Virus record (IMG/VR): IMGVR_UViG_3300005253_000054
Span: 1 to 64,000 of that record
Direction: 5' to 3' (one strand)
Length of the DNA stretch: 64,000 nucleotides
Origin: a virus
Shown here: piece by piece, positions 1 through 64,000 of the stretch
Numbering within the stretch: position 1 is the stretch's first letter
How the letters are laid out: every line of letters starts with the position of its first letter
Translations under genes and position numbers: made by a program
The notes under the pieces: generated by a model
Seen by the model: the letters and a program-made list of their open reading frames with translations, nothing else
Database searches by the model: none
Told to the model about the DNA's origin: nothing

Positions 1-93
1 TACTCGTCGTTGTCGTCTTCGTCTAGTATTAGCACATCTTCAGTTAGTACATCCAGCAGTAGTGTATCCAGTAGCAGCAGTCTACTTCCTTAA
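1..93 (+). CDS. 3' end of a protein with a Ser-rich C-terminal tail (partial; probable virion protein)
   Basis: Frame 1 reads YSSLSSSSSISTSSVSTSSSSVSSSSSLLP-TAA(91-93); lies directly upstream of the tail tube gene. Confidence 0.7.
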   Translation, partial: YSSLSSSSSISTSSVSTSSSSVSSSSSLLP

Positions 94-107
94 TAGGAGT
101 CTAAATA

Positions 108-533
108 ATGACTAGTGAAAATACAGTAACAGGGAGACTAGGCAAGCACGTGGTTGGTACTACGTTAGTTGCTAGGATCACTAATTGGGCTGTAAACCGT
201 ACTCTTGCCAGTACCAGTGAATGGGGCGATTCCGATAGCGGTGGCTTTACTAACAGAGCAGCAGGCCGTAAGGATGGCACATTCACGACAGAGGGCAAGT
301 TTGATACGGACAGTAAAGTGTTCGATTTGTTCCAACCTGAAGACATTGCAATTGGCACCCTTTGGCTGAATACAACTCTCTATTGGGATTTCCCAAGAGC
401 CCTCAATAATGACTTCGCTCTAACTGTTGACGTTGATACAGAGGAAGTCATTGGTTGGACAAGTGGGTGGGGTGCTGATGGTGTATTCCATTATCCGGGT
501 GAAGCTGGAGCAGCGGCTAGAGTCCTTCCGTAA
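108..533 (+). CDS. probable major tail (tube) protein
   Basis: SD AGGAG; 141 aa beta-rich protein; position upstream of chaperones and tape measure gene. Confidence 0.6.
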   Translation: MTSENTVTGRLGKHVVGTTLVARITNWAVNRTLASTSEWGDSDSGGFTNRAAGRKDGTFTTEGKFDTDSKVFDLFQPEDIAIGTLWLNTTLYWDFPRALNNDFALTVDVDTEEVIGWTSGWGADGVFHYPGEAGAAARVLP

Positions 534-567
534 GACAACATGATTCTCTACTGGAGGGATTTTCAAG

Positions 568-867
568 ATGTCGCTTAACGAACGTGACGTAGAACGGATA
601 CACACCCGACTAGACGAAATTGTTTCTGACCTATCAGAGGCCAAAACTGATTTACGTGTTGTTGTTGAAAAATTAGAGACACACGACAGAATCATTATGG
701 GCAATGGAAAGGATTCTGTTGATAGTCGTTTGACAAAACTAGAGACGGTTAGTGGTGGCAGATCAAAGGGAAGTTGGATAATCTTAGCTGCTATCATAGG
801 AACCGTTTTCAGTTTGATAGTTTCAGGCGTCACTGTCCTTGCTGGTCATTTGATAACAGGGAATTGA
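568..867 (+). CDS. coiled-coil protein with one C-terminal TM helix (holin/XhlA-like possible)
   Basis: SD GGAGG; hydrophobic WIILAAIIGTVFSLIVSGVTVLAG. Confidence 0.45.
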   Translation: MSLNERDVERIHTRLDEIVSDLSEAKTDLRVVVEKLETHDRIIMGNGKDSVDSRLTKLETVSGGRSKGSWIILAAIIGTVFSLIVSGVTVLAGHLITGN

Positions 868-870
868 ACA

Positions 871-1089
871 ATGAGTGATATTCTAATAGTACGAAAAGAG
901 GAACATCATTTATGGAGGACTTGCCCGTGTGATTTATGTGCTGCTGAGAGAGATCGAACCACCTATTCTAAACCTACCCTTCCTTCCACTCGGAAAATCC
1001 CCGTGGATGCGGCTTATCTTTTTGGCCTCATCCCTTCACGAAATCCCCACGGTTCGGTTGCTAGAGAATTGATGAAAAAGACTGTTTAG
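871..1089 (+). CDS. small hypothetical protein (CxCxxC)
   Basis: ORF packed between neighbouring genes. Confidence 0.5.
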   Translation: MSDILIVRKEEHHLWRTCPCDLCAAERDRTTYSKPTLPSTRKIPVDAAYLFGLIPSRNPHGSVARELMKKTV

Positions 1090-1130
1090 AGTTGTTGCTA
1101 AGACCTACAATTTATTAAGGGGACATTACC

Positions 1131-1769
1131 ATGTCAGAAAAGATGGCTCGTGCATTGGGTGCGGGGGGTTCTACTATCGTTATGATCGCAGGGAAGGAAT
1201 GTATGCCTAGACCATTGGGCATTATGGAATTGTCGGAGGTAGAGCGTGACTGTTTGGAACGATATAAGAGATCGTATCTAAAGACATTCTCTGATAATGC
1301 CGACTTGATACCTGAGAATGAAGGAATCAAATTGTTGAGAGGTAAGATGGAAGAAGTGGCTACGTGGGACGTGGGGGATCTGCCAGCCAAGTATGCCCAT
1401 GATCCTGATAAATTGTCGATTACAAAAGGATTGCGAAAGTGGTTGCAAAGTGAGATGTTGGTTGACAAGGATGCTTCTTCTAAACAATTGAAAAGAGTGT
1501 GTGCAACTGCATTAGATCGAGAAATGTTGTCCGCCAAATTGTACGAAAGAAAGACGAAAGAGAAGCCCGCAAAAATGAAGGTGCCTTACGTCAATTGGTG
1601 GATTACTGGTTCCTTTGATGGGATGATTTCGTTGGTGTGGACCTGTTTTAAGGGTAATGGTGTTACAAGGGAACAAGTAGCAGAGTTGATGGTTAAAGAT
1701 CCAGCTATGCTTGCTGGATTATCAAGAGAGATTGAACACCTGTCGGCACCAGAAGTAAAAAATGGTTAG
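1131..1769 (+). CDS. tail assembly chaperone (gpG-like)
   Basis: Between tail tube and tape measure genes; ends with slippery heptamer A AAA AAT. Confidence 0.65.
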   Translation: MSEKMARALGAGGSTIVMIAGKECMPRPLGIMELSEVERDCLERYKRSYLKTFSDNADLIPENEGIKLLRGKMEEVATWDVGDLPAKYAHDPDKLSITKGLRKWLQSEMLVDKDASSKQLKRVCATALDREMLSAKLYERKTKEKPAKMKVPYVNWWITGSFDGMISLVWTCFKGNGVTREQVAELMVKDPAMLAGLSREIEHLSAPEVKNG

Positions 1770-1797
1770 GGGCTGCTACTGAAAAGAGTAGTGGCCC
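1757..1797 (+). other. programmed -1 frameshift signal (slippery site plus hairpin)
   Basis: A_AAA_AAT at 1757-1763; -1 frame open to 2188; stem GGGCTGCTACT/AGTAGTGGCCC at 1770-1797. Confidence 0.75.
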
Positions 1798-2188
1798 GGA
1801 ACAAGAGCCGATTGGTGGGTTGTTATGTGGATTGACACCTTATGAGATTCGATTGTTGACGGATGATCCGATAATTGGTGGGTATGGTCAATCCTTGAAA
1901 GATGTAAAACACTTTACTTTAGACCAAGTGTATATGATATTAGTAGAACGAAAGCATTTGAAAGAACATGATGATGGTGTTAGGACAAAATCAGTTGCTA
2001 GTTCGGATGTGGCTACAAAGGTCGATGCCGATGGGATGGTGGCAGCACGGGCTGAGGATGGTACACGGCTACGTCTGAAGACTGAGGGCAAGTCCCTTGC
2101 TAGGAGACTGATGGAAGAGGAACAGCATAAGAAGGAACGTCGGGCTCGTAAGAAACGACGTGGGAGGAAGCGACGATTGGAGGTATGA
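1757..2188 (+). CDS. frameshift extension of tail assembly chaperone (gpT-like)
   Basis: -1 frame relative to 1131..1769 with no stop from 1757 to 2188; includes track ORF 1820..2188. Confidence 0.7.
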   Translation, partial: KKWLGAATEKSSGPEQEPIGGLLCGLTPYEIRLLTDDPIIGGYGQSLKDVKHFTLDQVYMILVERKHLKEHDDGVRTKSVASSDVATKVDADGMVAARAEDGTRLRLKTEGKSLARRLMEEEQHKKERRARKKRRGRKRRLEV

Positions 2189-4466
2189 GAGAATTGGAAT
2201 TGAACTGGCTCGCGCTTTCGTCACAGTTAGGGCGGATTCGTCTAGGCTTTCCTCTGATTTTGGGAAAGTTCAGAAGAAAACCGGTCAGCTAATGTCTGGC
2301 ATATCGTCACAAATACGTGGCATGTTAGCTGGACTAGGGGTGATTGGTCTTGGTGCTGCATTTGTGGCAGCCGGTAGAGAGGCGGCTACTTTTGAAGACA
2401 CTATGATTTTTGTACGGGCAAATGCTCGTTTATTGGGAAAGGAGGGTGAAAAATCATTTAGGCAATTAGAGGCCGCTGCCAGGAAAATGGGGGCTACCAC
2501 TAGATTTACGGCTGTCCAAGCTGCCGAGGGTTTGAATCAATTGGTATTAGGTGGTTTGAAGGCTAAGGATGCTATAGTAGCATTGTCCAGTGTACTTAAT
2601 TTAGCTGCATCAGCCAATTTGGGATTGGGTGAATCTGCTAAAATTGTTGTGGATAATATGATTGTGTATGGATTAGCAGCAAATGATACGGCTAGAATTG
2701 CAGACTTTTTATCTTCTGCTCAATCCAGAGCACAAATTACAGCGAGGGATTTGGCGGATGGTCTTCAATCGTTGGGATCTATAGCATCAGAAATGGGTGC
2801 CAATTTTAATGATGTTGTGACTATATTGACGAGCATGGGAAGGGCCGGTGCGGATATGCGGTCCGCGGGAACTGCTTTGGCTATGGCTCTGGCAAGGATG
2901 ACAGATAAGACGGGTCCGGCTACGGCGGCCCTTAAAAGTATGGATGTAGAAATAAGAAACTTTACAAAACCTGGTGGCGGTATTGATTTAATACCCTTAT
3001 TTCGTGATATAGCTGACAAGATGCCAACAGATCCTATCGAACGCGGTGCTAAGGCCATAGAGATATTCGGAATAAAAGGCAAGATTATGCTGGGTATTTT
3101 TGGTCTAATGCGTCGTGGTAGATTTGTAGAGGAAACTGCGAAAGGGTTGGAGGATGATTTGGGACGTGCTGCTTTGGTAGCAGCCGCTCGTATGGACACA
3201 TTTTTGGGAATTGTTTTTACGTTAAAGTCGGCATTGTCCGATTTAGCTATCGCTGGATTAACACCCGTCTTGAAAGCCATTGAACCAATGATAGGTGTGT
3301 TCATAAAACTGACGGGGGCAATTTCTTTCCTAACAGAGAAGTTTTCTGAATTGAACAAAATGTCTGATGGGTTTATAAGCACTCTTGTATTAGCCACATT
3401 GGGCACTTTTGCTTTTGTCAGGGCGATTCTATTGATAGGTCCAGCAGCTAGGATTGCTGCTGCTGCTGTGAAGTTAGCAACAATATCTTCAGGTTGGGGG
3501 ATTATAATTGTTGCAATAGGACTTGTTATAGCGAGTTTGATTACCCTTGGGAATCGCATAAAGAAAATGGATAGTTTTCAGAAGACACTAAATGAAAATG
3601 CAGACAAGTTCAAATTGATTTGGATACGAATTAAACAGGTATTCACTGTGATGAGTGAAGCTGTGATAGAGGCATTCAATATAATAACAAGCAAAATTGC
3701 AGAAGTTACTGGTATTGATATTCCAAAACTCGTTGGTTCCATTGAACAGGTTACAGCGGATATGATAGGATTTATAGCCGATTTTGCCTTGGATACCGTG
3801 GAATGGTTTTTGGTTATCTTGAAAAATTCGGGTAAAGCATGGGAAGCCCTAAAGGGTGGATTTAGTGCTGCCGTCTCTTTTATGGGCGATATCTTATCGA
3901 ACTTCGTTGATATGTGGATTGATGCTATGAAAAACATCGGGGAGACTGTTATCGCGTTATTTACAAGTATTCCCAAATTAGCGAAGAAGGCTTTGTTAGG
4001 AGAGAATGTGTTGGGAGAGATTAAGAAAATTGTATCTGAAGGAATGGAGGGTGCCTTTGACGTTAGCAAACTACTAGACCCCAGTAAACGCACAAAGAAG
4101 ATATTAAGGGATAATGTGGAGGGTGCTTTCGGTGATCTTTTGGAGGAAAAAATAGCATTGGAAAAGGGTAGAAAGGATTTGTTGCCCAAAAAAGTTGCCG
4201 TGGAAGATCCATTACAAGATGCAATAGAACAAGGGGAGGCGTTCGGACAGGCTGCTGGAAATCAAATAGACAATATATTGACTTCACTAATAGGTGAGCG
4301 ATTAGGATTTAGAGAATTCGGTAAGACTATTCAAGATGCCCTGATAAAGGGAGGTAAGGACGACAAGGATGAAAAGAGAAATAGTCTTTTGGAGCAGGGT
4401 AACAAAAGGCAAGAAGATCTTATCAAGGCTGTTAAGGATTTGGAATTGCAAGGAGCCTTAACATGA
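2160..4466 (+). CDS. tail tape measure protein (TP901-like)
   Basis: ELARAFVTVRAD N-terminus, GATTRFTAVQAAEGL...VLNLAASA core, Ala-rich helical with TM-like segments; true start possibly ATT at 2193. Confidence 0.9.
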   Translation: MGGSDDWRYERIGIELARAFVTVRADSSRLSSDFGKVQKKTGQLMSGISSQIRGMLAGLGVIGLGAAFVAAGREAATFEDTMIFVRANARLLGKEGEKSFRQLEAAARKMGATTRFTAVQAAEGLNQLVLGGLKAKDAIVALSSVLNLAASANLGLGESAKIVVDNMIVYGLAANDTARIADFLSSAQSRAQITARDLADGLQSLGSIASEMGANFNDVVTILTSMGRAGADMRSAGTALAMALARMTDKTGPATAALKSMDVEIRNFTKPGGGIDLIPLFRDIADKMPTDPIERGAKAIEIFGIKGKIMLGIFGLMRRGRFVEETAKGLEDDLGRAALVAAARMDTFLGIVFTLKSALSDLAIAGLTPVLKAIEPMIGVFIKLTGAISFLTEKFSELNKMSDGFISTLVLATLGTFAFVRAILLIGPAARIAAAAVKLATISSGWGIIIVAIGLVIASLITLGNRIKKMDSFQKTLNENADKFKLIWIRIKQVFTVMSEAVIEAFNIITSKIAEVTGIDIPKLVGSIEQVTADMIGFIADFALDTVEWFLVILKNSGKAWEALKGGFSAAVSFMGDILSNFVDMWIDAMKNIGETVIALFTSIPKLAKKALLGENVLGEIKKIVSEGMEGAFDVSKLLDPSKRTKKILRDNVEGAFGDLLEEKIALEKGRKDLLPKKVAVEDPLQDAIEQGEAFGQAAGNQIDNILTSLIGERLGFREFGKTIQDALIKGGKDDKDEKRNSLLEQGNKRQEDLIKAVKDLELQGALT

Positions 4467-5374
4467 GTACAAACACGGACCCGTCCACCTGGCGATTGAG
4501 AACGGCCAGTGGGATCAGATACAAATTGATGGAAGGATTCCCCACTGGCACATTCGAGGATGAGAATGCTACTGCTGAAGAGCAGTATATAATACAAGCA
4601 CCCAATCTGTTTGCTTTTGTATTGGAATCGTTCCCCCCACCGATCGTGATTGGCAACTTTTTTATTAACCTACCGAAAAGATCTTTTCCATCATTGGTTT
4701 CTCTTCAGACCAAACGAATATCTTATCAACCATTCGAGGATGGAAGACCGTCTGATCCATTTGGTATTGATCTGGGGGCACCTGATGGCACGTATGCTGA
4801 TTTCTTATTGGTAACAATCAGTTACGCCACGGGTAAGAATAGTGGGGATGATAATAACCCAACTACCTTTTTGGAGATATCATCTAGTGCCACGGGTGAG
4901 ATTATTACAATACCTACAACTGGTAACAACTTTGGTTCACCCACTGGCGATCCAGTCCAAGATGGTGTTGTTCCAGTATCACAAGTTATACCTGAAACAG
5001 AATGGACTGTTAGATGGTCACAAATCCCTAATACTTTCTTTGATGTATTGCTTAATGTGATGCGACCTTTGATGGGGCGAGTAAGCAGTGTTCCAATGCC
5101 ATTGCTTAGAAATGCCGATGCATCTACTATTTTATTCATGGGATGGTCACACGAAGAACAGTTTACGTGGAAAAAGAATTTTGTGGATGCACCTCCTATC
5201 CAAGTGGAGATGCATTTCGTAGAGAAGAATCTTAATATCGACGGGTTTACCATAGGACACAATCACTTCTACAATCCAAAGACTGGGGCTTGGGAACAAT
5301 TATTCAATGCCAAAGGTGAATTGGTTTATCGTTCGGGTAATCTTAATAAAATGTTTCCGCCTTCGGTTGGGTAG
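4463..5374 (+). CDS. putative distal tail/tail tip protein
   Basis: ATGA overlap with tape measure gene; position in tail module. Confidence 0.5.
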   Translation: MSTNTDPSTWRLRTASGIRYKLMEGFPTGTFEDENATAEEQYIIQAPNLFAFVLESFPPPIVIGNFFINLPKRSFPSLVSLQTKRISYQPFEDGRPSDPFGIDLGAPDGTYADFLLVTISYATGKNSGDDNNPTTFLEISSSATGEIITIPTTGNNFGSPTGDPVQDGVVPVSQVIPETEWTVRWSQIPNTFFDVLLNVMRPLMGRVSSVPMPLLRNADASTILFMGWSHEEQFTWKKNFVDAPPIQVEMHFVEKNLNIDGFTIGHNHFYNPKTGAWEQLFNAKGELVYRSGNLNKMFPPSVG

Positions 5375-5379
5375 TTATT

Positions 5380-6573
5380 ATGGCCCGTGAAACCTTCCCC
5401 AGAAAAAAACCTGGTGATAGCTTAGAGGCTTCCCATGTCAATAAGCTATCACGAGTAGCAAGGCGTCTTTCCAATTTCCCGATAGGTTCCCATCAGATAG
5501 GCAAGCAAGGTGGAACATTTTCTGGTTCCGGTCCATACCCTCATTGGACGCAAGCCCCCGTTGAGATCACAAATAAGAAGATCGACTCAGACGATTCCGA
5601 AAACAGTGGATTATATTTATGCAAGATACGTTATTTTGATGGAGAAGAGTGGCAATTACAAGATCAGGAATATCAATTAGATGCTAATTCCATTAAAGAA
5701 AAATACGAAGTAGAGGATATTGTCACAGCCTATTTTTCACGTCAACGTGGGTTGTGGTTACCAATCACTTTTGTAGCCGGGATTCAATCATTCATAGAAG
5801 TAGAGGGAGTCACGACCACAACAATCGAGAAAGAAACGGGCGAAGATAGTTATGAGGTAGAATTTTGGTTAGAGCGTTCCTCTGGTGGACCATTCACCAT
5901 AGTTGGTGGTCGTACTTTCTTTATCAATGCTTACCATGAATCGGAGGATATTTCTGTAACTGGTGTGGGTTTCATTACATTCTTAGCACAACACAATGAG
6001 GTATTCCGATTGGTGGTAAGAGTATCAGAAGTATTGGAGGATGTTTCGAGTGTTTTGGGAGTAATGAAGTTTACGTCATTAGATAAGGATGGTATAACCA
6101 CCTCGGATACTTCGGCACCAGATGCAACCGTTGTAGGACGTCTAAGAGCCGTTGCTGAGGTAAATAATAACGATGGGGAATTGCGTTGGCCTAAGTACGA
6201 AATTCAGAATACATTGGAAGGTGTTAGGATACAAACACCCAAAGAGGAGACTTGGACAATAGAGGCGGACGTTTTGATTACGGCTGTGATCCAACCATCC
6301 TCGGCAAGTTCGGCCAGCACATCCTCGATTAGTACGTCGAGCCAAAGTGATGAGGTTAGCAGTGTTAGCAGTATCAGTACGTCATCCCCATCGTCACAAT
6401 CAATGTCTTCAATATCCACTAGTTCTAGCAGTGGAAGTAGTACTTCAACATCGTCCCAATCACCATCGTCCCAATCTTCGTTGTCATCACAATCCAGTAC
6501 ATCAAGCCAATCAAGTATTTCTACTAGTTCTAGTTCAATCAGCACAAGCAGTCAAAGTGATACTGGGGCATAA
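5380..6573 (+). CDS. putative tail protein with ~90 aa Ser/Thr-rich C-terminal tail
   Basis: C-terminus PSSASSASTSSISTSSQS...SSQSDTGA, encoded by mixed TCN/AGY codons. Confidence 0.65.
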   Translation: MARETFPRKKPGDSLEASHVNKLSRVARRLSNFPIGSHQIGKQGGTFSGSGPYPHWTQAPVEITNKKIDSDDSENSGLYLCKIRYFDGEEWQLQDQEYQLDANSIKEKYEVEDIVTAYFSRQRGLWLPITFVAGIQSFIEVEGVTTTTIEKETGEDSYEVEFWLERSSGGPFTIVGGRTFFINAYHESEDISVTGVGFITFLAQHNEVFRLVVRVSEVLEDVSSVLGVMKFTSLDKDGITTSDTSAPDATVVGRLRAVAEVNNNDGELRWPKYEIQNTLEGVRIQTPKEETWTIEADVLITAVIQPSSASSASTSSISTSSQSDEVSSVSSISTSSPSSQSMSSISTSSSSGSSTSTSSQSPSSQSSLSSQSSTSSQSSISTSSSSISTSSQSDTGA

Positions 6574-6595
6574 TCGTTTTTAGTGGAGACCCGAA

Positions 6596-7591
6596 ATGTC
6601 GTGTGTGTATCTTCGGAAAAGGGATGGCAAATCTGACCTATGTAATCTGTACGATGCGAAAGCAAAGTGCAAAAAATGCGAAGATATTCTTACGTTAGAT
6701 GATCCAGACCTATCATCCAAATTCAAAGACCCCCTAATTCTTACAGATCAAGACAGAAACAAGATAACCTGTTTTAGAAATCTGTTAGCTGGTCGCCCCT
6801 CATTCCTTGTTTGTGGTGGCCCGTCCGCGAATCAATTCCCCTTGGAAGTGCTAAACAACAGGGGTTGTTGGTCTATCGCTGTCAATAACATGGGAGGGCA
6901 TTCTCGTTTTCGTCCCAATGCCTTTACGTGTTCTGACCCTCCCAAAAAATTCCATAATGGGATATGGCTTGACCCCGGTATAATGAAGATCATTCCCATT
7001 CCCAAAACGAAAAGGAACCGTGGCAAACTCCGCGAGAAGCTCCCTAACGGGTCATTCCAGGACTTGCGGGATGACAAGGGGGAGATTATGTCATCTTGCG
7101 ATTGCCCGAACGTATGGGGCTATGGGAGGCGTTCCTGGATGGCTCTGGATGAGACGTTCTTTACTGACATAGATGCTGCTTGGGGCAACCATAATGTGGG
7201 AGTGAAGAAAACGGGCCAGCCCAAATGCGTCTGTACGATGCTGCTTGCAATGAGGATTCTTTACTATTTGGGATCGAGGCGAATCTTTCTGGTTGGTGTT
7301 GACTTTAACATGGATTCGTCAAGAGATTTGCTTGCCAATTATGCTTTCGGTGAAGAGCGGGATGATGGGGCTTGTCGATCAAACAACAGTCATTATGACA
7401 TAGTTAATAAGCAGTTATGTGAGATGCAAGAGGGAGGGATTTTCAAGAGATTCGGATTAGAGATATTCAATTGCTTTTCTAATTCAGGATTAAGGGCGTT
7501 TCCCTACGTCTCTTTTGAGGATGCCATAGGATGTGCTACAATGGGAATTCCAAGTGGGCCTTTTGATTTGCGTAACTGGTATAAGTCGTGA
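6596..7591 (+). CDS. Maf/DUF115-like (GT42/GT73-type fold) putative CMP-sugar-dependent glycosyltransferase
   Basis: VCGGPSA, IAVNN and ILYYLGSRRIFLVGVDF motifs. Confidence 0.6.
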   Translation: MSCVYLRKRDGKSDLCNLYDAKAKCKKCEDILTLDDPDLSSKFKDPLILTDQDRNKITCFRNLLAGRPSFLVCGGPSANQFPLEVLNNRGCWSIAVNNMGGHSRFRPNAFTCSDPPKKFHNGIWLDPGIMKIIPIPKTKRNRGKLREKLPNGSFQDLRDDKGEIMSSCDCPNVWGYGRRSWMALDETFFTDIDAAWGNHNVGVKKTGQPKCVCTMLLAMRILYYLGSRRIFLVGVDFNMDSSRDLLANYAFGEERDDGACRSNNSHYDIVNKQLCEMQEGGIFKRFGLEIFNCFSNSGLRAFPYVSFEDAIGCATMGIPSGPFDLRNWYKS

Positions 7592-7600
7592 GGTAACAAA

Positions 7601-8371
7601 ATGAGCATAACTTTCGTTAGGGTTTTGTATGGCGATGGTACTGGTTGGCCTAGACCGAAAGATGATCCCACTGGAGAGCACATGCGGGCTAGGAGTGTTC
7701 GTTTACTGAATCAAGATATTGATAGATCGTTTCAGAATGACCGCGATAACTTCTTCCGAGACAAAATCCATTATGTGACGATGGGAGAATGGGCTACTGA
7801 CAAATTACGAACACACAAGGTTAAGAACATCCACCAAGTAAATAAACATCCTTGGTGTCAGCCCAAAGGATATATACACTTCTGGCATAAGCTTTACTTA
7901 GTACGTGAGGCTTTGCGTTTATTTGGTGACGTAGTGTGTACCGATTTCGATTGTGTACCTACTGACGGTTTCGATGCTCGTTTTGGTGAGGCTGTAGATT
8001 CTATGGAGGGTAAAATCTTTCAAGCACCCTTGACCATATACCATCGACGTGCTTTTGCGTGGAGAGAATCAAGTGGGGAAGGCTGGAGTAAGGTCAGTAA
8101 GCACATTGGATTGTGTGGTAGCTTTATGTTGTTTCGGAATGTAGGAATGGTTAATGAATTTTTCGAGGATTGGGAAGAGTTGAATAAACTGTTACCCAAC
8201 AATACGATGGCAAGCGACCAAGCGATTACGTATAGTTTGGAAAAGAGACGGAGGATAAAAACTGTTAGAGAGACTTACGAAGAATGCGAGCCCGAAGCCA
8301 TTATCATACCGCGTAGTCCAATCCACGATTTGGGAATCACGAAAGACTCTGCTATATTCAGCCATAGGTAA
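7601..8371 (+). CDS. putative GT-A glycosyltransferase
   Basis: WHKL...VVCTDFD (DxD), CGSFMLF, SDQ motifs; cluster context. Confidence 0.5.
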   Translation: MSITFVRVLYGDGTGWPRPKDDPTGEHMRARSVRLLNQDIDRSFQNDRDNFFRDKIHYVTMGEWATDKLRTHKVKNIHQVNKHPWCQPKGYIHFWHKLYLVREALRLFGDVVCTDFDCVPTDGFDARFGEAVDSMEGKIFQAPLTIYHRRAFAWRESSGEGWSKVSKHIGLCGSFMLFRNVGMVNEFFEDWEELNKLLPNNTMASDQAITYSLEKRRRIKTVRETYEECEPEAIIIPRSPIHDLGITKDSAIFSHR

Positions 8372-8376
8372 GATCC

Positions 8377-8787
8377 ATGTTACCAACATTCTCGATACCG
8401 CCCATCGGTCCCAAACAGGGGAAAATATGGGGAGCAACTCAGTTGCTATTTGCTTACAATTCTGTGGAGTGTCATCTTATAGGGATAAGCAAGAGCGGTT
8501 TTTGTTCTAAACATACTCACGAATACAAGTGGAATCGTTTCGTAGTAGTTAGAGGTTCTTTAACTATCGAATCTTACCTCAATCCGGATTCTCCAGACGA
8601 AACCGTACTGATGCCTGGACAGATAACGGATATTCCTCCAGGGGTTCCCCATCGTTTCAAAGCTTCTACTGAGGATTGCATAGCCTTGGAGTTTTATTGG
8701 GTGGTATTGGAACCATTGGACATAGACAGAGGTGGAACCGTGGGAGGTGTGAAAGATGATCCATCGGATAAGAAAGGTGGTGAGTAA
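8377..8787 (+). CDS. cupin-domain protein (sugar isomerase-like)
   Basis: KIWG, SKHTHEYK, IPPGVPHRF cupin motifs. Confidence 0.8.
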   Translation: MLPTFSIPPIGPKQGKIWGATQLLFAYNSVECHLIGISKSGFCSKHTHEYKWNRFVVVRGSLTIESYLNPDSPDETVLMPGQITDIPPGVPHRFKASTEDCIALEFYWVVLEPLDIDRGGTVGGVKDDPSDKKGGE

Positions 8788-9035
8788 TGGGTCAGATGCA
8801 AACGTATGAAGTAGTTTATGTTGAGGGATTAGAAGCTGAGGTAAAACGATTGCGGAAGTTGTTTAGAGAAGTCCGCCAAGATTTTTTTGAGCAAGCAGAG
8901 GAAGAAATAAGGGAATATGCAGACAAGGGTAAAAGTTGGGTGGAAATTGAGGATATGCCGAAACGGAAAAAGTATTTTGATGCAGAGACAGAAAAACTTT
9001 GCAAAGGTGAAGACGATGAACCATCGAACGAATAA
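8787..9035 (+). CDS. hypothetical protein
   Basis: TAATG coupling with the upstream gene. Confidence 0.55.
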   Translation: MGQMQTYEVVYVEGLEAEVKRLRKLFREVRQDFFEQAEEEIREYADKGKSWVEIEDMPKRKKYFDAETEKLCKGEDDEPSNE

Positions 9036-9522
9036 ACTGATTAAGGTTCTGAACGATTACAAGATCAATCCTAAGATGGGTGCCGAGGTAGGCGTACAGT
9101 TTGGTAAGAATGCCTATGGAATGTTAAAGACTTTTCCTGATTTGCATTTGCTATTAGTTGATAGTTACGATCCGACTACGTTTTTCCATGATAGGCATAC
9201 GGCAGAAAATGCCCGGAATATGGCATTGGTTAGGTTGTTTAACTTTACCGATAGGACACAGTGGTTTGTAAAAACCAGTGTGGAAGCAGCAACAGAGATT
9301 CCAGACTATTCTCTCGACTACGCATTCATCGATGCAGGGCATGGTTACGACGACGTAAGAGCCGACATAGCAGCATGGTCTCCCAAGATACGTCATGGGG
9401 GCATACTTGCGGGACACGACTATACAAGACGTTTTAGAGGGGTTGTGAAGGCAGTCAATGAAGCCTTCGGTGGAAAGCACGAACGCAAAGGAGATCTATG
9501 GTGGATACAGATGGGAAAGTGA
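9016..9522 (+). CDS. class I SAM methyltransferase (Methyltransf_24-like)
   Basis: AEVGVQFG, FIDAGHGY, GGILAGHDY; in-frame ATG at 9016. Confidence 0.85.
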   Translation: MNHRTNKLIKVLNDYKINPKMGAEVGVQFGKNAYGMLKTFPDLHLLLVDSYDPTTFFHDRHTAENARNMALVRLFNFTDRTQWFVKTSVEAATEIPDYSLDYAFIDAGHGYDDVRADIAAWSPKIRHGGILAGHDYTRRFRGVVKAVNEAFGGKHERKGDLWWIQMGK

Positions 9523-10313
9523 TTCCTGATTTTACGATTGTTTTAGGTGTTGATCGCAAACATTTGTTTCAATTAGAACATACATTTCCTACGTGGAAAC
9601 GGCATAAACCATCCATGTTAGAACGTCCGATGATTGTGTTCTATGACCATGAGCAACTCGATCCATCAGACGTAAGGAAAGTAATTGACCATCACGATAT
9701 GATTATGATTCCCTGGCCACTTGCTGGAGTAGAGTATGAGGGAGGTAACGACAAATTCACGAATGCAAGACGGTATCGTATGTTGTCTGGATTCGTGCAT
9801 GTTCCGGCAAAGGTAGTGAAGACCCTTTGGTGGCTCAAGATCGACACGGATGCAATTGCCCACGGTATGGATGATTGGATTGATTCTAGTTGGTGGGCTG
9901 ATGATCCTATAATAATCTCACCGGGTTGGCCCTACACCAAGCCACCGAATCAGATGGTATTACTTGATGAATGGGTAGAACGGGAGAAAGACAAGCTGAT
10001 TGATTTTTATGAACGAACAGAGCCTTTGGATATGTTTCCCAAACCCGGAAGTGATCGACTTCCTCACAAACGGATTGGTACTTGGTGTGCCTTTTTCAAG
10101 ACTTCATTTACACAATATGCTTCTATGCTTGCTGAACAGACTTGTGGTCTTGGCAAGCTACCAGTACCATCGCAAGATAGTTACTTGTGGTATCTTGCGA
10201 CTCGTATGGGTCGTGGTATTCGTAGGGAGAACATGAAGAAACGAGGATGGGTATTGTTTGCTACAATGCCTAATATCAAACGATCAGCAGCGGAGGCTAT
10301 GGCAAATGGCTAA
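9498..10313 (+). CDS. putative GT-A glycosyltransferase
   Basis: WLKIDTD DxD motif and SQDSYLW; cluster context. Confidence 0.55.
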   Translation: MVDTDGKVIPDFTIVLGVDRKHLFQLEHTFPTWKRHKPSMLERPMIVFYDHEQLDPSDVRKVIDHHDMIMIPWPLAGVEYEGGNDKFTNARRYRMLSGFVHVPAKVVKTLWWLKIDTDAIAHGMDDWIDSSWWADDPIIISPGWPYTKPPNQMVLLDEWVEREKDKLIDFYERTEPLDMFPKPGSDRLPHKRIGTWCAFFKTSFTQYASMLAEQTCGLGKLPVPSQDSYLWYLATRMGRGIRRENMKKRGWVLFATMPNIKRSAAEAMANG

Positions 10314-10923
10314 CAGTGGACAAGATTTTATAAAAGCTGTCAAACCATTGCGATGGTCACCCGATGCTATTTATCAGGTAGGTGTGGGAAAACATTACCC
10401 AGAAGTAAAAGCATTCCAAAAGGAATGGCCAGAGGTTCCGATAACTGGTTGTGAACCCCATCCTTCTATTTACAGACGATTGACAGAAAAGTACCCTGGG
10501 AAAATCTACAATATAGCGATGGGTGAAGAGGATGGTTCGGTCGATCTTTACCATCGTAAGAAACACAAGGATGGTAGCTCAGTTTTCCAACGGAAGTATG
10601 ATCCGAATAGACCATTGGTAAAGCATCGTGTTACATGCGGTACTCTTGACACATTCTTTTGCGATAAGATTGCCAATGCCCTGTTATGGTTGGATTGCGA
10701 GGGTAGTGAATTACGGGTATTGCGGGGTGGTAAGAGATTCCTGAAGGGGGTTTCGGTTATCAATGTGGAAATGATTTCCGAGCCACCTTGTGATGGGTGG
10801 TGTTCTGCTAAGGATGTAAACAATGAATTGATAGGTAATGGATTTGTGTTACATTCGTCCCACACCCATCGAGATAATCACAATCAGTATGATGCCATTT
10901 ACGTAAGGAGTGGGATGGTATGA
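10306..10923 (+). CDS. FkbM-family methyltransferase
   Basis: QVGVG, GCEP, TLDTF, LWLDCEGSELRVLRG motifs. Confidence 0.85.
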   Translation: MANSGQDFIKAVKPLRWSPDAIYQVGVGKHYPEVKAFQKEWPEVPITGCEPHPSIYRRLTEKYPGKIYNIAMGEEDGSVDLYHRKKHKDGSSVFQRKYDPNRPLVKHRVTCGTLDTFFCDKIANALLWLDCEGSELRVLRGGKRFLKGVSVINVEMISEPPCDGWCSAKDVNNELIGNGFVLHSSHTHRDNHNQYDAIYVRSGMV

Positions 10924-11795
10924 CCAAACGCAGAGTGATGTATCTGGAAACAGGACCGGCCCACTTCCATAATTTGGTTGTGTCAATGTGGTCATTACGT
11001 AAGCATTGCGACGTACCAATACTTCTATACGCTTGGCCTCAGTCGTACGAAGTGGCTAAGCAGATAGCAGAGGATGATAGATTGGGAATTGAGGAAGTAA
11101 TTGAGTGGGTTCCTGATTGGATGGGTGGAGGTACTACGGCACAGTCAGAATGCAAACAGCAAATCATTCAGACAATAGATGCGGACGTGGTGTTATACCT
11201 TGATGCTGATACGTTGGTCGTTGATAGTCTGTGGACGTTGTTTGAGGGTGCATGGCATTATGGATTTTGTGGAGCCCAATTTAACAAGTGGATTACTACT
11301 GGTAAGAAGATAAGCAAACGCATTAGAAACTTGAGACAGTTTCCAGAGATTGATAAGGATTTGATTGACCGGCTATTAGCAATTCCTTGGCCAGCTACGA
11401 ACAGTGGAATCTTTGCTTGTGATCCCAAGTCCCCTGTAATTCCCAAATGGTATGAATATACAGTAGCAGCACGGAAATCTTTTATTCCAGACGAGAATTG
11501 TCTGTATCTTATGATGCCCTTATTCAAACCATTTGGGAATATGGCTGTGTTGGAAGGTGGGGCATGGAATAGTTCGACGCATTATCAAGACCCTGATTTG
11601 AAAGATGAAGACGTTGTTATCTGGCACTTCCACGGAGATAGCAACACACGTCCTAAGAAGTCTCCCAAGGGTGTAGAATTATGGTGGCCAGCCTATCAAG
11701 AGTGTGTGAAAGAGAACGTAGGAAACATACAATCGTGGAGAGAATCGGTTAGGAACAAACACTTAGATCGGCTGCTAAGAAAGAGATCACTATGA
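10920..11795 (+). CDS. GT8-like glycosyltransferase, paralog A
   Basis: LYLDADT, NSGIF, PDE, IWHFHG. Confidence 0.7.
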   Translation: MTKRRVMYLETGPAHFHNLVVSMWSLRKHCDVPILLYAWPQSYEVAKQIAEDDRLGIEEVIEWVPDWMGGGTTAQSECKQQIIQTIDADVVLYLDADTLVVDSLWTLFEGAWHYGFCGAQFNKWITTGKKISKRIRNLRQFPEIDKDLIDRLLAIPWPATNSGIFACDPKSPVIPKWYEYTVAARKSFIPDENCLYLMMPLFKPFGNMAVLEGGAWNSSTHYQDPDLKDEDVVIWHFHGDSNTRPKKSPKGVELWWPAYQECVKENVGNIQSWRESVRNKHLDRLLRKRSL

Positions 11796-12688
11796 AACGA
11801 CAAATCGTTTATCTAATGAGCAAGCCTGCACATCTTCCATATTTGGTGGTAAGTCTTGAATCATTACGAAAGCATTGGGATGGGAAAATAAAGGTTTATG
11901 CTTGGGCAGAATCCTATGATCTTGTAAAGAGGATTGCTGAAGATGAGCGATTGGGTATCAAAGCAAGCCTATTCGACCCATGCCACAAAGGACGCAATGC
12001 CCAATTTGAGTGCAAGCAACGGGTTATGCAATGGACTGATTGTGATGCGGGATTATACCTTGATGCTGATACGATGATTTGGAGCAGTCTCGATTTGTTA
12101 TTTGAAAGGGCGGAACGGTTTGGGTTTGCCGCCACCCAATACTGTGATCGTTACACTGATTGGCTTATCATACGAAATAGAATCAAGAGATTAAGGACGT
12201 TCCCTGAAATAGATAATGAGTTGATAGAGAAGTTACTGACAAACAGATGGCCTACTGTAAATGGTGGTGTGTTCGCGTGTAAACCGTCGTCCCCAGTTCT
12301 ACCCTTGTGGCACAAATGGACAAAGGCAGCTAGGGAGATTTACATTGCGGATGAGGTTGTTCTGCACACTATGATGGTCAAGTTTGGTTTGTCGATGGAA
12401 ATGACAGTGGTAATGGAACAGGGCAAATACAATTGTTCTACTATGACTTACCTACATCCTCAAGGGTTGCGGGACGATCATGTACACGTTTGGCATTTCC
12501 ACGGTGATAAGTGTGTAAAGATAAACGATAAGAGGCCACACGAAGGCCATTGGTCGCCCAAAGGAATTGGGCTGTGGTGGCCTGCTTTCTGTAGTGCTGT
12601 GAATCGAAACGTAGGTGGAATGCAGGAATGGTGGAAGGATGTTGATAACAAACATTTAATGAATCTTTACGATAGGGTAACAATATGA
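11792..12688 (+). CDS. GT8-like glycosyltransferase, paralog B
   Basis: LYLDADT, NGGVF, ADE, VWHFHG; colinear with 10920..11795. Confidence 0.7.
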   Translation: MKRQIVYLMSKPAHLPYLVVSLESLRKHWDGKIKVYAWAESYDLVKRIAEDERLGIKASLFDPCHKGRNAQFECKQRVMQWTDCDAGLYLDADTMIWSSLDLLFERAERFGFAATQYCDRYTDWLIIRNRIKRLRTFPEIDNELIEKLLTNRWPTVNGGVFACKPSSPVLPLWHKWTKAAREIYIADEVVLHTMMVKFGLSMEMTVVMEQGKYNCSTMTYLHPQGLRDDHVHVWHFHGDKCVKINDKRPHEGHWSPKGIGLWWPAFCSAVNRNVGGMQEWWKDVDNKHLMNLYDRVTI

Positions 12689-13311
12689 AGAATTTTGACA
12701 TTGATATGTCAGAGCATGATTTTAAGTTCAAGCGGAAGTGGTTTAAGAATCGCAATTTGCAAACATTTGTTGAATACATTTACCTCAAGTGGGCAGGTAA
12801 ACCCATTTTGTATTTGGAAATAGGTGTGTTTGAGGGAATGAGTTTAACGTGGATGTTTCAGCACATTTTAACCCATCCTGAATCTAGGGCTGTAGGAATC
12901 GACCCTTGGCTACCAATGCCTCCCAAATGGAATATGGAGCAGATAATAGGGATAAGAGAACATGCCTTACACAACTTGAGTATGAGGGATCGTCTTGAAT
13001 TGATTCATGCTAACAGTGTTACGATCCTTGATGTAATGTTAAGGAAAAAAGGCTATGCTGGAGTTAGTCGGGGCTCATTAGATTTGTGTATGGTGGATGG
13101 TGACCATCACGCTTTGGGTATGTTGGCCGATGCCAAAATGTGTTTGCCTTTGATGAGGAAAGGTGGTTGGTTATTGTTCGATGATGTGGAATTATCAATG
13201 CCGAGGAAAGACCAAGTCAAAGAAGGATTACGGATGTTTGTAGAACAACACGGGAATGAAGTAAAGAGGGTTTTCAAGCATAAACACATGGAAGCTTACG
13301 AGGTATTGTGA
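12685..13311 (+). CDS. class I SAM methyltransferase (Methyltransf_24-like)
   Basis: LEIGVFEG, IDPW, VDGDH, GGWLLFDD. Confidence 0.85.
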   Translation: MKNFDIDMSEHDFKFKRKWFKNRNLQTFVEYIYLKWAGKPILYLEIGVFEGMSLTWMFQHILTHPESRAVGIDPWLPMPPKWNMEQIIGIREHALHNLSMRDRLELIHANSVTILDVMLRKKGYAGVSRGSLDLCMVDGDHHALGMLADAKMCLPLMRKGGWLLFDDVELSMPRKDQVKEGLRMFVEQHGNEVKRVFKHKHMEAYEVL

Positions 13312-14021
13312 TATCAGCCAGATTCCAAATCGTATTTACCTACCGTTGCAATCTGAATTGCAAATGGTGTGATAGGTTTATGGACTCTGTTCCTTGGCCT
13401 GATTCTGATATGGTAGGGGGTGATTTAGCATTTGGGTTAAGTGCCATTAAGCAGAGTGGGATTGAGATTGAGCAATGCCGTATTGGTGGTGGTGAAGCTA
13501 AGATGCACCCATGTTTTGCTAGTATGGCATACTACGTTAGGTTCATTTGGGGTAATGATAAAATCAGAACGTCAGTTTCTACTAATACTTTGATACCAAA
13601 TGACAAAAGCCTAGAAGTAATCTACCAAGAGGCTGGACCGAAAACGAAAAGTAAACACACTCCAGTAATGATTTCCCCTTACGATTTGGGCCTCGATCCG
13701 GAGCAGGGTTTTGTGAGTCCGTGTCGTATGTCCCGCGTATGTGGTAGGCTATTTGATGCCTTTGGTTTTGCTGCCTGTCCTTACGAGGGGCCTATGGGTA
13801 GGTTATTTGGTATTGATCCTTACCAAGCAGAGCCCGTGATGTTGGGACGATATGATTTGTGTTGTCATTGCGTCCATTCATTACCTACAAAAAAGAAGAA
13901 AGCAGTATGGCAGGATGCTTTGGATGGTAAGATAGAATTCCCAACCAAGTCTTATCGAGAAGCATTAGATAGGTTTGCAGAACATCCCACCGTGTTCAAA
14001 CGATTCCAAGAGAGATTGTAA
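13308..14021 (+). CDS. radical SAM protein
   Basis: TYRCNLNCKWC (CxxxCxxC), GGGE, additional C-terminal cysteines. Confidence 0.8.
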   Translation: MISARFQIVFTYRCNLNCKWCDRFMDSVPWPDSDMVGGDLAFGLSAIKQSGIEIEQCRIGGGEAKMHPCFASMAYYVRFIWGNDKIRTSVSTNTLIPNDKSLEVIYQEAGPKTKSKHTPVMISPYDLGLDPEQGFVSPCRMSRVCGRLFDAFGFAACPYEGPMGRLFGIDPYQAEPVMLGRYDLCCHCVHSLPTKKKKAVWQDALDGKIEFPTKSYREALDRFAEHPTVFKRFQERL

Positions 14022-14023
14022 CG

Positions 14024-14602
14024 ATGAGACAATGCACGGCTAATGGTGGTTTTCCAAGACGTCACGCGAAGAAAAGAGGGGATGCCTTCAGTGATAAGAT
14101 AGCACAGATTATCGAAATGGTAATCCCAAAAGATAAATTAGTTGTCGATTTTGGTGCAGGTGCTTATGGTACGTATGTTCGATGGATGTTGGATAATGGG
14201 TGGGAAAACGTGGCGGGTGTTGATGGATCGTGGGGGGTTGAAAAGTTAAGTAAGGGTCTTGTAAAGTTTGGTGATTTGTCGTTATGTCTAACTGTTGGTG
14301 AGGGTAGAATGATTCCTGTTATTCCAGACTGGATTATCAGCATCGAAGTAGGAGAGCATATACCACCAGAGAAAGCCGATGTATTTATGGACAATCTTTC
14401 GGTAGCTAAAGAAGGGATTCTAATGAGTTGGGCTTTGCCAGGGCAAAAGGGATTCCATCACGTCAATTGCCGGATGATTGAATGGGTTGCTTGTGAGATG
14501 GGTAAACGCGGATTCTCTGTTGATGACGTTGCAACGATGGAAGCTAGAACTTTTCGCAGGCATGTATTACGTAAGAGATTATTAGTTCTGAAAAGGGATT
14601 GA
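14024..14602 (+). CDS. class I SAM methyltransferase
   Basis: VDFGAG, GVDG, SIEVGEHI, SWALPGQKGFHHVN. Confidence 0.85.
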   Translation: MRQCTANGGFPRRHAKKRGDAFSDKIAQIIEMVIPKDKLVVDFGAGAYGTYVRWMLDNGWENVAGVDGSWGVEKLSKGLVKFGDLSLCLTVGEGRMIPVIPDWIISIEVGEHIPPEKADVFMDNLSVAKEGILMSWALPGQKGFHHVNCRMIEWVACEMGKRGFSVDDVATMEARTFRRHVLRKRLLVLKRD

Positions 14603-14606
14603 ATCA

Positions 14607-15164
14607 ATGATCCATTACCCAACGTTCCAATTTGCCAGCCCTCCACGGACAGCCACGACTTGGTTTTGTCAGGCTGCCCACATAGCCGGATTGGGTTGGG
14701 GTGATAAGGCCCATGCCCACATACCACCTCCAGAAAACTTTGGTGGTGTCAACGTTTGCTTGGTGAGACATCCTTACGATTGGCTTGTGAGTTATTACTA
14801 TGCTTTGCTAGGTGGGGCCATTGGTGTGGATTGTGTAGATGTGTTTGTCCCTATGGCGAGGGAGTCTAAAGACCTCAAGCAGTTCGTTAGAAGATACACA
14901 ATAGAATATCCCGGAGCTATTTGGGATATGCACCGAGCATACCAAGCCTCGATTGTGTATAGAGTGGAAGACTTGCCTTGGAATGTGATCGGATTTTTTG
15001 AGTCATTAGGTGTGAAGAAACATCTGTTAAAGAAACTGGAAACGGCCGGGCCTACGAATGTCTGCCAAAACATACCATATGCAGACTTCCCAAAATTGAA
15101 GAAAAGAGTTTGCGAAGTAGAGAAAGAATTTTGTGAGAGGTATGACTATGACTATTGGAACTAA
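14607..15164 (+). CDS. sulfotransferase-family protein
   Basis: 5'-PSB-like SPPRTATTW and 3'-PB-like VRHPYDWLVSYY. Confidence 0.75.
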   Translation: MIHYPTFQFASPPRTATTWFCQAAHIAGLGWGDKAHAHIPPPENFGGVNVCLVRHPYDWLVSYYYALLGGAIGVDCVDVFVPMARESKDLKQFVRRYTIEYPGAIWDMHRAYQASIVYRVEDLPWNVIGFFESLGVKKHLLKKLETAGPTNVCQNIPYADFPKLKKRVCEVEKEFCERYDYDYWN

Positions 15165-15879
15165 ATACACTGATAGCATGGTTGTGATTCCTGCCCGTTT
15201 GCAATCAAGACGGTTTCCAAGGAAACCATTACAGATGGCAGGCAACAATTCTTTGTTACAACATACCCACCATCAAGCTAGGAAATCAAGGGCATCTGTG
15301 GTATGCGTTGCCTCTGCCGATCCAGAGATTCAAGATCATTGTGGTAGGAATGGGATAGCTTGGTGGCCCACGTCACAAGCTCACATGACGGGCACCCATC
15401 GCTGTGCTGAGGTTTTAGAGTTGGTGGATGGATCAGTGGGGATTGTAATCAATTGGCAGTGTGATGAACCGTTAGTCCTACCTGAGTGGATTGACTTGAT
15501 GATCGAGAAAATCATCCAGATTGGTGCTGATATTGTAACGTTGGTAGCATCCTTATCAGCACCAGCGGCAGAAAATAAGAACGTTGCAAAGGTTGTTGTG
15601 TCAGATGATAGGTGTATGTGGTTTAGTCGATTGCCATTGTATGATAGTAAAGCTCACATAGGAATCTACGCTTTTCGATCTGAGATTCTTAGGAAACTTG
15701 GGAAAATGCAACGAACAAATCTGAGTAGGGGAGAATCGCTTGAACAATTAGCTTGGTTGGAAGCGGGATATAAAATCAGTTATATTGAGGTAGATCATTT
15801 ACCGTTAGCTATTAACACTCCACATGATTGGAAACGGTTTGCAGATAAGTTCGATCAACAGGAAATAAATAGATTGTGA
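15133..15879 (+). CDS. kdsB: CMP-Kdo synthetase-like cytidylyltransferase
   Basis: IPARLQSRRFPRKPL, TGTHR, QCDEP, FSR, HIGIYAFR, ESLEQL; start may be ATG 15142 or 15148. Confidence 0.85.
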   Translation: MRGMTMTIGTKYTDSMVVIPARLQSRRFPRKPLQMAGNNSLLQHTHHQARKSRASVVCVASADPEIQDHCGRNGIAWWPTSQAHMTGTHRCAEVLELVDGSVGIVINWQCDEPLVLPEWIDLMIEKIIQIGADIVTLVASLSAPAAENKNVAKVVVSDDRCMWFSRLPLYDSKAHIGIYAFRSEILRKLGKMQRTNLSRGESLEQLAWLEAGYKISYIEVDHLPLAINTPHDWKRFADKFDQQEINRL

Positions 15880-16556
15880 AGACCCTAACAATCGTGGTCC
15901 ATTGCTGGCATTATGAGCATATGTTGGCCTATCAATTGTCGTCATTGGTAAAACACCCACCTAAAAAGATTCAAGTGGGTATACTGGTTCTTACTGAGAA
16001 AAGAGACACTGAGACAAAAAATCTAGTGGATGGTTTCGGTAAGATGTTTTCTGTTGATGTTAGTTGTTTAGTAACTCATGCTCCTGAGTTTTTTAATCGT
16101 GGTCTTGGTAGGAATTGGGTGGCAAAACGATTACAGCGTGACATAATTTGGTTTGCTGATGCTGATTACTGCTTTGGAAAAGGTTGTCTTGATTCATTAA
16201 CAGATATTGAATTAAAGGATGATTGGTTATATCATCCTAAACAAATCCAGCAAACGAAACATGGTAGTGGTCCAAAATATGATATACCACTAATATGTTA
16301 TGGAACTCGTCCCATAGACCCGTCAGACTTTAGAACCAAAATAATCAAACGTGCTATAGGTGGAATCCAAATCGTTACAGGAAACACGGCACGCAGCAGA
16401 GGATACCACACATACGACTACCGAGTACGTAAAGAGGCAACGGAGTGGGTACGTGGTAGGCATGAAGACGTAAGATACAGAAGACAGTTTCATAAGCTAG
16501 GACAAATCCAATCCATTGATATACCTAATTTGTTTAGGATACACAGGGACCGATGA
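15876..16556 (+). CDS. GT2-like glycosyltransferase, paralog 1
   Basis: RGLGRN, IWFADADY, AIGGIQIVTG, HED. Confidence 0.7.
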   Translation: MKTLTIVVHCWHYEHMLAYQLSSLVKHPPKKIQVGILVLTEKRDTETKNLVDGFGKMFSVDVSCLVTHAPEFFNRGLGRNWVAKRLQRDIIWFADADYCFGKGCLDSLTDIELKDDWLYHPKQIQQTKHGSGPKYDIPLICYGTRPIDPSDFRTKIIKRAIGGIQIVTGNTARSRGYHTYDYRVRKEATEWVRGRHEDVRYRRQFHKLGQIQSIDIPNLFRIHRDR

Positions 16557-17287
16557 GGAAAAAGAGACTCGATATATTCGTACATTGTTGGCAATTCTCC
16601 AAGACGTTGACGTATCTATTATCATCGTTGGTATTACACCCACCCAAAAATCTAAGGGTGAAAGTGATAGTGGCCTGTACGGAGTCAGACCAACCTACGC
16701 TGGATGTAATCCATTATTTTAGATGGCAGCATAGAGTATGGGTGTTGCCTTATCTAATGACCAAATCTCGATTGTTCAACCGTACCATTGGCAGGAATGA
16801 ACTGGCGAAAAATACAAAGGCTAATCTCGTTTGGTTTACTGATGCTGATTACTTTTTCGGTGAGGGCTGTTTTGATTCATTGGGTGAAAAGATTGAACAC
16901 TTCAAGCCTAACAATATATATTTTCCACATCACATCTTACAGAATAGAACGAAAGAGCAGGGGGATGATTACGTTCGCAAGGTATCTGATTTAGGAGTGT
17001 ATGATATAAAAACCTCTGATTTCGTTGCTAAGTCTATGCAAAGAGCTATAGGTGGAATCCAAATCGTAACAGGCAATACAGCAAGGAAACATGGTTACTG
17101 TGAAACCAAACCAGAATTCTTACGCCCCGTACGTTCGAGGAAATGGAATACCCGGATGTTTTGTGCTGATGTATGGTATCGAGCTTTGGTCGTAGGGAAG
17201 TTGTATTCCAGAGGTTATAGAATTACACTTCCTAATGTTTACCGTATCAGACAATCAATTCCTGGAGTAGTGGATACGTTAGAATGA
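16553..17287 (+). CDS. GT2-like glycosyltransferase, paralog 2
   Basis: RTIGRN, VWFTDADY, AIGGIQIVTG. Confidence 0.7.
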   Translation: MRKKRLDIFVHCWQFSKTLTYLLSSLVLHPPKNLRVKVIVACTESDQPTLDVIHYFRWQHRVWVLPYLMTKSRLFNRTIGRNELAKNTKANLVWFTDADYFFGEGCFDSLGEKIEHFKPNNIYFPHHILQNRTKEQGDDYVRKVSDLGVYDIKTSDFVAKSMQRAIGGIQIVTGNTARKHGYCETKPEFLRPVRSRKWNTRMFCADVWYRALVVGKLYSRGYRITLPNVYRIRQSIPGVVDTLE

Positions 17288-18012
17288 AACGAATCGAAAT
17301 AGTTACTCACGTTTATGCTAAGATTTTACCTCATTATGCTCAAGCATTGACGTATCAGTTAAGTTCTCTGAATCTCTACAGATCGAAAGCAGACGTTTCG
17401 ATTATGATTTGCCTTGATATGACGGATGCCAAAGCCGTAGAGGTTTTATTATGGTTCAGTTTGCAATACTCTTTTCCGATTAAGATAAGAAACTTTCCTA
17501 TCGAACGATTAGGACGTAGGGCAATCGGTAGGAATATAGTAGCTAGGGAAACCGAGGCCGATGTGGTTTGGTTTACGGATGTGGATTATCTTTTCGGTGA
17601 GGGATGTTTGGATGCTGTAGCTGATTTCGTTTGGCCTGAGAAATCTGGTTTGGCCTTTCCCCATTATGTACAAATGAGTCACGACCATGAATTAGGAGAT
17701 TCAATTCTATCCGAAGCAGTATATCCCCAACTTGTTGACGTCGATCCTAAAGACTTCTATCCCCATGAGGTTACACAACCTCCGGGTGGTTGTTTTATCA
17801 TCAAGGGGGATTTCGCGAGAGAACACGGTTACCTACCTGGCCATAAGAAATACCAATCGCCGACAGACGGAGTTTTCCTATCGTGCAAATGCGATGTGCC
17901 TTACCGATCCTATTGCAAGCGGAATGGGGATGGTGCAAAGGTAATTGAGATTCCGAACGTGTTTAGAATTAGACATACGAAAACGGCCCATAAACATGGA
18001 GCACAGATGTAA
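17284..18012 (+). CDS. GT2-like glycosyltransferase, paralog 3
   Basis: RAIGRN, VWFTDVDY, PPGG. Confidence 0.7.
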   Translation: MKRIEIVTHVYAKILPHYAQALTYQLSSLNLYRSKADVSIMICLDMTDAKAVEVLLWFSLQYSFPIKIRNFPIERLGRRAIGRNIVARETEADVVWFTDVDYLFGEGCLDAVADFVWPEKSGLAFPHYVQMSHDHELGDSILSEAVYPQLVDVDPKDFYPHEVTQPPGGCFIIKGDFAREHGYLPGHKKYQSPTDGVFLSCKCDVPYRSYCKRNGDGAKVIEIPNVFRIRHTKTAHKHGAQM

Positions 18013-18290
18013 TGTTAGGATGGTTTAAGAGATTGTTAAGATGTTGGTTGTTGGTAGAAAGTCGTCCGTCGATGATTTTGGAAGTGGTGCTTGGTGGTGA
18101 TATTCAGAAAGTTGTAGTAAGTAAGGTTGTAGGTAATCGAATCCTTTGCACAATTCCAGGCAAGGGAGAATCGGCTTGTCATCTGATTGGAATTGGGCAG
18201 GCTGTAGATAAGAAGCATTTTCAAGAGTTGTTAAAGACTTTGGGCGGTGATGAATGGTTCTGGCCTGATGGTTCCGTGGCCAATCTCTAA
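18012..18290 (+). CDS. hypothetical protein, last gene of the late operon
   Basis: TAATG coupling; followed by non-coding gap. Confidence 0.55.
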   Translation: MLGWFKRLLRCWLLVESRPSMILEVVLGGDIQKVVVSKVVGNRILCTIPGKGESACHLIGIGQAVDKKHFQELLKTLGGDEWFWPDGSVANL

Positions 18291-18474
18291 CGCTCTCTGT
18301 AGCGTGAACACCCCTCGCTTGGGTATCCTGTTTCTACATTACAGGGGTAGAAAGTGGGCCGATTCTGTCTCTTCTGGAAAAGTTTTTCGTGACCGCAAAC
18401 CCCGTAAAACACGGCATTTACGGCATTTTAACACTCTTTCCGGGCTCAGAGGGAAAAACTTTCTGGATTCGGTA

Positions 18475-18503
18475 TTGACAGCTTGCCGAAAATATGGTAT
18501 ACT
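18475..18503 (+). promoter_or_regulatory. strong sigma70-type early promoter
   Basis: TTGACA-17 bp-TATACT with TGn extension. Confidence 0.8.
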
Positions 18504-18557
18504 TAGATATAGACGAGGGGGAAACAACGGAAACCACTAACCAAGGGAGACGAGACA

Positions 18558-18731
18558 ATGACAACCAGAAACAGAATCGAATGGAGCCGCGAAGACAATC
18601 GACAATACACCATCACTTACAGCGACGGAGTCGAGGTGACAGTCGAAGCTACCCGAAGCGATGACTTGCGAGCCAAGACCCTCCGCTACTACCGAGCGAA
18701 GAAAGGTGAGGTCACTTGGGGAATCAAATAG
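18558..18731 (+). CDS. 57 aa early protein (not in ORF track)
   Basis: SD AAGGGAG; MTTRNRIEWSREDN...WGIK. Confidence 0.65.
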   Translation: MTTRNRIEWSREDNRQYTITYSDGVEVTVEATRSDDLRAKTLRYYRAKKGEVTWGIK

Positions 18732-18769
18732 GACACGGGAGGCCCGCCGGGAATCAGCCCGGCGGATTT

Positions 18770-18877
18770 GGGGTGAATGGTTAGCTCGGGGATATGGTGA
18801 GTGTTGTAAAAAAGCTAGGACCACTTAGCAAATGCAATGCTGCCTCAAGCTGGATGGTTCGATTCCGTCTCACCTCA
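18770..18877 (+). ncRNA. tRNA-like RNA (acceptor stem, T arm, long arm, no D stem)
   Basis: GGGGTGA/TCACCTC-A; GATGG-TTCGATT-CCGTC; TAGCTCGGGG/CCTCAAGCTG. Confidence 0.55.
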
Positions 18878-18918
18878 CTTTATTTCAAGTATTTTGGCCA
18901 AACCCAAGGGAGAACGAA

Positions 18919-19116
18919 ATGCACAGAATCTGGTTACCAGCAGGCCGCCCCGGTATCGCGATTAACGGGACCGCCTACCAATGGGACAGCGAGAAGCAGC
19001 GGATTCTGCTCGCCGGAACCCTGGCGGTTGAATTCGAGGGCACCGGCATTCCTCTTCGCCTTCGTCATACGGACGGGTTCCGTGTCGATGACGAGGCGAG
19101 AAAGGCCGGACTGTAA
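18919..19116 (+). CDS. small early protein
   Basis: SD AAGGGAG before ATG 18919. Confidence 0.6.
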   Translation: MHRIWLPAGRPGIAINGTAYQWDSEKQRILLAGTLAVEFEGTGIPLRLRHTDGFRVDDEARKAGL

Positions 19117-19191
19117 TGCCGGCCCGCCACCTAACTCGGCTTCGCAACCGAGCGGGGTGCTTTACTTTTCACTTTCCCAAGGAGCAAGACA

Positions 19192-19434
19192 ATGAGCGAG
19201 AAACGACAATGCTACTGGCTTCAGGAATTGGAACCGAGTTCCAGCCATCCCGACCGGTATCGGGTCTGCGTCGTCACCGAAGGCGAACCGGGATACCACA
19301 AGACCGGCGGCGGTGACGTCGAACCGTGGTATTGGAACCAAGCGACGTGCGATGCGAAAAACAAGAGCTTCTTTGGCCTGAGCAAAGAGGACGCGATGCG
19401 GATCGTCGGTTCGTCGATGTTCTGCGACGCATAA
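19192..19434 (+). CDS. small early protein
   Basis: SD AAGGAG. Confidence 0.65.
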   Translation: MSEKRQCYWLQELEPSSSHPDRYRVCVVTEGEPGYHKTGGGDVEPWYWNQATCDAKNKSFFGLSKEDAMRIVGSSMFCDA

Positions 19435-19478
19435 CCCGAAACGCCGTCCGGCACGAACTCAAACCAAGGAGAACGAAA

Positions 19479-19601
19479 ATGAGTCCGAAAGAAATCGCCA
19501 AATTATACCGAATCGCTTTGATCAGAACCAATGGAAATGTCGAACGTGCTCGCAAATTAGTTGAGGCATATCTTGCAGGTTTTCTCACATCAGAGCATTA
19601 G
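19479..19601 (+). CDS. 40 aa early protein
   Basis: SD AAGGAG before ATG 19479. Confidence 0.55.
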   Translation: MSPKEIAKLYRIALIRTNGNVERARKLVEAYLAGFLTSEH

Positions 19602-19657
19602 TCGCTGACCGAACACATAGCCGTTTACAATCCTCTTACAATAGGAGATCTGAGAAA

Positions 19658-20194
19658 ATGAAGACTTACCAACCGACAGTCAGACTAACCCACGCGGTGG
19701 GAATCGTGGACGTGCATCAACACGGTGGTTATCCCTATCAGTGTGCCAAGCTGTACGAATCCAAGCAACGAAAGGATGGGGTATGGTATTGGGCTGCTGC
19801 TGGCCCCCAAGGCCCTGACCGACGCGGTGTAGAGATTCTGCAACAGGATGCTAAGGAATTGGCTGCCATCCACGATTGCGAGGTGCTGCCGATCCGATAT
19901 GGCTCTCGGGATGGTTTAGAATCGTTCAACGGATCGGCCCATCTGTCTGGCAATCCGATTGCAGAAATGTCCGATTTCGAGTCTGCTCAAGATGTGCGGG
20001 CCATCCTGTCTGACAATGGATGGATTCCGCTTTGCAAAATCCAAGACGGTGAGCATTGGGTAAAGGAACATTATCGGGCTATGTTGGTCTATTGTGATAA
20101 GCCCGGGGAAGCCAAGGCCGAAACTCTGATGTACGCTCAACTGGTCCATACTGGATCGACGAAGCGTAGTTCTGTTACTGTGGTTACTGATTAG
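19658..20194 (+). CDS. hypothetical protein
   Basis: SD TAGGAG. Confidence 0.65.
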   Translation: MKTYQPTVRLTHAVGIVDVHQHGGYPYQCAKLYESKQRKDGVWYWAAAGPQGPDRRGVEILQQDAKELAAIHDCEVLPIRYGSRDGLESFNGSAHLSGNPIAEMSDFESAQDVRAILSDNGWIPLCKIQDGEHWVKEHYRAMLVYCDKPGEAKAETLMYAQLVHTGSTKRSSVTVVTD

Positions 20195-20210
20195 AATAAG
20201 GAGAAACGCG

Positions 20211-21019
20211 ATGCGAACGATTACGAAGAATCCGGCACCAGAAACAAAAAAGCCGGTTGCAACTGTCGCTGATATGGATCGCCATAATCTATTCAAGGTC
20301 GCGTCGTACGCCGACTGGTACGGTATCACTGACAATCACGACTGGCCTGTTGTAAATCTCCGTTCGCACACGTTATGGCCTCCGGACTGGCTCAAGAGGA
20401 AGGTCTCCGAAGTCCTCGCTGACGGTGATTCCCTGACGATCGGCCCGGAGGTGAAAGATGGCTCGGCTTCGGACGTATAAGTGGTGCTGCGAGATGATTA
20501 GCCAGCGTGGTCGATGGGCGCGAGTGAAGGCGTTTGACACGCACCTCATTATCACGACGGGGCCTTTTAGCAGCGGCCCGTTATTTACCGTCAAGCAAGC
20601 CCGGCGTCTCCGCGATTGGCTGGACGCATGGTGCGATGAGGCTGAAAGGCAAGATGATGGCGACTAAAGAACTGATCGACGCGATTCGGACAGGGACGGA
20701 AGAGACAATGGCCCTTGTGTTTGCCGGTGTTGCCGATAAGAAAATCTTACGTCTGCTCCATTGTGAGAGTCCCGGAAGAGCTGCTGCCGTCACCGCCGCA
20801 AGTGCTGCGATGCTGGAAATCGCCGACGCCATCGTTGCCGCGCGGCCGAAGCCGGAGGATACATACCGTGCATGGGTGAAGTGGGAAGACGTGCCGGAAT
20901 TTGTCACATTGTCCGACGACAAGGGCGAGACAGCCGATTTGTGCGTCGTGAGCGGCGGTCTCCCGAACAACCTCCACCGCGTCACGATAATCAGGGAGCC
21001 ATCATGCCCACAGGAATAA
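20211..21019 (+). CDS. three coupled small hypothetical genes (20211-20480, 20458-20667, ~20654-21019)
   Basis: Overlapping starts and stops, SD sites, GC-rich codon usage. Confidence 0.55.
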
Positions 21020-21933
21020 GCTACCTCGACGAAGTCTGGCAGCCCGTCACCGGCTGTTCGCCATGTTCGCCGGGATGCGAGAATTGCTACGCTGCCACGA
21101 TGGCACAGACCGGCCGGCTGCGGAATCACCGACGGTATCGCGGATTGTCCAAACATGCCAAGTCTGAATCTGGTTTGACGATCGGCAAGTGGACCGGCGA
21201 GGTGCGTTGCAACGAAGAGGACTTGACGCAACCGCTGCGGTGGAAAAAGCCTCGCACCATCGGGACGGTCTTTATGGGCGATTTGTTCCACCCCGCCGTG
21301 CCGTTCGCGTTCCTCGACAAGGTGTTCGCCGTGATGGCCCTTTGCCTGCAGCATACGTTCGTGACCTGCATGAAACGAGCGGAGCGGATGCGAGAGTATC
21401 TGACCGAGTCAGATACAGAACGGCGAGTCGCTGCGGGCATGGGAGCCTATCGCTTGGATGCCCCGTGGCGAGGGCTGGACGGCCTTTGGCCCCTCCCAAA
21501 CGTCCACTTGGGCGTTACTGTGGAGTCACATGGCCAGACAAACAGGATCGTTCACCTACTAAAGGCACCGGCGGCGCATCGTTGGCTGTCGATCGAGCCG
21601 ATGCTTGGGCCTGTAGACCTGACAAATGTCGCCAACAAAACCCGGCCACCCGCCGTTATTTCCGGGAGCGTCCTTGGTTCTGACGGCCGTGGATTCACAC
21701 CCGGCGGGGCGAACGGTACCGGCATCGACGGCGTCATCCTCGGCTGCGAGTCTGGCCCGAACCGTCGCCCGTTCGACCTCGACTGGGCTCGCCGAGTTCG
21801 CGACGACTGCCAAGCCGCCGGAGTGAAACTGTACGTCAAGCAACTGAGCATCGACGGCAAGGTCGTGACGGCCCCGGCGTTGTTCCCGGAAGGTTTGAGA
21901 AGCCGCGAGCTTTCGTGGAAGGTGAACAAATGA
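21004..21933 (+). CDS. DUF5131 / phage Gp37Gp68 family radical SAM-like protein
   Basis: WQPVTGCSPCSPGCENCYA, MGDLFH, NVHLGVTVE, LSIEPMLG, GCESG, VKQ. Confidence 0.9.
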   Translation: MPTGISYLDEVWQPVTGCSPCSPGCENCYAATMAQTGRLRNHRRYRGLSKHAKSESGLTIGKWTGEVRCNEEDLTQPLRWKKPRTIGTVFMGDLFHPAVPFAFLDKVFAVMALCLQHTFVTCMKRAERMREYLTESDTERRVAAGMGAYRLDAPWRGLDGLWPLPNVHLGVTVESHGQTNRIVHLLKAPAAHRWLSIEPMLGPVDLTNVANKTRPPAVISGSVLGSDGRGFTPGGANGTGIDGVILGCESGPNRRPFDLDWARRVRDDCQAAGVKLYVKQLSIDGKVVTAPALFPEGLRSRELSWKVNK

Positions 21934-22768
21934 CGCAGACCGCGATACCGTCGACCGGAACGATTACGTGCCCTGAATGCGGCGTGCCCAATGAAATACA
22001 AATGGGTGACGATCGTGGATTTGCAACGTGCAGTTGCGGCAAGAGACTCCGCTGCAGGCACCATTACCCAGAGCCTATCGGCGCATTGGAGGCGTGCGGC
22101 TATAGGCTGTCGGTTGACTGGGACGGCGGTCTATTGGTAGACAGCGACGACGAACCCCCGGAAGAGGTTCGCAAATGGCTGTTTTTCAATCAATGCGAAC
22201 TGCGATCGACGATCGAATACGTAGGAAAGGCGGCACGTGCGTGTTTCATGGGCGGGTCGAAGAACGGCGAGCGTCATGGCCGCGGTATCCGCCCGCGGTA
22301 TGGACAGATTGAACCAGTCCACGTCCACATCGGCCGTTCTCATTGGGAGACATACGAATTCCGAGACCGAAACGACCCGCGGCTGTTTTTCGTCGGACGT
22401 TCGACGTCGAAAGCCAAAGCGAAGCAAGGCGTATTCGTCCCAACAGGAAAGCGAGGTGAATGATGGCATATAGCTACGACTGGCGGACAAAGGACGGCAA
22501 CCGCATTAGGAGATTAAGAGGTGCGATTCGAGCGTTGGTGTTCGATCTCGCTAACGCCAGAAAGCAACTCGCCGCTCAGCGTGCAATCGTCGCTGCGAAT
22601 GATGCGTACCGATCGCGGCTGATTGATCTACGAGACGCTCAGTCGTTGGACGAGGTCACCGGCGGCGACTCGGCAATCATGGCCGCTGCTGACGTAGACG
22701 AGGCAAACAGAGCGTGTCGGCGGACTCTCGAAATCGCAAAACTAATCGACAAGGAACCCAAGGAATGA
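21930..22768 (+). CDS. two hypothetical genes (Zn-ribbon protein 21930-22463; 22460-22768)
   Basis: CPEC...CSC motif; ATGA overlaps. Confidence 0.55.
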
Positions 22769-23256
22769 CCACAACTACAATCCCATCTTACGAGTCTGTG
22801 GAGAAGATGATTTACAAACTCGTTACCAATTTCTGGCAACGATATGGTGGCGATTACGACGATTTATTGTCCGCTGCCAACTGGGTCTATATTATCATTA
22901 TCTGTCAAGATAAATACGATCCTAATAGACACACCAAATTCTCTACGTTTCTTTATCGTTGTATTTATAATCGGTTACTCGACATCGAACTAAAAAACAG
23001 GCGTAGGAAAAAGCGAGAGATGACCGTGGATAACCAGTTTTGGAATGCGGTAATTCCGAAATCCGCTGCCATTTATGATTTTCGACAGGACGCAGAAACA
23101 GTGGTAAGAATGTTGCTTATCAGTCATAGAACAACCTTACAAAAGAAATCACGACGTGAATGCAAAAAGATCCTACGTTGGATTTTGGATGGCGAGGGTT
23201 GGACGGCTAAACAAATCACTGATACTTTTAAGGAGATAGGGAGGGTTTTAGGATGA
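22765..23256 (+). CDS. sigma-70 region 2-like transcription factor
   Basis: MIYKL...YDDLLSAA...KYDP...KFSTFLYRCIYNRLLD. Confidence 0.6.
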   Translation: MTTTTIPSYESVEKMIYKLVTNFWQRYGGDYDDLLSAANWVYIIIICQDKYDPNRHTKFSTFLYRCIYNRLLDIELKNRRRKKREMTVDNQFWNAVIPKSAAIYDFRQDAETVVRMLLISHRTTLQKKSRRECKKILRWILDGEGWTAKQITDTFKEIGRVLG

Positions 23257-23849
23257 GTAACACGAAAACGAGAGAAGAGATCGTAAAAGAATGTGCTAAT
23301 GCTGCAATTGGCTGCTGGGAGCATTATTGCGATAGGCCCTTATCCGATATAAGGAAGGCTCTTATTGAAACTCGTATTGATGTTGAATTTCCACATTCGT
23401 TTTCGACAGTGAATTGGACGGCTTACGCTGACCAACGGGATAAAGAACTTGCTGAAGAGGAATTACAGGATGAAACCCCCGAGACTTAGACTAATACAAA
23501 TAGGGACTAATTGGTGGATCGTCGGACTCGAAAAACCGATGGGGCCTTACAGCAGGAAAGAAGACGCCGAATCGGATCGTCGTGGTGTAATCGACTTTTA
23601 CAAGCACGAAGTGGATAAGGAGGTTATGGGATGTTTTCAATAAGACAAAAGCGAGAGATTGCAGACAAGATACAGACCATTTTGAGGGAGACAAAACACC
23701 TGGGATTGCCGACTGGCGAGATTGTCTTTCAATTACATGTGCATAGTAAAGAGTCATGGAGTTGGGCGGACATTGAAAATAATGCGGCGGTAAACGACCC
23801 CGAGATAAACCCTTGGAACGAAGATCAAGATAAGAGACAAAATGACTGA
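23253..23849 (+). CDS. three small hypothetical genes
   Basis: Track ORFs 23253-23489, 23449-23643, 23631-23849 tile without gaps. Confidence 0.5.
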
Positions 23850-25200
23850 GCTGTTCCCATACCAAAAAGAAGATGTTCTGCAAATGGAACGGTTCAATGG
23901 TCGTATATTAAACGCGAGCCAGATGGGCCTCGGTAAGACTCTTGTTACCCTGACCTATCTCCAGCAGCATCCAGAGGCTTTGCCAGCTGTCGTCGTCTGT
24001 CCATCCTCGGTCAAGTATGTTTGGGAGCATGAGGCTCTAACTCACATCCAGATGCACTCCCAAGTATTGGAGGGACAGAAACCACCCCAGAATGGCGACC
24101 ACTTATTCTCCAATCCTGGCAAGTTAATCATCCTCAATTACGACATACTTCAGTATTGGGTTGCGTGGTTACGCAAATTGAAACCACAAACTTTGATTCT
24201 GGATGAATGTCACAAAGTAAAATCCAGAACAACTAAGGTTACCAAGGCCGCAAAAAGTCTATCACGATCCATTCCAAACATGTTTGCCCTCAGTGGCACA
24301 CCTCTTACCAATCGTCCGGCAGAATTATGGCCAACTCTCAATATGCTTCGTCCTGACCTATATCCGGCATTTTGGCCATTTGGAATAAAACATTGTGCTG
24401 GAAAGAAATCTTACTGGGGTTGGGAGTTCAAAGGTGCAACTAATGTTAAAGAGTTGCATGACAAGTTAACAAAACAACTGATGATTCGGAGACGGAAGAA
24501 AGACGTCTTAGACTTACCACCCAAGGTTCGACAAACAATTCCTTGCGAATTATCAGATAGGACAGAATACGAGGAAGCCTCCAATGATCTAATCGGATGG
24601 CTCAGGAAAAACAATCCAAGGAAAGCCGGCGAATCCAAGATGATGGCGATGGTTCGGTTAGGTTACCTATTGCGATTAGCGGCTAGGCTGAAACTAAAAT
24701 CAGTAGTTAGATGGATCAATCGTTTCCACTTGGAATCGGAAGATGAAAAGCTAATCGTATTTGCCCATCACAAGGGAATGATTCGGGTGATAAAGAAACG
24801 ATGTCGAGCCAAATCGGTTGTGATTGATGGATCGGTGGCCGGTCAAAGACGAAAAGCGATGGCCGATCAATTCCAGCAGGATAAGAAAACTCGATTACTG
24901 ATTGGTAACATCCAAGCAGCCGGTGTAGGTCTAACTTTAACAGCCGCGTCTACTGTAGCTTTTGCCGAACTAGATTGGGTGCCTGGAAATATGTTGCAAG
25001 CTGAGGATCGGCCACACCGGATTGGTCAGACAAAAACTGTTTGGATCTATTATCTTGTGGCGGGGGATACGGTGGAAGAGAAGTTATGCAAAGTTTTGCA
25101 AGAGAAACAGAAGATAATTACTAGGATTTTGGATGGGGATTTAGGGGATGGGAAAGAGTTCGACGTGTTCAATGAGCTATTAGGTCTATTGGGAGTATAA
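23842..25200 (+). CDS. SNF2-family (SMARCAL1/HARP-like) helicase
   Basis: MGLGKT, LDECH, LSGTP, GVGLTLT, QAEDRPHRIGQ. Confidence 0.93.
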   Translation: MTELFPYQKEDVLQMERFNGRILNASQMGLGKTLVTLTYLQQHPEALPAVVVCPSSVKYVWEHEALTHIQMHSQVLEGQKPPQNGDHLFSNPGKLIILNYDILQYWVAWLRKLKPQTLILDECHKVKSRTTKVTKAAKSLSRSIPNMFALSGTPLTNRPAELWPTLNMLRPDLYPAFWPFGIKHCAGKKSYWGWEFKGATNVKELHDKLTKQLMIRRRKKDVLDLPPKVRQTIPCELSDRTEYEEASNDLIGWLRKNNPRKAGESKMMAMVRLGYLLRLAARLKLKSVVRWINRFHLESEDEKLIVFAHHKGMIRVIKKRCRAKSVVIDGSVAGQRRKAMADQFQQDKKTRLLIGNIQAAGVGLTLTAASTVAFAELDWVPGNMLQAEDRPHRIGQTKTVWIYYLVAGDTVEEKLCKVLQEKQKIITRILDGDLGDGKEFDVFNELLGLLGV

Positions 25201-25204
25201 TAAT

Positions 25205-25384
25205 ATGACTAGAAAGAACGAAACTACACTCGGTGTACCAATGGAATTACGTAAGGAGGTATCGGCCGCTGCTGATAAATCAGGGATGCGAGTACGTGAG
25301 TGGACTCAGTTAGCTTTGCGTTACGTTTTGGATAACATAGTAATCAAGATTGAGATTGACGAACCAATAGGAGGTACCAAGTGA
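25205..25384 (+). CDS. 59 aa possible ribbon-helix-helix regulator (not in ORF track)
   Basis: TTLGVPMELRKEVSAAADKSGMRVREWTQLAL pattern. Confidence 0.45.
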   Translation: MTRKNETTLGVPMELRKEVSAAADKSGMRVREWTQLALRYVLDNIVIKIEIDEPIGGTK

Positions 25385-26359
25385 TGAGTCAATGGACACA
25401 CGTTGCAGCCGTAATCCGTTTTGATGGTGTCAAAGGAATGACCCCTGATCCCAATCTAAATCAGGATGTCCCACAAGGATCAGAAGAGGGATTACATTAT
25501 GGAGTGGTAGAGGTGGGAGAAGGAATCCCAAGATTCACAGTTACAATTTGGGGTGATCTAAGAGAATTTGATTCCGTTGAGGAAATTGTGGCATACTTGG
25601 AAAGGATTACTAAGGGACACACAATCCGTTCTGGAATCGCCGAAATAGATGTAGAGAATCGTCATTTTGTTGTGGTGAGATATAGCTATGATGACAATGG
25701 TGAGAATGGAAAGTGGAGTATAATAAAACAATCAAAGCACAAGTGGTAAAACAATAGGAGGTAGCAAGTGATGGATGAATACCCAAAATGCGATTGTGGT
25801 GAATACAATGGATTGGCTATGTTTGAGGATCGTATGTGGTGTCCCAAATGTTTGTGGGCTGAGATTCTGTATTTACGTGGTGTGCTCAAAGATTTTGGCA
25901 TTAAACAGGAAGGTACCAAATGATGATAACCGATGCAAAAGGACGGCCCGTGGAGTTACGTGATTTTGACGCAAAGCACGTAGTTGGCGTTCAGATTGGA
26001 TCGTTAGGACACAAACTGTGGGTATGTATTGATGGGGTGGCTGTGATTAGAGTCAATGCTCCTACAATCGAGTTGGTGGATCAAAGGGAACCGATAGGAG
26101 GTATCAAGTGATGGATATGGAAAAGCAACATCCAAAATGCGAATGTGGCGAGAATTTTGGACTAGCAGTTTTCGGGGATCAGTGGTGGTGTCCCAAGTGT
26201 TTGCGGTCTAGGGGTAATCATGTTATAAATGCCGTTTGCAATACCCTTAGTGATGTTTTGAAGATGCCAGACTCACCCGATAGCCGGACGGCACAGGCCC
26301 ATTTGCGGATTCTTTACCACAAGGTTAAAAGTATTGGGGAGGGAAGATTCGCACGATGA
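25381..26359 (+). CDS. four small genes (25381-25749, 25771-25923, 25920-26111, 26108-26359); second and fourth are CxC..CPKC paralogs
   Basis: Each preceded by a AGGAGGTAnCAAGTGATG-type motif; PKCDCGEYNGLAMFEDRMWCPKCL vs PKCECGENFGLAVFGDQWWCPKCL. Confidence 0.65.
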
Positions 26360-27234
26360 ATTCAATCACGGAAATCCTAGACGAATTACGAATCCCTTAT
26401 TCCCATTCTGGTGACCATCGGAATGTACGCGAGGGATTCGTTGGAATCGACTGCCCTTGGTGCGGTCACGAAAATGGGAAACGCCACCTTGGAATCTCGA
26501 TAGAGGATGGATTCGGAACATGCTGGCAATGTTCTTACCACTCATTAGCCTCCATTTTGCATACTATCTCAGGGCTCCCATACGACCGTATACGGGCCTT
26601 GTTGGATGGGCTGCCCCAAACACGTCTGAGGAAAAAGCAAGTCCATAGAGGACACCTACGGTTGCCTGATGGGCATTCCTACATCAACGGTGCTCACTAT
26701 CGTTATCTGCGTGGTAGAGGATTTGATGCCTTGAAAGTTGTGGGATTGTGGCACCTTGGAGGATTTACACTACATCCTCAATACAATTGGCGGCTATTCA
26801 TTCCGATCCATTATCGTGGCGAGGTTGTGTCGTGGACTACCCGTTCAACCGGACGGGTAGAATCTGGCAAGTACAAATCGGCTACGCCTGAGCAATCCGT
26901 AATACCTATTAAAGAGTTGCTTTATGGTGAGGATCATGCAAGGCATTCTGTTGTAGTATGTGAGGGTGTAACTGGCGTCTGGAGGATTGGCCCTGGAGCT
27001 GTAGCATTATTCGGGATGGCAGCTACGATACAGCAAGTTAAGAAGTTGTCTCAATTTTCTTTAAGAGTTATCTGTTTCGATAATGAACCAGAGGCCCAAC
27101 GGCGGGCGGATAAACTGGCCGAATTGTTGGCCCCTTATCCTGGAAAAACGGAAAGGGTCTGTCTAAAATCCCCCGATCCTGGGGGTGCAACAGCCGACGA
27201 AGTGGCAGAAATACGGGCGAATTGGTTGTCTTAG
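26356..27234 (+). CDS. DNA primase (Zn finger plus TOPRIM)
   Basis: CPWC..CWQC, YLRGRG, VCEG, CFDNE. Confidence 0.85.
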   Translation: MNSITEILDELRIPYSHSGDHRNVREGFVGIDCPWCGHENGKRHLGISIEDGFGTCWQCSYHSLASILHTISGLPYDRIRALLDGLPQTRLRKKQVHRGHLRLPDGHSYINGAHYRYLRGRGFDALKVVGLWHLGGFTLHPQYNWRLFIPIHYRGEVVSWTTRSTGRVESGKYKSATPEQSVIPIKELLYGEDHARHSVVVCEGVTGVWRIGPGAVALFGMAATIQQVKKLSQFSLRVICFDNEPEAQRRADKLAELLAPYPGKTERVCLKSPDPGGATADEVAEIRANWLS

Positions 27235-27325
27235 CAGGAATATTTTCGTGACCGCCGACTGGGGTAAGAGCAAGTTTGCGATTAAAGCAAAAGAGAGAGC
27301 CGCAAAGGTTTAGTTTAGTGCGATC

Positions 27326-27751
27326 AACTGAAACCCCTTTTACTTTTAGGAGACAAGGAAATGACAACCGCAGCAGAACGAAACGCACGGGAAGATGGCT
27401 ACGAATTCACAGGCTGCTACGCAAGATCCTACGATAAGGACAAACTGAAACCCGATGCCGCGGAATATTGCCAGCAAGGGTACAGAGTCAGGACAGTGAA
27501 CGTCTATGGTGGGGGTTACAGCCTCTATATCAAGGACACGCCCAAGACCCTCAAAGCGAAAGAGGAGCAAGCCATAAAGGACGAAGAGGCCCGTCAAGCC
27601 ACGGCCATTGACGTGGCTGAATACCTCGTTGCGGTATCGAAACACATCGGCGATTTGGGTGCTTCCAAATTGCAGACACTCAAGCACGTTATCAAACGGG
27701 AATTGGGAGATAACTGAAACCCCCTTTTACTTTTAGGAGACAAGGAAATGA
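27326..27751 (+). repeat. ~39 bp direct repeat (27326-27364 and 27712-27751) flanking one gene
   Basis: AACTGAAACCCC(C)TTTTACTTTTAGGAGACAAGGAAATGA, differing by one C. Confidence 0.9.
27361..27717 (+). CDS. hypothetical protein
   Basis: SD TAGGAG within the repeat. Confidence 0.7.
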   Translation: MTTAAERNAREDGYEFTGCYARSYDKDKLKPDAAEYCQQGYRVRTVNVYGGGYSLYIKDTPKTLKAKEEQAIKDEEARQATAIDVAEYLVAVSKHIGDLGASKLQTLKHVIKRELGDN

Positions 27752-29130
27752 ACCTCGACAACGTCATCAACGAAACTGAGAAGCGTAACGGTGGACCCCA
27801 AATCATCAAACAGAATGATGATATGAATTCGATCAAGGCAAATCCTTTCGATAGCCTCCAAGTCTGGGATGCCGCCGAATTCGGCATGACCCGAGAGCAG
27901 GCAATCGAGGAAATCAAAAATGACCCCGTTCAGATGGGACGATTGAAAGAGGCCGCCATTAAGCGGGCCAACCTCAATCAGGCCGATGACGGCTCGATTA
28001 GCATGTTCGTTAGTGCTGATTTGCAAGACGCATGGTGGCACGAACTCGGCAAGTGCATCAGCCATGCCGCCAATTCCCAACAGGCCATTGAACTGGCTAA
28101 CATGGGCTTCATCGCCAAAAAGGTGCCTCTAATGGTGCCAGCAAATTACGATGCCAATACAGACGAAACCAAGGTTGGCAAATCGTATCCCCACAATCCT
28201 TACGAAAAAATGATCCACAGTGGGGCCTACGCTGTCGTCAGAGAAGACAACGGTCACAATCTCACGCAAGGCAAGAGCGTTGGCGGTCGTTACACCGTCC
28301 TACAATACTCGGAAGTTTTCGAGATTATGGACGAAATCGTGGGCCAGGGTGGTGCAAAATTCCACTCGGCAGGTGTCCTCGGTGGTGGCGAACGTGCTTG
28401 GATGCTGGCCGAACTGCCCGAAGAATTCGAGGCAGCCGAAGGCGACAACATTAAGCTCTTTTTACTCGGTGTTGGTTCTCACGACGGGACTGGAGCAACC
28501 AAATTTATGTTGACGTCTGAGCGGGTTGTTTGTGCAAACACCCTCAGACAGGCTCTAAACGGCAAGGATTGCATTTCTTTCCGACACACGAAGAACCAGA
28601 AGGCCAGAGCGAAGCAAGCCGCAAAGGCCCTTCTGATGGCCAAGGTAGGCATCGAACGATTGCAGGCGAAAGTTGCCCGAGCCGTTGATGTTACGGTGGA
28701 CCAGACGCAAGCAGAGGATTACTTCGCTCTGTGCTTGGACGACATTGTGGAGACAACTGTTGCAGATCAGCGGGTTACGGCTGCCAGTTTAACGGATGGA
28801 TCGTTGCTCAGTTCGATTCTAGAAATCACCGATTTGGAAGAGCGGCAGACGGAAGAGAAGAGGTTGGATCGTTGTAAGAATCGCCGGGCGAAACTGCTGA
28901 AAGACATTATTGAGCGTTACGAGTCTGACCGTAATAACGGCATGGTGTCGATCAGAGACACGGGATGGTCGGCGTATAATGCTGTTAGTGAGTTCGCCGA
29001 CCATAGCCCTCTGAACACCTACAAGGGCGACAGGAAAGCAGAGAAGCGATTCGATAGCGTTCTGATGGGGCGTGCCAACCAAATCAAGCAGAACGCCTTG
29101 GAGTTGGTCTTAGAAATGACGGTTGCGTAA
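27748..29130 (+). CDS. DUF932-domain protein
   Basis: AGVLGGGERAWM, SHDGTG, RVVCANTL, FRHT, TGWSAYNAVSEFADH. Confidence 0.88.
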   Translation: MNLDNVINETEKRNGGPQIIKQNDDMNSIKANPFDSLQVWDAAEFGMTREQAIEEIKNDPVQMGRLKEAAIKRANLNQADDGSISMFVSADLQDAWWHELGKCISHAANSQQAIELANMGFIAKKVPLMVPANYDANTDETKVGKSYPHNPYEKMIHSGAYAVVREDNGHNLTQGKSVGGRYTVLQYSEVFEIMDEIVGQGGAKFHSAGVLGGGERAWMLAELPEEFEAAEGDNIKLFLLGVGSHDGTGATKFMLTSERVVCANTLRQALNGKDCISFRHTKNQKARAKQAAKALLMAKVGIERLQAKVARAVDVTVDQTQAEDYFALCLDDIVETTVADQRVTAASLTDGSLLSSILEITDLEERQTEEKRLDRCKNRRAKLLKDIIERYESDRNNGMVSIRDTGWSAYNAVSEFADHSPLNTYKGDRKAEKRFDSVLMGRANQIKQNALELVLEMTVA

Positions 29131-29148
29131 GCCTGTCTCGTTTTAGCT

Positions 29149-29172
29149 CCTTACCCTTTGTTGTGGGTAAGG
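29149..29172 (+). terminator. hairpin downstream of the DUF932 gene
   Basis: CCTTACCC-8 nt-GGGTAAGG; no clear U tract on + strand. Confidence 0.4.
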
Positions 29173-29213
29173 GGCATCAGTGGAAATCCAAATCAAGATA
29201 GGAGACTGAAGAA

Positions 29214-32200
29214 ATGAGTAGTCCTAAATTCCCCCACATAACTGTTCAACTGTCTGGTGAAAATGGAAATGCTTTCTCTATTATGAGGCGTGTAACTAAG
29301 GCAATGAGACGGGCGGATGTGTCAAAAGAGGATATTGATAAATTTCAGGAAGAGTCTATGAGTGGTGATTACGATAATCTTATGCAAGTCTGCATGAAGA
29401 CTGTAGATGTAGAATAAGGAACCCAAACCATGCTAGACGCCAAAACAAAACGATTCGTCCGCGACCAGACCGAGGGAATGGATGATAAACAGGCTGCCAA
29501 ACAGATTCAGAAACTTATTCCCAATTACACAATGGATGAGGCAAGAGAAGTTGTTAGGGAATCCCGATACCAAATGAGGGTAGAGCATGAATATCATGCT
29601 GAAGGTATGAAACCCTGGAGGGTGTATACGTGGGACGGCCACAAGGAATTTCAAACCAAACACGAAACAGAGGCATGGATGGACGATCAAGAAAACCTCT
29701 AACCAGAAATAGGAGACTGAGGAAATGTCCGAGTGGAGACAAAACACAAAAGATGGTCGGATTGTGGTTGCTGGAAAACGTCCAGGGCATGGTGCCGTTA
29801 AAGCAAACTGCCTTACGGAAATAGACGCAGTTCAAATTATCCGCGAGCACAACAGCCATGAGGAATTGTTGAAAATATGCAAAGCCGTTTATCTGGACAA
29901 ATATAGTCGGATGCCTAATGATCGGATAACTCTGATGATAAAAAAGGCTTTCAAACTTGCAGACGAAGATATTGATTGCCCATACCCATAAAGGAGACCC
30001 CAGCCAATGGACATTCAATTCGGAAACCTGATTATCCACTGTGCAACCACTTTCCCGTGGTGCATCGCATTTTGGGCAGTGGTTACTCAGATTGTCATTA
30101 TGATCCTTTATCGAATGAGGAGTTGAGAGAATGAAACACGGAAAAGAACACGATTTGGTATACGCCAATCTGCTTATCAACTTGCGAACGCAGGGCATTC
30201 CAGAGGAGCTTTGGCCGACTCACATCCGGATTATGGCCGAAACTACCGCGATTGCAATAGCCGAGGTGCTTCTCGAATCCATTACTCAGCGACGGGAACG
30301 CAAGAAAGGAGCATCCGATGGGTAAGTGGGTACAAAACAAAGAGCGACCGTGGATCGTGGAGGATGAGGAAGGCGTGCGGATTGCCGAGTGCGATGGCGA
30401 AGGTGCATCCGAACGAATCGTCACCGAGCACAACTCCCACGCGGCGTTGCTGACGGCGTGTAAATCTTTGAGGCATCGGGCCAATGTCGGGTTTACGATT
30501 CGCGAGGGTGACGTGCATTGCAGACAGCTTGATGAAGCTATCGCCCTTACGGAGCCCTCGCTATGACAGCACCAAACAAAGAACAAGTGTACAAGTACTT
30601 TGGCAACTTCAATCCGACGTCACCGATACAAATGATCGGCAAAACTCAAAGTGAAACCAAGGAGCGTGTAGAGCAGTTCCTTGCCCGATTCGAGCAGGGC
30701 ATGCCCCGAGAATGCGAAGCCGGAACGGCAGATGAGATGCGTCGCATGGGCTACGTTGGCTTGTATGCTTGGGTTGAAGAGGAGCCATCGGAATGACTTG
30801 GAAAACAACCTGGATGGATAAAAACGGTGGGACCAGAACCTACTGGACCCGATGGAAAGACGACAACACTATCGAGGTGGTCGTCAAATCCGCCGGATCA
30901 AAAATCAATTACAAGCAAATGCACAATCGAACCCCATACCAACACGTTAAGAAACTGGTCAGGATGCCATCCACCACTGTTTTGCTAGATGGCGAACCGA
31001 TGACCAAAGAGGATTTTTTCAAGATGTTAAAACAAAACTATAAGAAATAGGAGACTGAGAGAATGGGTTGGTTTTGTAAACACAAGTGGGAAGTATTGGA
31101 CAAAACGGAGTCTCCATCCGCGTATGAGCAGTTAGTCGCAGCGGGCATACCACTTCCAGGTTCGCAATGGTGGGTTTATCAAAAAACGGTATTGGTAATC
31201 GTGGTATGTAAGGAATGTGGTAAGCTGAAGAGTTTCACAAAAGAGAATCTATAACCAGAATCATTTCCCGGAAGATGGGATTGTGTGGTCCCGAGCAATC
31301 CTGTCCCGCTTGTCGCGGCTCCTATCGTAATCGGGACTTGTTTTAGAAAGGATAATTACAATGAACGATTTACCGGATGCGTTGACCATATTGCAACAAC
31401 AGATTGATTTTCTCAATGGTCAATTAGCAAATGAGCACGCAAAAAATATAAAGCTTGCGGATGAGCTTGGGATGTTGAAATGGGAGCAATTGGCAGAGGC
31501 CAACAACCCCGAGACGCCAGACACGGAAGCCGAGCCGGCGGAAGATGAAGACCGCGAATCGTTCGTTGACGCGATTTGCAGCCTTGCAGCCGCGGTTGAT
31601 GGTAAAGCCGAGGAGCTGCCGCCGTTGTCGGAATGGATGAAAACGGTCATCGACAAAGTCCGACATAGTAACGGCGTTGTCACGGTTGACGTCAGGGATT
31701 TGGTTAAAGCTATCCGGGAACTCGAAGCCAATCAACGGCCAGAGCCCGTAGACCTCGGAACGTCCATTCAGACCGCCATAGCTGCCCTTCCGGTGACTTT
31801 CCGTGCTGACGCCACTGAGTTGGCAGAGGTGGCTACAGCAGCCGGAGAGCCCGTCCTGGGGCTGCGTCTGCTGGTGTCGATGCGGGATGAGTTGATCGAC
31901 CGGGAGGCGACGTGCGGGAAATGTAAGCGATACAAGCCGGAGGTCGTCCCCCATGCGTCATGGTGCCAGCAGAAGAAAACGCGAGTCTACGCTAACACTA
32001 CAGCATGTGCGAAAATCCAACGCAAACCGCCGGAATCCAGCGAGGAAACTGGGAGTCTTGCGGAAGAGATACGACTAACGGGGCTCAAAATCAGGCTGGA
32101 TGCGGTGAAGAAAAAGGCGGAATCGGAATCCGAACCGGTCGGCAAGGCGAGGTTTTTTCGGGACACGCTGGGTCAGAACGTAAAACATGATCCGGTCTGG

Positions 32201-33477
32201 TGTATGTTGTCGGAAGAAGAGGGGATGTATTTCAACGGCAGATGCAGCACAGAAAGATCTAACTTCACAGTTAATGAACTGACCGATCGTAATGACGTCA
32301 AACAAATCACCGAAGCCCAAGCCTTCGCCGAGCTTGCCGACTGGCCGGAGGGTGAGGCGAAGTTGCGGGAGTTGATTGGAGGGAACGATGAGTAGAATAA
32401 CAAACTTGTTCCGACTTATTGTGCAACTCGCCGTGGGATTAACGGCGCTCGTGTTCGTGCTCGCCTGCGCGTTCGGGCCGATCCTTTTGCTGTTTGCTGT
32501 CCACGACTGGACCTTGGGGCCCGAGGAGTCCGATATGGCAGTCGCGTTAGTCGTCGCGGGAAACGGTACGGGTATTGCCGGTTGCCTGATTGTCACGAGG
32601 GTTGGGAGATTTTTTACCCGAGATAAAGGAGAGCACGAATGATTCAGCGATTCCTCACTGGACCACTTAACGCAGTGGAAGTGGTCCTCTTCACCGACGC
32701 CGAAGCCGACAAGGCCGAAGCGGTTGCTGCTGCCGTCGAGAAGGCGACGGCGGAGCTGCGGGCGGAGTTGGAAACATACCGTCTACGCGAGCCAGAACTC
32801 CATTCGTTCACGGAACTAGAACATCGAGAACTGCGGGCGGAGTTGGTGGAGCGAACCAGGCAACTATTTCACGTTAAGAGTGGATGGGCTGGCCACGATG
32901 AACCAACCTGGTGGCGTGCCGATACGAGCAGATTTGCCGAAAAGCTTGGCGACCGCTTGGTTGAACTCGGTGCGTATGAGAAACGAACGGACCCGGTGTT
33001 GATGTATCGGCCGACTTGAATAAAGGGGGTACGAGAAATGAATCTTGATTATCATCAACAACAACACAAACTACTAATCCGTGCTTGTATTTGCAGGATT
33101 GAACAATTAAACGATTGGATTATGTCTGGAAAAGAAAATGGTGGAAAACCCATGATGTTACAATCATGGATCAATCAGAGGAACGTATTGAACGATTCTC
33201 TAGGATTCTTATTAGGAGACAAATGATGAAACGAGAACTGAAAGTGTGGAATGGTAAAGAGGCAGAATCGAAGGAAGAGCCACTTGTGTTTTGGTTGGAT
33301 CAAGAGGGTTCCACAGTACGATTGCGTGTTGCTGTAGAATCCGAGGGTGGAGAAGACAACCAATTTTTCATAGGAGAAATTCAGGAAGATGGCGTTCTCT
33401 ACTTATACCCAAGCATTCCAGAACAATTTAGTCTACAACTTGATGACAATGGCCGAATCGTTGTGAAAAATGCATAG
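29214..33477 (+). CDS. run of ~13 small or medium hypothetical genes (including 31361-32395 and membrane protein ~32388-32642)
   Basis: + strand track ORFs tile with SD sites and ATGA overlaps; no recognised families. Confidence 0.55.
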
Positions 33478-33484
33478 CCCCCTA

Positions 33485-33512
33485 TTGACACCAAATCCAG
33501 ATTGTGTATAAT
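33485..33512 (+). promoter_or_regulatory. sigma70-type promoter
   Basis: TTGACA-16 bp-TATAAT. Confidence 0.75.
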
Positions 33513-33654
33513 GGGGGTATCGGTTGACGTCGAGTAGTATCCGACGTCTTGTTTTCAATGGTCAGAAACGTGTATTGATAGGAATACTATGTACTTTCTA
33601 AACAACAATACAAAACTGAAGTGCATGTCCTTATCAAGACATGTTCTGACCTCC

Positions 33655-33697
33655 AAGCCCACCCCCTGGTACTACATCGGGGTGGGCTTTCTTTTTT
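33655..33697 (+). terminator. intrinsic terminator
   Basis: AAGCCCACCCC...GGGGTGGGCTT followed by TCTTTTTT. Confidence 0.7.
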
Positions 33698-33745
33698 CCC
33701 TACAAGGGGATTTCCGCCCAATCTTTCTGACAGGATACCCCTACT

Positions 33746-34123
33746 ATGGATGAAGCACACTATCAATCTCAACTGAAAAGATCCTTACAACAAAGGGATT
33801 TCCACCTGAAAAAGGCCTTAGAATACTCACATAAAGCCACACATCCCGAAGAAAGCTCAGATAATGCTTTCCAAAGTTTGATCGACTTGCTGAAGCAATG
33901 GTGCAAGCAAGGTCGTCCACCATCGCAAAGCAGACGAGCAGCAATCCCACGGGAGGTAAGGCAAACGGTCTTACAGTTAGATGAATTCGGGTGCCGCCGT
34001 TGTGGTAGTGGCTCTGATTTGACGGTCGATCACATCACCCCAATAGCAAAGGGTGGTTCTAACGATGTAAGCAATTTGCAAACACTCTGCCGATCTTGCA
34101 ATTCCAGCAAGGGGAAAACCTAA
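33746..34123 (+). CDS. HNH endonuclease
   Basis: CRRCG...VDHITPIAKGGSNDVSNLQTLCRSCNSSKG. Confidence 0.93.
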   Translation: MDEAHYQSQLKRSLQQRDFHLKKALEYSHKATHPEESSDNAFQSLIDLLKQWCKQGRPPSQSRRAAIPREVRQTVLQLDEFGCRRCGSGSDLTVDHITPIAKGGSNDVSNLQTLCRSCNSSKGKT

Positions 34124-34150
34124 AATCCTATTCTTAAAGGAGTTTGAACT

Positions 34151-34387
34151 GTGGCACACACAAAGATTTTTCTCAATTTGGAAGACTTACGAAAACTTTT
34201 AGGGGGTCAGGTTATCGAGCTTCATGGAGTATTGCCGAAGGTTCTTATCGAACTTGAGCCGAATGCTCAAGAGCATATTGAATGCATTGAAGGGGTCGGA
34301 AGAATAGAAGTCTATCCTAAAGAAATTGATGAATCTGATTGCAAATGTGGAGTGTGTTCAGATTGTGCTAATATGAATGCCAACTAA
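34151..34387 (+). CDS. hypothetical protein
   Basis: SD AAGGAG, GTG start. Confidence 0.55.
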   Translation: MAHTKIFLNLEDLRKLLGGQVIELHGVLPKVLIELEPNAQEHIECIEGVGRIEVYPKEIDESDCKCGVCSDCANMNAN

Positions 34388-34417
34388 CCCTATCCTTGAA
34401 GGAGACCCGATCCTCTT

Positions 34418-34840
34418 TTGATAGGAGTCCAAATAATGGACACTACTTATTTTGATGAGTTACAAAAACAAGCAGACGAACAAGATCGGTACTATGGGGA
34501 ATTGGAAGAGCTTGCGGAGAAAAGTATCCGTTGTTTACACAAGGCTTTGGATATAGCATCAAAAGCCCGTGGGAAGAATGAAGGATCTCTTATGTTGCTT
34601 ATGGAATTGGAGCAATGGAGAAGTATCAACACACCACCGAAACTAAAGAAACGAAGACCGTTAAAACGAAGTGAAAAGACGGCCATCTTTGAACGGGACA
34701 AACATCGTTGTGTTCAATGTGGTGATTGGAAAAAATTACAAATAGACCATATCGTCCCCATATCCAAAAATGGAACCAACCACGCGGATAACCTACAAAC
34801 GCCTTGCCAAACCTGTAATTCTAATAAGGGGGCAAAGTAA
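34418..34840 (+). CDS. HNH endonuclease
   Basis: RDKHRCVQCG...IDHIVPISKNGTN..NLQTPCQTCNSNKG; start probably ATG 34436. Confidence 0.92.
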   Translation: MIGVQIMDTTYFDELQKQADEQDRYYGELEELAEKSIRCLHKALDIASKARGKNEGSLMLLMELEQWRSINTPPKLKKRRPLKRSEKTAIFERDKHRCVQCGDWKKLQIDHIVPISKNGTNHADNLQTPCQTCNSNKGAK

Positions 34841-35982
34841 TGAATACCAATCAATTCCAAGGTTTCAGAAAACCGAAGGCTAATTACTTCTCTTTACCAA
34901 ACGAATGGACAGACATAATGCCAGAGATAAATTCCCTGGCAGAGTTGAAAGTTATACTCTATGTCTTGCGACATACCTGGGGATTTCATGATCCACGGAA
35001 AAAGATTACTATTGATGAGTTTATGAACGGACGAAGACGTATAGACAGAACTAGAATGGATAAAGGTACTGGTCTAAGCAAACGATCAGTACGACTTGGT
35101 TTGGAGAAAGCCATCGGGCATGGTTTTCTAATTGAGGAAATCAACGATTCCGACAAAGGACGAATCAAAAAGAGATACCATCTAAATTTGTTAATTGATG
35201 AATCGGATGATGGTTTCGACAGCGATTTTGACAGGGATACATTTGGGGAGTCAGAGGGATACAATGTATCCCCCAGATCCGTACAAGGTACCCATCGAGG
35301 GATACAAAGTACCCATCGAGGGATACAAAGTACCCATCGAGGGATACAAAGTACCCATCGTACAGAGAAAGACACTAATAGAAAGACACCTTCTGAAAGA
35401 AAGAAAAAGGGGGGACGGGCAAAGCCGTCCCAATCTTCCGATGATGAATCTGGTTTTTTCCACAATGGTAGTACACGGAAGAAAAGAAGGATTCCAGCCA
35501 AATCTAATCTAACTGAATTTGATATAGACTGGGGCAATCGAATCCGGGGATTGATGGTCGAGCACGATACAGATTTATCTAATGGTAAGTACAAAACATC
35601 CGGGGAAACTTTTGCAAAACAAATACGTAAATTACGGATAAGTAGGAAACGTACCGAATCTGAGATAACGGAGGTGCTTGGTTGGTACACGGAATGCTTT
35701 GCTAAAATCTCCTATCCCAAATTATCCAAGGCATCGGATTTGTGTGATCGGTTCCAAGCAATGTGCGATGCGAAAGAAACATCAGAACGGAGACAGGAGA
35801 CGGCCAAAAAGAATGGGGAGATTCCAAAAGACAAACACTCAAGACTTAGTTCCAAAGTAGCATCAATCTGTATGAGCCGATGGGAAACAATGAACCCAAC
35901 TCAAGATAACGTCGATACGGTTTTGGAAGAGTTGGGTCATCCGGCTGGAATGTTTGATGCCCGAAAAATTGACAATAGTTAG
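34840..35982 (+). CDS. phage replication initiator (lambda O-like N-terminal winged helix)
   Basis: LPNEW..LAELKVILYVLRHTWGF..TGLSKRSV; internal tandem repeats; upstream of DnaB. Confidence 0.75.
   Translation: MNTNQFQGFRKPKANYFSLPNEWTDIMPEINSLAELKVILYVLRHTWGFHDPRKKITIDEFMNGRRRIDRTRMDKGTGLSKRSVRLGLEKAIGHGFLIEEINDSDKGRIKKRYHLNLLIDESDDGFDSDFDRDTFGESEGYNVSPRSVQGTHRGIQSTHRGIQSTHRGIQSTHRTEKDTNRKTPSERKKKGGRAKPSQSSDDESGFFHNGSTRKKRRIPAKSNLTEFDIDWGNRIRGLMVEHDTDLSNGKYKTSGETFAKQIRKLRISRKRTESEITEVLGWYTECFAKISYPKLSKASDLCDRFQAMCDAKETSERRQETAKKNGEIPKDKHSRLSSKVASICMSRWETMNPTQDNVDTVLEELGHPAGMFDARKIDNS
35254..35359 (+). repeat. 21 bp iterons, probable replication origin
   Basis: GAGGGATACAAAGTACCCATC exact at 35297, 35318, 35339, plus two degenerate copies from 35254. 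Confidence 0.85.
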
Positions 35983-36235
35983 GGAGAATTGAGAAGATGT
36001 TTACAAAAAGAGGCTTTTTTGAATTACTTGATAAAATACCAGAACATTTTGGTTTGCAATTGACCAAGCCAGATTGGCATACGATAAAATATTGGACAAT
36101 AACGCTTCGTTTGCGGGGTTGTGAACAAAGACATCTTGCATACCCACGTATTGAGAAAACGAAATCTGTTGTTTTTGAAAAGTTTGAAAGGTGGTATAAA
36201 GAGTGGTGCAATTTGAACTTGGAAGACTTTGAACT

Positions 36236-37612
36236 TTGAAAATCAAACGATACGACAATACGGACAGCAGACGTGTTCTTACTGGAATGATCCTCGATCC
36301 GGTTGTGGTTGCGAGAATCTCTAGCAAGTGGCCACAACAGGGATTGTTTGGCAATCGGTTCGAGAACCTAATCGGTATGTGGGCCGTTAAACATTTCCGC
36401 AAATATGGTACACCAATTGATAAAGAGATAGTTTCGGTATTCGATAGTTGGGCTAATGATAAAGGTAGTAACCAACAAGACGTTATTGATATGATTGAAC
36501 GTCTGTTACAATACATGAGCGATAAGTATGAGCAGGACGGTGAACGGGAATCATCGGACTATGTAATTGATCTTGCTGGTAAGCTTTTCAACAAGGTGCA
36601 ATTGAAACAACTATCGGAAGCAATAGAAGTCGATCTTGAACGTGGGGACTTGGAAGAGGCGGAAACGAGAGTAGCAAACAGAAATAAGGTAGAATTGGGG
36701 ATAGGTTCAGTAATCAAACTGGGGGAAGATTTTGAAGCGTGGCGTCGGGCTTTCGACAATTCTCAAACGAAACCCCTGATTACATACCCTGGACCTTTGG
36801 GAATCTTTTTCGGTAATGCTCTGAGTCGTGATTCGTTCATTGCATTTACCGGTTCAAGTAAACGGGGAAAATCATTCTGGTTGCTTGATTTGGCATATCG
36901 TGGTATAAGACAGAGAAGGCGAGTAGCATATTTTGAGGCTGGGGATTTGAGCGAATCCCAGGCATTGCTCAGATTCGGCGAGAGGGCGACGAGAAGGCCC
37001 CGTAGAGACGTCACTGTAGAATACCCGATAGAATACACGGATCGGGTCAAAGGCCCTAAGATGGAAAGCAGGGAGCTTTCAGCCATATCTGCGGGGGATA
37101 GCCTCAAAGCATGGGATAAGGTACAAAGGGGAAGGGACAAATTCAGATTATCTTGCCATCCAAATAGCAGTTTGTCGGTGGATGTGGTATCATCGCTAAT
37201 TCAGGATTGGAGTAGGGAGGAGTGGGTGCCAGATGTAATTGTGATTGACTACGCTGATATTTTGGCACCACCCCAAGGGGTAAAAGAAATTAGAGAAGCG
37301 ACTAATGAGAACTGGAAACACTTGCGTAGAATCTCTCAAGAGTTTCATTGTTTAGTGGTGACGGCTACACAGGGAGATACGAAAAGTTATGATGCTCCGA
37401 TCCTCAGACGTGGTAATTTCTCTGATGATCGACGAAAGAACGATCATGTAACTGGGATGGTCGGAATCAATGCATCGGAAGAGGATGAGAGAGTCGGAGT
37501 GAAGCGGCTGAATTGGTTAGTACGTCGAGAGCAGCATTACATAGAGAGTAAGCAGATTTGGGTAGCTGGTTGTTTGGATATTGCCAGCCCGGCTATTAGA
37601 TCGACGTTCTGA
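36236..37612 (+). CDS. DnaB-like replicative helicase
   Basis: GSSKRGKS Walker A, VIVIDYAD, VVTATQ. Confidence 0.85.
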   Translation: MKIKRYDNTDSRRVLTGMILDPVVVARISSKWPQQGLFGNRFENLIGMWAVKHFRKYGTPIDKEIVSVFDSWANDKGSNQQDVIDMIERLLQYMSDKYEQDGERESSDYVIDLAGKLFNKVQLKQLSEAIEVDLERGDLEEAETRVANRNKVELGIGSVIKLGEDFEAWRRAFDNSQTKPLITYPGPLGIFFGNALSRDSFIAFTGSSKRGKSFWLLDLAYRGIRQRRRVAYFEAGDLSESQALLRFGERATRRPRRDVTVEYPIEYTDRVKGPKMESRELSAISAGDSLKAWDKVQRGRDKFRLSCHPNSSLSVDVVSSLIQDWSREEWVPDVIVIDYADILAPPQGVKEIREATNENWKHLRRISQEFHCLVVTATQGDTKSYDAPILRRGNFSDDRRKNDHVTGMVGINASEEDERVGVKRLNWLVRREQHYIESKQIWVAGCLDIASPAIRSTF

Positions 37613-37629
37613 GAAATTAGTTTTGGCGA

Positions 37630-37652
37630 TTTTGGATTGGTTGGCGTATAAT
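37630..37652 (+). promoter_or_regulatory. repeated promoter-like motif, copy 1
   Basis: TTTTGGATTGGTTGGCGTATAAT; 22/23 identical to 50298-50320. Confidence 0.65.
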
Positions 37653-37897
37653 GAAGTAGCGGGAAATATTGCGGAAATGTCTTTTAAGAAATGGGAAAAC
37701 AAATGATGACAAAGGAATACGTTTTGAGCTTGATGGGATCTAGTAAGAATGAACATGAGTGGAATGCAAATTGTGATGTTGTTAAAAGAGAATATGGAGG
37801 TTATCCAGACTGGTGGTATGCTGAGATTATTTTGTCTGGATTGTTGAGACGAACTTTGGGACAAGGATCGGATGAAATAAAGATATTGACAAAATAA

Positions 37898-38011
37898 GAC
37901 TCCATTTTTGGTTTGGTAGGAAAGCTAAAGCGAAGAATCCCTTGAACCGATACGAAACGGTTGTGATTGGGTGAAGCTGGTCTACAGTAGGTTCGAGTCC
38001 TGCCGGAGCCA
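37898..38011 (+). ncRNA. second tRNA-like element with degenerate acceptor stem
   Basis: GTAGG-TTCGAGT-CCTGC T arm followed by CGGAGCC-A; long arm TAGGAAAGCT/AGCTGGTCTA. Confidence 0.4.
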
Positions 38012-38055
38012 CTTGAGTTTTGTTTGCATGTTTTTTCAATAAGGAGTAATTTGCA

Positions 38056-38322
38056 ATGAAACGTAAAGTAGAGGTAGTGGAAACCGAAGAAGGCGGATTT
38101 GTTTCGATGCTGGGAGAAAAAATATGTTTGTTCTGTGGCGTCTATATTTATGCTGGCAAGCTTGTTGGCGTAAATGAGGATCATTTGGAATTAGAAGACG
38201 CCGTTTTGGTTTATGAGACTGGTGAATTATCGTCGGGATCATGGAAAGATGCTCAACCACTTTTGGGGATTCATCGTGTAATGTTACAAGCAATTGAATC
38301 ATGGGGGCCAGCAAAATGTTGA
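38056..38322 (+). CDS. Sm/LSm-like fold protein
   Basis: LGEKI...YAGKLVGVNEDHLELEDA resembles the Sm1 motif. Confidence 0.5.
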   Translation: MKRKVEVVETEEGGFVSMLGEKICLFCGVYIYAGKLVGVNEDHLELEDAVLVYETGELSSGSWKDAQPLLGIHRVMLQAIESWGPAKC

Positions 38323-38342
38323 TGCCGGTAAATAAGAGACAA

Positions 38343-38504
38343 AGGTCTAGGTCTAGGTCTAGGTCTGGGTCTGGGTCTGGGTCTGGGTCTAGGTCTAGGT
38401 CTGGGTCTGGGTCTGGGTCTGGGTCTGGGTCTGGGTCTAGGTCTGGGTCTGGGTCTGGGTCTAGGTCTAGGTCTTGGTCTTGGTCTTGGTCTAGGTCTGG
38501 GTCT
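38343..38504 (+). repeat. hexamer array (A/G/T)GGTCT x27, encoding RS/GS/WS dipeptides in ORF ~38316-38507
   Basis: 162 bp, direct count. Confidence 0.95.
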
Positions 38505-38554
38505 TGAGTTGTTTACGTATTTTTTAATTCTAATTAACTAAGGGAGACGAAAAG

Positions 38555-39991
38555 ATGAGTACATTGCAGATTGAGCGTGGATTAGCTGTGGAATTGCTAG
38601 TGGCAATTGGATTCAAGACGGCGGGACAAATGAAGGATGGGAAGCTGAATAAGAAGATTTGCCAGTTGGATAAGATTGGCAAGCCTGATGACGCTGTGTT
38701 GGATGAGGATCAGGAATCCCTGCTGGCCGAAATTTTGCAAACGATTGAGGATGGGGATAAGATTACTTTGGTTGATGAACTCCCTCCGGACACCGCTGAT
38801 GATGATGCTGATACTGATACTGATGTTGACGGAGAAGGTGAGGATACTCCCGAAACTGTTAGTGACAATGATAGAGAAGAGGGGGAGGATACCCCTGATC
38901 CTAAACCAAAGAAGAAGGGGAGAGGACGGCCGAGGGGTTCTAAGAACAAGGATGGTGGGGAGAAGCCTGAGAAGAAAAATGTGCCGGAAGATGTTATTGG
39001 CGACGATGTTTTGTATAGTGAGGTATCTTCTGGTATCGAACTTGTTACGGCGAAGAGAGCCAAAAAGTTGCTAGGTTGGAAGGAAGAGGCGGACGATGAA
39101 GATTTCGGCAGTAGCTTTCTTTACCGAGGATTGAATAAGAAGAAAGTCCGTTGTGCAAATGTGCTTTCTAATCGACCATTTCGATTGGCTATTGCCAAAC
39201 GATATGCAAATGAGATTCTACGTGGAAAGTGGAAACTTAATGGCGAGTCTGTAATTATTGACAGGTTGGGGCAGGTTCAGGACGCACAACATCGGCTGGT
39301 TGGTCTTGTACTGGCCGAAGACATGCGACAAGACGACGAGGAGAAGTGGGGAGAAAAGTCTGTTGCAATAGAGACGATAATCGTTCTCGGTATTGAAGAG
39401 AGTAAGGGGGTTGTTGATACTCTCAACCTCGGTCTGAAACGATCCTTGAAGGATGTTCTATTTCGCAACCAGGAAATTGTGCCTGATGAAAATTCCAATG
39501 TGAAAAAGAAATTGTCGGGTGTTCTGGCTGGTGCTGTTCGGTTGGCTTGGTTGTATGGCTCTGGCCGAAAGGTATCTGATGCCCCACACTTTCCGCATAG
39601 CGAAGCCCTGGATTTTCTGGCGGATAATCCTGATATCGTTTTGACGGCAGAGCGGATTACCGATTTGAACGATAGCGGTGATGAGAAGAATCGTATTAGT
39701 AGTTACATCACACTTGCGTATGCTACTGGTCTGGCCTATCTAATGGAAGAGGCCAGAAGTGAAGAGGATTCTACAGAATTTTGGACGGCTTTTGCTGATG
39801 GTAGTAAGAAAATGCACCCTGTTCGATTGGCATTAAATAGTGTTGCGACCAGCACAGGTTATGGTCGTGATGCTGTGGTAAGTGTGATTTTCAAGGCATT
39901 CAATCTGATGACAGCAGGAGAAGAGATTACAGCAAAGGCAGTTAAGCCGAAGAAGGGTAAGTTGGTAACGATTGCTGGGGAGGAGAAGTAG
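38555..39991 (+). CDS. ParB/DGQHR-like domain protein with acidic linker and AT-hook-like motif
   Basis: NRP...WKLNGESVII...DAQHRL; KGRGRPRGSK. Confidence 0.6.
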   Translation: MSTLQIERGLAVELLVAIGFKTAGQMKDGKLNKKICQLDKIGKPDDAVLDEDQESLLAEILQTIEDGDKITLVDELPPDTADDDADTDTDVDGEGEDTPETVSDNDREEGEDTPDPKPKKKGRGRPRGSKNKDGGEKPEKKNVPEDVIGDDVLYSEVSSGIELVTAKRAKKLLGWKEEADDEDFGSSFLYRGLNKKKVRCANVLSNRPFRLAIAKRYANEILRGKWKLNGESVIIDRLGQVQDAQHRLVGLVLAEDMRQDDEEKWGEKSVAIETIIVLGIEESKGVVDTLNLGLKRSLKDVLFRNQEIVPDENSNVKKKLSGVLAGAVRLAWLYGSGRKVSDAPHFPHSEALDFLADNPDIVLTAERITDLNDSGDEKNRISSYITLAYATGLAYLMEEARSEEDSTEFWTAFADGSKKMHPVRLALNSVATSTGYGRDAVVSVIFKAFNLMTAGEEITAKAVKPKKGKLVTIAGEEK

Positions 39992-39992
39992 A

Positions 39993-41006
39993 ATGAAACT
40001 CAATAGAGAAGCTTTGTTGCAAAAGTTGCAATCTATTTCCCCGGGCTTATCGACAAAGGATGTAATCGAGCAATCGTCCACCTACGTTTTCAAGGATGGT
40101 CGAATCATTACGTTCAATGACGAGGTGTCTTGTAGCATTGACAGCCCTATCGAAGATGCAGAATGCTCCGTGCCATCCAAACCTTTGCTTAGTATCCTTG
40201 AAAAACTCAAGGATGAAGAAATTACAGTGGAAGTTACGGATGATTATTTCTGTGTCAAAGGTAAGAATAACAGAACCCGAATCAGGATGGATAAGGAAAT
40301 CCTACTTCCAATCGAGGCGGTAGAACCACCTGATAAGTGGAAGAAACTACCATCTGATTTCTGTGAGGCCGTCGGATTGGTTCAGACTTGTGCTGGTGAT
40401 GATGCTAGTGATTTCAAAATGACATGTGTTAGGATCACTAACAAATACTTGGAGGCATGCGATAATCATCAGATGATTCGATGGAATACGGAGACACCTA
40501 TTAAGGATTGTCTTCTCAAAAGCGGATCGGTTAAACACGTCTCTCGGTTGGGTATGTCCAAGGCATCCGTTACTGATAGTTGGGTTCACTTCAAAAACGA
40601 AACTGGATTGGTATTGAGTTGTCGAAAATGGAACAATGAGGATTACCCCGATCTTAGTGAGATTCTAAAGACTACTGGAGTTAAGTCTGTACTGCCTGTT
40701 GGATTGGGCGAGGCTGTGGAAAGGGCCTCTGTTTTCTGCGAATCGGATATTACCAGTGGCTCGGTGGAGGTGAAGATTAAAGGATCGAAATTGGTATTGA
40801 AAAGCTACGGTCCTTACGGAGATTATGAAGAGCGTACGAAGATCAAGTATGATGGGGAGCCAATGCGATTTCGTGCGTCCCCGAGGTTGTTAGCTGCCAT
40901 CGCTTCACGTACGAAGGATTGTATTCTAACCGAGACGCGGTTGAAGACGGAGACGGATAAATGGACTTGTGTTGTTTGTCTTGCGAGAGTTGGGAAGGAT
41001 GAGTGA
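39993..41006 (+). CDS. DNA polymerase III beta-like sliding clamp
   Basis: MKLNREALLQKLQ, EACDNHQM, DYPDLSEIL; size and context. Confidence 0.75.
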   Translation: MKLNREALLQKLQSISPGLSTKDVIEQSSTYVFKDGRIITFNDEVSCSIDSPIEDAECSVPSKPLLSILEKLKDEEITVEVTDDYFCVKGKNNRTRIRMDKEILLPIEAVEPPDKWKKLPSDFCEAVGLVQTCAGDDASDFKMTCVRITNKYLEACDNHQMIRWNTETPIKDCLLKSGSVKHVSRLGMSKASVTDSWVHFKNETGLVLSCRKWNNEDYPDLSEILKTTGVKSVLPVGLGEAVERASVFCESDITSGSVEVKIKGSKLVLKSYGPYGDYEERTKIKYDGEPMRFRASPRLLAAIASRTKDCILTETRLKTETDKWTCVVCLARVGKDE

Positions 41007-41055
41007 TGTTTGATTACTAGATATTTTTGGTTTCGTTGTTACTCTGTTACTGTGT

Positions 41056-41598
41056 ATGAACTTTATTTTTTGGAAGGGGTTTGTCATGTTTCGATTATGT
41101 TTAGTGTTTTTGGTGTTGCTAGTTACTAGGTCAGTTTTGGCAGTTGACGGTCCGATTCCTGAGCCATCATCTGATGTGGGAACCATTCATATCGGACCAG
41201 AGAATTCAGGTGTTTCTCCTGATGATGTATTGGGCGATTATGAGCAGGATGGAGTAACCAACGGAAGAAATCATTACTTTAATGGGGAGTATTTTTTGTG
41301 GTGGCAGCCTGCTGCTGATCTTAATATTTGGCTTTTGACGGACACACCAGGAGTAGATGGAAATGCCGCTGTTTGGGTACAAATCAATGTTGACGAAAAT
41401 CAAGCTGTAGATGCTAGTCCGTATTACCCATCTACTAATGCTTCTGGTCCCAATCTCCGGGCAGCAATCAAGCCAATCCCCGAACCCTCAACCTTTACCC
41501 TCGCCGCCCTTGGCTTTTTGTCATTGGCGTTCTATGGCCGGTGGAGAAGGAAGACTAGTCTATTGGAGCAGATATCCCAAACTGTTAGGATAAATTGA
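41056..41598 (+). CDS. PEP-CTERM sorting-domain protein with signal peptide
   Basis: MFRLCLVFLVLLVTRSVLA signal; IPEPSTFTLAALGFLSLAFYGRWRRK tail. Confidence 0.85.
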   Translation: MNFIFWKGFVMFRLCLVFLVLLVTRSVLAVDGPIPEPSSDVGTIHIGPENSGVSPDDVLGDYEQDGVTNGRNHYFNGEYFLWWQPAADLNIWLLTDTPGVDGNAAVWVQINVDENQAVDASPYYPSTNASGPNLRAAIKPIPEPSTFTLAALGFLSLAFYGRWRRKTSLLEQISQTVRIN

Positions 41599-41832
41599 CT
41601 GCTTCAGCATTGTAGGCGGGTTACCTACATACGTTTTGTGGATGATAAGGGATGAATAATGTCCTACATACTTCGTGAGAATACTGAAGAAGAATGTTGG
41701 GAAATCCTGGATATAAAAAGTGAACAATCCCACGATGGGCTAGTAGCAGCAGTATATATCGCTTTGGTATACGATTTTGACAGGGCACAAGTAATTTTGG
41801 ATTTGTTGAATACCTATGCATAAGGATTATCA

Positions 41833-43014
41833 ATGCCCGGTTTCTTCACCCCAGACCAGATAAGCACCACCCCGGTCATCCCGCGATGCCCCTCTTGTGG
41901 TTTGCGATACAAGTGCAACTCGCCTAGTATGCCCTACACTGGGGAGGGTAAGAGACGTGTCCTAATCGTCGCAGAGGCCCCCGGTAGGGATGAGGATCAA
42001 GAGGGTACCCAACTCATTGGGAAGTCGGGGAAGCATTTAAGACGCATCCTCGCGAAGCTGGGGGTGGATTTGGACCGAGACTGTTGGAAAACCAACGCTC
42101 TTACCTGTTGGCCTGGGGAAGGGAATCCCAAACCTACCGATAAACAAATCAGCTATTGCCGAGCTAATCTCTTACGAACTATCCAAGAGTTGGAACCCAT
42201 TACCATCATTCTATTAGGTGGTACGGCTGTCAAGAGTTTGATAGGCTACGTTTGGAAAGAGGCCGTTGGTAGGATCGGTCGATGGGTAGGATGGCAGATA
42301 CCCGATAGACGATTCAATACTTGGATTTGTCCGACGTGGCATCCATCCTATTTGCTACGACAGGATGATAAGGTTCTGGAGTTGTGGTTTCGTAGGCATC
42401 TAAAGGCTGCTTTTGAGAAAGAGGGGAAGCCTTATGTAGATACTGGTCTGAGATATGTTCCTGACGTATTTATAGAACATGATCCGAAAACAATAGTAAA
42501 ATTAGTCGATGATTTTATTTGGATCAATAAACCACTTGCTTTTGATTACGAGACAACCAGTATAAAGCCAGAGGGGGATTGGGCTGAGATTGTTTGTTGT
42601 TCTTTTAGTGATGGAGAAGACACGTTCGCGTTCCCTTGGCAGGGTGAAGCAATCCCAGCGATGGGCCGACTGCTGAGAAGCAAAGTACCCAAGATTGCAT
42701 GGAATCTGAAAATGGAAGACCGTTGGACGCGGAAAGAATTTGGCCATCCCGTTAGGAATTGGTTGTGGTGTGGGATGCAAAACTCCCATATCCTAGATAA
42801 CAGACGTGGGATAACTTCTCTCAAGTTTCAAGCATACGTGCAACTAGGTCAAGAGTCCTATGACAATCATATCAAACCTTTTCTAAAAGGTAAACCGGGA
42901 CAGGCGAATCGGATTAGGGAAGTAGATACTGACAAATTGCTAAGGTATTGCGGGATGGATTCGTTAAATGCTTTTGAGATTGCAATGAAACAAATGGAGA
43001 TAATGGGGATGTAA
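41833..43014 (+). CDS. family-4 uracil-DNA glycosylase domain fused to PolA 3'-5' exonuclease (N-part of split polymerase)
   Basis: VAEAPG, LIGKSG, HPSYLLR; FDYETT, WNLKMED, YCGMD. Confidence 0.88.
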   Translation: MPGFFTPDQISTTPVIPRCPSCGLRYKCNSPSMPYTGEGKRRVLIVAEAPGRDEDQEGTQLIGKSGKHLRRILAKLGVDLDRDCWKTNALTCWPGEGNPKPTDKQISYCRANLLRTIQELEPITIILLGGTAVKSLIGYVWKEAVGRIGRWVGWQIPDRRFNTWICPTWHPSYLLRQDDKVLELWFRRHLKAAFEKEGKPYVDTGLRYVPDVFIEHDPKTIVKLVDDFIWINKPLAFDYETTSIKPEGDWAEIVCCSFSDGEDTFAFPWQGEAIPAMGRLLRSKVPKIAWNLKMEDRWTRKEFGHPVRNWLWCGMQNSHILDNRRGITSLKFQAYVQLGQESYDNHIKPFLKGKPGQANRIREVDTDKLLRYCGMDSLNAFEIAMKQMEIMGM

Positions 43015-43204
43015 TGCTTAGTCACGAAGTAGAAACCAATCTGTTAGAAATGTTGGATAGCAGCGATGATGGTATTCCTGATGAATTGATAAAGAGGTGT
43101 GGTAGGATTGAGAAACTTATACAAATGGTAAAGCCTGATGGATTTCTAATTTCTTCTCAGGTTTTGGCAATGGTTGTGGAGCAATGGGAAAGGGAGAATC
43201 AGAA

Positions 43205-43567
43205 ATGACACTCAAAAGAGTAAAAGTATGGAAACACTTGTGATCATGGATTCAAGAGTTTAATCAGATAGCAGAGCTGATCCATGATTGGGCCATAGAA
43301 AAAGGGCATTGGGATGAGGATCAAAACGACGGAGAAATTATAGCTCTAATTCATAGTGAGTTATCCGAAGCTTTGGAAGGAATAAGGCAAGGAAACCCTC
43401 CTGATAAGCATTGTCCAGAATTCAGCAGCGTAGAAATTGAACTAGCTGACACCGTGATTAGGATTATGCATTATGGGGCTGCCAGAGAATGGGATATTGC
43501 GGGGGCATTGCTGGCGAAAATGGAATTTAACGAGTCGCGGCCACACAAACATGGAAAGAAATTTTGA
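43205..43567 (+). pseudogene. MazG-like NTP pyrophosphatase with in-frame TGA at 43241-43243
   Basis: IALIHSELSEALE...EIELADTVIRI...KMEFNESRPHKHGKKF in frame with ATG 43205 across one stop. Confidence 0.65.
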
Positions 43568-43934
43568 CTGATGGATTCCAAACAAATCCAACTAGCAATT
43601 GAGGCGAGGGAATGGGCCGAATTGTCTATGGAGTTTGCTGAGGCAAATGTAACATCATACGAAATTAGATATTGGGAAACTCTTTCTAAGTTAGTCAATG
43701 CAAAGTTACCAGAACCAGCGAAGAAAAAGAACCGTCTTATAAGATGACGGATGAGGAATCTAAACGATTCGAGAAACAGAAAATCCCGTTTGGTGAATTC
43801 GAGAATCTTACTGTTGACAAGATATTTTTCAATGAAGAGTTAAGAAGTCGATTGGAATGGTACGCGGATGAGGAATCGTTTGTAGACAAATTGAGGCGGT
43901 ACTTAAATTCAGATAGGGTGAAGAGGTTATTACG

Positions 43935-45344
43935 ATGAAACCCGCAACACCCCAAGCAATGGAATTGATGATGAAAGGGGCCATAGCCTTATCTCAAGTA
44001 GAGGCGGACGGGATGCGGATCGACGTTGATTATCTTGATAAGACCATCAAAAAAGTTACGAGGAATATCGCACGACAGACAGAGAAGCTAAAGGAATCAG
44101 AGGAGTGGAAAGTTTGGAAGAAACTCTATGGAAGCAAAATGTCCTTAGAGAGTGGACCACAGTTAGGCAAAGTTCTGTTCGACAAGATGGGTCACAAGTG
44201 TATAGCCAGAACGAAAACGGGCAAGCCAGCAACGGACCAGACTGCTTTGGAGCAACTAGACATCCCATTCGTAAGGAGATTGTTGAGCATTAAGAAGAAA
44301 AAGAAGATGCTCAGCACGAATCTCAAAGGAATCAGACGTGAGGTAGTAGATGGTATTGTAAGACCTTCATTCAATTTGCACCTTGTTACTACATACCGAT
44401 CAAGTGCTGATCGTCCTAACTCAAAAAATATACCAGTTAGGGATAAGAAGATAGGGAGGATGGTACGAAAGGCGTTCATTCCGAGGGATGGTCATGTTTT
44501 GGTAGAGATTGATTACTCTGCCGTAGAATTTAGGGTTGCATCGTGTTTTTGGCAAGATGAGGCAATGGTAGACTATGCCAGTAATCCCAATAAGGATATT
44601 CATAGGGATATGGCTGCCGAGTGTTATATGCTGAGAGAAGAGCAAGTAACAAAGGATGCCAGATTCTATGCTAAGAATCAATTTGTTTTTCCAGAGTTGT
44701 ACGGTAGTTGGTATGGACAATGTGCCATAAATTTATGGGATGCCATTGGAAAAGGAAAGTTGGAAGTTGGTATGACAGATGATGAGGAGTGTCGATGGTG
44801 TGGTGTGGGTTGTCGTAGTGATGTATGTTCAGTTTGTGGGGGAAAGCAGAAACGGGGATTGAAAGATCACCTGAATTCTAAAGGGATTACGGGTGTAGAG
44901 GGATTCAAAAGGGTTGTTCAAGATGCAGAGAATACTTTTAATGAGATGTTTCACGTATATAACGAAAAGAAAGAGGAATGGTGGGAAACCTATCTGAAAA
45001 GGGGTTATATTCGTTTGATGACCGGGTTTGTTTGTCAGGGAGTTATGAGTCGCAATAAGGTTTACAATTACCCCACTCAAGGTCCGGGTTTCCACTGTTT
45101 GCTTTGGTCCCTGATTCAGATGGTAAAGCGATTGCGAAAGGTGAAGTCGATGGTGATTGGAGAAATATACGATAGCCTTATCTTGGACGTACATAGGTCT
45201 GAGTTGGACGATGTTTTGCAAATGGCTAAACAAGTGATGACGGTCGATTTGTTGAAAGCGTGGGACTGGATTATTTGCCCTATGGAAATCGAGGCTGAGG
45301 TTGGCGAGGAAAATTGGGCAGATAAGAAAGAGGTGGAGATATGA
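43935..45344 (+). CDS. family A DNA polymerase, polymerase domain
   Basis: TYRSSADRPN, IDYSAVEFRV, DIH, RFYAK...LYG, NYPTQG, IYDS. Confidence 0.93.
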   Translation: MKPATPQAMELMMKGAIALSQVEADGMRIDVDYLDKTIKKVTRNIARQTEKLKESEEWKVWKKLYGSKMSLESGPQLGKVLFDKMGHKCIARTKTGKPATDQTALEQLDIPFVRRLLSIKKKKKMLSTNLKGIRREVVDGIVRPSFNLHLVTTYRSSADRPNSKNIPVRDKKIGRMVRKAFIPRDGHVLVEIDYSAVEFRVASCFWQDEAMVDYASNPNKDIHRDMAAECYMLREEQVTKDARFYAKNQFVFPELYGSWYGQCAINLWDAIGKGKLEVGMTDDEECRWCGVGCRSDVCSVCGGKQKRGLKDHLNSKGITGVEGFKRVVQDAENTFNEMFHVYNEKKEEWWETYLKRGYIRLMTGFVCQGVMSRNKVYNYPTQGPGFHCLLWSLIQMVKRLRKVKSMVIGEIYDSLILDVHRSELDDVLQMAKQVMTVDLLKAWDWIICPMEIEAEVGEENWADKKEVEI

Positions 45345-45715
45345 TTTGGCCATCAGGAATAGAATGTGATAGTAACGAAATTGAGTTGTGGTATGATGAT
45401 CTTGACGAGGATGTTATGGGCAAAATCAATAGGTGTCTAAAAGAAAAGGGTTTTCAGTTTGTGGATGATGGCTTAATACACGATGGGTATTCTGCCTATC
45501 GTTTGGAGAAGTTGTGATATGAAAGTTGGGAAAGAAGTTAGTGTGACTCCAGTATGTCAAGGGTGGTGTAGTGTGTTTGCTACAAATTTAGTTCCATTAA
45601 CGGTATCAATACTTGGTAAAACGAAATTAGAAGAAAAATCACAAGTGGAATTTGCTAAAGAAGTTTATGAATGTTATCGACAGAAACAAGCCAAGGAACG
45701 TGGAGAATTAGAAGA

Positions 45716-48700
45716 TTGAATTATCAAACATTCCTCAAAACGAAACGACTACGAACCGATCCTAAAGGATTCGATCCGATATGGTTACCAGATTGGTTAT
45801 TCGGATTCCAAAACCATTTGTGTGATTGGTCGATTCGTTTGGGCAGGTCTGCTTTATACGAGGACTGTGGGCTTGGCAAAGGCAGTCCTCCCAATATGCC
45901 TGTTTTAACTCCCACTGGATTTGTCCCAATAGGCAGTTTGGAAATTGGTGATTCTGTTATAGCTTCTGATGGAAAATCCTATGATGTAAAGGGGGTTTAC
46001 TTCAAACCGAGGCAGGATGTTTTCAGATTATGGTTTAGTGATGGTGTTTCGTTAGTAGTGGATTCTGACCATTTGCATATATGCCGAACAAATAATGACA
46101 GACAAAGAGATAAGCCCTGGCGTGTTTTGAGTACCAAGGAATTGTTGGAATGTAATAATTTGAGATATGGTAGTGATGGGAAGTCTCGTAATTACGATAT
46201 TCCCGTTGTTGGTCCAGTGGAGTTTTCAGTGGATTGCCCCAAAACATTGACACCATATATTATCGGAGCCTTGTTGGGAGACGGTTGTACTTCTCAACCA
46301 AGTATGATTCAATTCACATCTGCGGATTCTGAGATTGTCAACAGGATCAATAATGAATTGTTGGGTGGTGTTGAATTAGTTTATAAAGATCGTTATGAAT
46401 ACCGGTTAAAAACTGGTAAGACTGGTTGTGTGAAACATCCTATTCGTGCTTTTTTGTATCGGATTGGGATGATGGGGAAATTGTCGTATCAAAAAAGTAT
46501 TCCAAAAGAATACCTTATGTCGAAACGAATAGAGGATAGGTTGGATTTGCTTCGTGGTTTGATGGACACGGATGGGTACATAATGAAGTGTGGTACTTCT
46601 CAGTTCTATTCTGTTAGTAGAAAGCTTGCGACAGACGTGGAGTTTTTGGTCAGAAGTCTTGGGGGTGTTCCCACTTTTTCTAGGAAGCAAACCAGTTTGA
46701 ATGGAGAACGAAAGAGGGATTGTTATACTGTTACATTTTCATTAAAGACCTTCAATCCTTTCTTTCTGTCGAGAAAAGCAGAAAGATGGAATCCCGATCC
46801 TAGGGACAATGGTAGGTGGATTGATTCCATTGACTATGAGGGACAATCTGAGACAGTGTGTATTTCTGTTGATTCTCCTGATTCTAGTTATGTCACTAGG
46901 AGTTTCATTGTTACACACAATACTCCCCAGCAATTAGTATGGGCTGAGAATGTGGTTAGACACACAAACAAACCCGTTTTGATTGTGGCACCTTTGGCTG
47001 TATCCGCTCAGTTTGTTACAGAGGCAGAGAAGTTTGGGGTAGGGATACATCGTAGCCGTGATGGTAGATTGAAAAAGGGAATCAATGTTACGAATTACGA
47101 GCGATTACATCATTTTGATCCGAAGAGATTAGCTGGAATATCCTGCGACGAGTGTTTCCCTCCGGGAACGGCAATAGATGTTGTGAACCCCCTTGACAAT
47201 TCTTTAGAAAAGAAGTATATTGAAGATATTGCACGGGGTGACCAAATTCTCAATGCTTCTGGAGTAGATCATGTCAAACATATATGGAAGAGAAAAATCA
47301 ACGGGGCGGTTCAAGTCGGCACCGAAGGATCTAAAATTACCTGTAGCGAAAATCATCCATTCTTTACCTTGCATGGTTGGAAATTCGCACGAGATTTACG
47401 AGCCGGAGATTGTGTCATGGAGACAGCCTCGGCAATGTACTTGGTGCGGGGAGATTTTCAATCCGAAATATGTAGCGAACAAGATGGCGAGATTTTGCGG
47501 AACATCTTGCTCAGCGAAATGGCGGATGAATACACCGGAACACAAAGCAAAAGTACACAATCCAACTGTTGCCAAAAAAAGAGGAAAATCGAAAGCATTA
47601 TGGTTCAGAGGAGGATCAGCAACAGCCAAAAAAGAACTCAAGCGGATAGCCGAGTTGTGTCCGATGAAAGATCCGAAAGTGAGAGCGAAGGTGTCCAAAC
47701 GATTGAAAGAGATAGGACACAAGCCGAGGATTCAGGGAGGGAATGGGAGACCTTTGACGGAGCCGCAACAGATGCTATTAGATTTGTTGGGTGGGGAGTG
47801 GGTTGCAGAATATCCAATTACCCTTGGGAAAAAGATACCCGGATATCCAACGAATTACAAGGTAGATATAGGTTGCCAATTACGAAAAACAGCAATCGAG
47901 TTGGATGGGCATTCTCATTATTCCAGAAAAGAATTGGATCAGAAGAAAGACGAAATGCTGGCTTCGTTAGGGTGGACAGTGTTGAGGTTTTGGAATTGGG
48001 ACATCCTAGATTGGATAAATGGAGGGATGAAAAAGGAGACGTCTATTTCTATGATATTGAAGCAACACGACATCCATCTTTCAGTGTGAATGGTTTGTTA
48101 GTACACAATTCGTCTATCCTAAAAAACTTTGATGGAAAGATGCGAAGAAGAATTACAGATTTTGTATCATCTATCAATTATCGTCTCCTATGCACGGCCA
48201 CCCCAGCACCAAATGACCACATGGAATTGGGAACATCCTCCGAAGCATTGGGTGTAATGAGCCGTGGTCAGATGCTAGGAATGTTTTTCGTTAATGGTGG
48301 GGAAACAACGCAACAATGGTTGCTAAAAGGTCACGCGAAGAAACGATTCTGGCAATGGATGGGAACGTGGGCCAGGGCTATTCGTATGCCATCTGATCTT
48401 GGTTTTGATGACGGGGATTTTATTTTACCAGAGTTGATAATGAAACAGCATCTTGTACCTAGTGAGGTTACGGATGGATTCTTTCCTACTATGGCTGTTA
48501 CGTTGGATGAGCAGAGGGCAGAACGAAAACGGACGATGCAGGCTAGGTGCGAAAAAGTGGCTGAGATTGTTCCTAATGATAGGCCATTTGTTGCTTGGTG
48601 TCATCTGAATCCAGAATCAGATTTGCTGGAGAAGTTGATTCCTGATGCCGTTCAAGTTAGTGGTAGTATGAAAGATGAGGTGAAAGAGGAGCGATTGAAA

Positions 48701-49042
48701 GCGTTTGCTGATGGGCAGATAAGGGTACTGGTTACTAAACCAAAAATTGCTTCATTCGGTCTTAATTGGCAGCACTGTGCTGATATGTCATTCTTCCCGT
48801 CTCATAGTCATGAGCAATTTTATCAGTCTTTACGACGATGTTATCGGTTCCAACAAGAGAATTCAGTAACTTGTAATATCGTTACGAGTGAGGCTGAGAG
48901 TAGAGTTTTGGATAACATGATGCGGAAAGAGCGGCAGGCTGTGGAAATGTATGATGGGATCGTAAGAGAAATGGGTAGGGCTTTGGATGAATCGAATGGG
49001 CAAAAAGGAAACGAGGAAACGAGTATACCGTCATGGTTGTAA
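45716..49042 (+). CDS. SF2/SNF2-like helicase with two inteins
   Basis: Spliced exteins give CGLGK|T, CDE|SS, TATPAPND, FGLNWQH, RCYRF; probable TTG start at 45716. Confidence 0.9.
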   Translation: MNYQTFLKTKRLRTDPKGFDPIWLPDWLFGFQNHLCDWSIRLGRSALYEDCGLGKGSPPNMPVLTPTGFVPIGSLEIGDSVIASDGKSYDVKGVYFKPRQDVFRLWFSDGVSLVVDSDHLHICRTNNDRQRDKPWRVLSTKELLECNNLRYGSDGKSRNYDIPVVGPVEFSVDCPKTLTPYIIGALLGDGCTSQPSMIQFTSADSEIVNRINNELLGGVELVYKDRYEYRLKTGKTGCVKHPIRAFLYRIGMMGKLSYQKSIPKEYLMSKRIEDRLDLLRGLMDTDGYIMKCGTSQFYSVSRKLATDVEFLVRSLGGVPTFSRKQTSLNGERKRDCYTVTFSLKTFNPFFLSRKAERWNPDPRDNGRWIDSIDYEGQSETVCISVDSPDSSYVTRSFIVTHNTPQQLVWAENVVRHTNKPVLIVAPLAVSAQFVTEAEKFGVGIHRSRDGRLKKGINVTNYERLHHFDPKRLAGISCDECFPPGTAIDVVNPLDNSLEKKYIEDIARGDQILNASGVDHVKHIWKRKINGAVQVGTEGSKITCSENHPFFTLHGWKFARDLRAGDCVMETASAMYLVRGDFQSEICSEQDGEILRNILLSEMADEYTGTQSKSTQSNCCQKKRKIESIMVQRRISNSQKRTQADSRVVSDERSESESEGVQTIERDRTQAEDSGREWETFDGAATDAIRFVGWGVGCRISNYPWEKDTRISNELQGRYRLPITKNSNRVGWAFSLFQKRIGSEERRNAGFVRVDSVEVLELGHPRLDKWRDEKGDVYFYDIEATRHPSFSVNGLLVHNSSILKNFDGKMRRRITDFVSSINYRLLCTATPAPNDHMELGTSSEALGVMSRGQMLGMFFVNGGETTQQWLLKGHAKKRFWQWMGTWARAIRMPSDLGFDDGDFILPELIMKQHLVPSEVTDGFFPTMAVTLDEQRAERKRTMQARCEKVAEIVPNDRPFVAWCHLNPESDLLEKLIPDAVQVSGSMKDEVKEERLKAFADGQIRVLVTKPKIASFGLNWQHCADMSFFPSHSHEQFYQSLRRCYRFQQENSVTCNIVTSEAESRVLDNMMRKERQAVEMYDGIVREMGRALDESNGQKGNEETSIPSWL
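45881..46921 (+). mobile_element. intein 1 (347 aa, class 3-like, in-frame LAGLIDADG endonuclease)
   Basis: Starts GSPPNMPVLTP, ends VCISVDSPDSSYVTRSFIVTHN|T; GALLGDG and RGLMDTDG. Confidence 0.88.
47193..47221 (+). promoter_or_regulatory. promoter inside intein 2 for the nested endonuclease
   Basis: TTGACA-17 bp-TATATT; GGAG at 47261-47264, ATG at 47271. Confidence 0.7.
47271..48089 (+). CDS. DUF559/Vsr-like endonuclease with Zn-ribbon, nested in the +1 frame of intein 2
   Basis: CTWCG..FCGTSC; TEPQ, EY, YKVDI, AIELDGHSH, DQKKDEMLASLGWTVLRFWN. Confidence 0.85.
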   Translation: MSNIYGREKSTGRFKSAPKDLKLPVAKIIHSLPCMVGNSHEIYEPEIVSWRQPRQCTWCGEIFNPKYVANKMARFCGTSCSAKWRMNTPEHKAKVHNPTVAKKRGKSKALWFRGGSATAKKELKRIAELCPMKDPKVRAKVSKRLKEIGHKPRIQGGNGRPLTEPQQMLLDLLGGEWVAEYPITLGKKIPGYPTNYKVDIGCQLRKTAIELDGHSHYSRKELDQKKDEMLASLGWTVLRFWNWDILDWINGGMKKETSISMILKQHDIHLSV

Positions 49043-49986
49043 AGAAACAACTAATTACTGATAACTATGCTCTCCATTGCGGTGATTGCGTGGAGGTGTT
49101 AGCAGATTATCCGGATGAATCAATTGGCTTTTCCGTATTCTCACCACCGTTTAGTGATTTGTATTCGTACACGGATGAGCAAGAGGATATGAGCAACGTC
49201 AGGGATTACAAGGAATTCTTTAAGCATTTCAGATTCTTAGTCAATGAATTGCTTCGTCTTATGCTTCCTGGTCGTGTGGTGGCTGTGCATTGCATGGATA
49301 TACCTACTTACAAACGGGATGGTGAGGGTATAGGGATTCGGGATTTTCCGGGTGATATTGTCCGATGTTTTCAGAAAGTGGGGTTCATTTTTCATAGCCG
49401 TCATTGCATCTGGAAAGATCCCCTGATAGCAGCGACTAGAACGAAAGCAATCGGACTAGCCCACAAGTCAGTAGTAAAGGATAGCAGTATATGTCGTACT
49501 GGTATTCCAGATTACATCGTGTCGTTCCGAAAGCCTGGGGAGAATCTGAAACCGATTGAGAATCTGAATGGGTTTACTGAATACATAGGTTCTCGATCAG
49601 TTCCTAAAGACTTTGATAAGTATATTGGCTGTGAGATTCCAAAAAAGAACAGACGATCCCAATGGATTTGGCAACAGTACGCTTCCCCTGTTTGGTTTGA
49701 TATTGACCAAACAAAGGTATTGCCATTTAGGAATGCAAAGGGGAAGGATGATACTAAGCACATTTGTCCTTTACAACTTCAGACGATAGAAAGGTGTATG
49801 GTATTGTGGTCGAGGGAAGGTGATAATGTTCTATCACCATTTATGGGAGTGGGTAGTGAGGTTTATGTAGCTGTAAAGAATGGGAGAAGGGGTATCGGTG
49901 TAGAACTCAAAAAGAGTTATTATAGGCAAGCCGTTTTGAATGTGAAACAAGCCGAGAAGAAAAGGTCAGCTGGTTTCGATTTGTAA
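49033..49986 (+). CDS. DNA methyltransferase (N4-C/N6-A, beta class)
   Basis: GDCVEVL, FSPPF, HICPLQ, SPFMGVGSE, GVELK. Confidence 0.92.
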   Translation: MVVKKQLITDNYALHCGDCVEVLADYPDESIGFSVFSPPFSDLYSYTDEQEDMSNVRDYKEFFKHFRFLVNELLRLMLPGRVVAVHCMDIPTYKRDGEGIGIRDFPGDIVRCFQKVGFIFHSRHCIWKDPLIAATRTKAIGLAHKSVVKDSSICRTGIPDYIVSFRKPGENLKPIENLNGFTEYIGSRSVPKDFDKYIGCEIPKKNRRSQWIWQQYASPVWFDIDQTKVLPFRNAKGKDDTKHICPLQLQTIERCMVLWSREGDNVLSPFMGVGSEVYVAVKNGRRGIGVELKKSYYRQAVLNVKQAEKKRSAGFDL

Positions 49987-50002
49987 ATGGGAGGTAGCGA
50001 AA

Positions 50003-50095
50003 ATGTGCAAATCAAATGATGACGGTTTTGACGAGGATTTCGACGATGATCTTGACGATGAATGGTGGGACGAAGATGGGGATGAAGACGAATGA
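50003..50095 (+). CDS. 30 aa hyper-acidic peptide (not in ORF track)
   Basis: SD GGGAGGT; MCKSNDDGFDEDFDDDLDDEWWDEDGDEDE. Confidence 0.65.
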   Translation: MCKSNDDGFDEDFDDDLDDEWWDEDGDEDE

Positions 50096-50297
50096 CAGTT
50101 ACTTTTGACGAACTGATAATTGAATCCAGATCATTGGCACAGCAAGACAAATCCTGGGGCCAGACGTGGGATGTTGTCGGTCCCCAGGTGGATCAAGGCA
50201 TGGTGCTCGGAAGGATTGTTGGAGCTAAGCACGCAAATAGAATAAAGCTTTATCTGTCGTGGGTAAGCGGTCAGAAAACCAAATGACTTTTGCCGTG

Positions 50298-50320
50298 TTT
50301 TGGATTGATTGGCGTATAAT
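50298..50320 (+). promoter_or_regulatory. repeated promoter-like motif, copy 2
   Basis: TTTTGGATTGATTGGCGTATAAT. Confidence 0.65.
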
Positions 50321-50573
50321 ATTGTAAGGAGAATGATACGAAATGAGCACCATAAAAATAGATGATGATGGTTATGCGAAAGTCACGACTGGTAATCTTA
50401 CGGCTAGATTCGGTTGGGATGGTCATCCAAATGGTGCTAGGGGAATCGAACGTGCTTGTGAGCAGATAGCTAAGCTACAGAATATAATACTTGAACAACG
50501 CAAAATCCTCGACAAGTTGCCGAAGGATGCTGAAGGAAACGTGTACCCGCCGCCAAGCTCCTAACCGAAAGGA

Positions 50574-52421
50574 TTGACGATGCCCCCAGAACTCTATCGT
50601 AAATACCGACCTACCAAATTCTCAGAGGTATTAGGTCAACCTGAAGCAATCAAGACCCTAAACGATTGGGGCAAGCAAAAAGCGATACCCCACTTCCTGC
50701 TATTCACAGGCCCTAGTGGGTGTTTGCGTGGGGATACGAAGATATTTGATCCGGTGGATTCTAGTGATTTGTCTATTCGGGAGCGTTGGAGGATTGGTCA
50801 TCCTTTCCATGTTTTGTCGAGGAACGAGGATAACAGGCTGGTAGTGGCGGAAGCGATGCCACCGGTCCGCCATTCTCCAGATTGGATGTATCGTGTAAAA
50901 ACTTCTGAATCGCTTTTTTACGTAACGTCCGAACACCAGTTCCTCGTTGACACTGGTGAGTACCTTTCATTGAGGGAACTTTACGCTCGGAGATTCGACG
51001 GAGTCCATCTTCTGACCACTTGGGACATTTCCCAAGCAATTCAACACCAAGATGCTCACCATTGTTTGCAAACAAGATTAGATTATTCGGATCGTTATCG
51101 GTCTTATCCCCGTTTTTATGATGAACGACTTCCGATTCAGTCAGATATCGATTCAAAATACGCTCAAGCACCAAACGATGTTCTAGGACGTAACCGTTTC
51201 TCGCATTTGGATGTTTTGGCATCCGTATCAAAACATAACCATCCCCGTCAATTACACGACCACCTTTCCAGGCAGGATTATCGACACCACGTTGGAAAGA
51301 ATACTGTGGACGAATTTGGGTGTTTGAACGTTTCAACGATTCACGAACGTTTTGACGTTTTGTCTTCAGACGTTTTGCGATTTGTTTCTGAGTCCAACCG
51401 TCTTGATACATGCCCGAAACTAACTTGTCCCGTTCTGGAGTCCAAATACGACGCCTGTGTGGATAGAAGCCTTTTGGCATTGTCTTCTCCTTGTTTTGAT
51501 AGGACCATATTCTCTAGTACCATTATACAAGATATCTCCCAAACAAGCAAGCAGCCCTACTATGATTTTCATGTTCCTATTTACGAGAATTATTGGGCTG
51601 GTGGTTTGATTCATCATAATTGTGGCAAAACGACTTTAGCCCGAATTCTTCGGAAGAAACTCAAGTGTTCCGACCACGATTTTATAGAGGTGAATGCCGC
51701 CGAGACAAACGGGATTGATATGGTGCGGTCTATCGCGAGGGTAATGGGCCTTGCACCGATGATGGGCAGGTGTAGGGTGTGGCTCATAGATGAGGCTGCT
51801 AGGCTCACTAAGGATGCTCAGAGTGCTTTCCTCAAGATGCTGGAGGATACGCCCGAACACGTCTATTTTATGCTGGCGACAACTGATCCTCAGAAGTTAC
51901 TACCCACGATTATGACAAGGGCATCTGAGATTAAGGTAAAGGCTTTATCTTCTAAGGATATGACGGATTTGGTTAGAGGCGTACGTCATCAAGAGGAGCA
52001 AGCCAATTCTGAAGAGGATTTGGTTGGAATATCCGATGACGTTTGTGATAAAATTATTGACATAGCAGACGGATCGGCAAGGAAAGCATTGGTCCTATTG
52101 CATCAAGTGATTGGTGAAGGGGACGAGGAGAAGCAGTTAGCGGTCTTGCAACAGGCAGATAGCAAGCAACAGGCAATTGAGATTTGCCGATTGCTAATGA
52201 AAGCGAATACATCGTGGAAGCAGATGGCTAAGCTGCTTAGAGCCGTTGACGACGAGCCGGAGGGTATCAGGCGGCTGATGTTGGCTTATATGACCAAGGT
52301 AGGGCTGAGTGGTAATAAGAGGGCCATCGTGTGTCTTGAGGCGTTTGAGGAGCCTTATTTCAATACTGGCAGGGCAGGATTGGTTTTGTCCTGTTGGAAT
52401 GTAATCAATGGAGGTGGATGA
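50574..52421 (+). CDS. DnaX-like clamp loader ATPase with intein
   Basis: LYRKYRP..F.EVLGQ, GPSG|CGKTT, LIDEA, FLKMLED. Confidence 0.9.
   Translation: MTMPPELYRKYRPTKFSEVLGQPEAIKTLNDWGKQKAIPHFLLFTGPSGCLRGDTKIFDPVDSSDLSIRERWRIGHPFHVLSRNEDNRLVVAEAMPPVRHSPDWMYRVKTSESLFYVTSEHQFLVDTGEYLSLRELYARRFDGVHLLTTWDISQAIQHQDAHHCLQTRLDYSDRYRSYPRFYDERLPIQSDIDSKYAQAPNDVLGRNRFSHLDVLASVSKHNHPRQLHDHLSRQDYRHHVGKNTVDEFGCLNVSTIHERFDVLSSDVLRFVSESNRLDTCPKLTCPVLESKYDACVDRSLLALSSPCFDRTIFSSTIIQDISQTSKQPYYDFHVPIYENYWAGGLIHHNCGKTTLARILRKKLKCSDHDFIEVNAAETNGIDMVRSIARVMGLAPMMGRCRVWLIDEAARLTKDAQSAFLKMLEDTPEHVYFMLATTDPQKLLPTIMTRASEIKVKALSSKDMTDLVRGVRHQEEQANSEEDLVGISDDVCDKIIDIADGSARKALVLLHQVIGEGDEEKQLAVLQQADSKQQAIEICRLLMKANTSWKQMAKLLRAVDDEPEGIRRLMLAYMTKVGLSGNKRAIVCLEAFEEPYFNTGRAGLVLSCWNVINGGG
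50773..51480 (-). CDS. HTH-HNH homing endonuclease encoded antisense within intein 3
   Basis: GWTQKQIAKRL; NPAWKGG; GYVLEHRLV; VVHHKNGDKTDNDPNNL; SD AAGGAG. Confidence 0.9.
   Translation of the reverse strand: MPKGFYPHRRRIWTPERDKLVSGMYQDGWTQKQIAKRLKTKRQNVRESLKRSNTQIRPQYSFQRGVDNPAWKGGRVIDGDGYVLIRMPKHPNARNGYVLEHRLVLERILNRYLTESEVVHHKNGDKTDNDPNNLILFANNGEHLGVELLGKCPKWSEDGLRRISERKVPSMKGTHQCQRGTGVRTLRKKAIQKFLHDTSNLENGGPVASLPPLPACYPRSSTKHGKDDQSSNAPE
51522..51550 (-). promoter_or_regulatory. antisense promoter inside intein 3
   Basis: Minus strand TTGCTT-17 bp-TATAAT, 41 nt upstream of the HNH ATG. Confidence 0.75.
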
Positions 52422-52620
52422 TGTCAGAGTACATATTTCCAGAATACTGGATTCAGTGTACCGAATGTGGTAATGATACCGTGATGGTTGCGTTAGTGCC
52501 CACAACAGGTTGTATATCAAAAACGAAAAGAGAGGCGTGGCAGGCAGCAAAAGGGAGTGGTTGGGGGGGGGGTTCTTATTCAAAACCGATTTGTCCAGAT
52601 TGTAAAGGAAAAGAAAACCG

Positions 52621-53112
52621 ATGAGTGACAAGTTACGATTAGAAATCGACGAATTCAAACTTGACGAGGAATGGATGGGTCAAGCCAAGTTACGGAGAGA
52701 GTGGGGCGAAAAACATGCCGATGCTATTTTCGAGATGGATGAGGCAAAGTCGAAATTGGCAGTAGTCGAGGCTGAGTTAGGTCGCGAGATGCGGAATGAT
52801 CCTGAGAGTTTTGATCTTGGGAAGAAGGCCACTGAGACTGCAATAAAGAGCACCATACCCCTTCATTCCAAACATCAAGCAGCAACTCGTAATCTGAATG
52901 AAGCCAAGCACGCAGCTAAAATCTTAGAGGCTGCTGTCGAGGGTATTGAGCACAGGAAACGAGCCCTTGAAAAACTTGTTGATTTGCATGGGCGGGATTA
53001 TTTTGGTGACAAACCGAGACCATCCAAGGAAAACAAAGAGGCTGTAGAAGAAATGGAGAAGAGGACTATCAGACGACGTGGACGGAGAAAGGTCAACAGA
53101 GACGATGAGTAG
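52621..53112 (+). CDS. UvsY-like coiled-coil recombination mediator (tentative)
   Basis: Helical 163 aa protein upstream of SSB and RecA. Confidence 0.4.
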   Translation: MSDKLRLEIDEFKLDEEWMGQAKLRREWGEKHADAIFEMDEAKSKLAVVEAELGREMRNDPESFDLGKKATETAIKSTIPLHSKHQAATRNLNEAKHAAKILEAAVEGIEHRKRALEKLVDLHGRDYFGDKPRPSKENKEAVEEMEKRTIRRRGRRKVNRDDE

Positions 53113-53243
53113 TCCTTGGTTGACTATCGTCTGTATTTTATTAGGGCTATTCGTTGTGTTGCCATTTGTGGTTTCTCGCAATGTTAGAATAGCAGCATAC
53201 TCATGGCAATGGGGTAAACAACAATTCCAGAAGGAGACAGAAA

Positions 53244-54452
53244 ATGGTGAGTCGAAAGCAGAAGAAGAAAGATCGGAAGAGAGTATCGGCTAAGCGGCGT
53301 AGGGAGGAACATCAATCAGGTTTTACTGGCACGTCGATTAAGTTGCCAGAGGATACGACATTTTTTCAGATTGAGAAAGCCGGCGTTCGTCGTTTCGATG
53401 TTGTTCCTTACGAGGTTGGTGAGGACGCCGGAAATCCCCATGCTGATTCTGGAGAGAAGTATTTCGAGCGTACATTTTACACGCATCGCATCGGTGCTGA
53501 AAGTAAACCTTATATTTGTCCATTGAAAACCTTTAAGAGACCCTGCCCAGTTTGCGTCGAGCGTGGAAAACTGGCACAAGACCCGGATAATAGTAAGGAG
53601 TTAATTAGTGCTTTATTGCCGAAAGAAAGACAGCTTTGGAATGTGTTTGATAGGGAGAATCCCGAAGAGGGTGTACAGATTTGGGACTACTCTTATCATT
53701 TGTTTGGTAAGCAATTGGATGCAAAATTAGATCATGCTGACGAAGAAGATGAGTATGATTATTTTGCTGATCCCGAAGATGGTTTTACGCTCAAGGTCGG
53801 TTTCTCGAAAAAGTCGGGGGGTGGTTATAATTGGAATGAGGCAACGGATATCGAGTTTAAGAATCGTAAAGAGCCTTTGTCTAAAGAGATTATTGACGCT
53901 GCCCATGATTTAGACAGCCTATTGGTTGTTGAATCTTACGATATACTAAAGAAAGTTTTCTTTGAGATGGGTGACGATGACGACGGCGATGGTGACGAAG
54001 AAGAGGATGAGAAGGAAAAGCCACCGAAAGAGAAGAAACGAAGGTCTAAGAAGGAAAAGAAGAAAGAGACTATGACGGCCGAAGAGGCTGGACTAGAGGT
54101 TGGTGACGAAGTTACTCATAAGGAACATGAAGAGTGGGGCACTTGCGACATCACAAAGATTAGTGGTGATGATACCCCGATTACGATAGAGGATGAGGAT
54201 GGTGAGGAACATCGGGCAATTGGTGTCGAAGATTTGGAGAAGGTCGAGGATGATCCAGAACCCAATCCAGAACCCGAACCTGAAAAGAAAAAGGGTAGGG
54301 GTAAGAAGGGCAAAGGAAAGGATAAGAAGGAAAAGAAGCCCGATCCTGTAGATGATGATGCGGATGGTGATGTTGATGATCAGGACATAGATGAGGCTGA
54401 AGAGAATTGGGACGACGACGACGACGAAGATTGGGACGAAGACGACGACTGA
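53244..54452 (+). CDS. gp32-like ssDNA-binding protein with acidic tail
   Basis: H..CP..CPVC, DPEDGF, very acidic C-terminus. Confidence 0.7.
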   Translation: MVSRKQKKKDRKRVSAKRRREEHQSGFTGTSIKLPEDTTFFQIEKAGVRRFDVVPYEVGEDAGNPHADSGEKYFERTFYTHRIGAESKPYICPLKTFKRPCPVCVERGKLAQDPDNSKELISALLPKERQLWNVFDRENPEEGVQIWDYSYHLFGKQLDAKLDHADEEDEYDYFADPEDGFTLKVGFSKKSGGGYNWNEATDIEFKNRKEPLSKEIIDAAHDLDSLLVVESYDILKKVFFEMGDDDDGDGDEEEDEKEKPPKEKKRRSKKEKKKETMTAEEAGLEVGDEVTHKEHEEWGTCDITKISGDDTPITIEDEDGEEHRAIGVEDLEKVEDDPEPNPEPEPEKKKGRGKKGKGKDKKEKKPDPVDDDADGDVDDQDIDEAEENWDDDDDEDWDEDDD

Positions 54453-54463
54453 TTATTTGGCAA

Positions 54464-54517
54464 GGGTGGTAGGTAGTGGGTTTTAGTCGGCCTTATCGCT
54501 GCCTACCATCCTATTTT
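54464..54517 (+). terminator. hairpin/terminator after SSB
   Basis: GGGTGGTAGGTAGTG/CGCTGCCTACCATCC followed by TATTTT. Confidence 0.55.
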
Positions 54518-54550
54518 GAGATTCCGTACTTTGGGTCGTGATGAGTGCAG

Positions 54551-54660
54551 GTAGTGGTGATATGACCGGCGCGGCTGCGGCAACACCTTTAGGTCGTCAT
54601 ATCAGGGAATGCCGTACTCCCGTTAGTCCAGTCGCAAAGCGTCTGAGGCTAACCCACTAT
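54551..54660 (+). ncRNA. candidate four-way-junction structured RNA
   Basis: Four abutting helices (see findings). Confidence 0.55.
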
Positions 54661-55043
54661 TTTCTGACGGGATACCCCTCCTCTGGAGAATACTATGGAT
54701 GAGAGAAAAGATATTTTGACCTTATCAAATGGTGAATTGTCGTTGACGTGGCCAGTAGAATTATCTAAGGCAGACTTGGAAGATATACAGCAGTGGCTTA
54801 CTATGCGATTGAATGCTTTTTCACGGGATTCCATAAGAAAACAAAAAACACATTTTCAAAGGATTAGTAGGTTTTTTAATGATTGTGGGAATGAATGGGC
54901 ATTTTTATCAGAGATTCAAGAGATGGTGTGTATCAATAATGCGGCAATTAGGCAGGTTATTTACAATACAAAGAAACAGGAGTTTGTCAGGCAGGCTGAT
55001 CCAGAAGGGTCGAAGAAATCACAGTTTAGATTGAGAGTGTTCA

Positions 55044-56207
55044 ATGACTAAAAAGACAGACAAGATCAAGGAAGAGCTAACAAAGCCACGTCGGAAGAGA
55101 AGCCCACCGATCAAGGCGTCTGACTTTCTTAGCACTGGATCAACTCTTCTCAATTATGCTTGTACTGGTATGGTGCATGGAGGAATACCCAAAGGTAAGT
55201 TTGTCTTTTTCGTAGGGGATTCTCAGAGTGGTAAGACGTGGTTAGCTTTGTCTTTATTTGCTGAGGCTTGTCGTAACAAATCTTTCGATGACTACCGTTT
55301 GATTTATGATGATGTAGAGGGCGGGGCTTTGATGGACCTAGAACGGTTTTTTGGATCGAAAATGATCGACCGTATTGAACCCCCAGCATTAGACAAAGAG
55401 GGAATTTCAATTTACTCAGAAACTATTGAGGATTTTTATTTCAATATCGATGATGCTTTGCAAGGTGACAGGCCATTCATTTGGGTAGAGGATAGTATGG
55501 ATGCCTTGAGCAGTGATTATGAGGGTAGGAAATTCGAGGAGAAGAAAACGGAAGCAAGGGGAGGGAAGAAAGCCAAAGGTGATTATGGGGACGGTAAAGC
55601 TAAGATGAATAGTAGTTGGCTTAGAGGCATCTTAGCTGGTCTGAGAGATACAGGGTCGATTCTTATCATTGTCAATCAGACAAGAGACAATGTGGGGGCG
55701 GGACTATTCGAGCCAAAAAAGACTCGGTCAGGTGGACATGCTTTGAGATTCTATGCGACATTGGAGATATGGTCATCTGTTGTTGGTCAGATTAAGAAAA
55801 AAGTGAAAGGGATTGATAGACAGATAGGAACATACGTTAGAGTATCCTTGAAAAAGAATCGGGTAAATGGAAGAGTTGACAGATTGGCAGTGATTCCTAT
55901 TTATCATAGCTACGGTATTGATGATGTAGGTAGTTGTGTTGATTTTCTGATTGAGGAGGGTCATTGGGGAAAGGCTGAATCGGAAAAGGATAAAAAGAGG
56001 AAAGTAAAGAGGTCAAAGGAAAAGAAAGAAAAGAAACCGGCTGGAGTCATTGATGTTAAAGAATTTGGGGTAACATTGAAACGAACTCAGTTAATCAAAC
56101 ACATAGAGGATGAGGGATTGCAATTCGAGTTGCGGGATATTGTGTCGGATGTGTGGCAAGAGATAGAAGAGGCTTGTGAGTTGAAACGGAAACCAAGGTA
56201 TGGATAA
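55044..56207 (+). CDS. recA: RecA/UvsX-family recombinase
   Basis: LSTGS, GGIP, GDSQSGKT, DSMDAL, NQTR, SGGHALRFYA. Confidence 0.92.
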   Translation: MTKKTDKIKEELTKPRRKRSPPIKASDFLSTGSTLLNYACTGMVHGGIPKGKFVFFVGDSQSGKTWLALSLFAEACRNKSFDDYRLIYDDVEGGALMDLERFFGSKMIDRIEPPALDKEGISIYSETIEDFYFNIDDALQGDRPFIWVEDSMDALSSDYEGRKFEEKKTEARGGKKAKGDYGDGKAKMNSSWLRGILAGLRDTGSILIIVNQTRDNVGAGLFEPKKTRSGGHALRFYATLEIWSSVVGQIKKKVKGIDRQIGTYVRVSLKKNRVNGRVDRLAVIPIYHSYGIDDVGSCVDFLIEEGHWGKAESEKDKKRKVKRSKEKKEKKPAGVIDVKEFGVTLKRTQLIKHIEDEGLQFELRDIVSDVWQEIEEACELKRKPRYG

Positions 56208-56221
56208 AGGAGATTAGGATT

Positions 56222-56536
56222 ATGTTAGTATTGAGTAGGAAAAAGAACGAGAGAATCGTTATCAACGATAACATCACGATTGTCGTGGTCGAAATCCGGG
56301 GTGACAAGGTACGATTAGGAATTGAAGCTCCTAAAGAAGTCCCTGTACATCGACAGGAAGTGTTTGATGCGATTAAGGCGGGTGAGCGGAAAGTTCAAGA
56401 GGAAGAGATTGCAAGACGGTTAGCTCTCGACCCGCTAGATTCAAGGTCAATCGAGGAGGCAGTTGGTCCTGCTGAAGAATTGACCGACGAGGAAATTATT
56501 GAAGGGGAAAGACAATGGGAGATGGAAAAAAAGTAA
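56222..56536 (+). CDS. csrA: carbon storage regulator CsrA with C-terminal extension
   Basis: MLVLSRKKNERIVI...GDKVRLGIEAPKEVPVHRQE. Confidence 0.95.
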   Translation: MLVLSRKKNERIVINDNITIVVVEIRGDKVRLGIEAPKEVPVHRQEVFDAIKAGERKVQEEEIARRLALDPLDSRSIEEAVGPAEELTDEEIIEGERQWEMEKK

Positions 56537-56837
56537 GAAATCAAAGTGGTTAAGGACAAATCCAATGAAACTTAAGATAGTAATAAAAGTCTCTGAGTCG
56601 ATAACATCGGAACAAATGGAACAGATAGAAAAAGGAGTTAAACGGAAGTTAGGATCGGATGTTGATGTATTGGTACTTAATAAAGGTTTGGATGCCGAAT
56701 GGTCTAATGGGTATACAATAGAGGAGAAAATTGGGGATTATCATTGGAAAGCCTCCGTCCAAACTTTTGATGAATTGTTGAAGATTGCGGAAGTCCATCT
56801 TTGTAGGGCGAAATGATAAAAACATATTGGAGAAGTA

Positions 56838-57728
56838 ATGTCCACCATCCTCTTACTCGATACCAATTATCTAGCCCATCGTGCTTTCTACAGTACGGGT
56901 CACCTATCCCATGACGGAGAAGGGACGGGGATTCTTTACGGTATCTTACAAACGGTAGACCAATTACAAGACCGATTTGCTACCGATAAAGTGGTATTCG
57001 CTTTCGATAGAGGATACGTCGGCCGCACCGAAATCTTTCCAGACTACAAAGCCAATCGGTATAAGAAGGAAAAGACCGAAGAAGAGCTAGAACAGATTAG
57101 GGAATTTCGAAAGCAACTATCCCAGATTCGGGATAAATGGTTGCCAATGTTGGGCTATCGGAATGTATTCTGGCAGAATGGTTACGAGGCTGATGACGTG
57201 ATTGCCTCATTGTCCTTTATTTTCCCTTTTCATAGTGCTAATACAGTGTATGAATTTATAATCGTGTCATCTGACAAAGATTTGTGGCAATTGGTTAATC
57301 AACACGTTCGCTGTTATAACCCACAGACTCAGGTGCTTACTACATGGGAATCATTCCAAAAAGAATGGGGTGTTGATCCAGAAATGTGGCCACACGTCAA
57401 AGCGATTGCAGGAGACCCCTCTGATGGGATTCCAGGGGTAAAAGGCGTGGGGTTAAAGACGGCTGCTAAATATTATTCTGGGGGATTGAAAGAGGATTCA
57501 GCAGTCTACAAACGTATAATAGGTGAGGGGGTTGAGATTCACAATCGGAATATCAAACTGATTCGATTACCGTTTCCAGGTACAGAGAAGTTTGAGTTGC
57601 GGGAGGATAGGGTAACAGCAAAACGTAGAGAGAAGGTGTTTAGGAAATTAGGATTTGCTGGGGGTAGAGTTAGGGGTGTGAGGAAACGAAAACGTAAAGA
57701 GGTTGTGGAAACAGGCGGATTTTTCTAA
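56838..57728 (+). CDS. 5'-3' exonuclease / flap endonuclease
   Basis: YKANR, YEADDVIA, SSDKD, GDPSDGIPGVKGVGLKTA. Confidence 0.93.
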   Translation: MSTILLLDTNYLAHRAFYSTGHLSHDGEGTGILYGILQTVDQLQDRFATDKVVFAFDRGYVGRTEIFPDYKANRYKKEKTEEELEQIREFRKQLSQIRDKWLPMLGYRNVFWQNGYEADDVIASLSFIFPFHSANTVYEFIIVSSDKDLWQLVNQHVRCYNPQTQVLTTWESFQKEWGVDPEMWPHVKAIAGDPSDGIPGVKGVGLKTAAKYYSGGLKEDSAVYKRIIGEGVEIHNRNIKLIRLPFPGTEKFELREDRVTAKRREKVFRKLGFAGGRVRGVRKRKRKEVVETGGFF

Positions 57729-58078
57729 TGACCGGTAAAAAACTCAATTCGGGATCAAAAGGAAAACGTGGGGAGTGTGAGGCTGCGGCTGAGCTAATCC
57801 GCCTCTTCCGATGTGAAGCCCGAAGAGGCAGACAGTACCAAGGTTCTCCAGAGTCTCCAGACATAAAGACCACGATTCCAAAAGTGCATTTTGAGGTTAA
57901 GCGCACGGAATATCTCAGCCTATACGCTGCAATGGATCAGGCCGAGGAAGACGCTGGTACGGATATTCCAGTGGTGTTGCATCGTAGGAACAATAAGGAT
58001 TGGCTTGCAATCGTAGCCTTGGATGACTTGCCTGGGCTGGTCAAGATTTTGAGTAAGCTATTGAAAGAAAGGGAATAG
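57728..58078 (+). CDS. Hjc-type Holliday junction resolvase
   Basis: KGKRGE, PDI, FEVKR. Confidence 0.8.
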   Translation: MTGKKLNSGSKGKRGECEAAAELIRLFRCEARRGRQYQGSPESPDIKTTIPKVHFEVKRTEYLSLYAAMDQAEEDAGTDIPVVLHRRNNKDWLAIVALDDLPGLVKILSKLLKERE

Positions 58079-58080
58079 TC

Positions 58081-58587
58081 ATGTTACGTCGAGCATTTAT
58101 GAAGTTGATGGGGGCTACGCCTTTGTTGCCTTTGTTACCATTGCCAGAATCAGTTGCCAAGGATATTGTAGAAGATGGCTGTGATGATGGTCCTATTATG
58201 GAGGTGTGGGAATCGGCTTACAAGGGTGATCTTGTCGATGCCGTAGCTGCGGAAGAATGGAAAGGATTAGTTGATTTACAACAATGCCGCCTGGATAGAC
58301 ATTGGTATAGTGTTGTTTACTACGTGTGCATACCTCCGGGGTGTATAGGACATGGTTATCCTGCTTGGGATGGTTTTTACTACGGATTTAAGCATGATTG
58401 TCCATTTGATTTGTATGAGAAATTATTTTGGATGAGGCGTGCTTTGCATAGACGACTAGAGACAAAATATCCGAAGACGTATTATACAGGGCCAGTGAAT
58501 ACTATTGTATCGGAAGTCTGTAAGAGAGGTTTAACAGATACGAAATACACAATTGTAAATTGGGATGATAGCATGAGGTGGGAATAG
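58081..58587 (+). CDS. hypothetical protein with twin-arginine-like N-terminus
   Basis: MLRRAFMKLMGATPLLPLLP. Confidence 0.55.
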   Translation: MLRRAFMKLMGATPLLPLLPLPESVAKDIVEDGCDDGPIMEVWESAYKGDLVDAVAAEEWKGLVDLQQCRLDRHWYSVVYYVCIPPGCIGHGYPAWDGFYYGFKHDCPFDLYEKLFWMRRALHRRLETKYPKTYYTGPVNTIVSEVCKRGLTDTKYTIVNWDDSMRWE

Positions 58588-58596
58588 AGAAAACTG

Positions 58597-59613
58597 ATGA
58601 TAACCAAAATAGGAATCCGCAATTTTCAGTGCCACCGCTCGTTGACAATAGACCTTGACGAATTCGTTACGGTAATTGTTGGCCCCAGCGACTCTGGCAA
58701 ATCTGCAATCATCCGGGCTATTCGATGGCTATGCCTCAATCAGCCTAGCGGGGATTCCTTCATTTGCGACGGTACCGACTCAGTTACAGCCCGAATGAAA
58801 GTTGACGGCCGAACTGTCACAAGGCATCGAGACAAGTCAGATAATCTTTATAAATTAGGTAAAGATGAATTCAAGTCTTTCGGCTCAAGTGTACCAGCTC
58901 CAATCGAGCGTTTGCTAAATATTGGTCCTGTAAACTTCCAGCAGCAGCATGACCCCCCTTATTGGTTGTCCAATTCAGCCGGTCAGGTGTCCCGCGAACT
59001 AAACGCCATCGTCAATTTAGAGGTGATTGACTCGGTTCTGTCGGCCGTCGCCAAGCAAATAACCAAATCCAGAAATGAGGTAGGATTCATTGAGGAACGA
59101 TTAAGCAAAGCAGAAACCGAAGTAAAGGATACGGAATGGGCTGAAGACGCCGAATCCGATCTAAAGCGACTAGATAAGGCTAGATCAGAACATGCCCGTC
59201 AGGTCGTCAGAGTGGCCCATTTTCGCGATGTTGTGGAAGAGGCCATCGAACGTCGCGAAACACACCAACAGGCCAGTAAACAGGCGTCTGCTTTGCGTAC
59301 GGTAGTATCTGCTGGCAAGATGCTGAGGAAACTAGGGAAGCGACGGAAAGGATTGGACGAGTTGCTAGGACAGATAGCCAGTAAAGAGGTAATAGAGGCT
59401 CCCGATATTACTAGATTGGGGGGATTGAAAGAGATATGTAAAACGAGAAGTCAAGCGGCAGTAGGATTGGCAAGTTTGCTAATTGATATTCAAGAGTGTC
59501 ACGAAAAGGTGAATTGGAAGAAATCCGATTATGTGGCGGCTAAGGATCGACTCCGAAAAGAGACTGATGGTAAATGTCCAATATGTGGGAGTTCTTACAA
59601 GGGAGACCTATGA
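58597..59613 (+). CDS. SbcC/Rad50 N-terminal half
   Basis: NFQCH, GPSDSGKS, Q-loop QQQHD, coiled coil, terminal CPICG hook. Confidence 0.88.
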   Translation: MITKIGIRNFQCHRSLTIDLDEFVTVIVGPSDSGKSAIIRAIRWLCLNQPSGDSFICDGTDSVTARMKVDGRTVTRHRDKSDNLYKLGKDEFKSFGSSVPAPIERLLNIGPVNFQQQHDPPYWLSNSAGQVSRELNAIVNLEVIDSVLSAVAKQITKSRNEVGFIEERLSKAETEVKDTEWAEDAESDLKRLDKARSEHARQVVRVAHFRDVVEEAIERRETHQQASKQASALRTVVSAGKMLRKLGKRRKGLDELLGQIASKEVIEAPDITRLGGLKEICKTRSQAAVGLASLLIDIQECHEKVNWKKSDYVAAKDRLRKETDGKCPICGSSYKGDL

Positions 59614-59923
59614 TGGAATTGTTTAGAAGAAAGTTCAGATATGTAAACAGCTATTGGTGGACTAGCAAGGGTATTGACTTGTCCGCTGATTTGATAACCA
59701 AATTGTTTGATATTCCTGAAAAGATCAAAACGATTTGGATTTCACTTCACGATAAATCGGTATCCAATCGACATATAGCTAGGGTGATAAAAGGCAATTG
59801 GGGTTATCCGGAAGTGTTAGTGGAGACGGAAAAGGGGATTTATAGGTTCGATGATGCAGGATTAGATAGAATACTCAAACCGTTAGTGGGAAAAACGGTG
59901 TACCTAGATTGCGAGTATCTCGA

Positions 59924-60841
59924 ATGAAAACACTAGCCATATTTTGTGCAGACTTACATCTGTCTCTGAAACCTCCTTCTGCCCGATCAGCCGAGCTTGA
60001 TTGGCTGGCGTCACAGAAACGCCATTTAGACCAGCTTGGTGATTTGAACAAGGGAGAAATCCCCATTGTAATCGCGGGGGATTTATTAGATCGTTGGAAT
60101 AATAGTAGTGAGTTCGTGAATTTTGTTATTGATTATCTACCAAACTGTTTAAGTCTTGTTGGTCAGCATGATTTACCAAATCATCGTTATGACGATTTGG
60201 ACAGGTCATCTTATGGCACTTTGATTCGGTCTGGAAAAATTCAAAACTTGTCGCCGAATGGGATTGTGTCTATGGGAGGGTTTGTGTTGTATTCTTTTCC
60301 TTGGGGCTCAGATATAAAACCAATAGAATCAAAAGAGGATGGAAAACAACATATAGCAGTTATCCACAAATTTATTTACAAAGGCAAATCAACCTCTTAC
60401 CCAGGGGCACCAAAAGACGAGCAGATACGGGCCTACGCTGATTGTCTCAAAGGATATGACGCCGCCACTTTTGGTGACAATCACATTCCATTTACGGGCA
60501 AGGCGGGTGATTGTAGGGTACTCAATTGTGGTTCTCTGATTCCAAGGAATATAAAAGAGCGAGAGCACAAACCAAGAGTCCTTATGTTGATGGAAGATGG
60601 TAGCTGGGAATCACAAGACCTCGATACATCCGCTGATAAATGGATCGATGCGACAGAAGCAGAGCGATTGGAACATCAAGAGTTGGATATGTCAAAACTG
60701 TTAAGTGAATTGGATAGATTGGGAACGGAAGAAATGGATTATCGGGTTGCAGTGGAACGTTACATAGGAGACAAAGTAAACAAGGTTTGCAAGAGTATTG
60801 CGAAAAGAGTATTGGAGGTATTGGACGATGCCATTGATTGA
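59924..60841 (+). CDS. SbcD/Mre11-like metallophosphoesterase
   Basis: ADLH, AGDLLD, GQHD, GDNH, NCGS. Confidence 0.88.
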   Translation: MKTLAIFCADLHLSLKPPSARSAELDWLASQKRHLDQLGDLNKGEIPIVIAGDLLDRWNNSSEFVNFVIDYLPNCLSLVGQHDLPNHRYDDLDRSSYGTLIRSGKIQNLSPNGIVSMGGFVLYSFPWGSDIKPIESKEDGKQHIAVIHKFIYKGKSTSYPGAPKDEQIRAYADCLKGYDAATFGDNHIPFTGKAGDCRVLNCGSLIPRNIKEREHKPRVLMLMEDGSWESQDLDTSADKWIDATEAERLEHQELDMSKLLSELDRLGTEEMDYRVAVERYIGDKVNKVCKSIAKRVLEVLDDAID

Positions 60842-61857
60842 AGAACCAAGGAAGTATAAAGAGATTGTGCATAGATTAAGAGTTAAACATGTGCCATTTA
60901 TCCTTAGTCGCATGTTGGGTAAGGGTATGTGGGGTTGGGTTTTTCAAGATTTCAATTGGGTTAGAGATAGTAATGGTTGTTTTGTCGTTCAGCTACGTTG
61001 GACCAATTTGAGAATGTATGCTGTCGAAATCACGTCAGAGCGTTGTGTCGATTATTGGTTCTATGATACTGCGTCGATAAAAAATCAGATAAAGTACCTT
61101 TGGTTTTTGTTTTGGGGTATCAAAGTTAAGGAGCCAAGCAAATGATCCCGCAGTCTAATCAACAGGGAGGGACGGCGGATGAAAAGAGAATATTACGTTG
61201 GTGGGGAGTATACACCGACGCAAGCGGTCATAAGGCAACGTACGTTGGATTTGAGGTGGTTATTGGACAATCAATTTGAGGAGGTGATTCTTTTAGCGGT
61301 AATGAATTACGATATGCTTGATATTGACTTGGTAAAGAGTATGACCGACCGATTTGGGGCGGCAGAGGCACAAATACGGTTAATCGAATTTCTGAGGGAT
61401 TGAAAAGAGGATACCCCTCCTTTGGAGAAAGTTAAATGAGTAATTGGAAAGAGACAATATTGGGCGGGATGGCCATGGGTATTAGTATTATACTGTTATG
61501 GATAGCTTTTTCCTGGATAGAGGCCAGGCAATACAACAGGCTTACGGGTGGTAATGCAACCACACTTGACGCGATGTTCATTCAGTTACGTGTACAAGGA
61601 AAAGAAAAGGAGACCTAATAAATGCGAGATAAAGAACAAATAGAACAAACAGAGCAGGATCGAGAATGGTGGGTAGAAGTGGGCTTTCTGATCGATCCGA
61701 AAGCCAAGTTGTGCGGTTGGGATCATCGGTATAAGGCTGCATTTGGAAACCCCACTCAGTTTACGGTATGTGGTGCGGCGGCTAGGGTTTTGATGAGACA
61801 GCAAGATAAGCTTAAACAATTTCGTAAAAAGATATTGGAGGTTCGGACGATCGTTGT

Positions 61858-62130
61858 TTGATTAAAAGAAAAGGAATAAGAATTGTGGATATCAAAAAGT
61901 TTACTCGGTTAAAAGAAAAAGCAGAAGCCCTACGCACTGAGGCTGAACAGGCCAAGGGTGCCTTGAATCAGCTTAAAAAAAAGTTGGAGGAAGACTTTGG
62001 GTGTCAATCGATTGAGGATGCCGAGAGGTTGTTAGAGAAGTACGAGAAAGAGGTGAAGAAAGCAGAAGAGGATTATGGTGAGGAATTGATTAGCTTTGAA
62101 GAGGAATGGGGTGAGAAACTGAGCAAATGA
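61858..62130 (+). CDS. short coiled-coil protein, possibly part of split SbcC
   Basis: Coupled to the SbcC C-half gene. Confidence 0.5.
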   Translation: MIKRKGIRIVDIKKFTRLKEKAEALRTEAEQAKGALNQLKKKLEEDFGCQSIEDAERLLEKYEKEVKKAEEDYGEELISFEEEWGEKLSK

Positions 62131-62705
62131 CTAACGCTGAATTAGACATTTATCGCCGGCGAGTAACCGAGGCAGTCATCACCCATAAGACTGCTAAGAA
62201 ATCCTTACAACAAACCAAATTAGAACTAAAACAAGCTATCCAAACTAGAGACGAAATCGAACAAACTCAATCAATTTTCCAACACGTAGCCCAAGCCGTC
62301 CAGCAATCCGTACATAACAAAATAGCTGGTGTGGTCTCCCGTTGCTTAGAAACCATCTTCGATGAGCCTTACGAATTCAGAATTACATTTGAGAGAAAAC
62401 GGGGTAGGACAGAAGCAAAACTTTCATTCGTAAGAAACGGAATGGAAGTAGACCCCATGACGGCATCAGGCGGGGGTGTTATTGACGTGGCAGCATTCGC
62501 TTTAAGATTAGCTTGCCTTATCCTCGCCAAGCCACAACAACGTAGGTTAATCATCCTTGACGAGCCTTTCAAGTATTTGTCATTGGAATTCAGGTATAGG
62601 GTAAAAGAGCTACTGATGGGCTTAGCAAAGGAAATGAAAGTGCAATTCCTGATGGTAACCCACTTCAGAGAATTGGAATGTGGGACGGTAATTGAATTGG
62701 AGTAA
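62127..62705 (+). CDS. SbcC/Rad50 C-terminal half
   Basis: ASGGG signature, ILDEP Walker B, VTH. Confidence 0.88.
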   Translation: MTNAELDIYRRRVTEAVITHKTAKKSLQQTKLELKQAIQTRDEIEQTQSIFQHVAQAVQQSVHNKIAGVVSRCLETIFDEPYEFRITFERKRGRTEAKLSFVRNGMEVDPMTASGGGVIDVAAFALRLACLILAKPQQRRLIILDEPFKYLSLEFRYRVKELLMGLAKEMKVQFLMVTHFRELECGTVIELE

Positions 62706-62720
62706 ATAAAGGAGATAGGA

Positions 62721-63918
62721 ATGTCAATAGTTGATAAACAAACCCCAGTAACTTCAGGATATAAACGACAGTGGACACGTTGTAAGGAATGTAAGAATAT
62801 TGCCTATTACGACTACATACCGTATGGTTTGGGTAATCCTACACGTACATTACCATGCGGTCATGGTCTGTTCCTTCGTTTTGATGAGGCCATAGATTTT
62901 ATTACAGAAGAAGATGCGATAAAGGAAACTTCATAATGAATGGTCCGAATTGGGGTAAGGGACGATGCAGCAAGATCAGCTAAAGAAGGATAGATTAGAG
63001 AAACGAATCACACACATAATAGGGTTGATGGGGGAAGACCCCACTGATGGGGCCTTACGAGAGAGATTAAGAGTAATGTCAAGACAACGCAGACATGTAC
63101 TAGAGAAGAGGTATTTAAGACTGAGCCGTCTTTTTGAGCTATTAAAGATACTCTTACCTACAGAAGAAAAATCAAAACAATCAAACCGATATATGGAGGT
63201 TCTAATCGAGCGATGAATAAAATAGAACAAATACGAGTAATACTATCTGACTTAGAGCCATCGCGGTCTTCTAATTTGGTACCATTGGTAGCTGATTTAG
63301 TAAAAGATTATGAACGATTAGAGAAGTCTTTGCCTGATTTGGTTGAACTTGCCGGAAAGCATGGTAGAGAAGGAAACGAACCATCAATCTACCAACGTGG
63401 TAATATATGGCGTTATCATGTAAATCGTTGTGGTAATAACTGGGAGGACGATACTGATCCATCTAAAGCAGCCGAGAGAGCAGATAAACAAAAGAGGATC
63501 AAATGACTAACAAGCAATCCGTACCAAGAGAATATGTAATCACAAGGAAGGAGACGGATTTATGGTCTGCTCAAGGCCCGGTCTATTGGCACGAAAAACC
63601 TATTCATATTGGTCGAGATCGTGAAGGGGCGTTTAAGATACTAGCAAAGGAAAGGAAACGAGATACAAAACGAGCAGAGGGTAAGTCGTTGAGATATACG
63701 TTACTGAATGTTTACTGTGATGGGGATGAAAGATATGGATAACTCTTAACAAAAACAAGGGAGAAAACAAAATGTTGACAAGCAAACAGATACATCTTAT
63801 CCTCAATTTAATATCAGAGAAGTATGGTGCAGGGTATGTATCGGAAGAGGATCATCCTAAAATGGGTGGACTACAGGCAACCCTGTCTGTTATGTTGGAA
63901 GTGGCATTGAAAAGGTAA
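62721..63918 (+). CDS. five small hypothetical genes
   Basis: Tiled ORFs with SD sites; last is 63772-63918. Confidence 0.5.
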
Positions 63919-63954
63919 AACAATTCCTAACTAACTCTTCAATACTACCCCCAT

Positions 63955-63983
63955 TTGCAAAACAACCCGAAATCCCGTACAAT
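63955..63983 (+). promoter_or_regulatory. sigma70-type promoter
   Basis: TTGCAA-17 bp-TACAAT. Confidence 0.6.
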
Positions 63984-64000
63984 GGGAAAGGGAGTACAAA

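Follow-up and report, generated by a model that had tools for sequence, protein, structure and literature searches.

Streptococcal serine-rich repeat adhesins are glycosylated by GtfA/GtfB and then by GT8 and GT2 extension enzymes, and giant viruses glycosylate autonomously, as with the capsid glycans of chloroviruses and the fibril glycans of mimivirus. Among phages, the actinobacteriophage system reportedly employs only a few glycosyltransferases. In mycobacteriophage virions, the glycans are reported to be placed at the C-termini of particle subunits (Freeman et al. 2023, Cell Host Microbe, as quoted in PMC12619734). Our literature search found no published description of a module such as the one analyzed here, which lies in a window of 64,000 nucleotides (positions 1 to 64,000 of IMG/VR record IMGVR_UViG_3300005253_000054) from an uncultured, marine-sediment tailed phage whose 100-kb genome is complete, with a 121-bp terminal repeat (DTR).

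A gene block continuous with the tail module

The block comprises 17 + strand open reading frames that fill positions 6596-18012 (11.4 kb) and follow immediately on the genes for the tape measure and the tail. The tight coupling to the last tail gene described in the initial annotation, which had counted about 16 genes, is real: the ORF list and translations place 22 nt between that gene and the block, and neighbors within the block are separated by at most 9 nt or overlap by 1-25 nt at their likely starts, ATGA/GTGA-type overlaps being common. The features are as follows.

1-93, + strand: 3' end of a jelly-roll particle-module gene (425 aa), candidate glycan acceptor, which starts at genome position 98978 and crosses the terminal repeat
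2160-4466, + strand: tape measure protein (TIGR01760, E 4.5e-35)
5380-6573, + strand: last tail-module gene, candidate glycan acceptor, upstream of gene A
6596-7591, + strand: gene A, Maf-like (DUF115/sialyltransferase-fold) probable protein O-glycosyltransferase, from a structure model
7601-8371, + strand: gene B, possibly a GT-A glycosyltransferase, with a nearly invariant DxD and faint GT-A/GT8/GT34 signals only
8377-8787, + strand: gene C, small metal-binding cupin, WbuC-like (Cupin_2 E 1.3e-5, just below cut-off)
8787-9035, + strand: ORF D, 82 aa, acidic, from the ORF list
8917-9522, + strand: gene E, class I SAM methyltransferase (Methyltransf_24, Pfam E 2.6e-14)
9498-10313, + strand: gene F, candidate glycosyltransferase of GT-A fold in which DxD is invariant, from structure neighbors
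10258-10923, + strand: gene G, FkbM-family methyltransferase (Pfam E 2.4e-11; TIGR01444 E 2.7e-10)
10920-11795, + strand: gene H, GT8-like retaining glycosyltransferase candidate (weak GT8 profile match)
11792-12688, + strand: gene I, GT8-like paralogue of H (weak GT8 profile match)
12685-13311, + strand: gene J, class I SAM methyltransferase (Methyltransf_24, Pfam E 2.1e-16; weak O-methyltransferase match)
13308-14021, + strand: gene K, radical SAM-like, a small protein that has a CxxxCxxC motif and is rich in Cys at its C-terminus (Radical_SAM 27.3 bits, cut-off 29.5)
14024-14602, + strand: gene L, probable SAM methyltransferase (weak; Methyltransf_23 E 0.005)
14607-15164, + strand: gene M, short sulfotransferase-fold protein, from structure neighbors
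15133-15879, + strand: gene N, CMP-Kdo synthetase, KdsB family (PF02348 E 1.1e-31)
15876-16556, + strand: gene O, GT2-like glycosyltransferase candidate (Glyco_tranf_2_3 26.8 bits, cut-off 27)
16553-17287, + strand: gene P, GT2-like paralogue (weak GT2 match)
17284-18012, + strand: gene Q, GT2-like paralogue (weak GT2 match)
18475-18503, + strand: best sigma-70-like site in 1-19500 (TTGACA-17-TATACT with TG, 11/12; consensus match only)

As positions 2160-4466 encode a tape measure protein, the genes upstream of the block are assigned to the tail module. A consensus promoter scan, which is weak evidence, revealed no + strand site better than 9/12 in positions 1-18400, in agreement with the earlier claim that there is no evident promoter break. 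The site at 18475-18503, just 3' of the block, likely starts the next transcription unit, and the 3' limit of the tail and glycan unit is therefore placed there; the block is probably co-expressed with the tail genes.

Gene A is carried by 51 viral loci, and gene presence was tallied over 30 non-redundant related loci. Four components are always present (30/30): the Maf-like A, the gene-F GT-A family, a GT8-like gene (H or I) and a GT2-like gene. The same tail gene lies upstream of the block in all 22 loci that could be judged, so that the proposed continuity with the tail operon extends across the clade, and the module belongs to the clade as a whole and is not peculiar to this phage. A search for the A family in 185,579 prokaryote species genomes gave 3 matches, two of them on MAG contigs of 3.8 and 6.3 kb; as the family is nearly missing from prokaryotes, A is taken to be a phage gene and not part of a borrowed host island. 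A PEP-CTERM protein encoded by the phage suggests that its host has an exosortase/EPS system, and the host is probably Gram-negative.

Enzymes of the block

The AF2 model of gene A (pLDDT 94.5) has as its best solved-structure match the flagellin O-glycosyltransferase Maf (5mu5; Z 13.3 over 202 residues, rmsd 4.0), followed by MptE, SteA and the CMP-sialic-acid transferases GT29/GT42, and the Foldseek list is headed by CstII/GT29/Maf. Gene A has 284 homologues; in the family alignment the GGPS loop is invariant, and an N-terminal Cys cluster is present. The modeled enzyme thus resembles a protein O-glycosyltransferase using CMP-sugars, a similarity of fold that does not give its donor or acceptor. 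No Pfam domain was found in A, and the Maf/MptE model PF01973 was not matched, an observation that counts against O-glycosylation of the virion.

The count of about eight glycosyltransferase-like genes in the initial annotation stands (A, B, F, H, I, O, P and Q), but most of the calls come from weak remote homology, and the seven GT-A-type candidates besides A are assigned by fold or remote homology only. F has neither a Pfam nor a PDB sequence match, and its Atlas structure neighbors are GT15/GT8 clusters (TM 0.64-0.69). H and I share 48% identity, with an invariant D-A-D and H-x-H-G in their alignment, and their profile matches glycogenin in the PDB (E 0.008). The profile of the three paralogues O, P and Q matches TarP, TarS and chondroitin synthase (E 5e-4), and Q is the member kept in relatives (28/30). 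B is accessory (3/30 related clusters) and has no Pfam match; with 121 remote homologues, faint GT-A family matches came from 5 of 60 members, its profile found only GT8/GT34 in the PDB at E 0.37-0.83, and hhalign against the other families gave nothing significant.

The KdsB-like assignment made earlier holds for gene N, whose identity as KdsB is solid by sequence: NF003952 matches at E 2.2e-55 (187.5 bits, cut-off 193), and all 13 PDB matches are KdsB, the best being 1gq9, a 3-deoxy-manno-octulosonate cytidylyltransferase that we take to be the capsule-specific E. coli enzyme. KdsA and NeuB (Kdo and nonulosonate synthases) were not found in the complete genome. KdsB occurs in 19 of the 30 related clusters, and its being missing from the other 11 counts against the virion as target.

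The remaining assignments fared unevenly. Three of the four proposed methyltransferases, E (26/30), G (23/30) and J (18/30), lie above Pfam cut-offs, while L (13/30) is weak; the likely start of E is the ATG at 9016 and that of G the ATG at 10306. The sulfotransferase call for M (24/30) agrees with the fold, its Atlas model neighbors being sulfotransferase clusters (TM 0.70-0.80), but not with any Pfam model; by eye, its PPRT..TW and RHPxDW..SYY motifs are like the two PAPS-binding motifs. For K, accessory at 2/30, the radical SAM motif is present and the score falls just under the cut-off, with weak NCBIfam matches and no PDB match; the identities of M and K come from fold or remote homology only. 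The cupin call for C (25/30) holds, with a weak WbuC-family match (TIGR04366, E 4e-5), and we would guess at sugar isomerase/epimerase-type chemistry. ORF D has no homologue in related loci and may not be a real gene.

Candidate serine-rich acceptors and the proposed role of the block

Serine tracts of the type SSISTSS, in which all six Ser codons are used, occur on four proteins, all in the particle-gene part of the genome: the last tail gene product, the jelly-roll decoration-like protein, a head-module protein of 246 aa and a protein of 2095 aa. In the last tail gene, Ser makes up 60% of the C-terminal ~90 aa (6295-6570), where SSISTSS repeats occur; its homologues precede gene A in relatives, many of them with Ser tracts. 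In the 425-aa protein, the jelly-roll core (aa 1-187) is joined through a Ser-rich linker to a small second domain, and the chain ends in a Ser-rich tail. The core model (pLDDT 90.7) finds only middling fold matches (Z at most 7.2; phage KHP40 cement protein 6.0, HFTV1 turret 5.6), and the place of the protein on the particle is therefore deduced from gene position. Serine-rich tracts can be plain flexible linkers, which counts against their glycosylation.

Long serine-rich tails on particle proteins are found in the source phage and in more than 100 related phage sequences. Of 120 homologue clusters of the jelly-roll protein, 116 have the tail (the one apparently tail-less homologue was a truncated gene call). 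Among 77 loci that could be assessed, nearly all have the Ser tail upstream of g108, and three of the carriers hold their positions in full-synteny relatives. The tracts thus accompany the cluster throughout the clade, the co-occurrence that the initial annotation had proposed to check; since no cluster-less relative turned up, this co-occurrence has no negative control, and as cluster and tails are both near-universal in the clade it counts as one evolutionary event, not many.

We infer that the block assembles and tailors a glycan in the cytoplasm, and we give somewhat better than even chances to its best reading, O-glycosylation of the phage's own Ser tracts on the virion. Acceptors would be the SSISTSS tracts of at least four proteins from the particle module, and the Maf-like A would move a CMP-activated acidic sugar, most simply Kdo made by the host and activated by the phage KdsB, onto Ser/Thr hydroxyls or a first sugar. 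Chains would be extended from host nucleotide sugars by F, by the GT8-like pair and the three GT2-like paralogues, and perhaps by B, and capped by the four methyltransferases and the sulfotransferase with host SAM and PAPS, the outcome being a mucin-like, partly anionic coat on head and tail surfaces. The original interpretation as a virion glycan is in this way partly supported, through a glycan-building and decorating block with no export, polymerase or membrane component, its conserved place behind the tail genes, the Maf-like lead enzyme, the CMP-Kdo synthetase and the Ser tracts.

It is unlikely that the enzymes instead act during infection on glycans of the host envelope (LPS core, capsule, exopolysaccharide) or on host glycoproteins, remodeling them with the help of host export machinery, a change that could, for instance, stop new virions from adhering to lysed cells or prevent superinfection. 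Although LPS, O-antigen and capsule loci are where KdsB, GT8, GT2, FkbM and WbuC-type genes are typically found, and the best PDB match of N is 1gq9, the block contains no initiating phosphoglycosyl transferase, flippase, polymerase or ligase, and no membrane helix was found among its 17 products (19-residue hydropathy window maximum 1.67), as the initial annotation had held for flippase, polymerase and obvious membrane proteins. The PEP-CTERM protein suggests an exosortase/EPS host, and phage kdsA/kdsB have been interpreted as host cell-wall modification genes (PMC12801897), but the lead enzyme is like the protein-directed Maf, not like lipid-linked glycan enzymes, and the place inside the tail transcription unit is kept in 22/22 relatives. 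The complete genome has no integrase, making classical lysogenic seroconversion unlikely.

Quite unlikely, too, is a soluble or lipid-bound glycoconjugate, or glycosylation of a non-structural phage protein such as the PEP-CTERM protein, with the Ser tracts as unmodified flexible linkers. The tracts do join folded domains in at least one carrier, but in this phage, as in many relatives, gene A directly follows a Ser-tailed gene. Small-molecule tailoring would likewise be consistent with the accessory radical SAM, cupin and methyltransferases, yet the block showed no genes for a polyketide, peptide or lipid scaffold, and the four core genes are all transferases.

We know of no Kdo activation, sulfotransfer or FkbM-type methylation of DNA. 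A Tet/JBP search of the complete genome gave no match but is uninformative, as its control matched nowhere either. Hypermodification of the phage DNA by base glycosylation and methylation, as in T-even and other phages, is very improbable: DNA is often the target of phage glycosyltransferases (10.1101/2023.12.21.572611), and both Methyltransf_24 proteins (E and J) match a PHROG labeled 'DNA methyltransferase', but no thymidylate-synthase-like hydroxymethylase was matched in the complete genome, the block lies in a structural unit and not in the replication module, and a Maf-like fold points to CMP-sugar transfer to protein or glycan hydroxyls.

Comparison with known systems

Virion O-glycosylation as proposed here would be closest to the Maf system of Magnetospirillum magneticum (5mu5), which provides gene A's best structural match, with a GGPS-type loop at the fold-typical position; both are soluble cytoplasmic systems with a CMP-ulosonic-acid synthetase encoded nearby, and the acceptors are presumed in both to be Ser/Thr residues in a structural protein that is secreted or assembled. 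Gene A differs in its ~15% identity, in not matching PF01973, in lacking Maf's flanking domains and in its own N-terminal Cys cluster. Here the 8-carbon Kdo would be the donor, as opposed to pseudaminic or legionaminic acid, and a phage poly-Ser tract, not flagellin, the acceptor.

With mycobacteriophage virion glycosylation the block would share phage-encoded glycosyltransferases, glycans at C-terminal ends of particle subunits and a phage-autonomous, cytoplasmic modification. It differs in its extent, with ~8 glycosyltransferase candidates, a CMP-Kdo synthetase, four methyltransferases and a sulfotransferase in 11.4 kb, and in its Maf-like lead enzyme, its probable Gram-negative host and its putative acceptors, which are long poly-Ser tracts on the jelly-roll protein, the tail protein and two others.

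The streptococcal adhesins offer a parallel to the proposed pathway in their long Ser-rich acceptor tracts and in cytoplasmic, stepwise extension by soluble GT8/GT2-type enzymes encoded beside the acceptor gene, but initiation there is by the GtfA/GtfB (GT4) pair, in a system that includes accessory Sec, whereas the candidate initiator here is Maf-like, and the product there is a bacterial adhesin, here a viral particle. Giant viruses, for their part, encode, as is proposed for this phage, a multi-gene cytoplasmic pathway that includes methyltransferases and decorates their own surface proteins, but these are eukaryotic viruses with unrelated enzymes and acceptors, whereas the block described here belongs to a 100-kb tailed phage.

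Organization of the block behind the tail genes

The window is the opening 64 kb of a viral contig of 100,283 bp, which a direct terminal repeat of 121 bp shows to be a complete genome. In the ORF list, every gene in 1–18,290 lies on the + strand. Two genes without a family match come after the tape measure gene, and both are taken as tail genes from their position between it and a block of seventeen ORFs, denoted here A to Q (6596–18012), which begins 22 nt past the second of them.

Features flanking the block
2160–4466, + strand, tape measure protein (TIGR01760, E 4.5e-35)
5380–6573, + strand, second presumed tail gene, with SSISTSS recurring in the last ~90 residues, which are 60% serine
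18475–18503, + strand, best promoter-like site of the scanned stretch (11/12 plus TG; a consensus match only), just past the block

Where consecutive ORFs of the block do not overlap, the gap never exceeds 9 nt; overlaps are 1–25 nt at the likely starts, with frequent ATGA/GTGA-type coupling. Up to 18,400, a scan that reports consensus matches only scored no promoter-like site on the + strand higher than 9/12. The initial annotation was accurate in describing a tightly packed block directly behind the tail genes with no evident promoter break. Its further statement that flippase, polymerase and membrane proteins are missing is also borne out: no product of 6596–18290 has a hydrophobic 19-residue window above 1.67, i.e. 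a membrane-helix-like segment, and the block gave no Pfam, NCBIfam or PHROG match to a flippase, a polymerase, a GtrA/B-type protein or an initiating transferase. Separately, G+C is 0.51–0.58 in 18001–22000, compared with ~0.43 in the flanking 36 kb; this stretch lies directly behind the promoter-like site, and many overlapping ORFs are listed in it on both strands.

Predicted enzymes of the block

Gene A (6596–7591) has no Pfam (E ≤0.01), NCBIfam or PDB sequence match, and a search of the whole genome with PF01973 (MptE-like) found nothing at E ≤1. Its family is well conserved, comprising at least 284 clusters at 45–60% identity, on contigs of up to ~124 kb. When an AlphaFold (AF2) model built from the family alignment (pLDDT 94.5) was compared exhaustively with 48,161 chains, the top structural match was Maf, a glycosyltransferase of flagellin (5mu5; Z 13.3 over 202 residues, rmsd 4.0). 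The runner-up, MptE, scored 3 units lower (Z 10.3), SteA also follows, and the CMP-sialic-acid transferases of GT29/GT42 reached Z 8–9; the top list from Foldseek consisted of CstII, GT29 and Maf with weak E-values. Gene A is accordingly modelled with the fold of the Maf central catalytic domain. The alignment contains an invariant GGPS loop and a conserved N-terminal Cys cluster, and a CMP-sugar donor is hinted at solely by the neighboring KdsB gene. Two A homologues, P0050 and P0069, carry a ~35-residue insertion with CxxC...CxxC spacing together with extra N-terminal Cys-rich extensions, and these additions are possibly zinc-ribbon modules.

Predicted nucleotide-sugar enzyme
15133–15879, + strand, gene N, KdsB (CMP-Kdo synthetase; PF02348, 110.7 bits against a cut-off of 22.6, E 1e-31)

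Five NCBIfam KdsB models match N at E 1e-32 to 2e-55, whereas PseF does so only at E 0.045. The best model, NF003952, gives 187.5 bits, just under its cut-off of 193, and all 13 of the 13 solved relatives in the PDB are CMP-Kdo synthetases. These family matches identify N as a KdsB rather than a NeuA or PseF. Among the tailoring genes, E, G and J exceed the Pfam cut-offs for Methyltransf_24, FkbM and Methyltransf_24, respectively, and L has a weak Methyltransf_23 match. K combines a sub-threshold Radical SAM match with a CxxxCxxC motif, and C is a small cupin weakly matching the WbuC family; solved structures offered no informative relative for either. For ORF D, which is possibly not a real gene, the related loci gave no homologue.

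The other glycosyltransferase candidates have weaker matches. H and I share 48% identity. Neither has a Pfam match (Glyco_transf_8 was looked for), and their family profile yields a weak GT8 signal in the PDB (glycogenin-2, E 0.0084) and invariant D-A-D and H-x-H-G columns in the alignment. For O, P and Q, the GT2 Pfam results were 26.8 bits against a cut-off of 27, E 0.0055 and no match, respectively, and the profile of their family finds TarP, TarS and chondroitin synthase in the PDB at E ~5e-4, a weak GT2 signal. The F family has no Pfam match even when searched member by member and no PDB sequence match; its structural neighbors are GT15/GT8 clusters (TM 0.64–0.69), and F is predicted to adopt a GT-A fold. 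Gene B gave faint GT-A hints only, even after a profile search of 1.84 billion proteins. We also considered B, F, H/I and O/P/Q as one family, but profile-profile comparisons were not significant and no single family is recognized by sequence. In one related locus (L041:14037–15368) a B homologue is fused to an N-terminal extension of ~200 aa bearing, by eye, a methyltransferase-like GxGxG motif, a fusion which hints that B may work together with a methyltransferase.

Gene M was likewise silent in sequence searches, as neither the window protein nor any of 20 family members matched Pfam (Sulfotransfer_1/2/3 were sought) and the family profile found no match in the PDB. The neighbors of its Atlas model (pTM 0.82) are Sulfotransfer_1/2/3 clusters, at TM 0.70–0.80 over 169–182 of 185 residues, so that M is modelled with a sulfotransferase fold; a resemblance to PAPS-binding motifs is seen by eye only.

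Conservation of the block and the serine-tract proteins

Scans of viral contigs with single proteins returned nothing, but alignment-based scans did find loci: 51 with the A-family alignment and 80 more with that of g108, a conserved gene downstream of a serine-tailed jelly-roll protein. Both searches together gave more than 130 viral contigs, with 284 protein clusters for A, the lead enzyme. The gene tally covers 30 non-redundant loci, each of which extends 9 kb or more past A.

Occurrence of block genes in the 30 loci
Gene F: 30
H or I: 30
a GT2-like gene: 30
Gene E: 26
cupin: 25
sulfotransferase-like gene: 24
FkbM gene: 23
KdsB gene: 19
Gene J: 18
Gene L: 13
Gene B: 3
Gene K: 2

The same tail gene precedes the block in all loci with sufficient upstream sequence (22/22), and in three further loci synteny is unbroken from head genes (minor head protein, and in one the portal) to the cluster. 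This presence and synteny make the block a core module of a large uncultured phage clade. Four transferases of the module are invariant and its tailoring genes vary, in the manner of an O-antigen locus. The A family is nearly missing from prokaryotes: a search of 185,579 species genomes gave 3 matches, of which two lie on MAG contigs no longer than 3.8 and 6.3 kb. The 50,697 cultured-phage records contained no match to gene A or the tail gene 4463–5374 (tblastn) or to the block (megablast). Among remoter A homologues (31–35% identity), a trio of A, a GT8-like gene and F heads other long runs of similar-sized genes on unrelated contigs of 74–186 kb, and this trio may be a mobile minimal cassette. 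In two such loci (L048:1–2448 and L050:9836–12625, on contigs of 74 and 173 kb) the trio is contiguous and stands ahead of genes for 220–300 aa; within the loci covered these contigs share no structural genes with this phage.

SSISTSS tracts occur in four proteins of this genome.

Proteins carrying serine tracts
5380–6573, + strand, product of the last tail gene
425-aa protein, encoded between the genes after the major capsid gene and g108, running through the terminal repeat into window 1–93
246-aa protein, encoded between the minor head and protease genes
2095-aa protein, encoded just downstream of a weak terminase-like gene

Genes around the first three were identified through PHROG matches (portal, minor head, protease, major capsid), and the genes after the major capsid gene are probably head-tail connectors. 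All six serine codons are used in the tracts, which are therefore selected at the protein level. In the 425-aa protein a serine linker joins the jelly-roll core (pLDDT 90.7) to a small second domain, and a serine tail follows. Its folded-looking domain of ~100 aa (genome 99863–100160; L133:15863–16160) has serine tracts on both sides, as if it were displayed on a flexible stalk. Fold matches to the jelly-roll core are middling (Z ≤7.2); the cement protein of a phage and the turret protein of a virus are among them. A tail-tube fold was not recognizable, all Z being <8, and neighbors among viral predicted structures are unnamed; tentatively, the protein looks more like a decoration than a tube protein.

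The serine tail of the jelly-roll protein begins near residue 188. Of the 77 loci that could be assessed nearly all have it, as do 116 of 120 homologue clusters. Tail-gene homologues that carry serine tracts often stand immediately ahead of gene A. Of the four clusters in which the tail is apparently missing, one reflects a truncated gene call, as the nearest viral contig (94% identity) has both tail and cluster. The sole viral locus with a seemingly tail-less jelly-roll protein (191 aa; L125:9279–9851) is on a contig that stops 2.6 kb downstream. No natural loss of the cluster or of the serine tails was found among the clade loci and 120 homologue clusters examined. Serine-rich structural proteins co-occur with the cluster across related phages, a check that the initial annotation had proposed; since both are near-universal in the clade, the association is phylogenetically a single observation. 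In the records of four distant carriers of gene A, a search for WSN-codon patterns, run without a control and so of little weight, found runs of the S/T type. This search for serine codons also returned a repeat of the hexamer NGGTCT (RS/GS/WS-type peptide) at window 38448–38506.

A possible virion glycosylation pathway

We suggest that a soluble, phage-autonomous pathway O-glycosylates the serine tracts with which the phage equips its particle proteins, which is the most economical reading and, in our estimate, somewhat more probable than not. Gene A would be a protein-directed, CMP-sugar-using enzyme acting on the serine tracts, N would supply the donor, the GT-A enzymes would extend the chain, and the methyltransferases and sulfotransferase would cap it. 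The initial annotation had proposed a late, cytoplasmic pathway placing a methylated, sulfated, ulosonic-acid-containing glycan on the virion. The gene families, operon position, clade-wide conservation and serine tracts are shown by the analysis; from these we infer the attached glycan, its substrate, donor and order of steps, and the late timing.

Family searches of the complete genome found neither Kdo-8-phosphate synthase nor NeuB, so Kdo itself must be supplied by a Gram-negative host, and likewise found no APS kinase, which would leave the host to provide PAPS. A further gene fits a Gram-negative host having an exosortase system.

Host-related feature
41056–41598, PEP-CTERM protein of 180 aa (its sorting motif passes the Pfam cut-off at E 2.8e-5)

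Phage kdsB genes reported earlier were read as host cell-wall modifiers (PMC12801897), and the enzymes described here might similarly remodel the host envelope. We consider this unlikely. Lysogenic serotype conversion in particular is improbable, as no tyrosine integrase was found by family search in the complete genome. Next in order, and also improbable, is another soluble or non-structural target, the serine tracts then being plain linkers. Hypermodification of DNA is very improbable: a thymidylate-synthase-like hydroxymethylase is the usual source of the handle for DNA glycosylation, and the complete genome has no match to one.

Extending O-glycosylation of particle proteins to the large, widespread clade, these uncultured phages of ~85–105 kb might build a mucin-like coat, in which long poly-serine 'hairs' of head and tail proteins receive the acidic ulosonic sugar Kdo in the cytoplasm from the phage-specific Maf-like enzyme, and a variable gene set resembling an O-antigen locus then extends, methylates and sulfates the glycan. 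We regard this fuller picture as tentative and, taken as a whole, rather doubtful. If true, protein glycosylation with an ulosonic acid would have its first example in a bacterial virus, and sulfated glycans theirs in a phage. Kdo, O-methyl and sulfate groups would then bear on the charge and stability of the particle, on how it adheres to sediment or to the matrix of biofilms, and on how hosts recognize it. A module acting as its anatomy suggests would make self-made mucin-like coats common among environmental phages. It would also interest glyco-engineers as a small set of soluble O-glycosylation enzymes that needs no membrane and has a defined peptide acceptor. The variation of accessory genes among relatives resembles O-antigen diversity, and selection on phage surface glycans thereby becomes a testable question.

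Glycosylated phage particles are documented mainly in a few actinobacteriophages, where few enzymes are involved and immune recognition of the phage is altered. A limited literature search, which is not proof of absence, turned up no phage system that pairs a Maf-like enzyme with poly-serine particle proteins. In mycobacteriophages, as cited in PMC12619734, capsid and tail-tube subunits carry the virion glycans at their C-termini. In the phage described here, glycosyltransferase genes adjoin structural genes and particle-module proteins have serine-rich C-terminal tails; a putative glycan on those tails would recall the mycobacteriophage arrangement.

Follow-up and report, generated by a model that had tools for sequence, protein, structure and literature searches.

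Introduction

Inteins that carry an endonuclease gene in another reading frame, and Vsr-like nucleases associated with split inteins, have already been published. Split inteins interrupted by free-standing genes for Vsr-like (EDxHD) homing endonucleases, termed fractured genes, were described by Dassa et al. (2009; PMC2677866). Non-canonical inteins of actinobacteriophages with off-frame or antisense endonuclease genes were reported by Gosselin, Arsenault and Gogarten (bioRxiv 10.1101/2025.01.02.630785), who cite Gorbalenya (1998) for a non-canonical intein with an off-frame endonuclease. An out-of-frame LAGLIDADG endonuclease (+2 ORF) is present in a cyanobacterial dnaX intein (Phillips, DeSimone and Gogarten; bioRxiv 10.64898/2026.09.14.751524). 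The prototype of the EDxHD homing endonucleases is I-Bth0305I, with residues E170, D196, N208, H213 and D222 (Taylor et al., 2011; PMC3239194; PDB entry 3R3P).

The locus analysed here lies in a window of 64,000 nucleotides (positions 1 to 64,000 of IMG/VR record IMGVR_UViG_3300005253_000054), the source of which is an uncultured marine-sediment phage. Its helicase gene contains two inteins. Very probably, the second of these (intein 2) is a non-canonical mobile intein, the homing endonuclease of which is encoded by a gene of its own, nested within the central region of the intein in the +1 frame. The features are given in Table 1.

Table 1. Features of the helicase locus, intein 2 and the nested gene (window coordinates; frame 0 is the helicase/intein frame)
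Feature	Position	Strand	Remarks
Phage SF2 helicase precursor ORF	45671..49042	+	1123 aa; SNF2-like, DESS-type Walker B; two inteins
N-extein side of presumed homing site, Walker B C-D-E codons	47144..47152	+	
Intein 2	47153..48109	+	Frame 0, 319 codons, helicase aa 495-813, class-1 type
N-terminal splicing (HINT) part of intein 2, aa 1-126	47153..47530	+	
Sigma-70-like promoter candidate, TTGACA-17-TATATT	47193..47221	+	Inside intein N-domain coding sequence
GGAG Shine-Dalgarno (47261-47264), 6-nt spacer, ATG 47271	47261..47273	+	
Nested +1-frame gene, putative homing endonuclease	47271..48089	+	272 aa plus stop
FCS/treble-clef-type zinc finger (C56, C59, C76, C80)	47436..47510	+	
Frame-0 linker of intein 2, aa 127-267	47531..47953	+	Stop-free read-through of nuclease gene
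DUF559/Vsr-like (EDxHD-type) catalytic domain	47751..48077	+	
Putative catalytic residues	E180 (47808), D199 (47865), E210/D212 (47898/47904), H216 (47916), D223 (47937)	+	
C-terminal splicing part, aa 268-319, blocks F/G (VYFYDIEA...NGLLVHN)	47954..48109	+	
Core double-constrained zone	47955..48020	+	Nuclease strand/helix (LGWTVLRFWNWDILDWI) in +1 over intein strand/loop (NAGFVRVDSVEVLELGHPRL) in frame 0
C-extein side of insertion site, S-S-I codons	48110..48118	+	

Comparison with described systems

With the fractured genes of Dassa et al. the locus has in common a Vsr-like gene located between the N- and C-terminal parts of an intein, in phage DNA-metabolism genes that include helicases, and a nuclease gene, here presumably translated separately as well, with a 3' end that overlaps the C-terminal intein coding sequence (6-69 bp in the published cases, about 136 nt here). 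The published inteins are split, whereas intein 2 is contiguous. The host gene and the intein are not distributed over two ORFs; in the ORF listing frame 0 is unbroken from 45671 to 49042, which places the locus outside the fractured genes, similar as its mode of action would be, and implies one precursor, spliced in cis. The FCS zinc finger that forms the N-terminal module of the nuclease is also unlike the cases of 2009.

The inteins of Gosselin et al. are likewise contiguous, with an endonuclease in another reading frame of the same DNA, and the features of this class recur here: an ORF within the intein bounds in a second frame, an unbroken intein frame and purifying selection on the off-frame product. 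These authors propose the origin that we favour below, invasion of an intein by a free-standing gene, and the same path to in-frame fusion. Their Vsr-like cases are antisense, their same-strand case is endonuclease VII-like and in frame 3, and their host genes encode terminase, polymerase, capsid and thymidylate synthase; the present gene is sense, +1 and Vsr/DUF559-like, interrupts a helicase Walker B motif and has at least 80 relatives in IMG/VR. The dnaX intein is again contiguous, with a same-strand out-of-frame endonuclease, coexisting intein-plus and intein-free alleles, low dN/dS in the endonuclease frame and raised dN/dS in the overlapped intein frame. It differs in the nuclease family (LAGLIDADG rather than EDxHD/Vsr-like), the frame offset, the host gene and its cellular rather than phage origin.

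I-Bth0305I resembles the nested nuclease in its catalytic fold, its E...D...x...H...D residues with an identical D-to-H spacing of 17 residues, and its bipartite build, in which DNA binding resides in the N-terminal part and the nuclease in the C-terminal part, but its gene lies within a group I intron of recA and its sequence similarity is weak (profile E = 0.0042). Inteins with a DUF559 nuclease fused in frame were found as three clusters in UvrD-type helicases (P0123-P0125), compared with 172 homologs of about the length of the separate gene product (near-length search, E <= 1e-5; genomic context covers 83 loci). The in-frame nucleases belong to the same family (49-51% identical over the catalytic domain), and their inteins have a HINT splicing domain and the same type of insertion at Walker B (DE↓C...VHN↓C); in contrast to the present case, the zinc finger is missing and the C-terminal splicing blocks are not overlapped. 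A Vsr-like gene in the sense +1 frame of a contiguous intein at a helicase Walker B motif was not found in the literature, nor was such an arrangement on this scale, and this variant appears to be unreported.

Helicase gene and intein 2

The host ORF was identified by matches to the PHROG DNA helicase family (E = 5.5e-35) and Pfam Helicase_C. The junctions of intein 2 are CDE↓CFPPGT...LLVHN↓SSILKN, and Pfam Intein_splicing matches frame 0 at helicase aa 532-813 (E = 7.9e-11). The class-1 nucleophile Cys1 directly follows the N-extein and is invariant in 31 aligned homologs. The block B motif (T/S)xxH is present as S65-E-N-H68; across the aligned homologs His68 is invariant, Pro69 is nearly so (90% or more), and most sequences have Ser or Thr at position 65. 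Also invariant is the C-terminal pair H318-N319, followed in intein 2 by Ser at +1. Intein ends of the form DE↓C...VHN↓C/S were recognised in 73 related loci, in which the +1 extein residue is accordingly Ser or Cys.

In the AlphaFold model of frame 0, pLDDT values (10-residue block means) are 91-97 over aa 1-100, dip to 63-91 over aa 101-126, fall to 31-39 in the 141-residue linker (aa 127-267), which is almost without secondary structure, and exceed 90 in the C-terminal splicing part (91-96 for aa 271-319). The best Foldseek match is the gp41-1 intein of Dassa et al. (PDB entry 6QAZ; E = 1.6e-5, r.m.s.d. 1.8 Å), and a probability of 1.00 was returned for the gp41-1, RecA and DnaB inteins. 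The frame-0 product is thus predicted to be a HINT fold interrupted by a disordered linker of 141 residues. Separate selection for hydrophilicity of the linker was considered but is not claimed: the composition is largely set by the first bases of the nuclease codons, with A or G in 91 of 141 codons. Intein 2 presumably splices, as the helicase needs an intact Walker B motif and frame 0 is open in nearly all related loci (82/83); that splicing takes place across the disordered insert is an assumption, made because the phage requires a functional helicase.

The nested nuclease

Pfam DUF559 (PF04480) matches the +1 frame with E = 2.8e-13, above the family cutoff. Profile matches of the N-terminal module are to FCS zinc fingers (2W0T, E = 0.005; 2L8E, E = 0.012), and its four cysteines are conserved in the nuclease alignment (A1). 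Catalytic roles were assigned after I-Bth0305I (PMC3239194), and the residues concerned are invariant or at least 90% conserved in the same alignment. A profile search of the PDB gave 3HRL at 1.3e-13 and I-Bth0305I (3R3P) at 0.0042; a search of the PDB from the single nuclease sequence did not reach I-Bth0305I. The closest solved relative is the DUF559 protein 3HRL and not I-Bth0305I.

The model of the nuclease has a pLDDT of 86.7. Superposition in VIA-align gave Z-scores of 10.3 for 3HRL (r.m.s.d. 2.3 Å over 85 residues), 8.9 for I-Bth0305I (3.3 Å over 91 residues) and 7.9 for Vsr (1CW0; 2.9 Å over 95 residues). With the whole model, Foldseek returned no match at E <= 0.001. We predict with confidence that the +1 product folds as a Vsr-type restriction-endonuclease-like nuclease. 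An earlier note, made from the letters of this window, had described intein 2 as open for 319 codons and the +1 frame as open over 47271-48089, encoding a Zn-ribbon and a DUF559-type nuclease; the ORF listing and the frame-by-frame profile searches bear this out, the zinc-binding module being of the FCS type.

Openness and selection in two frames

In 20,000 synonymous recodings of the nuclease the intein frame contained 20.6 stops on average and never fewer than 6. The observed number is 0, and the third frame has 20 stops across the nuclease region. Chance openness of frame 0 was dismissed on this count (0 stops against about 21 expected). The wobble base T was found before codons starting AA, AG or GA in 0 of 79 cases, compared with 53 of 192 elsewhere.

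The codon position that varies most changes frame along the element: wobble variability tracks the intein frame over nuclease codons 1-60 (47271-47450) and the nuclease frame over nuclease aa 61-240. Omega values were calculated by NG86 for 12 homolog pairs from four clades; the frames overlap, so the values are qualitative only. On this qualitative scale omega in the central part is 0.08-0.26 in the +1 frame and 1.0-2.8 in frame 0. The pattern in the splicing domains is the opposite, with frame 0 constrained: its omega, again qualitative, is 0.05-0.49 over the first 90 aa of the N-terminal splicing part and 0.08-0.57 in the C-terminal splicing part (11 of 12 pairs). Constraint from the intein frame governs the evolution of the +1 ORF in its first ~55 and last ~20 codons. 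Both frames are under purifying selection, in different segments. In the central part the nuclease is probably the old, constrained frame, and the intein-frame product there an unconstrained disordered linker that is only kept stop-free.

At 47955-48020 variability is low at all three codon positions and the models are confident in both frames; the same geometry occurs in Vibrio phages. Here, the nuclease motif GWTVLRF (47970-47990) and the intein strand FVRVDSVEV use common bases. The earlier note had inferred true dual coding with overlap of conserved elements of both proteins. The dual coding is borne out by the frame-specific selection and by the +1 layout of 82 of the 83 related loci, in which both frames stay open. 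The overlap of conserved elements holds for the shared bases, but clear double constraint is found mainly at ~47955-48020 and not over all 819 nt. The direction implied by the term 'overprinted', used there for the nuclease, is probably reversed in the central part.

Putative expression signals

The promoter-like hexamers and the GGAG-ATG start described in the earlier note are present as it gave them. TTGACA-17-TATATT is the best promoter-like match in 45000-49500 (11 of 12 positions), scored against a sigma-70-like consensus that may not be that of the host. The hexamers and the Shine-Dalgarno-ATG are conserved in the six nearest relatives. The hexamers with their 17-nt spacing are kept in L004-L007, with TTGATA in L008, and in L004-L008 the Shine-Dalgarno sequence and ATG keep their position, with 55 codons between the start and the zinc finger. 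Both motifs sit in conserved intein codons, and constraint on the amino acids accounts for part of their conservation. In the +1 frame a TAG precedes ATG 47271 by one codon, and the RNA around the start is unusually unstructured (z = +2.0). A terminator scan gave nothing relevant within the intein element.

These signals suggest internal initiation at ATG 47271, and 47193-47221 may act as a promoter. The start codon position varies between subclades of the nuclease family. Over its first ~55 codons the +1 ORF is under no constraint specific to the nuclease, so that the N-terminus given here is uncertain.

Relatives, empty alleles and probable mobility

In 82 of 83 independently assembled related loci an open intein/helicase ORF carries the nuclease in its +1 frame; the 83 are the best-scoring ones and include several duplicate pairs, with ~316 further matching relatives outside the count. 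The covering ORFs in the 82 loci measure 490-1774 aa, and the remaining frames are closed. The exteins belong to diverse SF2 helicases, and the nuclease occurs almost only within inteins inserted at a single conserved type of site. Cultured Vibrio phage genomes (e.g. 1.088.O, 104E43.1 and 159E43-1b) share the +1 layout; the GenBank records of those examined annotate the helicase only. In a free-standing copy, L020, the nuclease ORF is kept and the intein frame is lost (many frame-0 stops). In a blastn search of the region against GenBank phages, Dulem virus 39 was the only match, over 172 nt of extein.

All 60 nearest C-extein homologs (35-77% identity) have an empty site, DE↓SS, these intein-free helicases being ~460 aa. 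A contig from run X4 joins 47153 to 48115 and represents a precise intein-free allele in a relative ~91% identical, from another metagenome and a different study. Among the intein-bearing relatives the exteins are 32-53% identical and the nucleases 49-61%. Relatedness of extein and intein is discordant and empty alleles exist, and intein-free targets coexist in similar habitats. This distribution points indirectly to homing and to a cleavage specificity of the nuclease for the empty site.

Alternative explanations

The off-frame position could be a sequencing or assembly artefact, in which a nuclease that is really in frame was displaced by two compensating indel errors, and rare in-frame versions are indeed known in UvrD-type helicases. 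An artefact of this kind would have to leave frame 0 open over the entire nuclease gene, where about 21 stops are expected, and would have to recur as the same +1 relation in 82 independently assembled loci, cultured Vibrio phage genomes included. No compensating indels were seen in contigs from runs X1-X3, which are identical to the window with zero indels, although these runs may be the window's own source and are then not independent. We regard this explanation as having practically no chance of being correct. Programmed +1 ribosomal frameshifting, giving a fusion of N-extein, N-terminal intein part and nuclease in place of internal initiation, would fit two ORFs on one strand with an offset that is always +1 and a start codon position that is not conserved family-wide. 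The TAG one codon before ATG 47271 would confine such a shift to the first codons, however, and most examined loci have a start codon between the upstream +1 stop and the zinc finger, often no more than ~20 codons from the stop and in several cases with a Shine-Dalgarno-like motif. In L020 and in the fractured-gene relatives, nucleases of this kind are expressed from genes of their own (PMC2677866), and a non-systematic look noticed no conserved slippery motif. Frameshifting is very improbable, and separate initiation is preferred.

The nested ORF might be expressed mainly for a role other than homing, such as phage exclusion, defence or counter-defence, or degradation of host DNA. DUF559/Vsr-like nucleases do occur in many contexts, and L020 indicates that the nuclease can persist outside an intein. 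Its tight nesting at a single type of site, the sporadic occurrence of the intein among close helicase relatives, the precise empty allele and the homology to I-Bth0305I, a proven homing endonuclease, as well as to the Vsr-like genes that Dassa et al. found associated with inteins, all point towards homing; an enzyme that cuts competitors lacking the intein would not differ in activity from a homing endonuclease. A main role other than homing is, in our judgement, unlikely. Decay after fixation is what homing-cycle theory predicts, so that the nuclease of this phage could be an inactive relic in an intein that persists only because splicing is required. Against this stand the full-length intact ORF, the presence of all conserved catalytic and zinc-binding residues, the intact Shine-Dalgarno-ATG, the low family-wide omega (0.08-0.26, qualitative) and the intein-free targets present in similar habitats. 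There is little likelihood that the gene is a relic, and an active homing endonuclease remains the preferred reading.

Proposed mechanism and origin

The helicase precursor would be translated in frame 0 straight through the nuclease gene, giving a mini-intein-like HINT domain divided by the ~141-residue disordered linker. The N- and C-terminal splicing parts would then associate, excise intein 2 and join ...CDE to SSILKN..., restoring Walker B. Separate initiation at ATG 47271 through the GGAG Shine-Dalgarno sequence, possibly from its own promoter at 47193-47221, would yield a protein of 272 aa that combines a zinc finger and a helical DNA-binding region with an EDxHD/Vsr-like nuclease. The most likely targets of this protein are helicase alleles without the intein, cut at DE↓SS during co-infection, and repair of the cut allele would copy in the intein together with the nuclease. 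As to origin, a free-standing Vsr-like endonuclease gene may have entered the loop of a mini-intein, after which only variants without frame-0 stops would have survived.

Significance

We lean slightly towards regarding the locus as a member of a large and old lineage, not described so far, of inteins inserted at Walker B (DE↓x) in phage SF2 helicases (at least 80 IMG/VR loci, and cultured Vibrio phages), in which an EDxHD/Vsr-like gene is +1-nested in 82 of the 83 examined loci and its 3' part is double-coding with the C-terminal splicing blocks. If this is correct, the lineage, together with L020, the fractured genes of Dassa et al. and P0123-P0125, would represent a contiguous intermediate in the acquisition of endonucleases by inteins, and would be a natural case of stop-codon avoidance over ~140 codons purely for read-through. 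Compact inteins with an apparent ability to splice across an unstructured insert of ~140 residues are potential protein-engineering reagents, and EDxHD nucleases with presumably different specificities in the Walker-B region are potential genome-engineering reagents. For annotation, the locus illustrates that an overlapping gene on the same strand can systematically escape notice, even one that exceeds 800 nt and is under purifying selection. The cultured Vibrio phages with the same layout make these ideas directly testable. The locus offers unusually clean comparative evidence on how inteins gain homing endonucleases: nature provides examples of the free-standing, the nested and the in-frame fused state, and the split state is on record in the literature.

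Gene context and inteins

The IMG/VR record containing the window is 100,283 bp long, carries direct terminal repeats and is estimated to be 100% complete; the sequencing runs in which the window occurs originate from marine sediment metagenomes. The region around the helicase gene is a phage replication module. The earlier note had described a second helicase intein in frame 0 and, overprinted in its +1 frame, a zinc-finger and DUF559 nuclease ORF, and both were borne out. The intein junctions were placed, and HMM searches of each frame against Pfam gave Intein_splicing in frame 0 (E=7.9e-11) and, downstream of a CxxC...CxxxC zinc finger, DUF559 in the +1 frame (E=2.8e-13).

Positions of the replication-module genes, inteins and nested or free-standing nuclease genes
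Feature	Position	Strand	Details
Family A DNA polymerase	43935-45344	+	
Helicase ORF	45671-49042	+	1123 aa
Intein 1 of helicase	45881-46921	+	aa 71-417; LAGLIDADG; GLGK|GSPPN...VTHN|T
Intein 2 of helicase	47153-48109	+	aa 495-813; CDE|CFPPGT...NGLLVHN|SSILKN
Candidate promoter	47193-47221		TTGACA-17-TATATT
Nested +1 nuclease ORF	47271-48089	+	
DNA methylase	49033-49986	+	
Clamp-loader-like ATPase	50574-52421	+	DNA_pol3_delta2, AAA
Antisense ORF in ATPase gene	50773-51480	-	235 aa; HNH_3, E=5.4e-6
Nested +1 nuclease, cultured Vibrio phage L001 (OZ196825)	2977-3606		
Nested +1 nuclease, cultured Vibrio phage L002 (MG592463)	2743-3528		
Nested +1 nuclease, cultured Vibrio phage L003 (MW824411)	2977-3606		
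Helicase ORF of relative L034	2011-5454	+	LAGLIDADG_3, aa 354-425
Free-standing nuclease copy, L020	3890-4693		267 aa; between divergently oriented genes

The first residue of intein 1 is Gly. Its boundaries are supported by contig loose ends from run X4, in which GLGK is joined directly at 46922 and which show that a relative lacks this intein too. The double-intein layout is common to at least one relative, L034, in which the LAGLIDADG_3 match lies upstream of an intein with a +1 nuclease. The clamp-loader-like ATPase gene appears to contain a third intein, with a weak Intein_splicing match. The antisense ORF inside that gene would be an endonuclease gene in an intein, placing another non-canonical architecture 2.5 kb from the first.

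Dual coding

The earlier note had read the overlap as true dual coding and not a frameshift error. Contigs from the probable source runs matched the window without indels. In a recoding test, the nuclease protein was held fixed and synonymous codons were redrawn with the codon usage of the window; 20,000 trials gave a mean of 20.6 intein-frame stops (minimum 6) versus none in the real sequence. The third frame has 20 stops over the nuclease gene. Wobble T is unused before nuclease codons starting AA, AG or GA (0/79; 53/192 elsewhere), and TAA, TAG and TGA are thereby avoided in frame 0. At L020 the nuclease gene is intact and intergenic, many stops interrupt what was once the intein frame, and the C-terminal splicing block survives as a recognisable relic without VHN. 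An open frame 0 is therefore no automatic by-product of the nuclease sequence. This locus and its decayed intein-frame relics also suggest that the nuclease gene can end up outside a helicase, either by escaping or by being left behind. With conservation in 82 of 83 loci and frame-specific selection (both below), the dual-coding reading is supported.

Conservation across related loci

Using tblastn, the nuclease was matched in 40 GenBank phage records, mostly from cultured Vibrio phages. Inspection of three groups placed the match in the +1 frame of an annotated helicase CDS that is still open, and the nested gene is unannotated. In L001-L003 it lies inside the intein of a DEAH-type helicase (QDE|CF...VHN|CHH), the helicase CDS being the only deposited annotation. 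A profile scan of IMG/VR yielded 396 relatives, the best 80 of which were taken for locus analysis. Among the 83 best-scoring loci, which include several duplicate pairs, the nuclease is in the +1 frame of an open covering ORF of 490-1774 aa in 82, with the +2 and antisense frames closed across it. Both intein ends were placed in 73 loci as DE (or DEAA, DEASR)|C[FVM]xxxT...VHN|C/S.

Pfam scans of eight ORFs identified SNF2-related, ResIII/DEAD and helicase-methylase fusion exteins; three of the eight (L027, L047 and L078) matched Hint/intein domains alone, without any extein family. This diversity implies that the element spread among different ATPases via a common Walker B site. The overlap of nuclease motif GWTVLRF with an intein strand, also described earlier, is present, and Vibrio phages keep this 3' geometry, with GW[TK]V[LF]RF over the strand preceding block F, which argues for a probable single origin of +1 nesting. 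A search of longer proteins identified three metagenomic UvrD-type helicases (P0123-P0125) whose DE|C...VHN|C intein at Walker B contains an in-frame DUF559 nuclease domain; these have neither zinc finger nor 3' overlap. No account of an in-frame Vsr-like intein endonuclease was found in the literature consulted.

Frame-specific selection

Codon-position variability was measured across one clade of 17 sequences. The position that varied most followed the intein-frame pattern over nuclease codons 1-60 and the nuclease-frame pattern over codons 61-240; over codons 241-272 variability was low throughout, leaning slightly towards the intein frame. Nei-Gojobori ω was calculated for 12 equal-length pairs from four clades, the values being qualitative as the frames overlap. 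In the N-splicing domain ω was 0.05-0.49 in frame 0 and about 0.6-1.7 in +1, in the central region 1.0-2.8 and 0.08-0.26, and in the C-terminal 45 codons 0.08-0.57 and 0.34-2.94 in 11 of 12 pairs; the exception, L001/L003, gave 1.07 and 0.06 with few substitutions. Although ω is qualitative, the hand-off is clear: constraint passes between frames along the element. By this pattern, the intein frame sets the +1 ORF over its first ~55 and last ~20 residues, and clear constraint from both proteins falls at about 47955-48020.

Structure prediction

The frame-0 intein was modelled with 31 homologs and the +1 protein with 23. Intein residues 1-126 were mostly confident (10-residue block means of 91-97 to residue 100, then 63-91), as were residues 268-319 (91-96), and residues 127-267 were disordered (pLDDT 31-39). 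The hydrophilic make-up of this linker arises largely because many nuclease codons start with A/G. In Foldseek the ordered part matched HINT domains, the top match being the gp41-1 intein, from a fractured gene. The +1 model (mean pLDDT 86.7) has a C-terminal domain matching 3HRL, a DUF559 protein, at Z 10.3, I-Bth0305I, a homing endonuclease, at Z 8.9 and Vsr at Z 7.9; the sequence profile reached 3HRL (1.3e-13) and 3R3P, I-Bth0305I (0.0042). Counterparts of the I-Bth0305I EDxHD residues, as set out in PMC3239194, are E180, D199, E210/D212, H216 and D223, all invariant or nearly so.

Intein-free alleles

All 60 nearest C-extein relatives of the window (35-77% identity) have DE|SS and no intein. 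Where loci share the intein and nuclease, the nucleases are 49-61% identical but the exteins only 32-53%. A 729 nt contig from a marine sediment run of a different study, with flanks about 91% identical to the window, has CGAG linking 47153 and 48115, which gives a DE|SS allele from which the intein is precisely absent; intein 1 is missing there too.

Candidate expression signals

The promoter-like motif and the GGAG 6 nt upstream of the nuclease ATG, both proposed previously, are present, the former as the best σ70-like match in 4.5 kb. Five of the six nearest sequences retain TTGACA and TATAT(T/A) at a spacing of 17 nt. In the window and related loci L004-L008 the ATG is 55 codons upstream of the zinc finger, 6-9 nt after (A)GGAG, and the His or Tyr codon supplying its AT always ends in T. 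In a second subclade the start codon is ATG or GTG, lies 44 codons upstream and comes with GAGG; in distant members it precedes the zinc finger by 2-13 codons. The RNA at the start has less structure than any of 200 shuffled versions. These features mark candidate start, Shine-Dalgarno and promoter signals and are no proof of function. A +1 stop one codon before the ATG makes expression by frameshift unlikely.

Mechanism and relation to published systems

We infer splicing, initiation, promoter activity and cleavage. The best explanation is very probably that the frame-0 intein would splice in cis across a disordered read-through linker and the nuclease would act as a homing endonuclease with its own translation start. 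Inteins with an off-frame endonuclease gene have been described before, though rarely: an antisense LAGLIDADG gene (Gorbalenya, 1998, as cited), antisense Vsr-like and frame-3 endonuclease VII-like genes in actinophage inteins (bioRxiv 10.1101/2025.01.02.630785) and a +2 LAGLIDADG ORF in a cyanobacterial dnaX intein (bioRxiv 10.64898/2026.09.14.751524). The actinophage study states that Vsr-like endonucleases are otherwise without intein-associated report, and predicts that same-strand secondary ORFs could shift into frame. In fractured genes, Vsr-like endonuclease genes lie between split intein halves with 3' overlaps of 6-69 bp (PMC2677866). In full-text literature searches, no contiguous helicase intein with a sense +1 Vsr/DUF559 gene came to light, and the arrangement appears to be an unreported form of the known off-frame type. 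The sense +1 nested layout has good support and a wide distribution, and cultured Vibrio phages allow it to be tested.

What the first reader, a model, noticed from the sequence alone, without database searches (positions are those of the whole stretch)
50721..51620. Intein whose homing endonuclease is a separate antisense gene with its own promoter
Seen: the clamp-loader intein has intact splicing blocks (CLRGDT, TSEH, YYDF..HHN|C) but its in-frame middle resembles no domain. The opposite strand of the same DNA encodes a 235 aa HTH-HNH endonuclease (51480->50773). That gene has SD AAGGAG 6 nt before ATG and a TTGCTT-17-TATAAT promoter (51550-51522) lying in the intein's C-terminal coding region. 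Both strands stay open over ~700 bp, and this is the only convincing minus-strand gene in the window. Known: canonical inteins carry the endonuclease in frame between blocks B and F. Inference: a dual-coding mobile element in which protein splicing discards the junk translation of an independently expressed nuclease, uncoupling nuclease timing from the host gene and producing antisense RNA against the clamp loader.
Basis: partly seen in the sequence, partly recalled or inferred. Interest (0 to 1): 0.93.

Follow-up and report, generated by a model that had tools for sequence, protein, structure and literature searches.

The report
Clamp-loader intein with antisense HNH gene
A self-splicing protein insert (intein) in a marine-sediment phage's DNA clamp-loader gene carries its DNA-cutting "homing" enzyme as a separate gene on the opposite strand; this layout was known for two other nuclease types, and here the undescribed HNH version turns out to be common in environmental phages.

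Summary
The clamp-loader ORF (50574-52421, +) has a 300-aa class-1 intein (50721-51620) in its P-loop (GPSG|C…HHN|CGKT). A 235-aa HTH-HNH gene (51480-50773) lies antisense inside it.

Comparative evidence shows that both strands are real:
- All 13 long-intein clamp-loader loci have the same layout, as do 60 of the 80 closest metagenome HNH relatives, always in one relative frame and with no stops.
- Synonymous shuffling of the HNH codons leaves the intein frame open in under 0.1% of trials.
- Across 10 diverged loci, wobble-type variation follows the HNH frame over the intein's middle. It flips to the intein frame over the Hint N-lobe.
- AlphaFold models the intein as two confident Hint lobes joined by about 150 disordered residues.
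- A Shine-Dalgarno site and a TTGnCn-17/18-TATAAT-like element precede the HNH start in 9-10 of 10 loci.

The layout is not new in kind. Antisense LAGLIDADG and VSR-like nucleases in inteins are published (Gorbalenya 1998; Gosselin et al. 2025 preprint). I found no report of an antisense HNH.

This scan has already noted antisense-HNH inteins on other DNA, mostly in terminases. Expression, splicing and cleavage remain untested.

The parts
50574..52421 (+). Clamp-loader (AAA+, DNA_pol3_delta2-type) gene interrupted by the intein. The listed start is TTG at 50574; an ATG at 50580 behind AAAGGA may be the real start.
50721..51620 (+). Class-1 intein, 300 aa, inserted in the Walker A P-loop (GPSG|C...HHN|CGKT)
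   Evidence: Invariant in 13-14 relatives: Cys1, block-B His72, Asp282/Phe283/Val285, His299-Asn300 and Cys+1; block-B Thr69 is nearly invariant. The Hint fold matches solved mini-inteins at probability 1.0. Intein-less alleles carry GPSG|CGKTT.
50721..51029 (+). Hint N-lobe (intein residues 1-103), confidently folded
   Evidence: pLDDT 73-92. Intein-frame wobble is the most variable position below about 50990.
51030..51488 (+). Intein linker (residues 104-256). It is the stop-free but unselected antisense translation of the HNH gene and is predicted disordered.
   Evidence: pLDDT about 30 and almost no secondary structure, one short helix. No Pfam domain. Its second codon positions are the most variable. 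Unconserved in A1 and A2.
51489..51620 (+). Hint C-lobe (blocks F and G). It also carries the HNH gene's SD and promoter-like element on the other strand.
50773..51480 (-). HTH-HNH (HNH_3 family) endonuclease gene, 235 aa plus stop
   Evidence: Pfam and PHROG hits. The start MPKG(F/I/V)Y and the HNH residues H121, N129, N133, N140, H143 are invariant. HNH-frame wobble pattern from 51480 to about 50995. AF2 pLDDT 80-97 for residues 10-165.
50776..50985 (-). C-terminal tail of the HNH ORF (residues ~166-235). It is a read-through across the antisense of the Hint N-lobe and is probably not part of the nuclease.
   Evidence: Homology to free-standing HNHs and to HNHs in other inteins ends near residue 165. 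pLDDT 45-64. Variation follows the intein frame here.
50955..51065 (.). Zone where conserved residues of both proteins share the same bases: Hint GEYLSLKEL...LLS against HNH HLGVELLGKCPKW..G. Divergence is lowest at all three codon positions here.
51487..51492 (-). Shine-Dalgarno AAGGAG, 6 nt before the HNH ATG
   Evidence: A GGAG-containing SD sits a few nt upstream of the ATG in all 10 clamp-loader loci.
51522..51550 (-). Sigma-70-like promoter candidate TTGCTT-17-TATAAT inside the Hint C-lobe coding sequence
   Evidence: TTGnCn-17/18-TAT(A/T)(A/C/T)T at the same place in 9-10 of 10 loci. The invariant Ile318 uses ATA in 10 of 10, against an ATA share of 0.05-0.42 among extein Ile codons. 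Summed promoter score 85 against a null of 76.9 +/- 3.7, P about 0.01. Not called by the consensus scanner.

Best explanation
This is a mobile intein whose homing endonuclease is a separate gene on the opposite strand.

The phage clamp-loader gene is translated as a 615-aa precursor. The intein's two Hint lobes (residues 1-103 and 257-300) are joined by about 150 residues that are merely the antisense reading of the nuclease gene. That stretch is kept free of stop codons because a stop would truncate an essential replication protein. Its amino-acid sequence is otherwise unselected, and it is discarded when the intein splices and restores the P-loop GPSGCGKT.

The HTH-HNH nuclease is made from its own start codon, Shine-Dalgarno site and promoter-like element, all embedded in the coding sequence of the Hint C-lobe. 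It most likely nicks or cuts intein-less clamp-loader alleles of co-infecting relatives near the P-loop codons. Recombinational repair would then copy the whole intein-plus-nuclease unit.

Shown here: the architecture, purifying selection on each strand in its own zone, stop avoidance, unit-like co-divergence, and recurrence in many P-loop NTPase genes. Inferred: transcription of the minus strand, protein splicing, and the nuclease's target.
For: (1) Recurrence. The antisense HNH is present full-length (48-59% identity) in all 13 long-intein clamp-loader loci from IMG/VR. It always lies wholly inside the + ORF and in the same relative frame. The same holds in related P-loop inteins of terminases, TraG-like proteins, Sno-like helicases and other helicases. 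Of the 80 best metagenome relatives of the HNH, 60 are embedded in this way with no stops.

(2) Stop avoidance. All 21 embedded loci tested have 0 stops in that antisense frame, against 1-19 in the other two frames. Synonymous-codon shuffles give P(open) of 0.02 or less at every locus and 0.0003-0.0008 for the window. Free-standing relatives carry about 3.7 stops per 100 codons in that frame.

(3) Which strand is selected. From 51480 to about 50995 the most variable codon position is the HNH wobble (0.47-0.72) and the least variable is HNH position 2, which is the intein wobble. Below about 50990 the pattern flips to the intein frame.

(4) Structure. The intein model has two confident beta-rich lobes that match solved mini-inteins, and a 153-residue segment with pLDDT below 50. 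The HNH model is confident for residues 10-165.

(5) Expression signals. The SD and a -35/-10-like element are conserved, and the ATA codon is used in 10 of 10 loci.

(6) Mobility. Flank GC ranges from 0.31 to 0.60 while intein GC stays at 0.37-0.45. Extein identity is uncorrelated with Hint or HNH identity (r = 0.10 and 0.07), whereas Hint and HNH identity correlate (r = 0.48). Empty GPSG|CGKTT alleles exist.

(7) Decay and split forms exist in the same family. Mini-inteins keep only an antisense HNH remnant (L098, L099, L101). One fractured gene has a split intein around an antisense HNH (L117).

(8) Phylogeny. 83 of 85 embedded HNHs fall in one clade. There are 9 state changes on the tree, against 42.6 expected with shuffled labels.

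(9) Assembly. Logan contigs of the runs that hold this DNA span N-extein, intein and C-extein without differences, although two of them may be the source sample. Together with the diverged relatives, this rules out an assembly chimera.
Against: - There is no direct evidence of minus-strand transcription, of HNH protein, of splicing, or of cleavage.
- The -35 in the window matches only 3 of 6, and the consensus scanner did not call the site.
- The promoter-score test is only moderately significant (P about 0.01). The host, and so its promoter type, is unknown.
- The HNH model's best structural match, I-HmuI, is weak (E = 0.07).
- The pairwise-identity correlations use non-independent pairs.
- The loci were fetched by similarity to the window, so prevalence figures describe this clade and not inteins at large.
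- The low GC of the intein could partly reflect dual-coding constraint rather than recent transfer.
Confidence: 0.78

Rival explanations
1. There are two separate selfish elements. The HNH is a free-standing homing endonuclease gene that parasitises the intein as a safe harbour. Its target would be HNH-less (mini-)intein alleles or sequence inside the intein, not the empty P-loop site. The intein would gain no mobility from it.
For: - Mini-intein alleles of the same intein exist at the same site (P0006, P0009, P0010, P0012, L098, L099).
- The Dassa 2009 model (PMC2677866) and the Gosselin 2025 preprint both propose invasion of inteins by free-standing nuclease genes.
- A few free-standing members sit inside the embedded clade (L002, L174, L212 and others).
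Against: - The mini-inteins examined still carry an antisense remnant of the HNH C-terminal part, so they look like deletion products rather than naive targets.
- Hint and HNH divergence correlate, while neither tracks the extein.
- Related Hint-plus-HNH pairs occur together in many different P-loop genes. This is easier to explain if they move as one unit.
Confidence: 0.12
2. The HNH gene serves the phage rather than the intein, for example as a nuclease that degrades competitor or host DNA, or as a packaging-associated HNH. On this reading it merely sits in a tolerated spot.
For: - Phages encode many HNH proteins with non-homing roles (general knowledge; PMC3592412 abstract).
- The target of this HNH is unknown.
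Against: - The clade is found almost only inside inteins of unrelated genes: 83 of 90 clade members and 60 of the 80 best metagenome relatives.
- Its best, though weak, structural match is the homing nickase I-HmuI.
- A host-serving gene has no reason to accept the coding constraints of an antisense overlap.
Confidence: 0.06
3. The element is a relic. Either the HNH ORF is a decaying pseudogene that happens to be open, or the intein no longer splices.
For: - Decayed forms exist in the family (L101 and the mini-inteins).
- The Pfam Intein_splicing score of the window intein is below the gathering threshold.
Against: - The HNH frame shows a clear purifying-selection pattern, and its catalytic residues and start are invariant across 10-22 diverged loci.
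- All splicing residues are invariant, and the insert sits in the Walker A loop of an essential ATPase.
- A Hint fold is predicted.
Confidence: 0.04

Closest known systems
Non-canonical inteins with an antisense-encoded homing endonuclease. Antisense LAGLIDADG in the Synechocystis dnaX intein and a Chloroflexus intein (Gorbalenya 1998; Gogarten 2002, both as cited in bioRxiv 10.1101/2025.01.02.630785). Antisense LAGLIDADG and VSR-like nucleases in actinobacteriophage inteins (that preprint).
   Same: The intein is contiguous and its frame stays open across a nuclease gene on the opposite strand, placed between the splicing blocks. The proposed origin is invasion of an intein by a free-standing nuclease gene. 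The elements occur in phage replication and packaging genes.
   Different: The nuclease family here is HTH-HNH (HNH_3); that preprint lists HNH only as an in-frame domain. The hosts are uncultured environmental phages, and the targets are P-loops of clamp loaders, terminases and helicases. The preprint contains no promoter analysis (0 occurrences of 'promoter'). Here an embedded SD and promoter-like element, a codon-phase switch and a by-product tail are documented.
Fractured genes: split inteins with a free-standing GIY-YIG or Vsr-like endonuclease gene between the halves (Dassa et al. 2009, PMC2677866)
   Same: A free-standing-type homing endonuclease gene with its own expression signals sits at the intein's endonuclease insertion point in phage replication genes. 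Locus L117 of this family is a true fractured gene with N- and C-intein halves around the HNH.
   Different: In fractured genes all three ORFs are on one strand and the host gene is broken into two. In the window the nuclease is antisense and the host ORF is unbroken, so splicing would be in cis.
[quoted passage not shown] 1997, as cited in the preprint). An example was seen here: the second intein of the L190 ORF, with Intein_splicing 8e-32 and in-frame HNH_3.
   Same: An HNH_3-type nuclease is associated with a Hint splicing domain at the same insertion point within the fold.
   Different: There the nuclease is part of the intein polypeptide and is translated with the host protein. Here it is a separate protein from the other strand.
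I-HmuI, the HNH homing nickase of a Bacillus phage SPO1 group I intron (PDB 1u3e)
   Same: It is the best structural match of the HNH model (Foldseek E = 0.068, probability 0.93). It has an HNH core plus a helix-turn-helix DNA-binding module and is a phage homing enzyme.
   Different: The match is weak. I-HmuI is intron-encoded on the sense strand and its domain order differs (HTH at the C-terminus, by established knowledge). Activity was not tested here.
ShiLan-type out-of-frame HNH insertions in phage methylase genes (Arsenault et al. 2025, PMC11855218)
   Same: An HNH homing-type gene is hidden in an alternate frame of an insertion that stays stop-free in the host gene's frame.
   Different: That insertion is on the same strand, has no intein splicing domain, and is thought to stay in the host protein as a loop.

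Membership tests
Intein (class 1 Hint protein-splicing element) | In-frame insertion in a conserved host motif, with intein-less homologues that are colinear across the site | tested here: met
   The insertion is in Walker A, GPSG|CGKT. Intein-less relatives L081, L082 and L084 read GPSG|CGKTT.
Intein (class 1 Hint protein-splicing element) | N-terminal Cys/Ser, block B TxxH, C-terminal His-Asn, and Cys/Ser/Thr at +1 | tested here: met
   Cys1, His72, His299, Asn300 and Cys+1 are invariant, and Thr69 is nearly invariant, in 13-14 relatives.
Intein (class 1 Hint protein-splicing element) | Hint fold | tested here: met
   The AF2 lobes (pLDDT 73-92) match RecA, DnaE and DnaB mini-inteins at probability 1.0, E about 1e-4. 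The Pfam Intein_splicing hit is below the gathering score in the window and above it in several relatives.
Intein (class 1 Hint protein-splicing element) | Autocatalytic protein splicing | not testable with these tools
   This needs expression of the precursor.
HNH endonuclease, HNH_3 (PF13392) | Profile match above the curated threshold | tested here: met
   26.4 bits against a cut-off of 24.8. PHROG HNH families score down to 1.1e-28.
HNH endonuclease, HNH_3 (PF13392) | Conserved His/Asn catalytic and metal-binding residues of the beta-beta-alpha-Me motif | tested here: met
   H121, N129, N133, N140 and H143 are invariant in 22 sequences. The model has strands at 118-121 and 134-137 and a helix at 140-148 with pLDDT above 90.
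Homing endonuclease (functional class) | Site-specific cleavage of the element-less allele that promotes copying of the element | not testable with these tools
   Only indirect signs are available: a compositional island, decoupled divergence, empty alleles, and patchy presence.
Non-canonical intein with antisense homing endonuclease (Gorbalenya 1998; Gosselin et al. 2025) | A nuclease ORF on the antisense strand between the splicing blocks of a contiguous intein whose own frame stays open | tested here: met
Non-canonical intein with antisense homing endonuclease (Gorbalenya 1998; Gosselin et al. 2025) | Nuclease of the LAGLIDADG or VSR-like family, the described members | tested here: not met
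   The nuclease here is HNH_3, so this is a new variant of that architecture.
Fractured gene / naturally split intein (Dassa et al. 2009) | Host gene broken into two ORFs, each carrying one intein half | tested here: not met
   The window ORF is continuous. The relative L117 does meet this feature.

The most novel reading that the evidence does not exclude
A whole clade of HTH-HNH nucleases may be specialised for life on the antisense strand of P-loop-targeting inteins. On this reading their convergent transcript is more than a by-product. Because it is fully complementary to the host gene's mRNA, it would couple or gate expression of the essential host gene (clamp loader, terminase) to the nuclease. 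That would give the selfish element a regulatory or addiction-like hold on phage replication timing.
Probability: 0.15. Interest if true: 0.8.

Novelty: new variant of a known kind. Interest (0 to 1): 0.6.

Why it matters
It extends a rare, recently re-described intein architecture (nuclease on the antisense strand) to the HNH family. It also shows that this version is abundant rather than a curiosity: one HNH clade lives almost only inside P-loop inteins of environmental phage genes.

The family displays, side by side, the stages proposed for how inteins gain and lose endonucleases and become split:
- mini-inteins that keep only a remnant of the nuclease gene;
- contiguous inteins with an antisense gene;
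- a fractured gene with a split intein;
- in-frame HNH inteins.

This makes the 'free-standing nuclease invades an intein' model testable with natural sequences.

Practically, these genes are mis-annotated as long clamp loaders or terminases with an unknown middle, and the nuclease gene is missed. The Hint lobes tolerate a 150-residue disordered tether, which is of interest for intein engineering. The HNH enzymes are candidates for new site-specific nickases.

Tried and rejected
DNA for the protein hits P0001-P0012 could not be fetched, so IMG/VR and metagenome loci were used instead.
- blastn of the gene against 50,697 phage records found no match.
- RNA evidence: no RNA holder is listed for this DNA, so strand-specific expression could not be examined.
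- Read laying showed only contigs. Run X4, from another study, covers only the intein ends and part of the C-extein, and nothing can be concluded from the uncovered middle.
A terminator-like hairpin on the minus strand at 50525-50507 is no more than chance.
- Foldseek of the HNH model against PDB gave no match at E of 0.001 or better.
- A profile search of PDB sequences hit only helical repeats with the N-terminal helices.
- Alignment A3 was too diverse to seed the metagenome scan. A4 was used instead.
- Ten literature searches found no description of an antisense HNH in an intein. The library does not hold most subscription papers, so absence is not proof. Gorbalenya 1998 was not read directly.
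- Rejected: assembly chimera, chance open frame, and an unknown in-frame domain in the linker. The reasons are given in the report.
- Complex prediction, the search of protein representatives and the protein-atlas search were not used, because no claim here depends on them.
Full report
**What is there**

The window is part of a complete 100,283-bp virus record with direct terminal repeats. The DNA is held by marine-sediment metagenome runs. Nearly all genes lie on the + strand.

ORF 50574..52421 (+, 615 aa) is a phage clamp loader: DNA_pol3_delta2 3e-18, PHROG 5846 5e-54. Its Walker A motif is interrupted after GPSG by 300 codons (50721-51620). These begin CLRGDT, contain TSEH and YYDFHV, and end HHN, followed by CGKT. 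The middle of this insert matches no Pfam family.

On the opposite strand, ORF 51480..50773 encodes 235 aa. It hits HNH_3 above Pfam's threshold and PHROG HNH families down to 1e-28, and it has weak helix-turn-helix hits at its N-terminus. AAGGAG lies 6 nt before its ATG, and TTGCTT-17-TATAAT lies at 51550-51522.

**Is the double open frame more than chance?**

Over the 235 HNH codons, the antisense frame used by the intein has 0 stops. The other two antisense frames have 9 and 12. I permuted synonymous codons within the HNH ORF, keeping its protein and its codon usage. The intein frame stayed open in only 0.03-0.08% of trials, with about 5 stops expected.

In this frame relation, a + strand stop arises when an HNH codon NTT, NCT or NTC is followed by a codon starting with A. 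Stops can therefore be avoided mostly by codon choice, and they are.

Free-standing relatives of the HNH carry about 3.7 stops per 100 codons in the same antisense frame.

**Relatives**

A protein search with the intein found eight clamp loaders of 606-620 aa with the same ~300-aa intein. It also found four of 459-489 aa with a mini-intein at the same site. In the alignment, the first ~115 and last ~35 intein residues are conserved and the middle is not.

IMG/VR scans gave 13 long-intein clamp-loader loci (L085-L097; L001 and L088 are the same contig). All contain a full-length antisense HNH at 48-59% identity, inside the + ORF and in the same relative frame.

Related Hint-plus-antisense-HNH pairs sit in the P-loops of other genes:
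- terminase large subunits;
- TraG/VirD4-like ATPases;
- Strawberry-notch-like helicases;
- other helicases.

The junctions there read C[LIV]xG[DE]T...HHN|[CST]GK[ST].

Of the 80 best metagenome relatives of the HNH (more than 571 exist), 60 are embedded in this way with no stops.

On a FastTree of 138 unique HNH proteins, 83 of 85 embedded ones fall in one clade of 90 (support 69). Embedded versus free status changes 9 times on the tree, against 42.6 expected with shuffled labels. Sampling was by similarity to the window, so these numbers describe this clade only.

**Which strand is under selection where**

I built a codon alignment of ten diverged clamp-loader loci and measured pairwise differences per codon position in sliding windows.
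- From 51480 down to about 50995, the most variable position is the HNH third position (0.47-0.72). The least variable is HNH position 2, which is the intein's third position. The minus-strand protein is therefore under purifying selection, and the intein's linker residues are not.
- Below about 50990 (intein residues under ~90), the variable position becomes the intein wobble. There the Hint N-lobe is the selected product.

Consistent with this, homology between this HNH and free-standing relatives or relatives in other inteins ends near residue 165. The last ~70 residues of the HNH ORF are a read-through across the antisense of the Hint N-lobe.

Around 50955-51065, conserved residues of both proteins share bases and divergence is lowest at all three positions. 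This zone is genuine dual coding.

**Structure**

AlphaFold with a 13-sequence alignment models intein residues 1-103 and 257-300 as beta-rich lobes (pLDDT 73-92). Residues 104-256 have pLDDT around 30 and almost no secondary structure (one short helix, 111-116). Foldseek matches the model to RecA, DnaE and DnaB mini-inteins at probability 1.0.

The HNH model is confident for residues 10-165: a three-helix bundle at 15-51, then a beta-beta-alpha HNH core. The tail is poor, with pLDDT 45-64. Its best PDB match is the homing nickase I-HmuI, but only weakly (E = 0.068).

**Expression signals**

In all ten clamp-loader loci the HNH ORF starts MPKG(F/I/V)Y and is preceded by a GGAG-containing SD a few nt upstream. 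About 38-50 nt upstream, nine or ten of them have TTGnCn-17/18-TAT(A/T)(A/C/T)T.

The TAT of the -10 element is the antisense of the codon for the invariant intein Ile318. That codon is ATA in 10 of 10 loci, although ATA makes up only 5-42% of Ile codons in the exteins.

A crude score test against synonymous resampling of the intein frame gives P of about 0.01. The generic scanner did not call the window's site, because its -35 matches 3 of 6. I read this as good but indirect evidence for an internal promoter. No RNA data exist for this DNA.

**Mobility**

Flanking GC ranges from 0.31 to 0.60 among the ten loci, while intein GC stays at 0.37-0.45.

Pairwise extein identity (mean 43%) does not correlate with Hint identity (r = 0.10) or HNH identity (r = 0.07). 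Hint and HNH identity do correlate (r = 0.48). This fits a unit that moves between phages, with the caveats of non-independent pairs and of dual-coding constraint on composition.

Empty target alleles reading GPSG|CGKTT exist in related phages. One relative has Asn at +1, which could not support splicing.

**Life-cycle stages in one family**
- L101 has a truncated antisense HNH in a 190-aa intein.
- L098 and L099 are mini-inteins that keep only the antisense remnant overlapping the Hint N-lobe.
- L117 is a fractured gene. An N-extein plus N-intein ORF ends in a stop, an antisense HNH follows, and a new ATG opens the C-intein plus C-extein of an AAA ATPase.
- The L190 ORF carries one intein with an antisense HNH and a second intein with an in-frame HNH_3.

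**Artefact check**

Logan contigs of the runs that hold this DNA span N-extein, intein and C-extein without differences; two of them may be the window's source sample. Many diverged relatives share the layout. A chimera is excluded.

**Comparison with the literature**

The architecture is not new in kind. [quoted passage not shown] It credits Gorbalenya 1998 and Gogarten 2002 with the first antisense LAGLIDADG case, in the Synechocystis dnaX intein.

That preprint lists HNH only as an in-frame domain and contains no promoter analysis.

Dassa et al. 2009 (PMC2677866) described same-strand free-standing nucleases that split inteins. Arsenault et al. 2025 (PMC11855218) described a same-strand out-of-frame HNH insertion without an intein.

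In ten full-text searches I found no paper describing an antisense HNH gene in an intein. The library lacks most subscription journals.

**Earlier notes of this scan**

Earlier notes of this scan report antisense-HNH inteins on other genomes, mostly in terminase P-loops and head genes. The scan has therefore seen this kind before.

**Verdict**

The core interpretation is supported by comparative evidence. The regulatory add-ons remain untested. Novelty is that of a new variant (HNH) of a known, rare architecture, shown here to be widespread in environmental phages.

Noticed in passing
window 47271-48089 (+), inside the second intein of the SNF2-type helicase ORF 45671-49042: A 272-aa ORF in the +1 frame of that intein hits DUF559 (Vsr-like nuclease fold, 2.8e-13). 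It is a same-strand, out-of-frame counterpart of the antisense case. The first intein of the same ORF has an in-frame LAGLIDADG_3 domain. This was already noted by other readers of this genome.
   Followed up: partly
L117:1-2010 (IMGVR_UViG_3300049489_001113): A fractured AAA-ATPase gene. The N-extein plus N-intein ORF stops at 663, an antisense HNH gene lies at 1162-467, and a new ATG at 1183 opens the C-intein plus C-extein. It is a natural split intein with the nuclease gene in the opposite orientation to the published fractured genes.
   Followed up: partly
L190:3-3500 (-): One ORF carries two inteins: one with an antisense HNH, and a second with an in-frame HNH_3 domain (Intein_splicing 8e-32, HNH_3 2.7e-9).
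   Followed up: no
P0005 (991-aa clamp loader, alignment A1 columns ~455-835): This relative has a second intein after the Walker B motif. Its in-frame middle also looks like unconserved junk, so it may hide another off-frame or antisense nuclease gene.
   Followed up: no
L016 and L019 (terminase genes): A different intein family, at a non-P-loop site of the terminase (C..T.I.MADG...N|CF), also holds an antisense HNH with no stops in the same relative frame.
   Followed up: partly
L083:~3132: An intein-less clamp-loader relative has Asn instead of Cys at the +1 position (GSSG|NGKTT). That allele could not support splicing if invaded, so it may be resistant.
   Followed up: no
window 50507-50525 (-): A terminator-like hairpin lies on the minus strand about 250 nt downstream of the HNH stop, inside the small + strand gene 50343-50564. 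It is no more than expected by chance.
   Followed up: no
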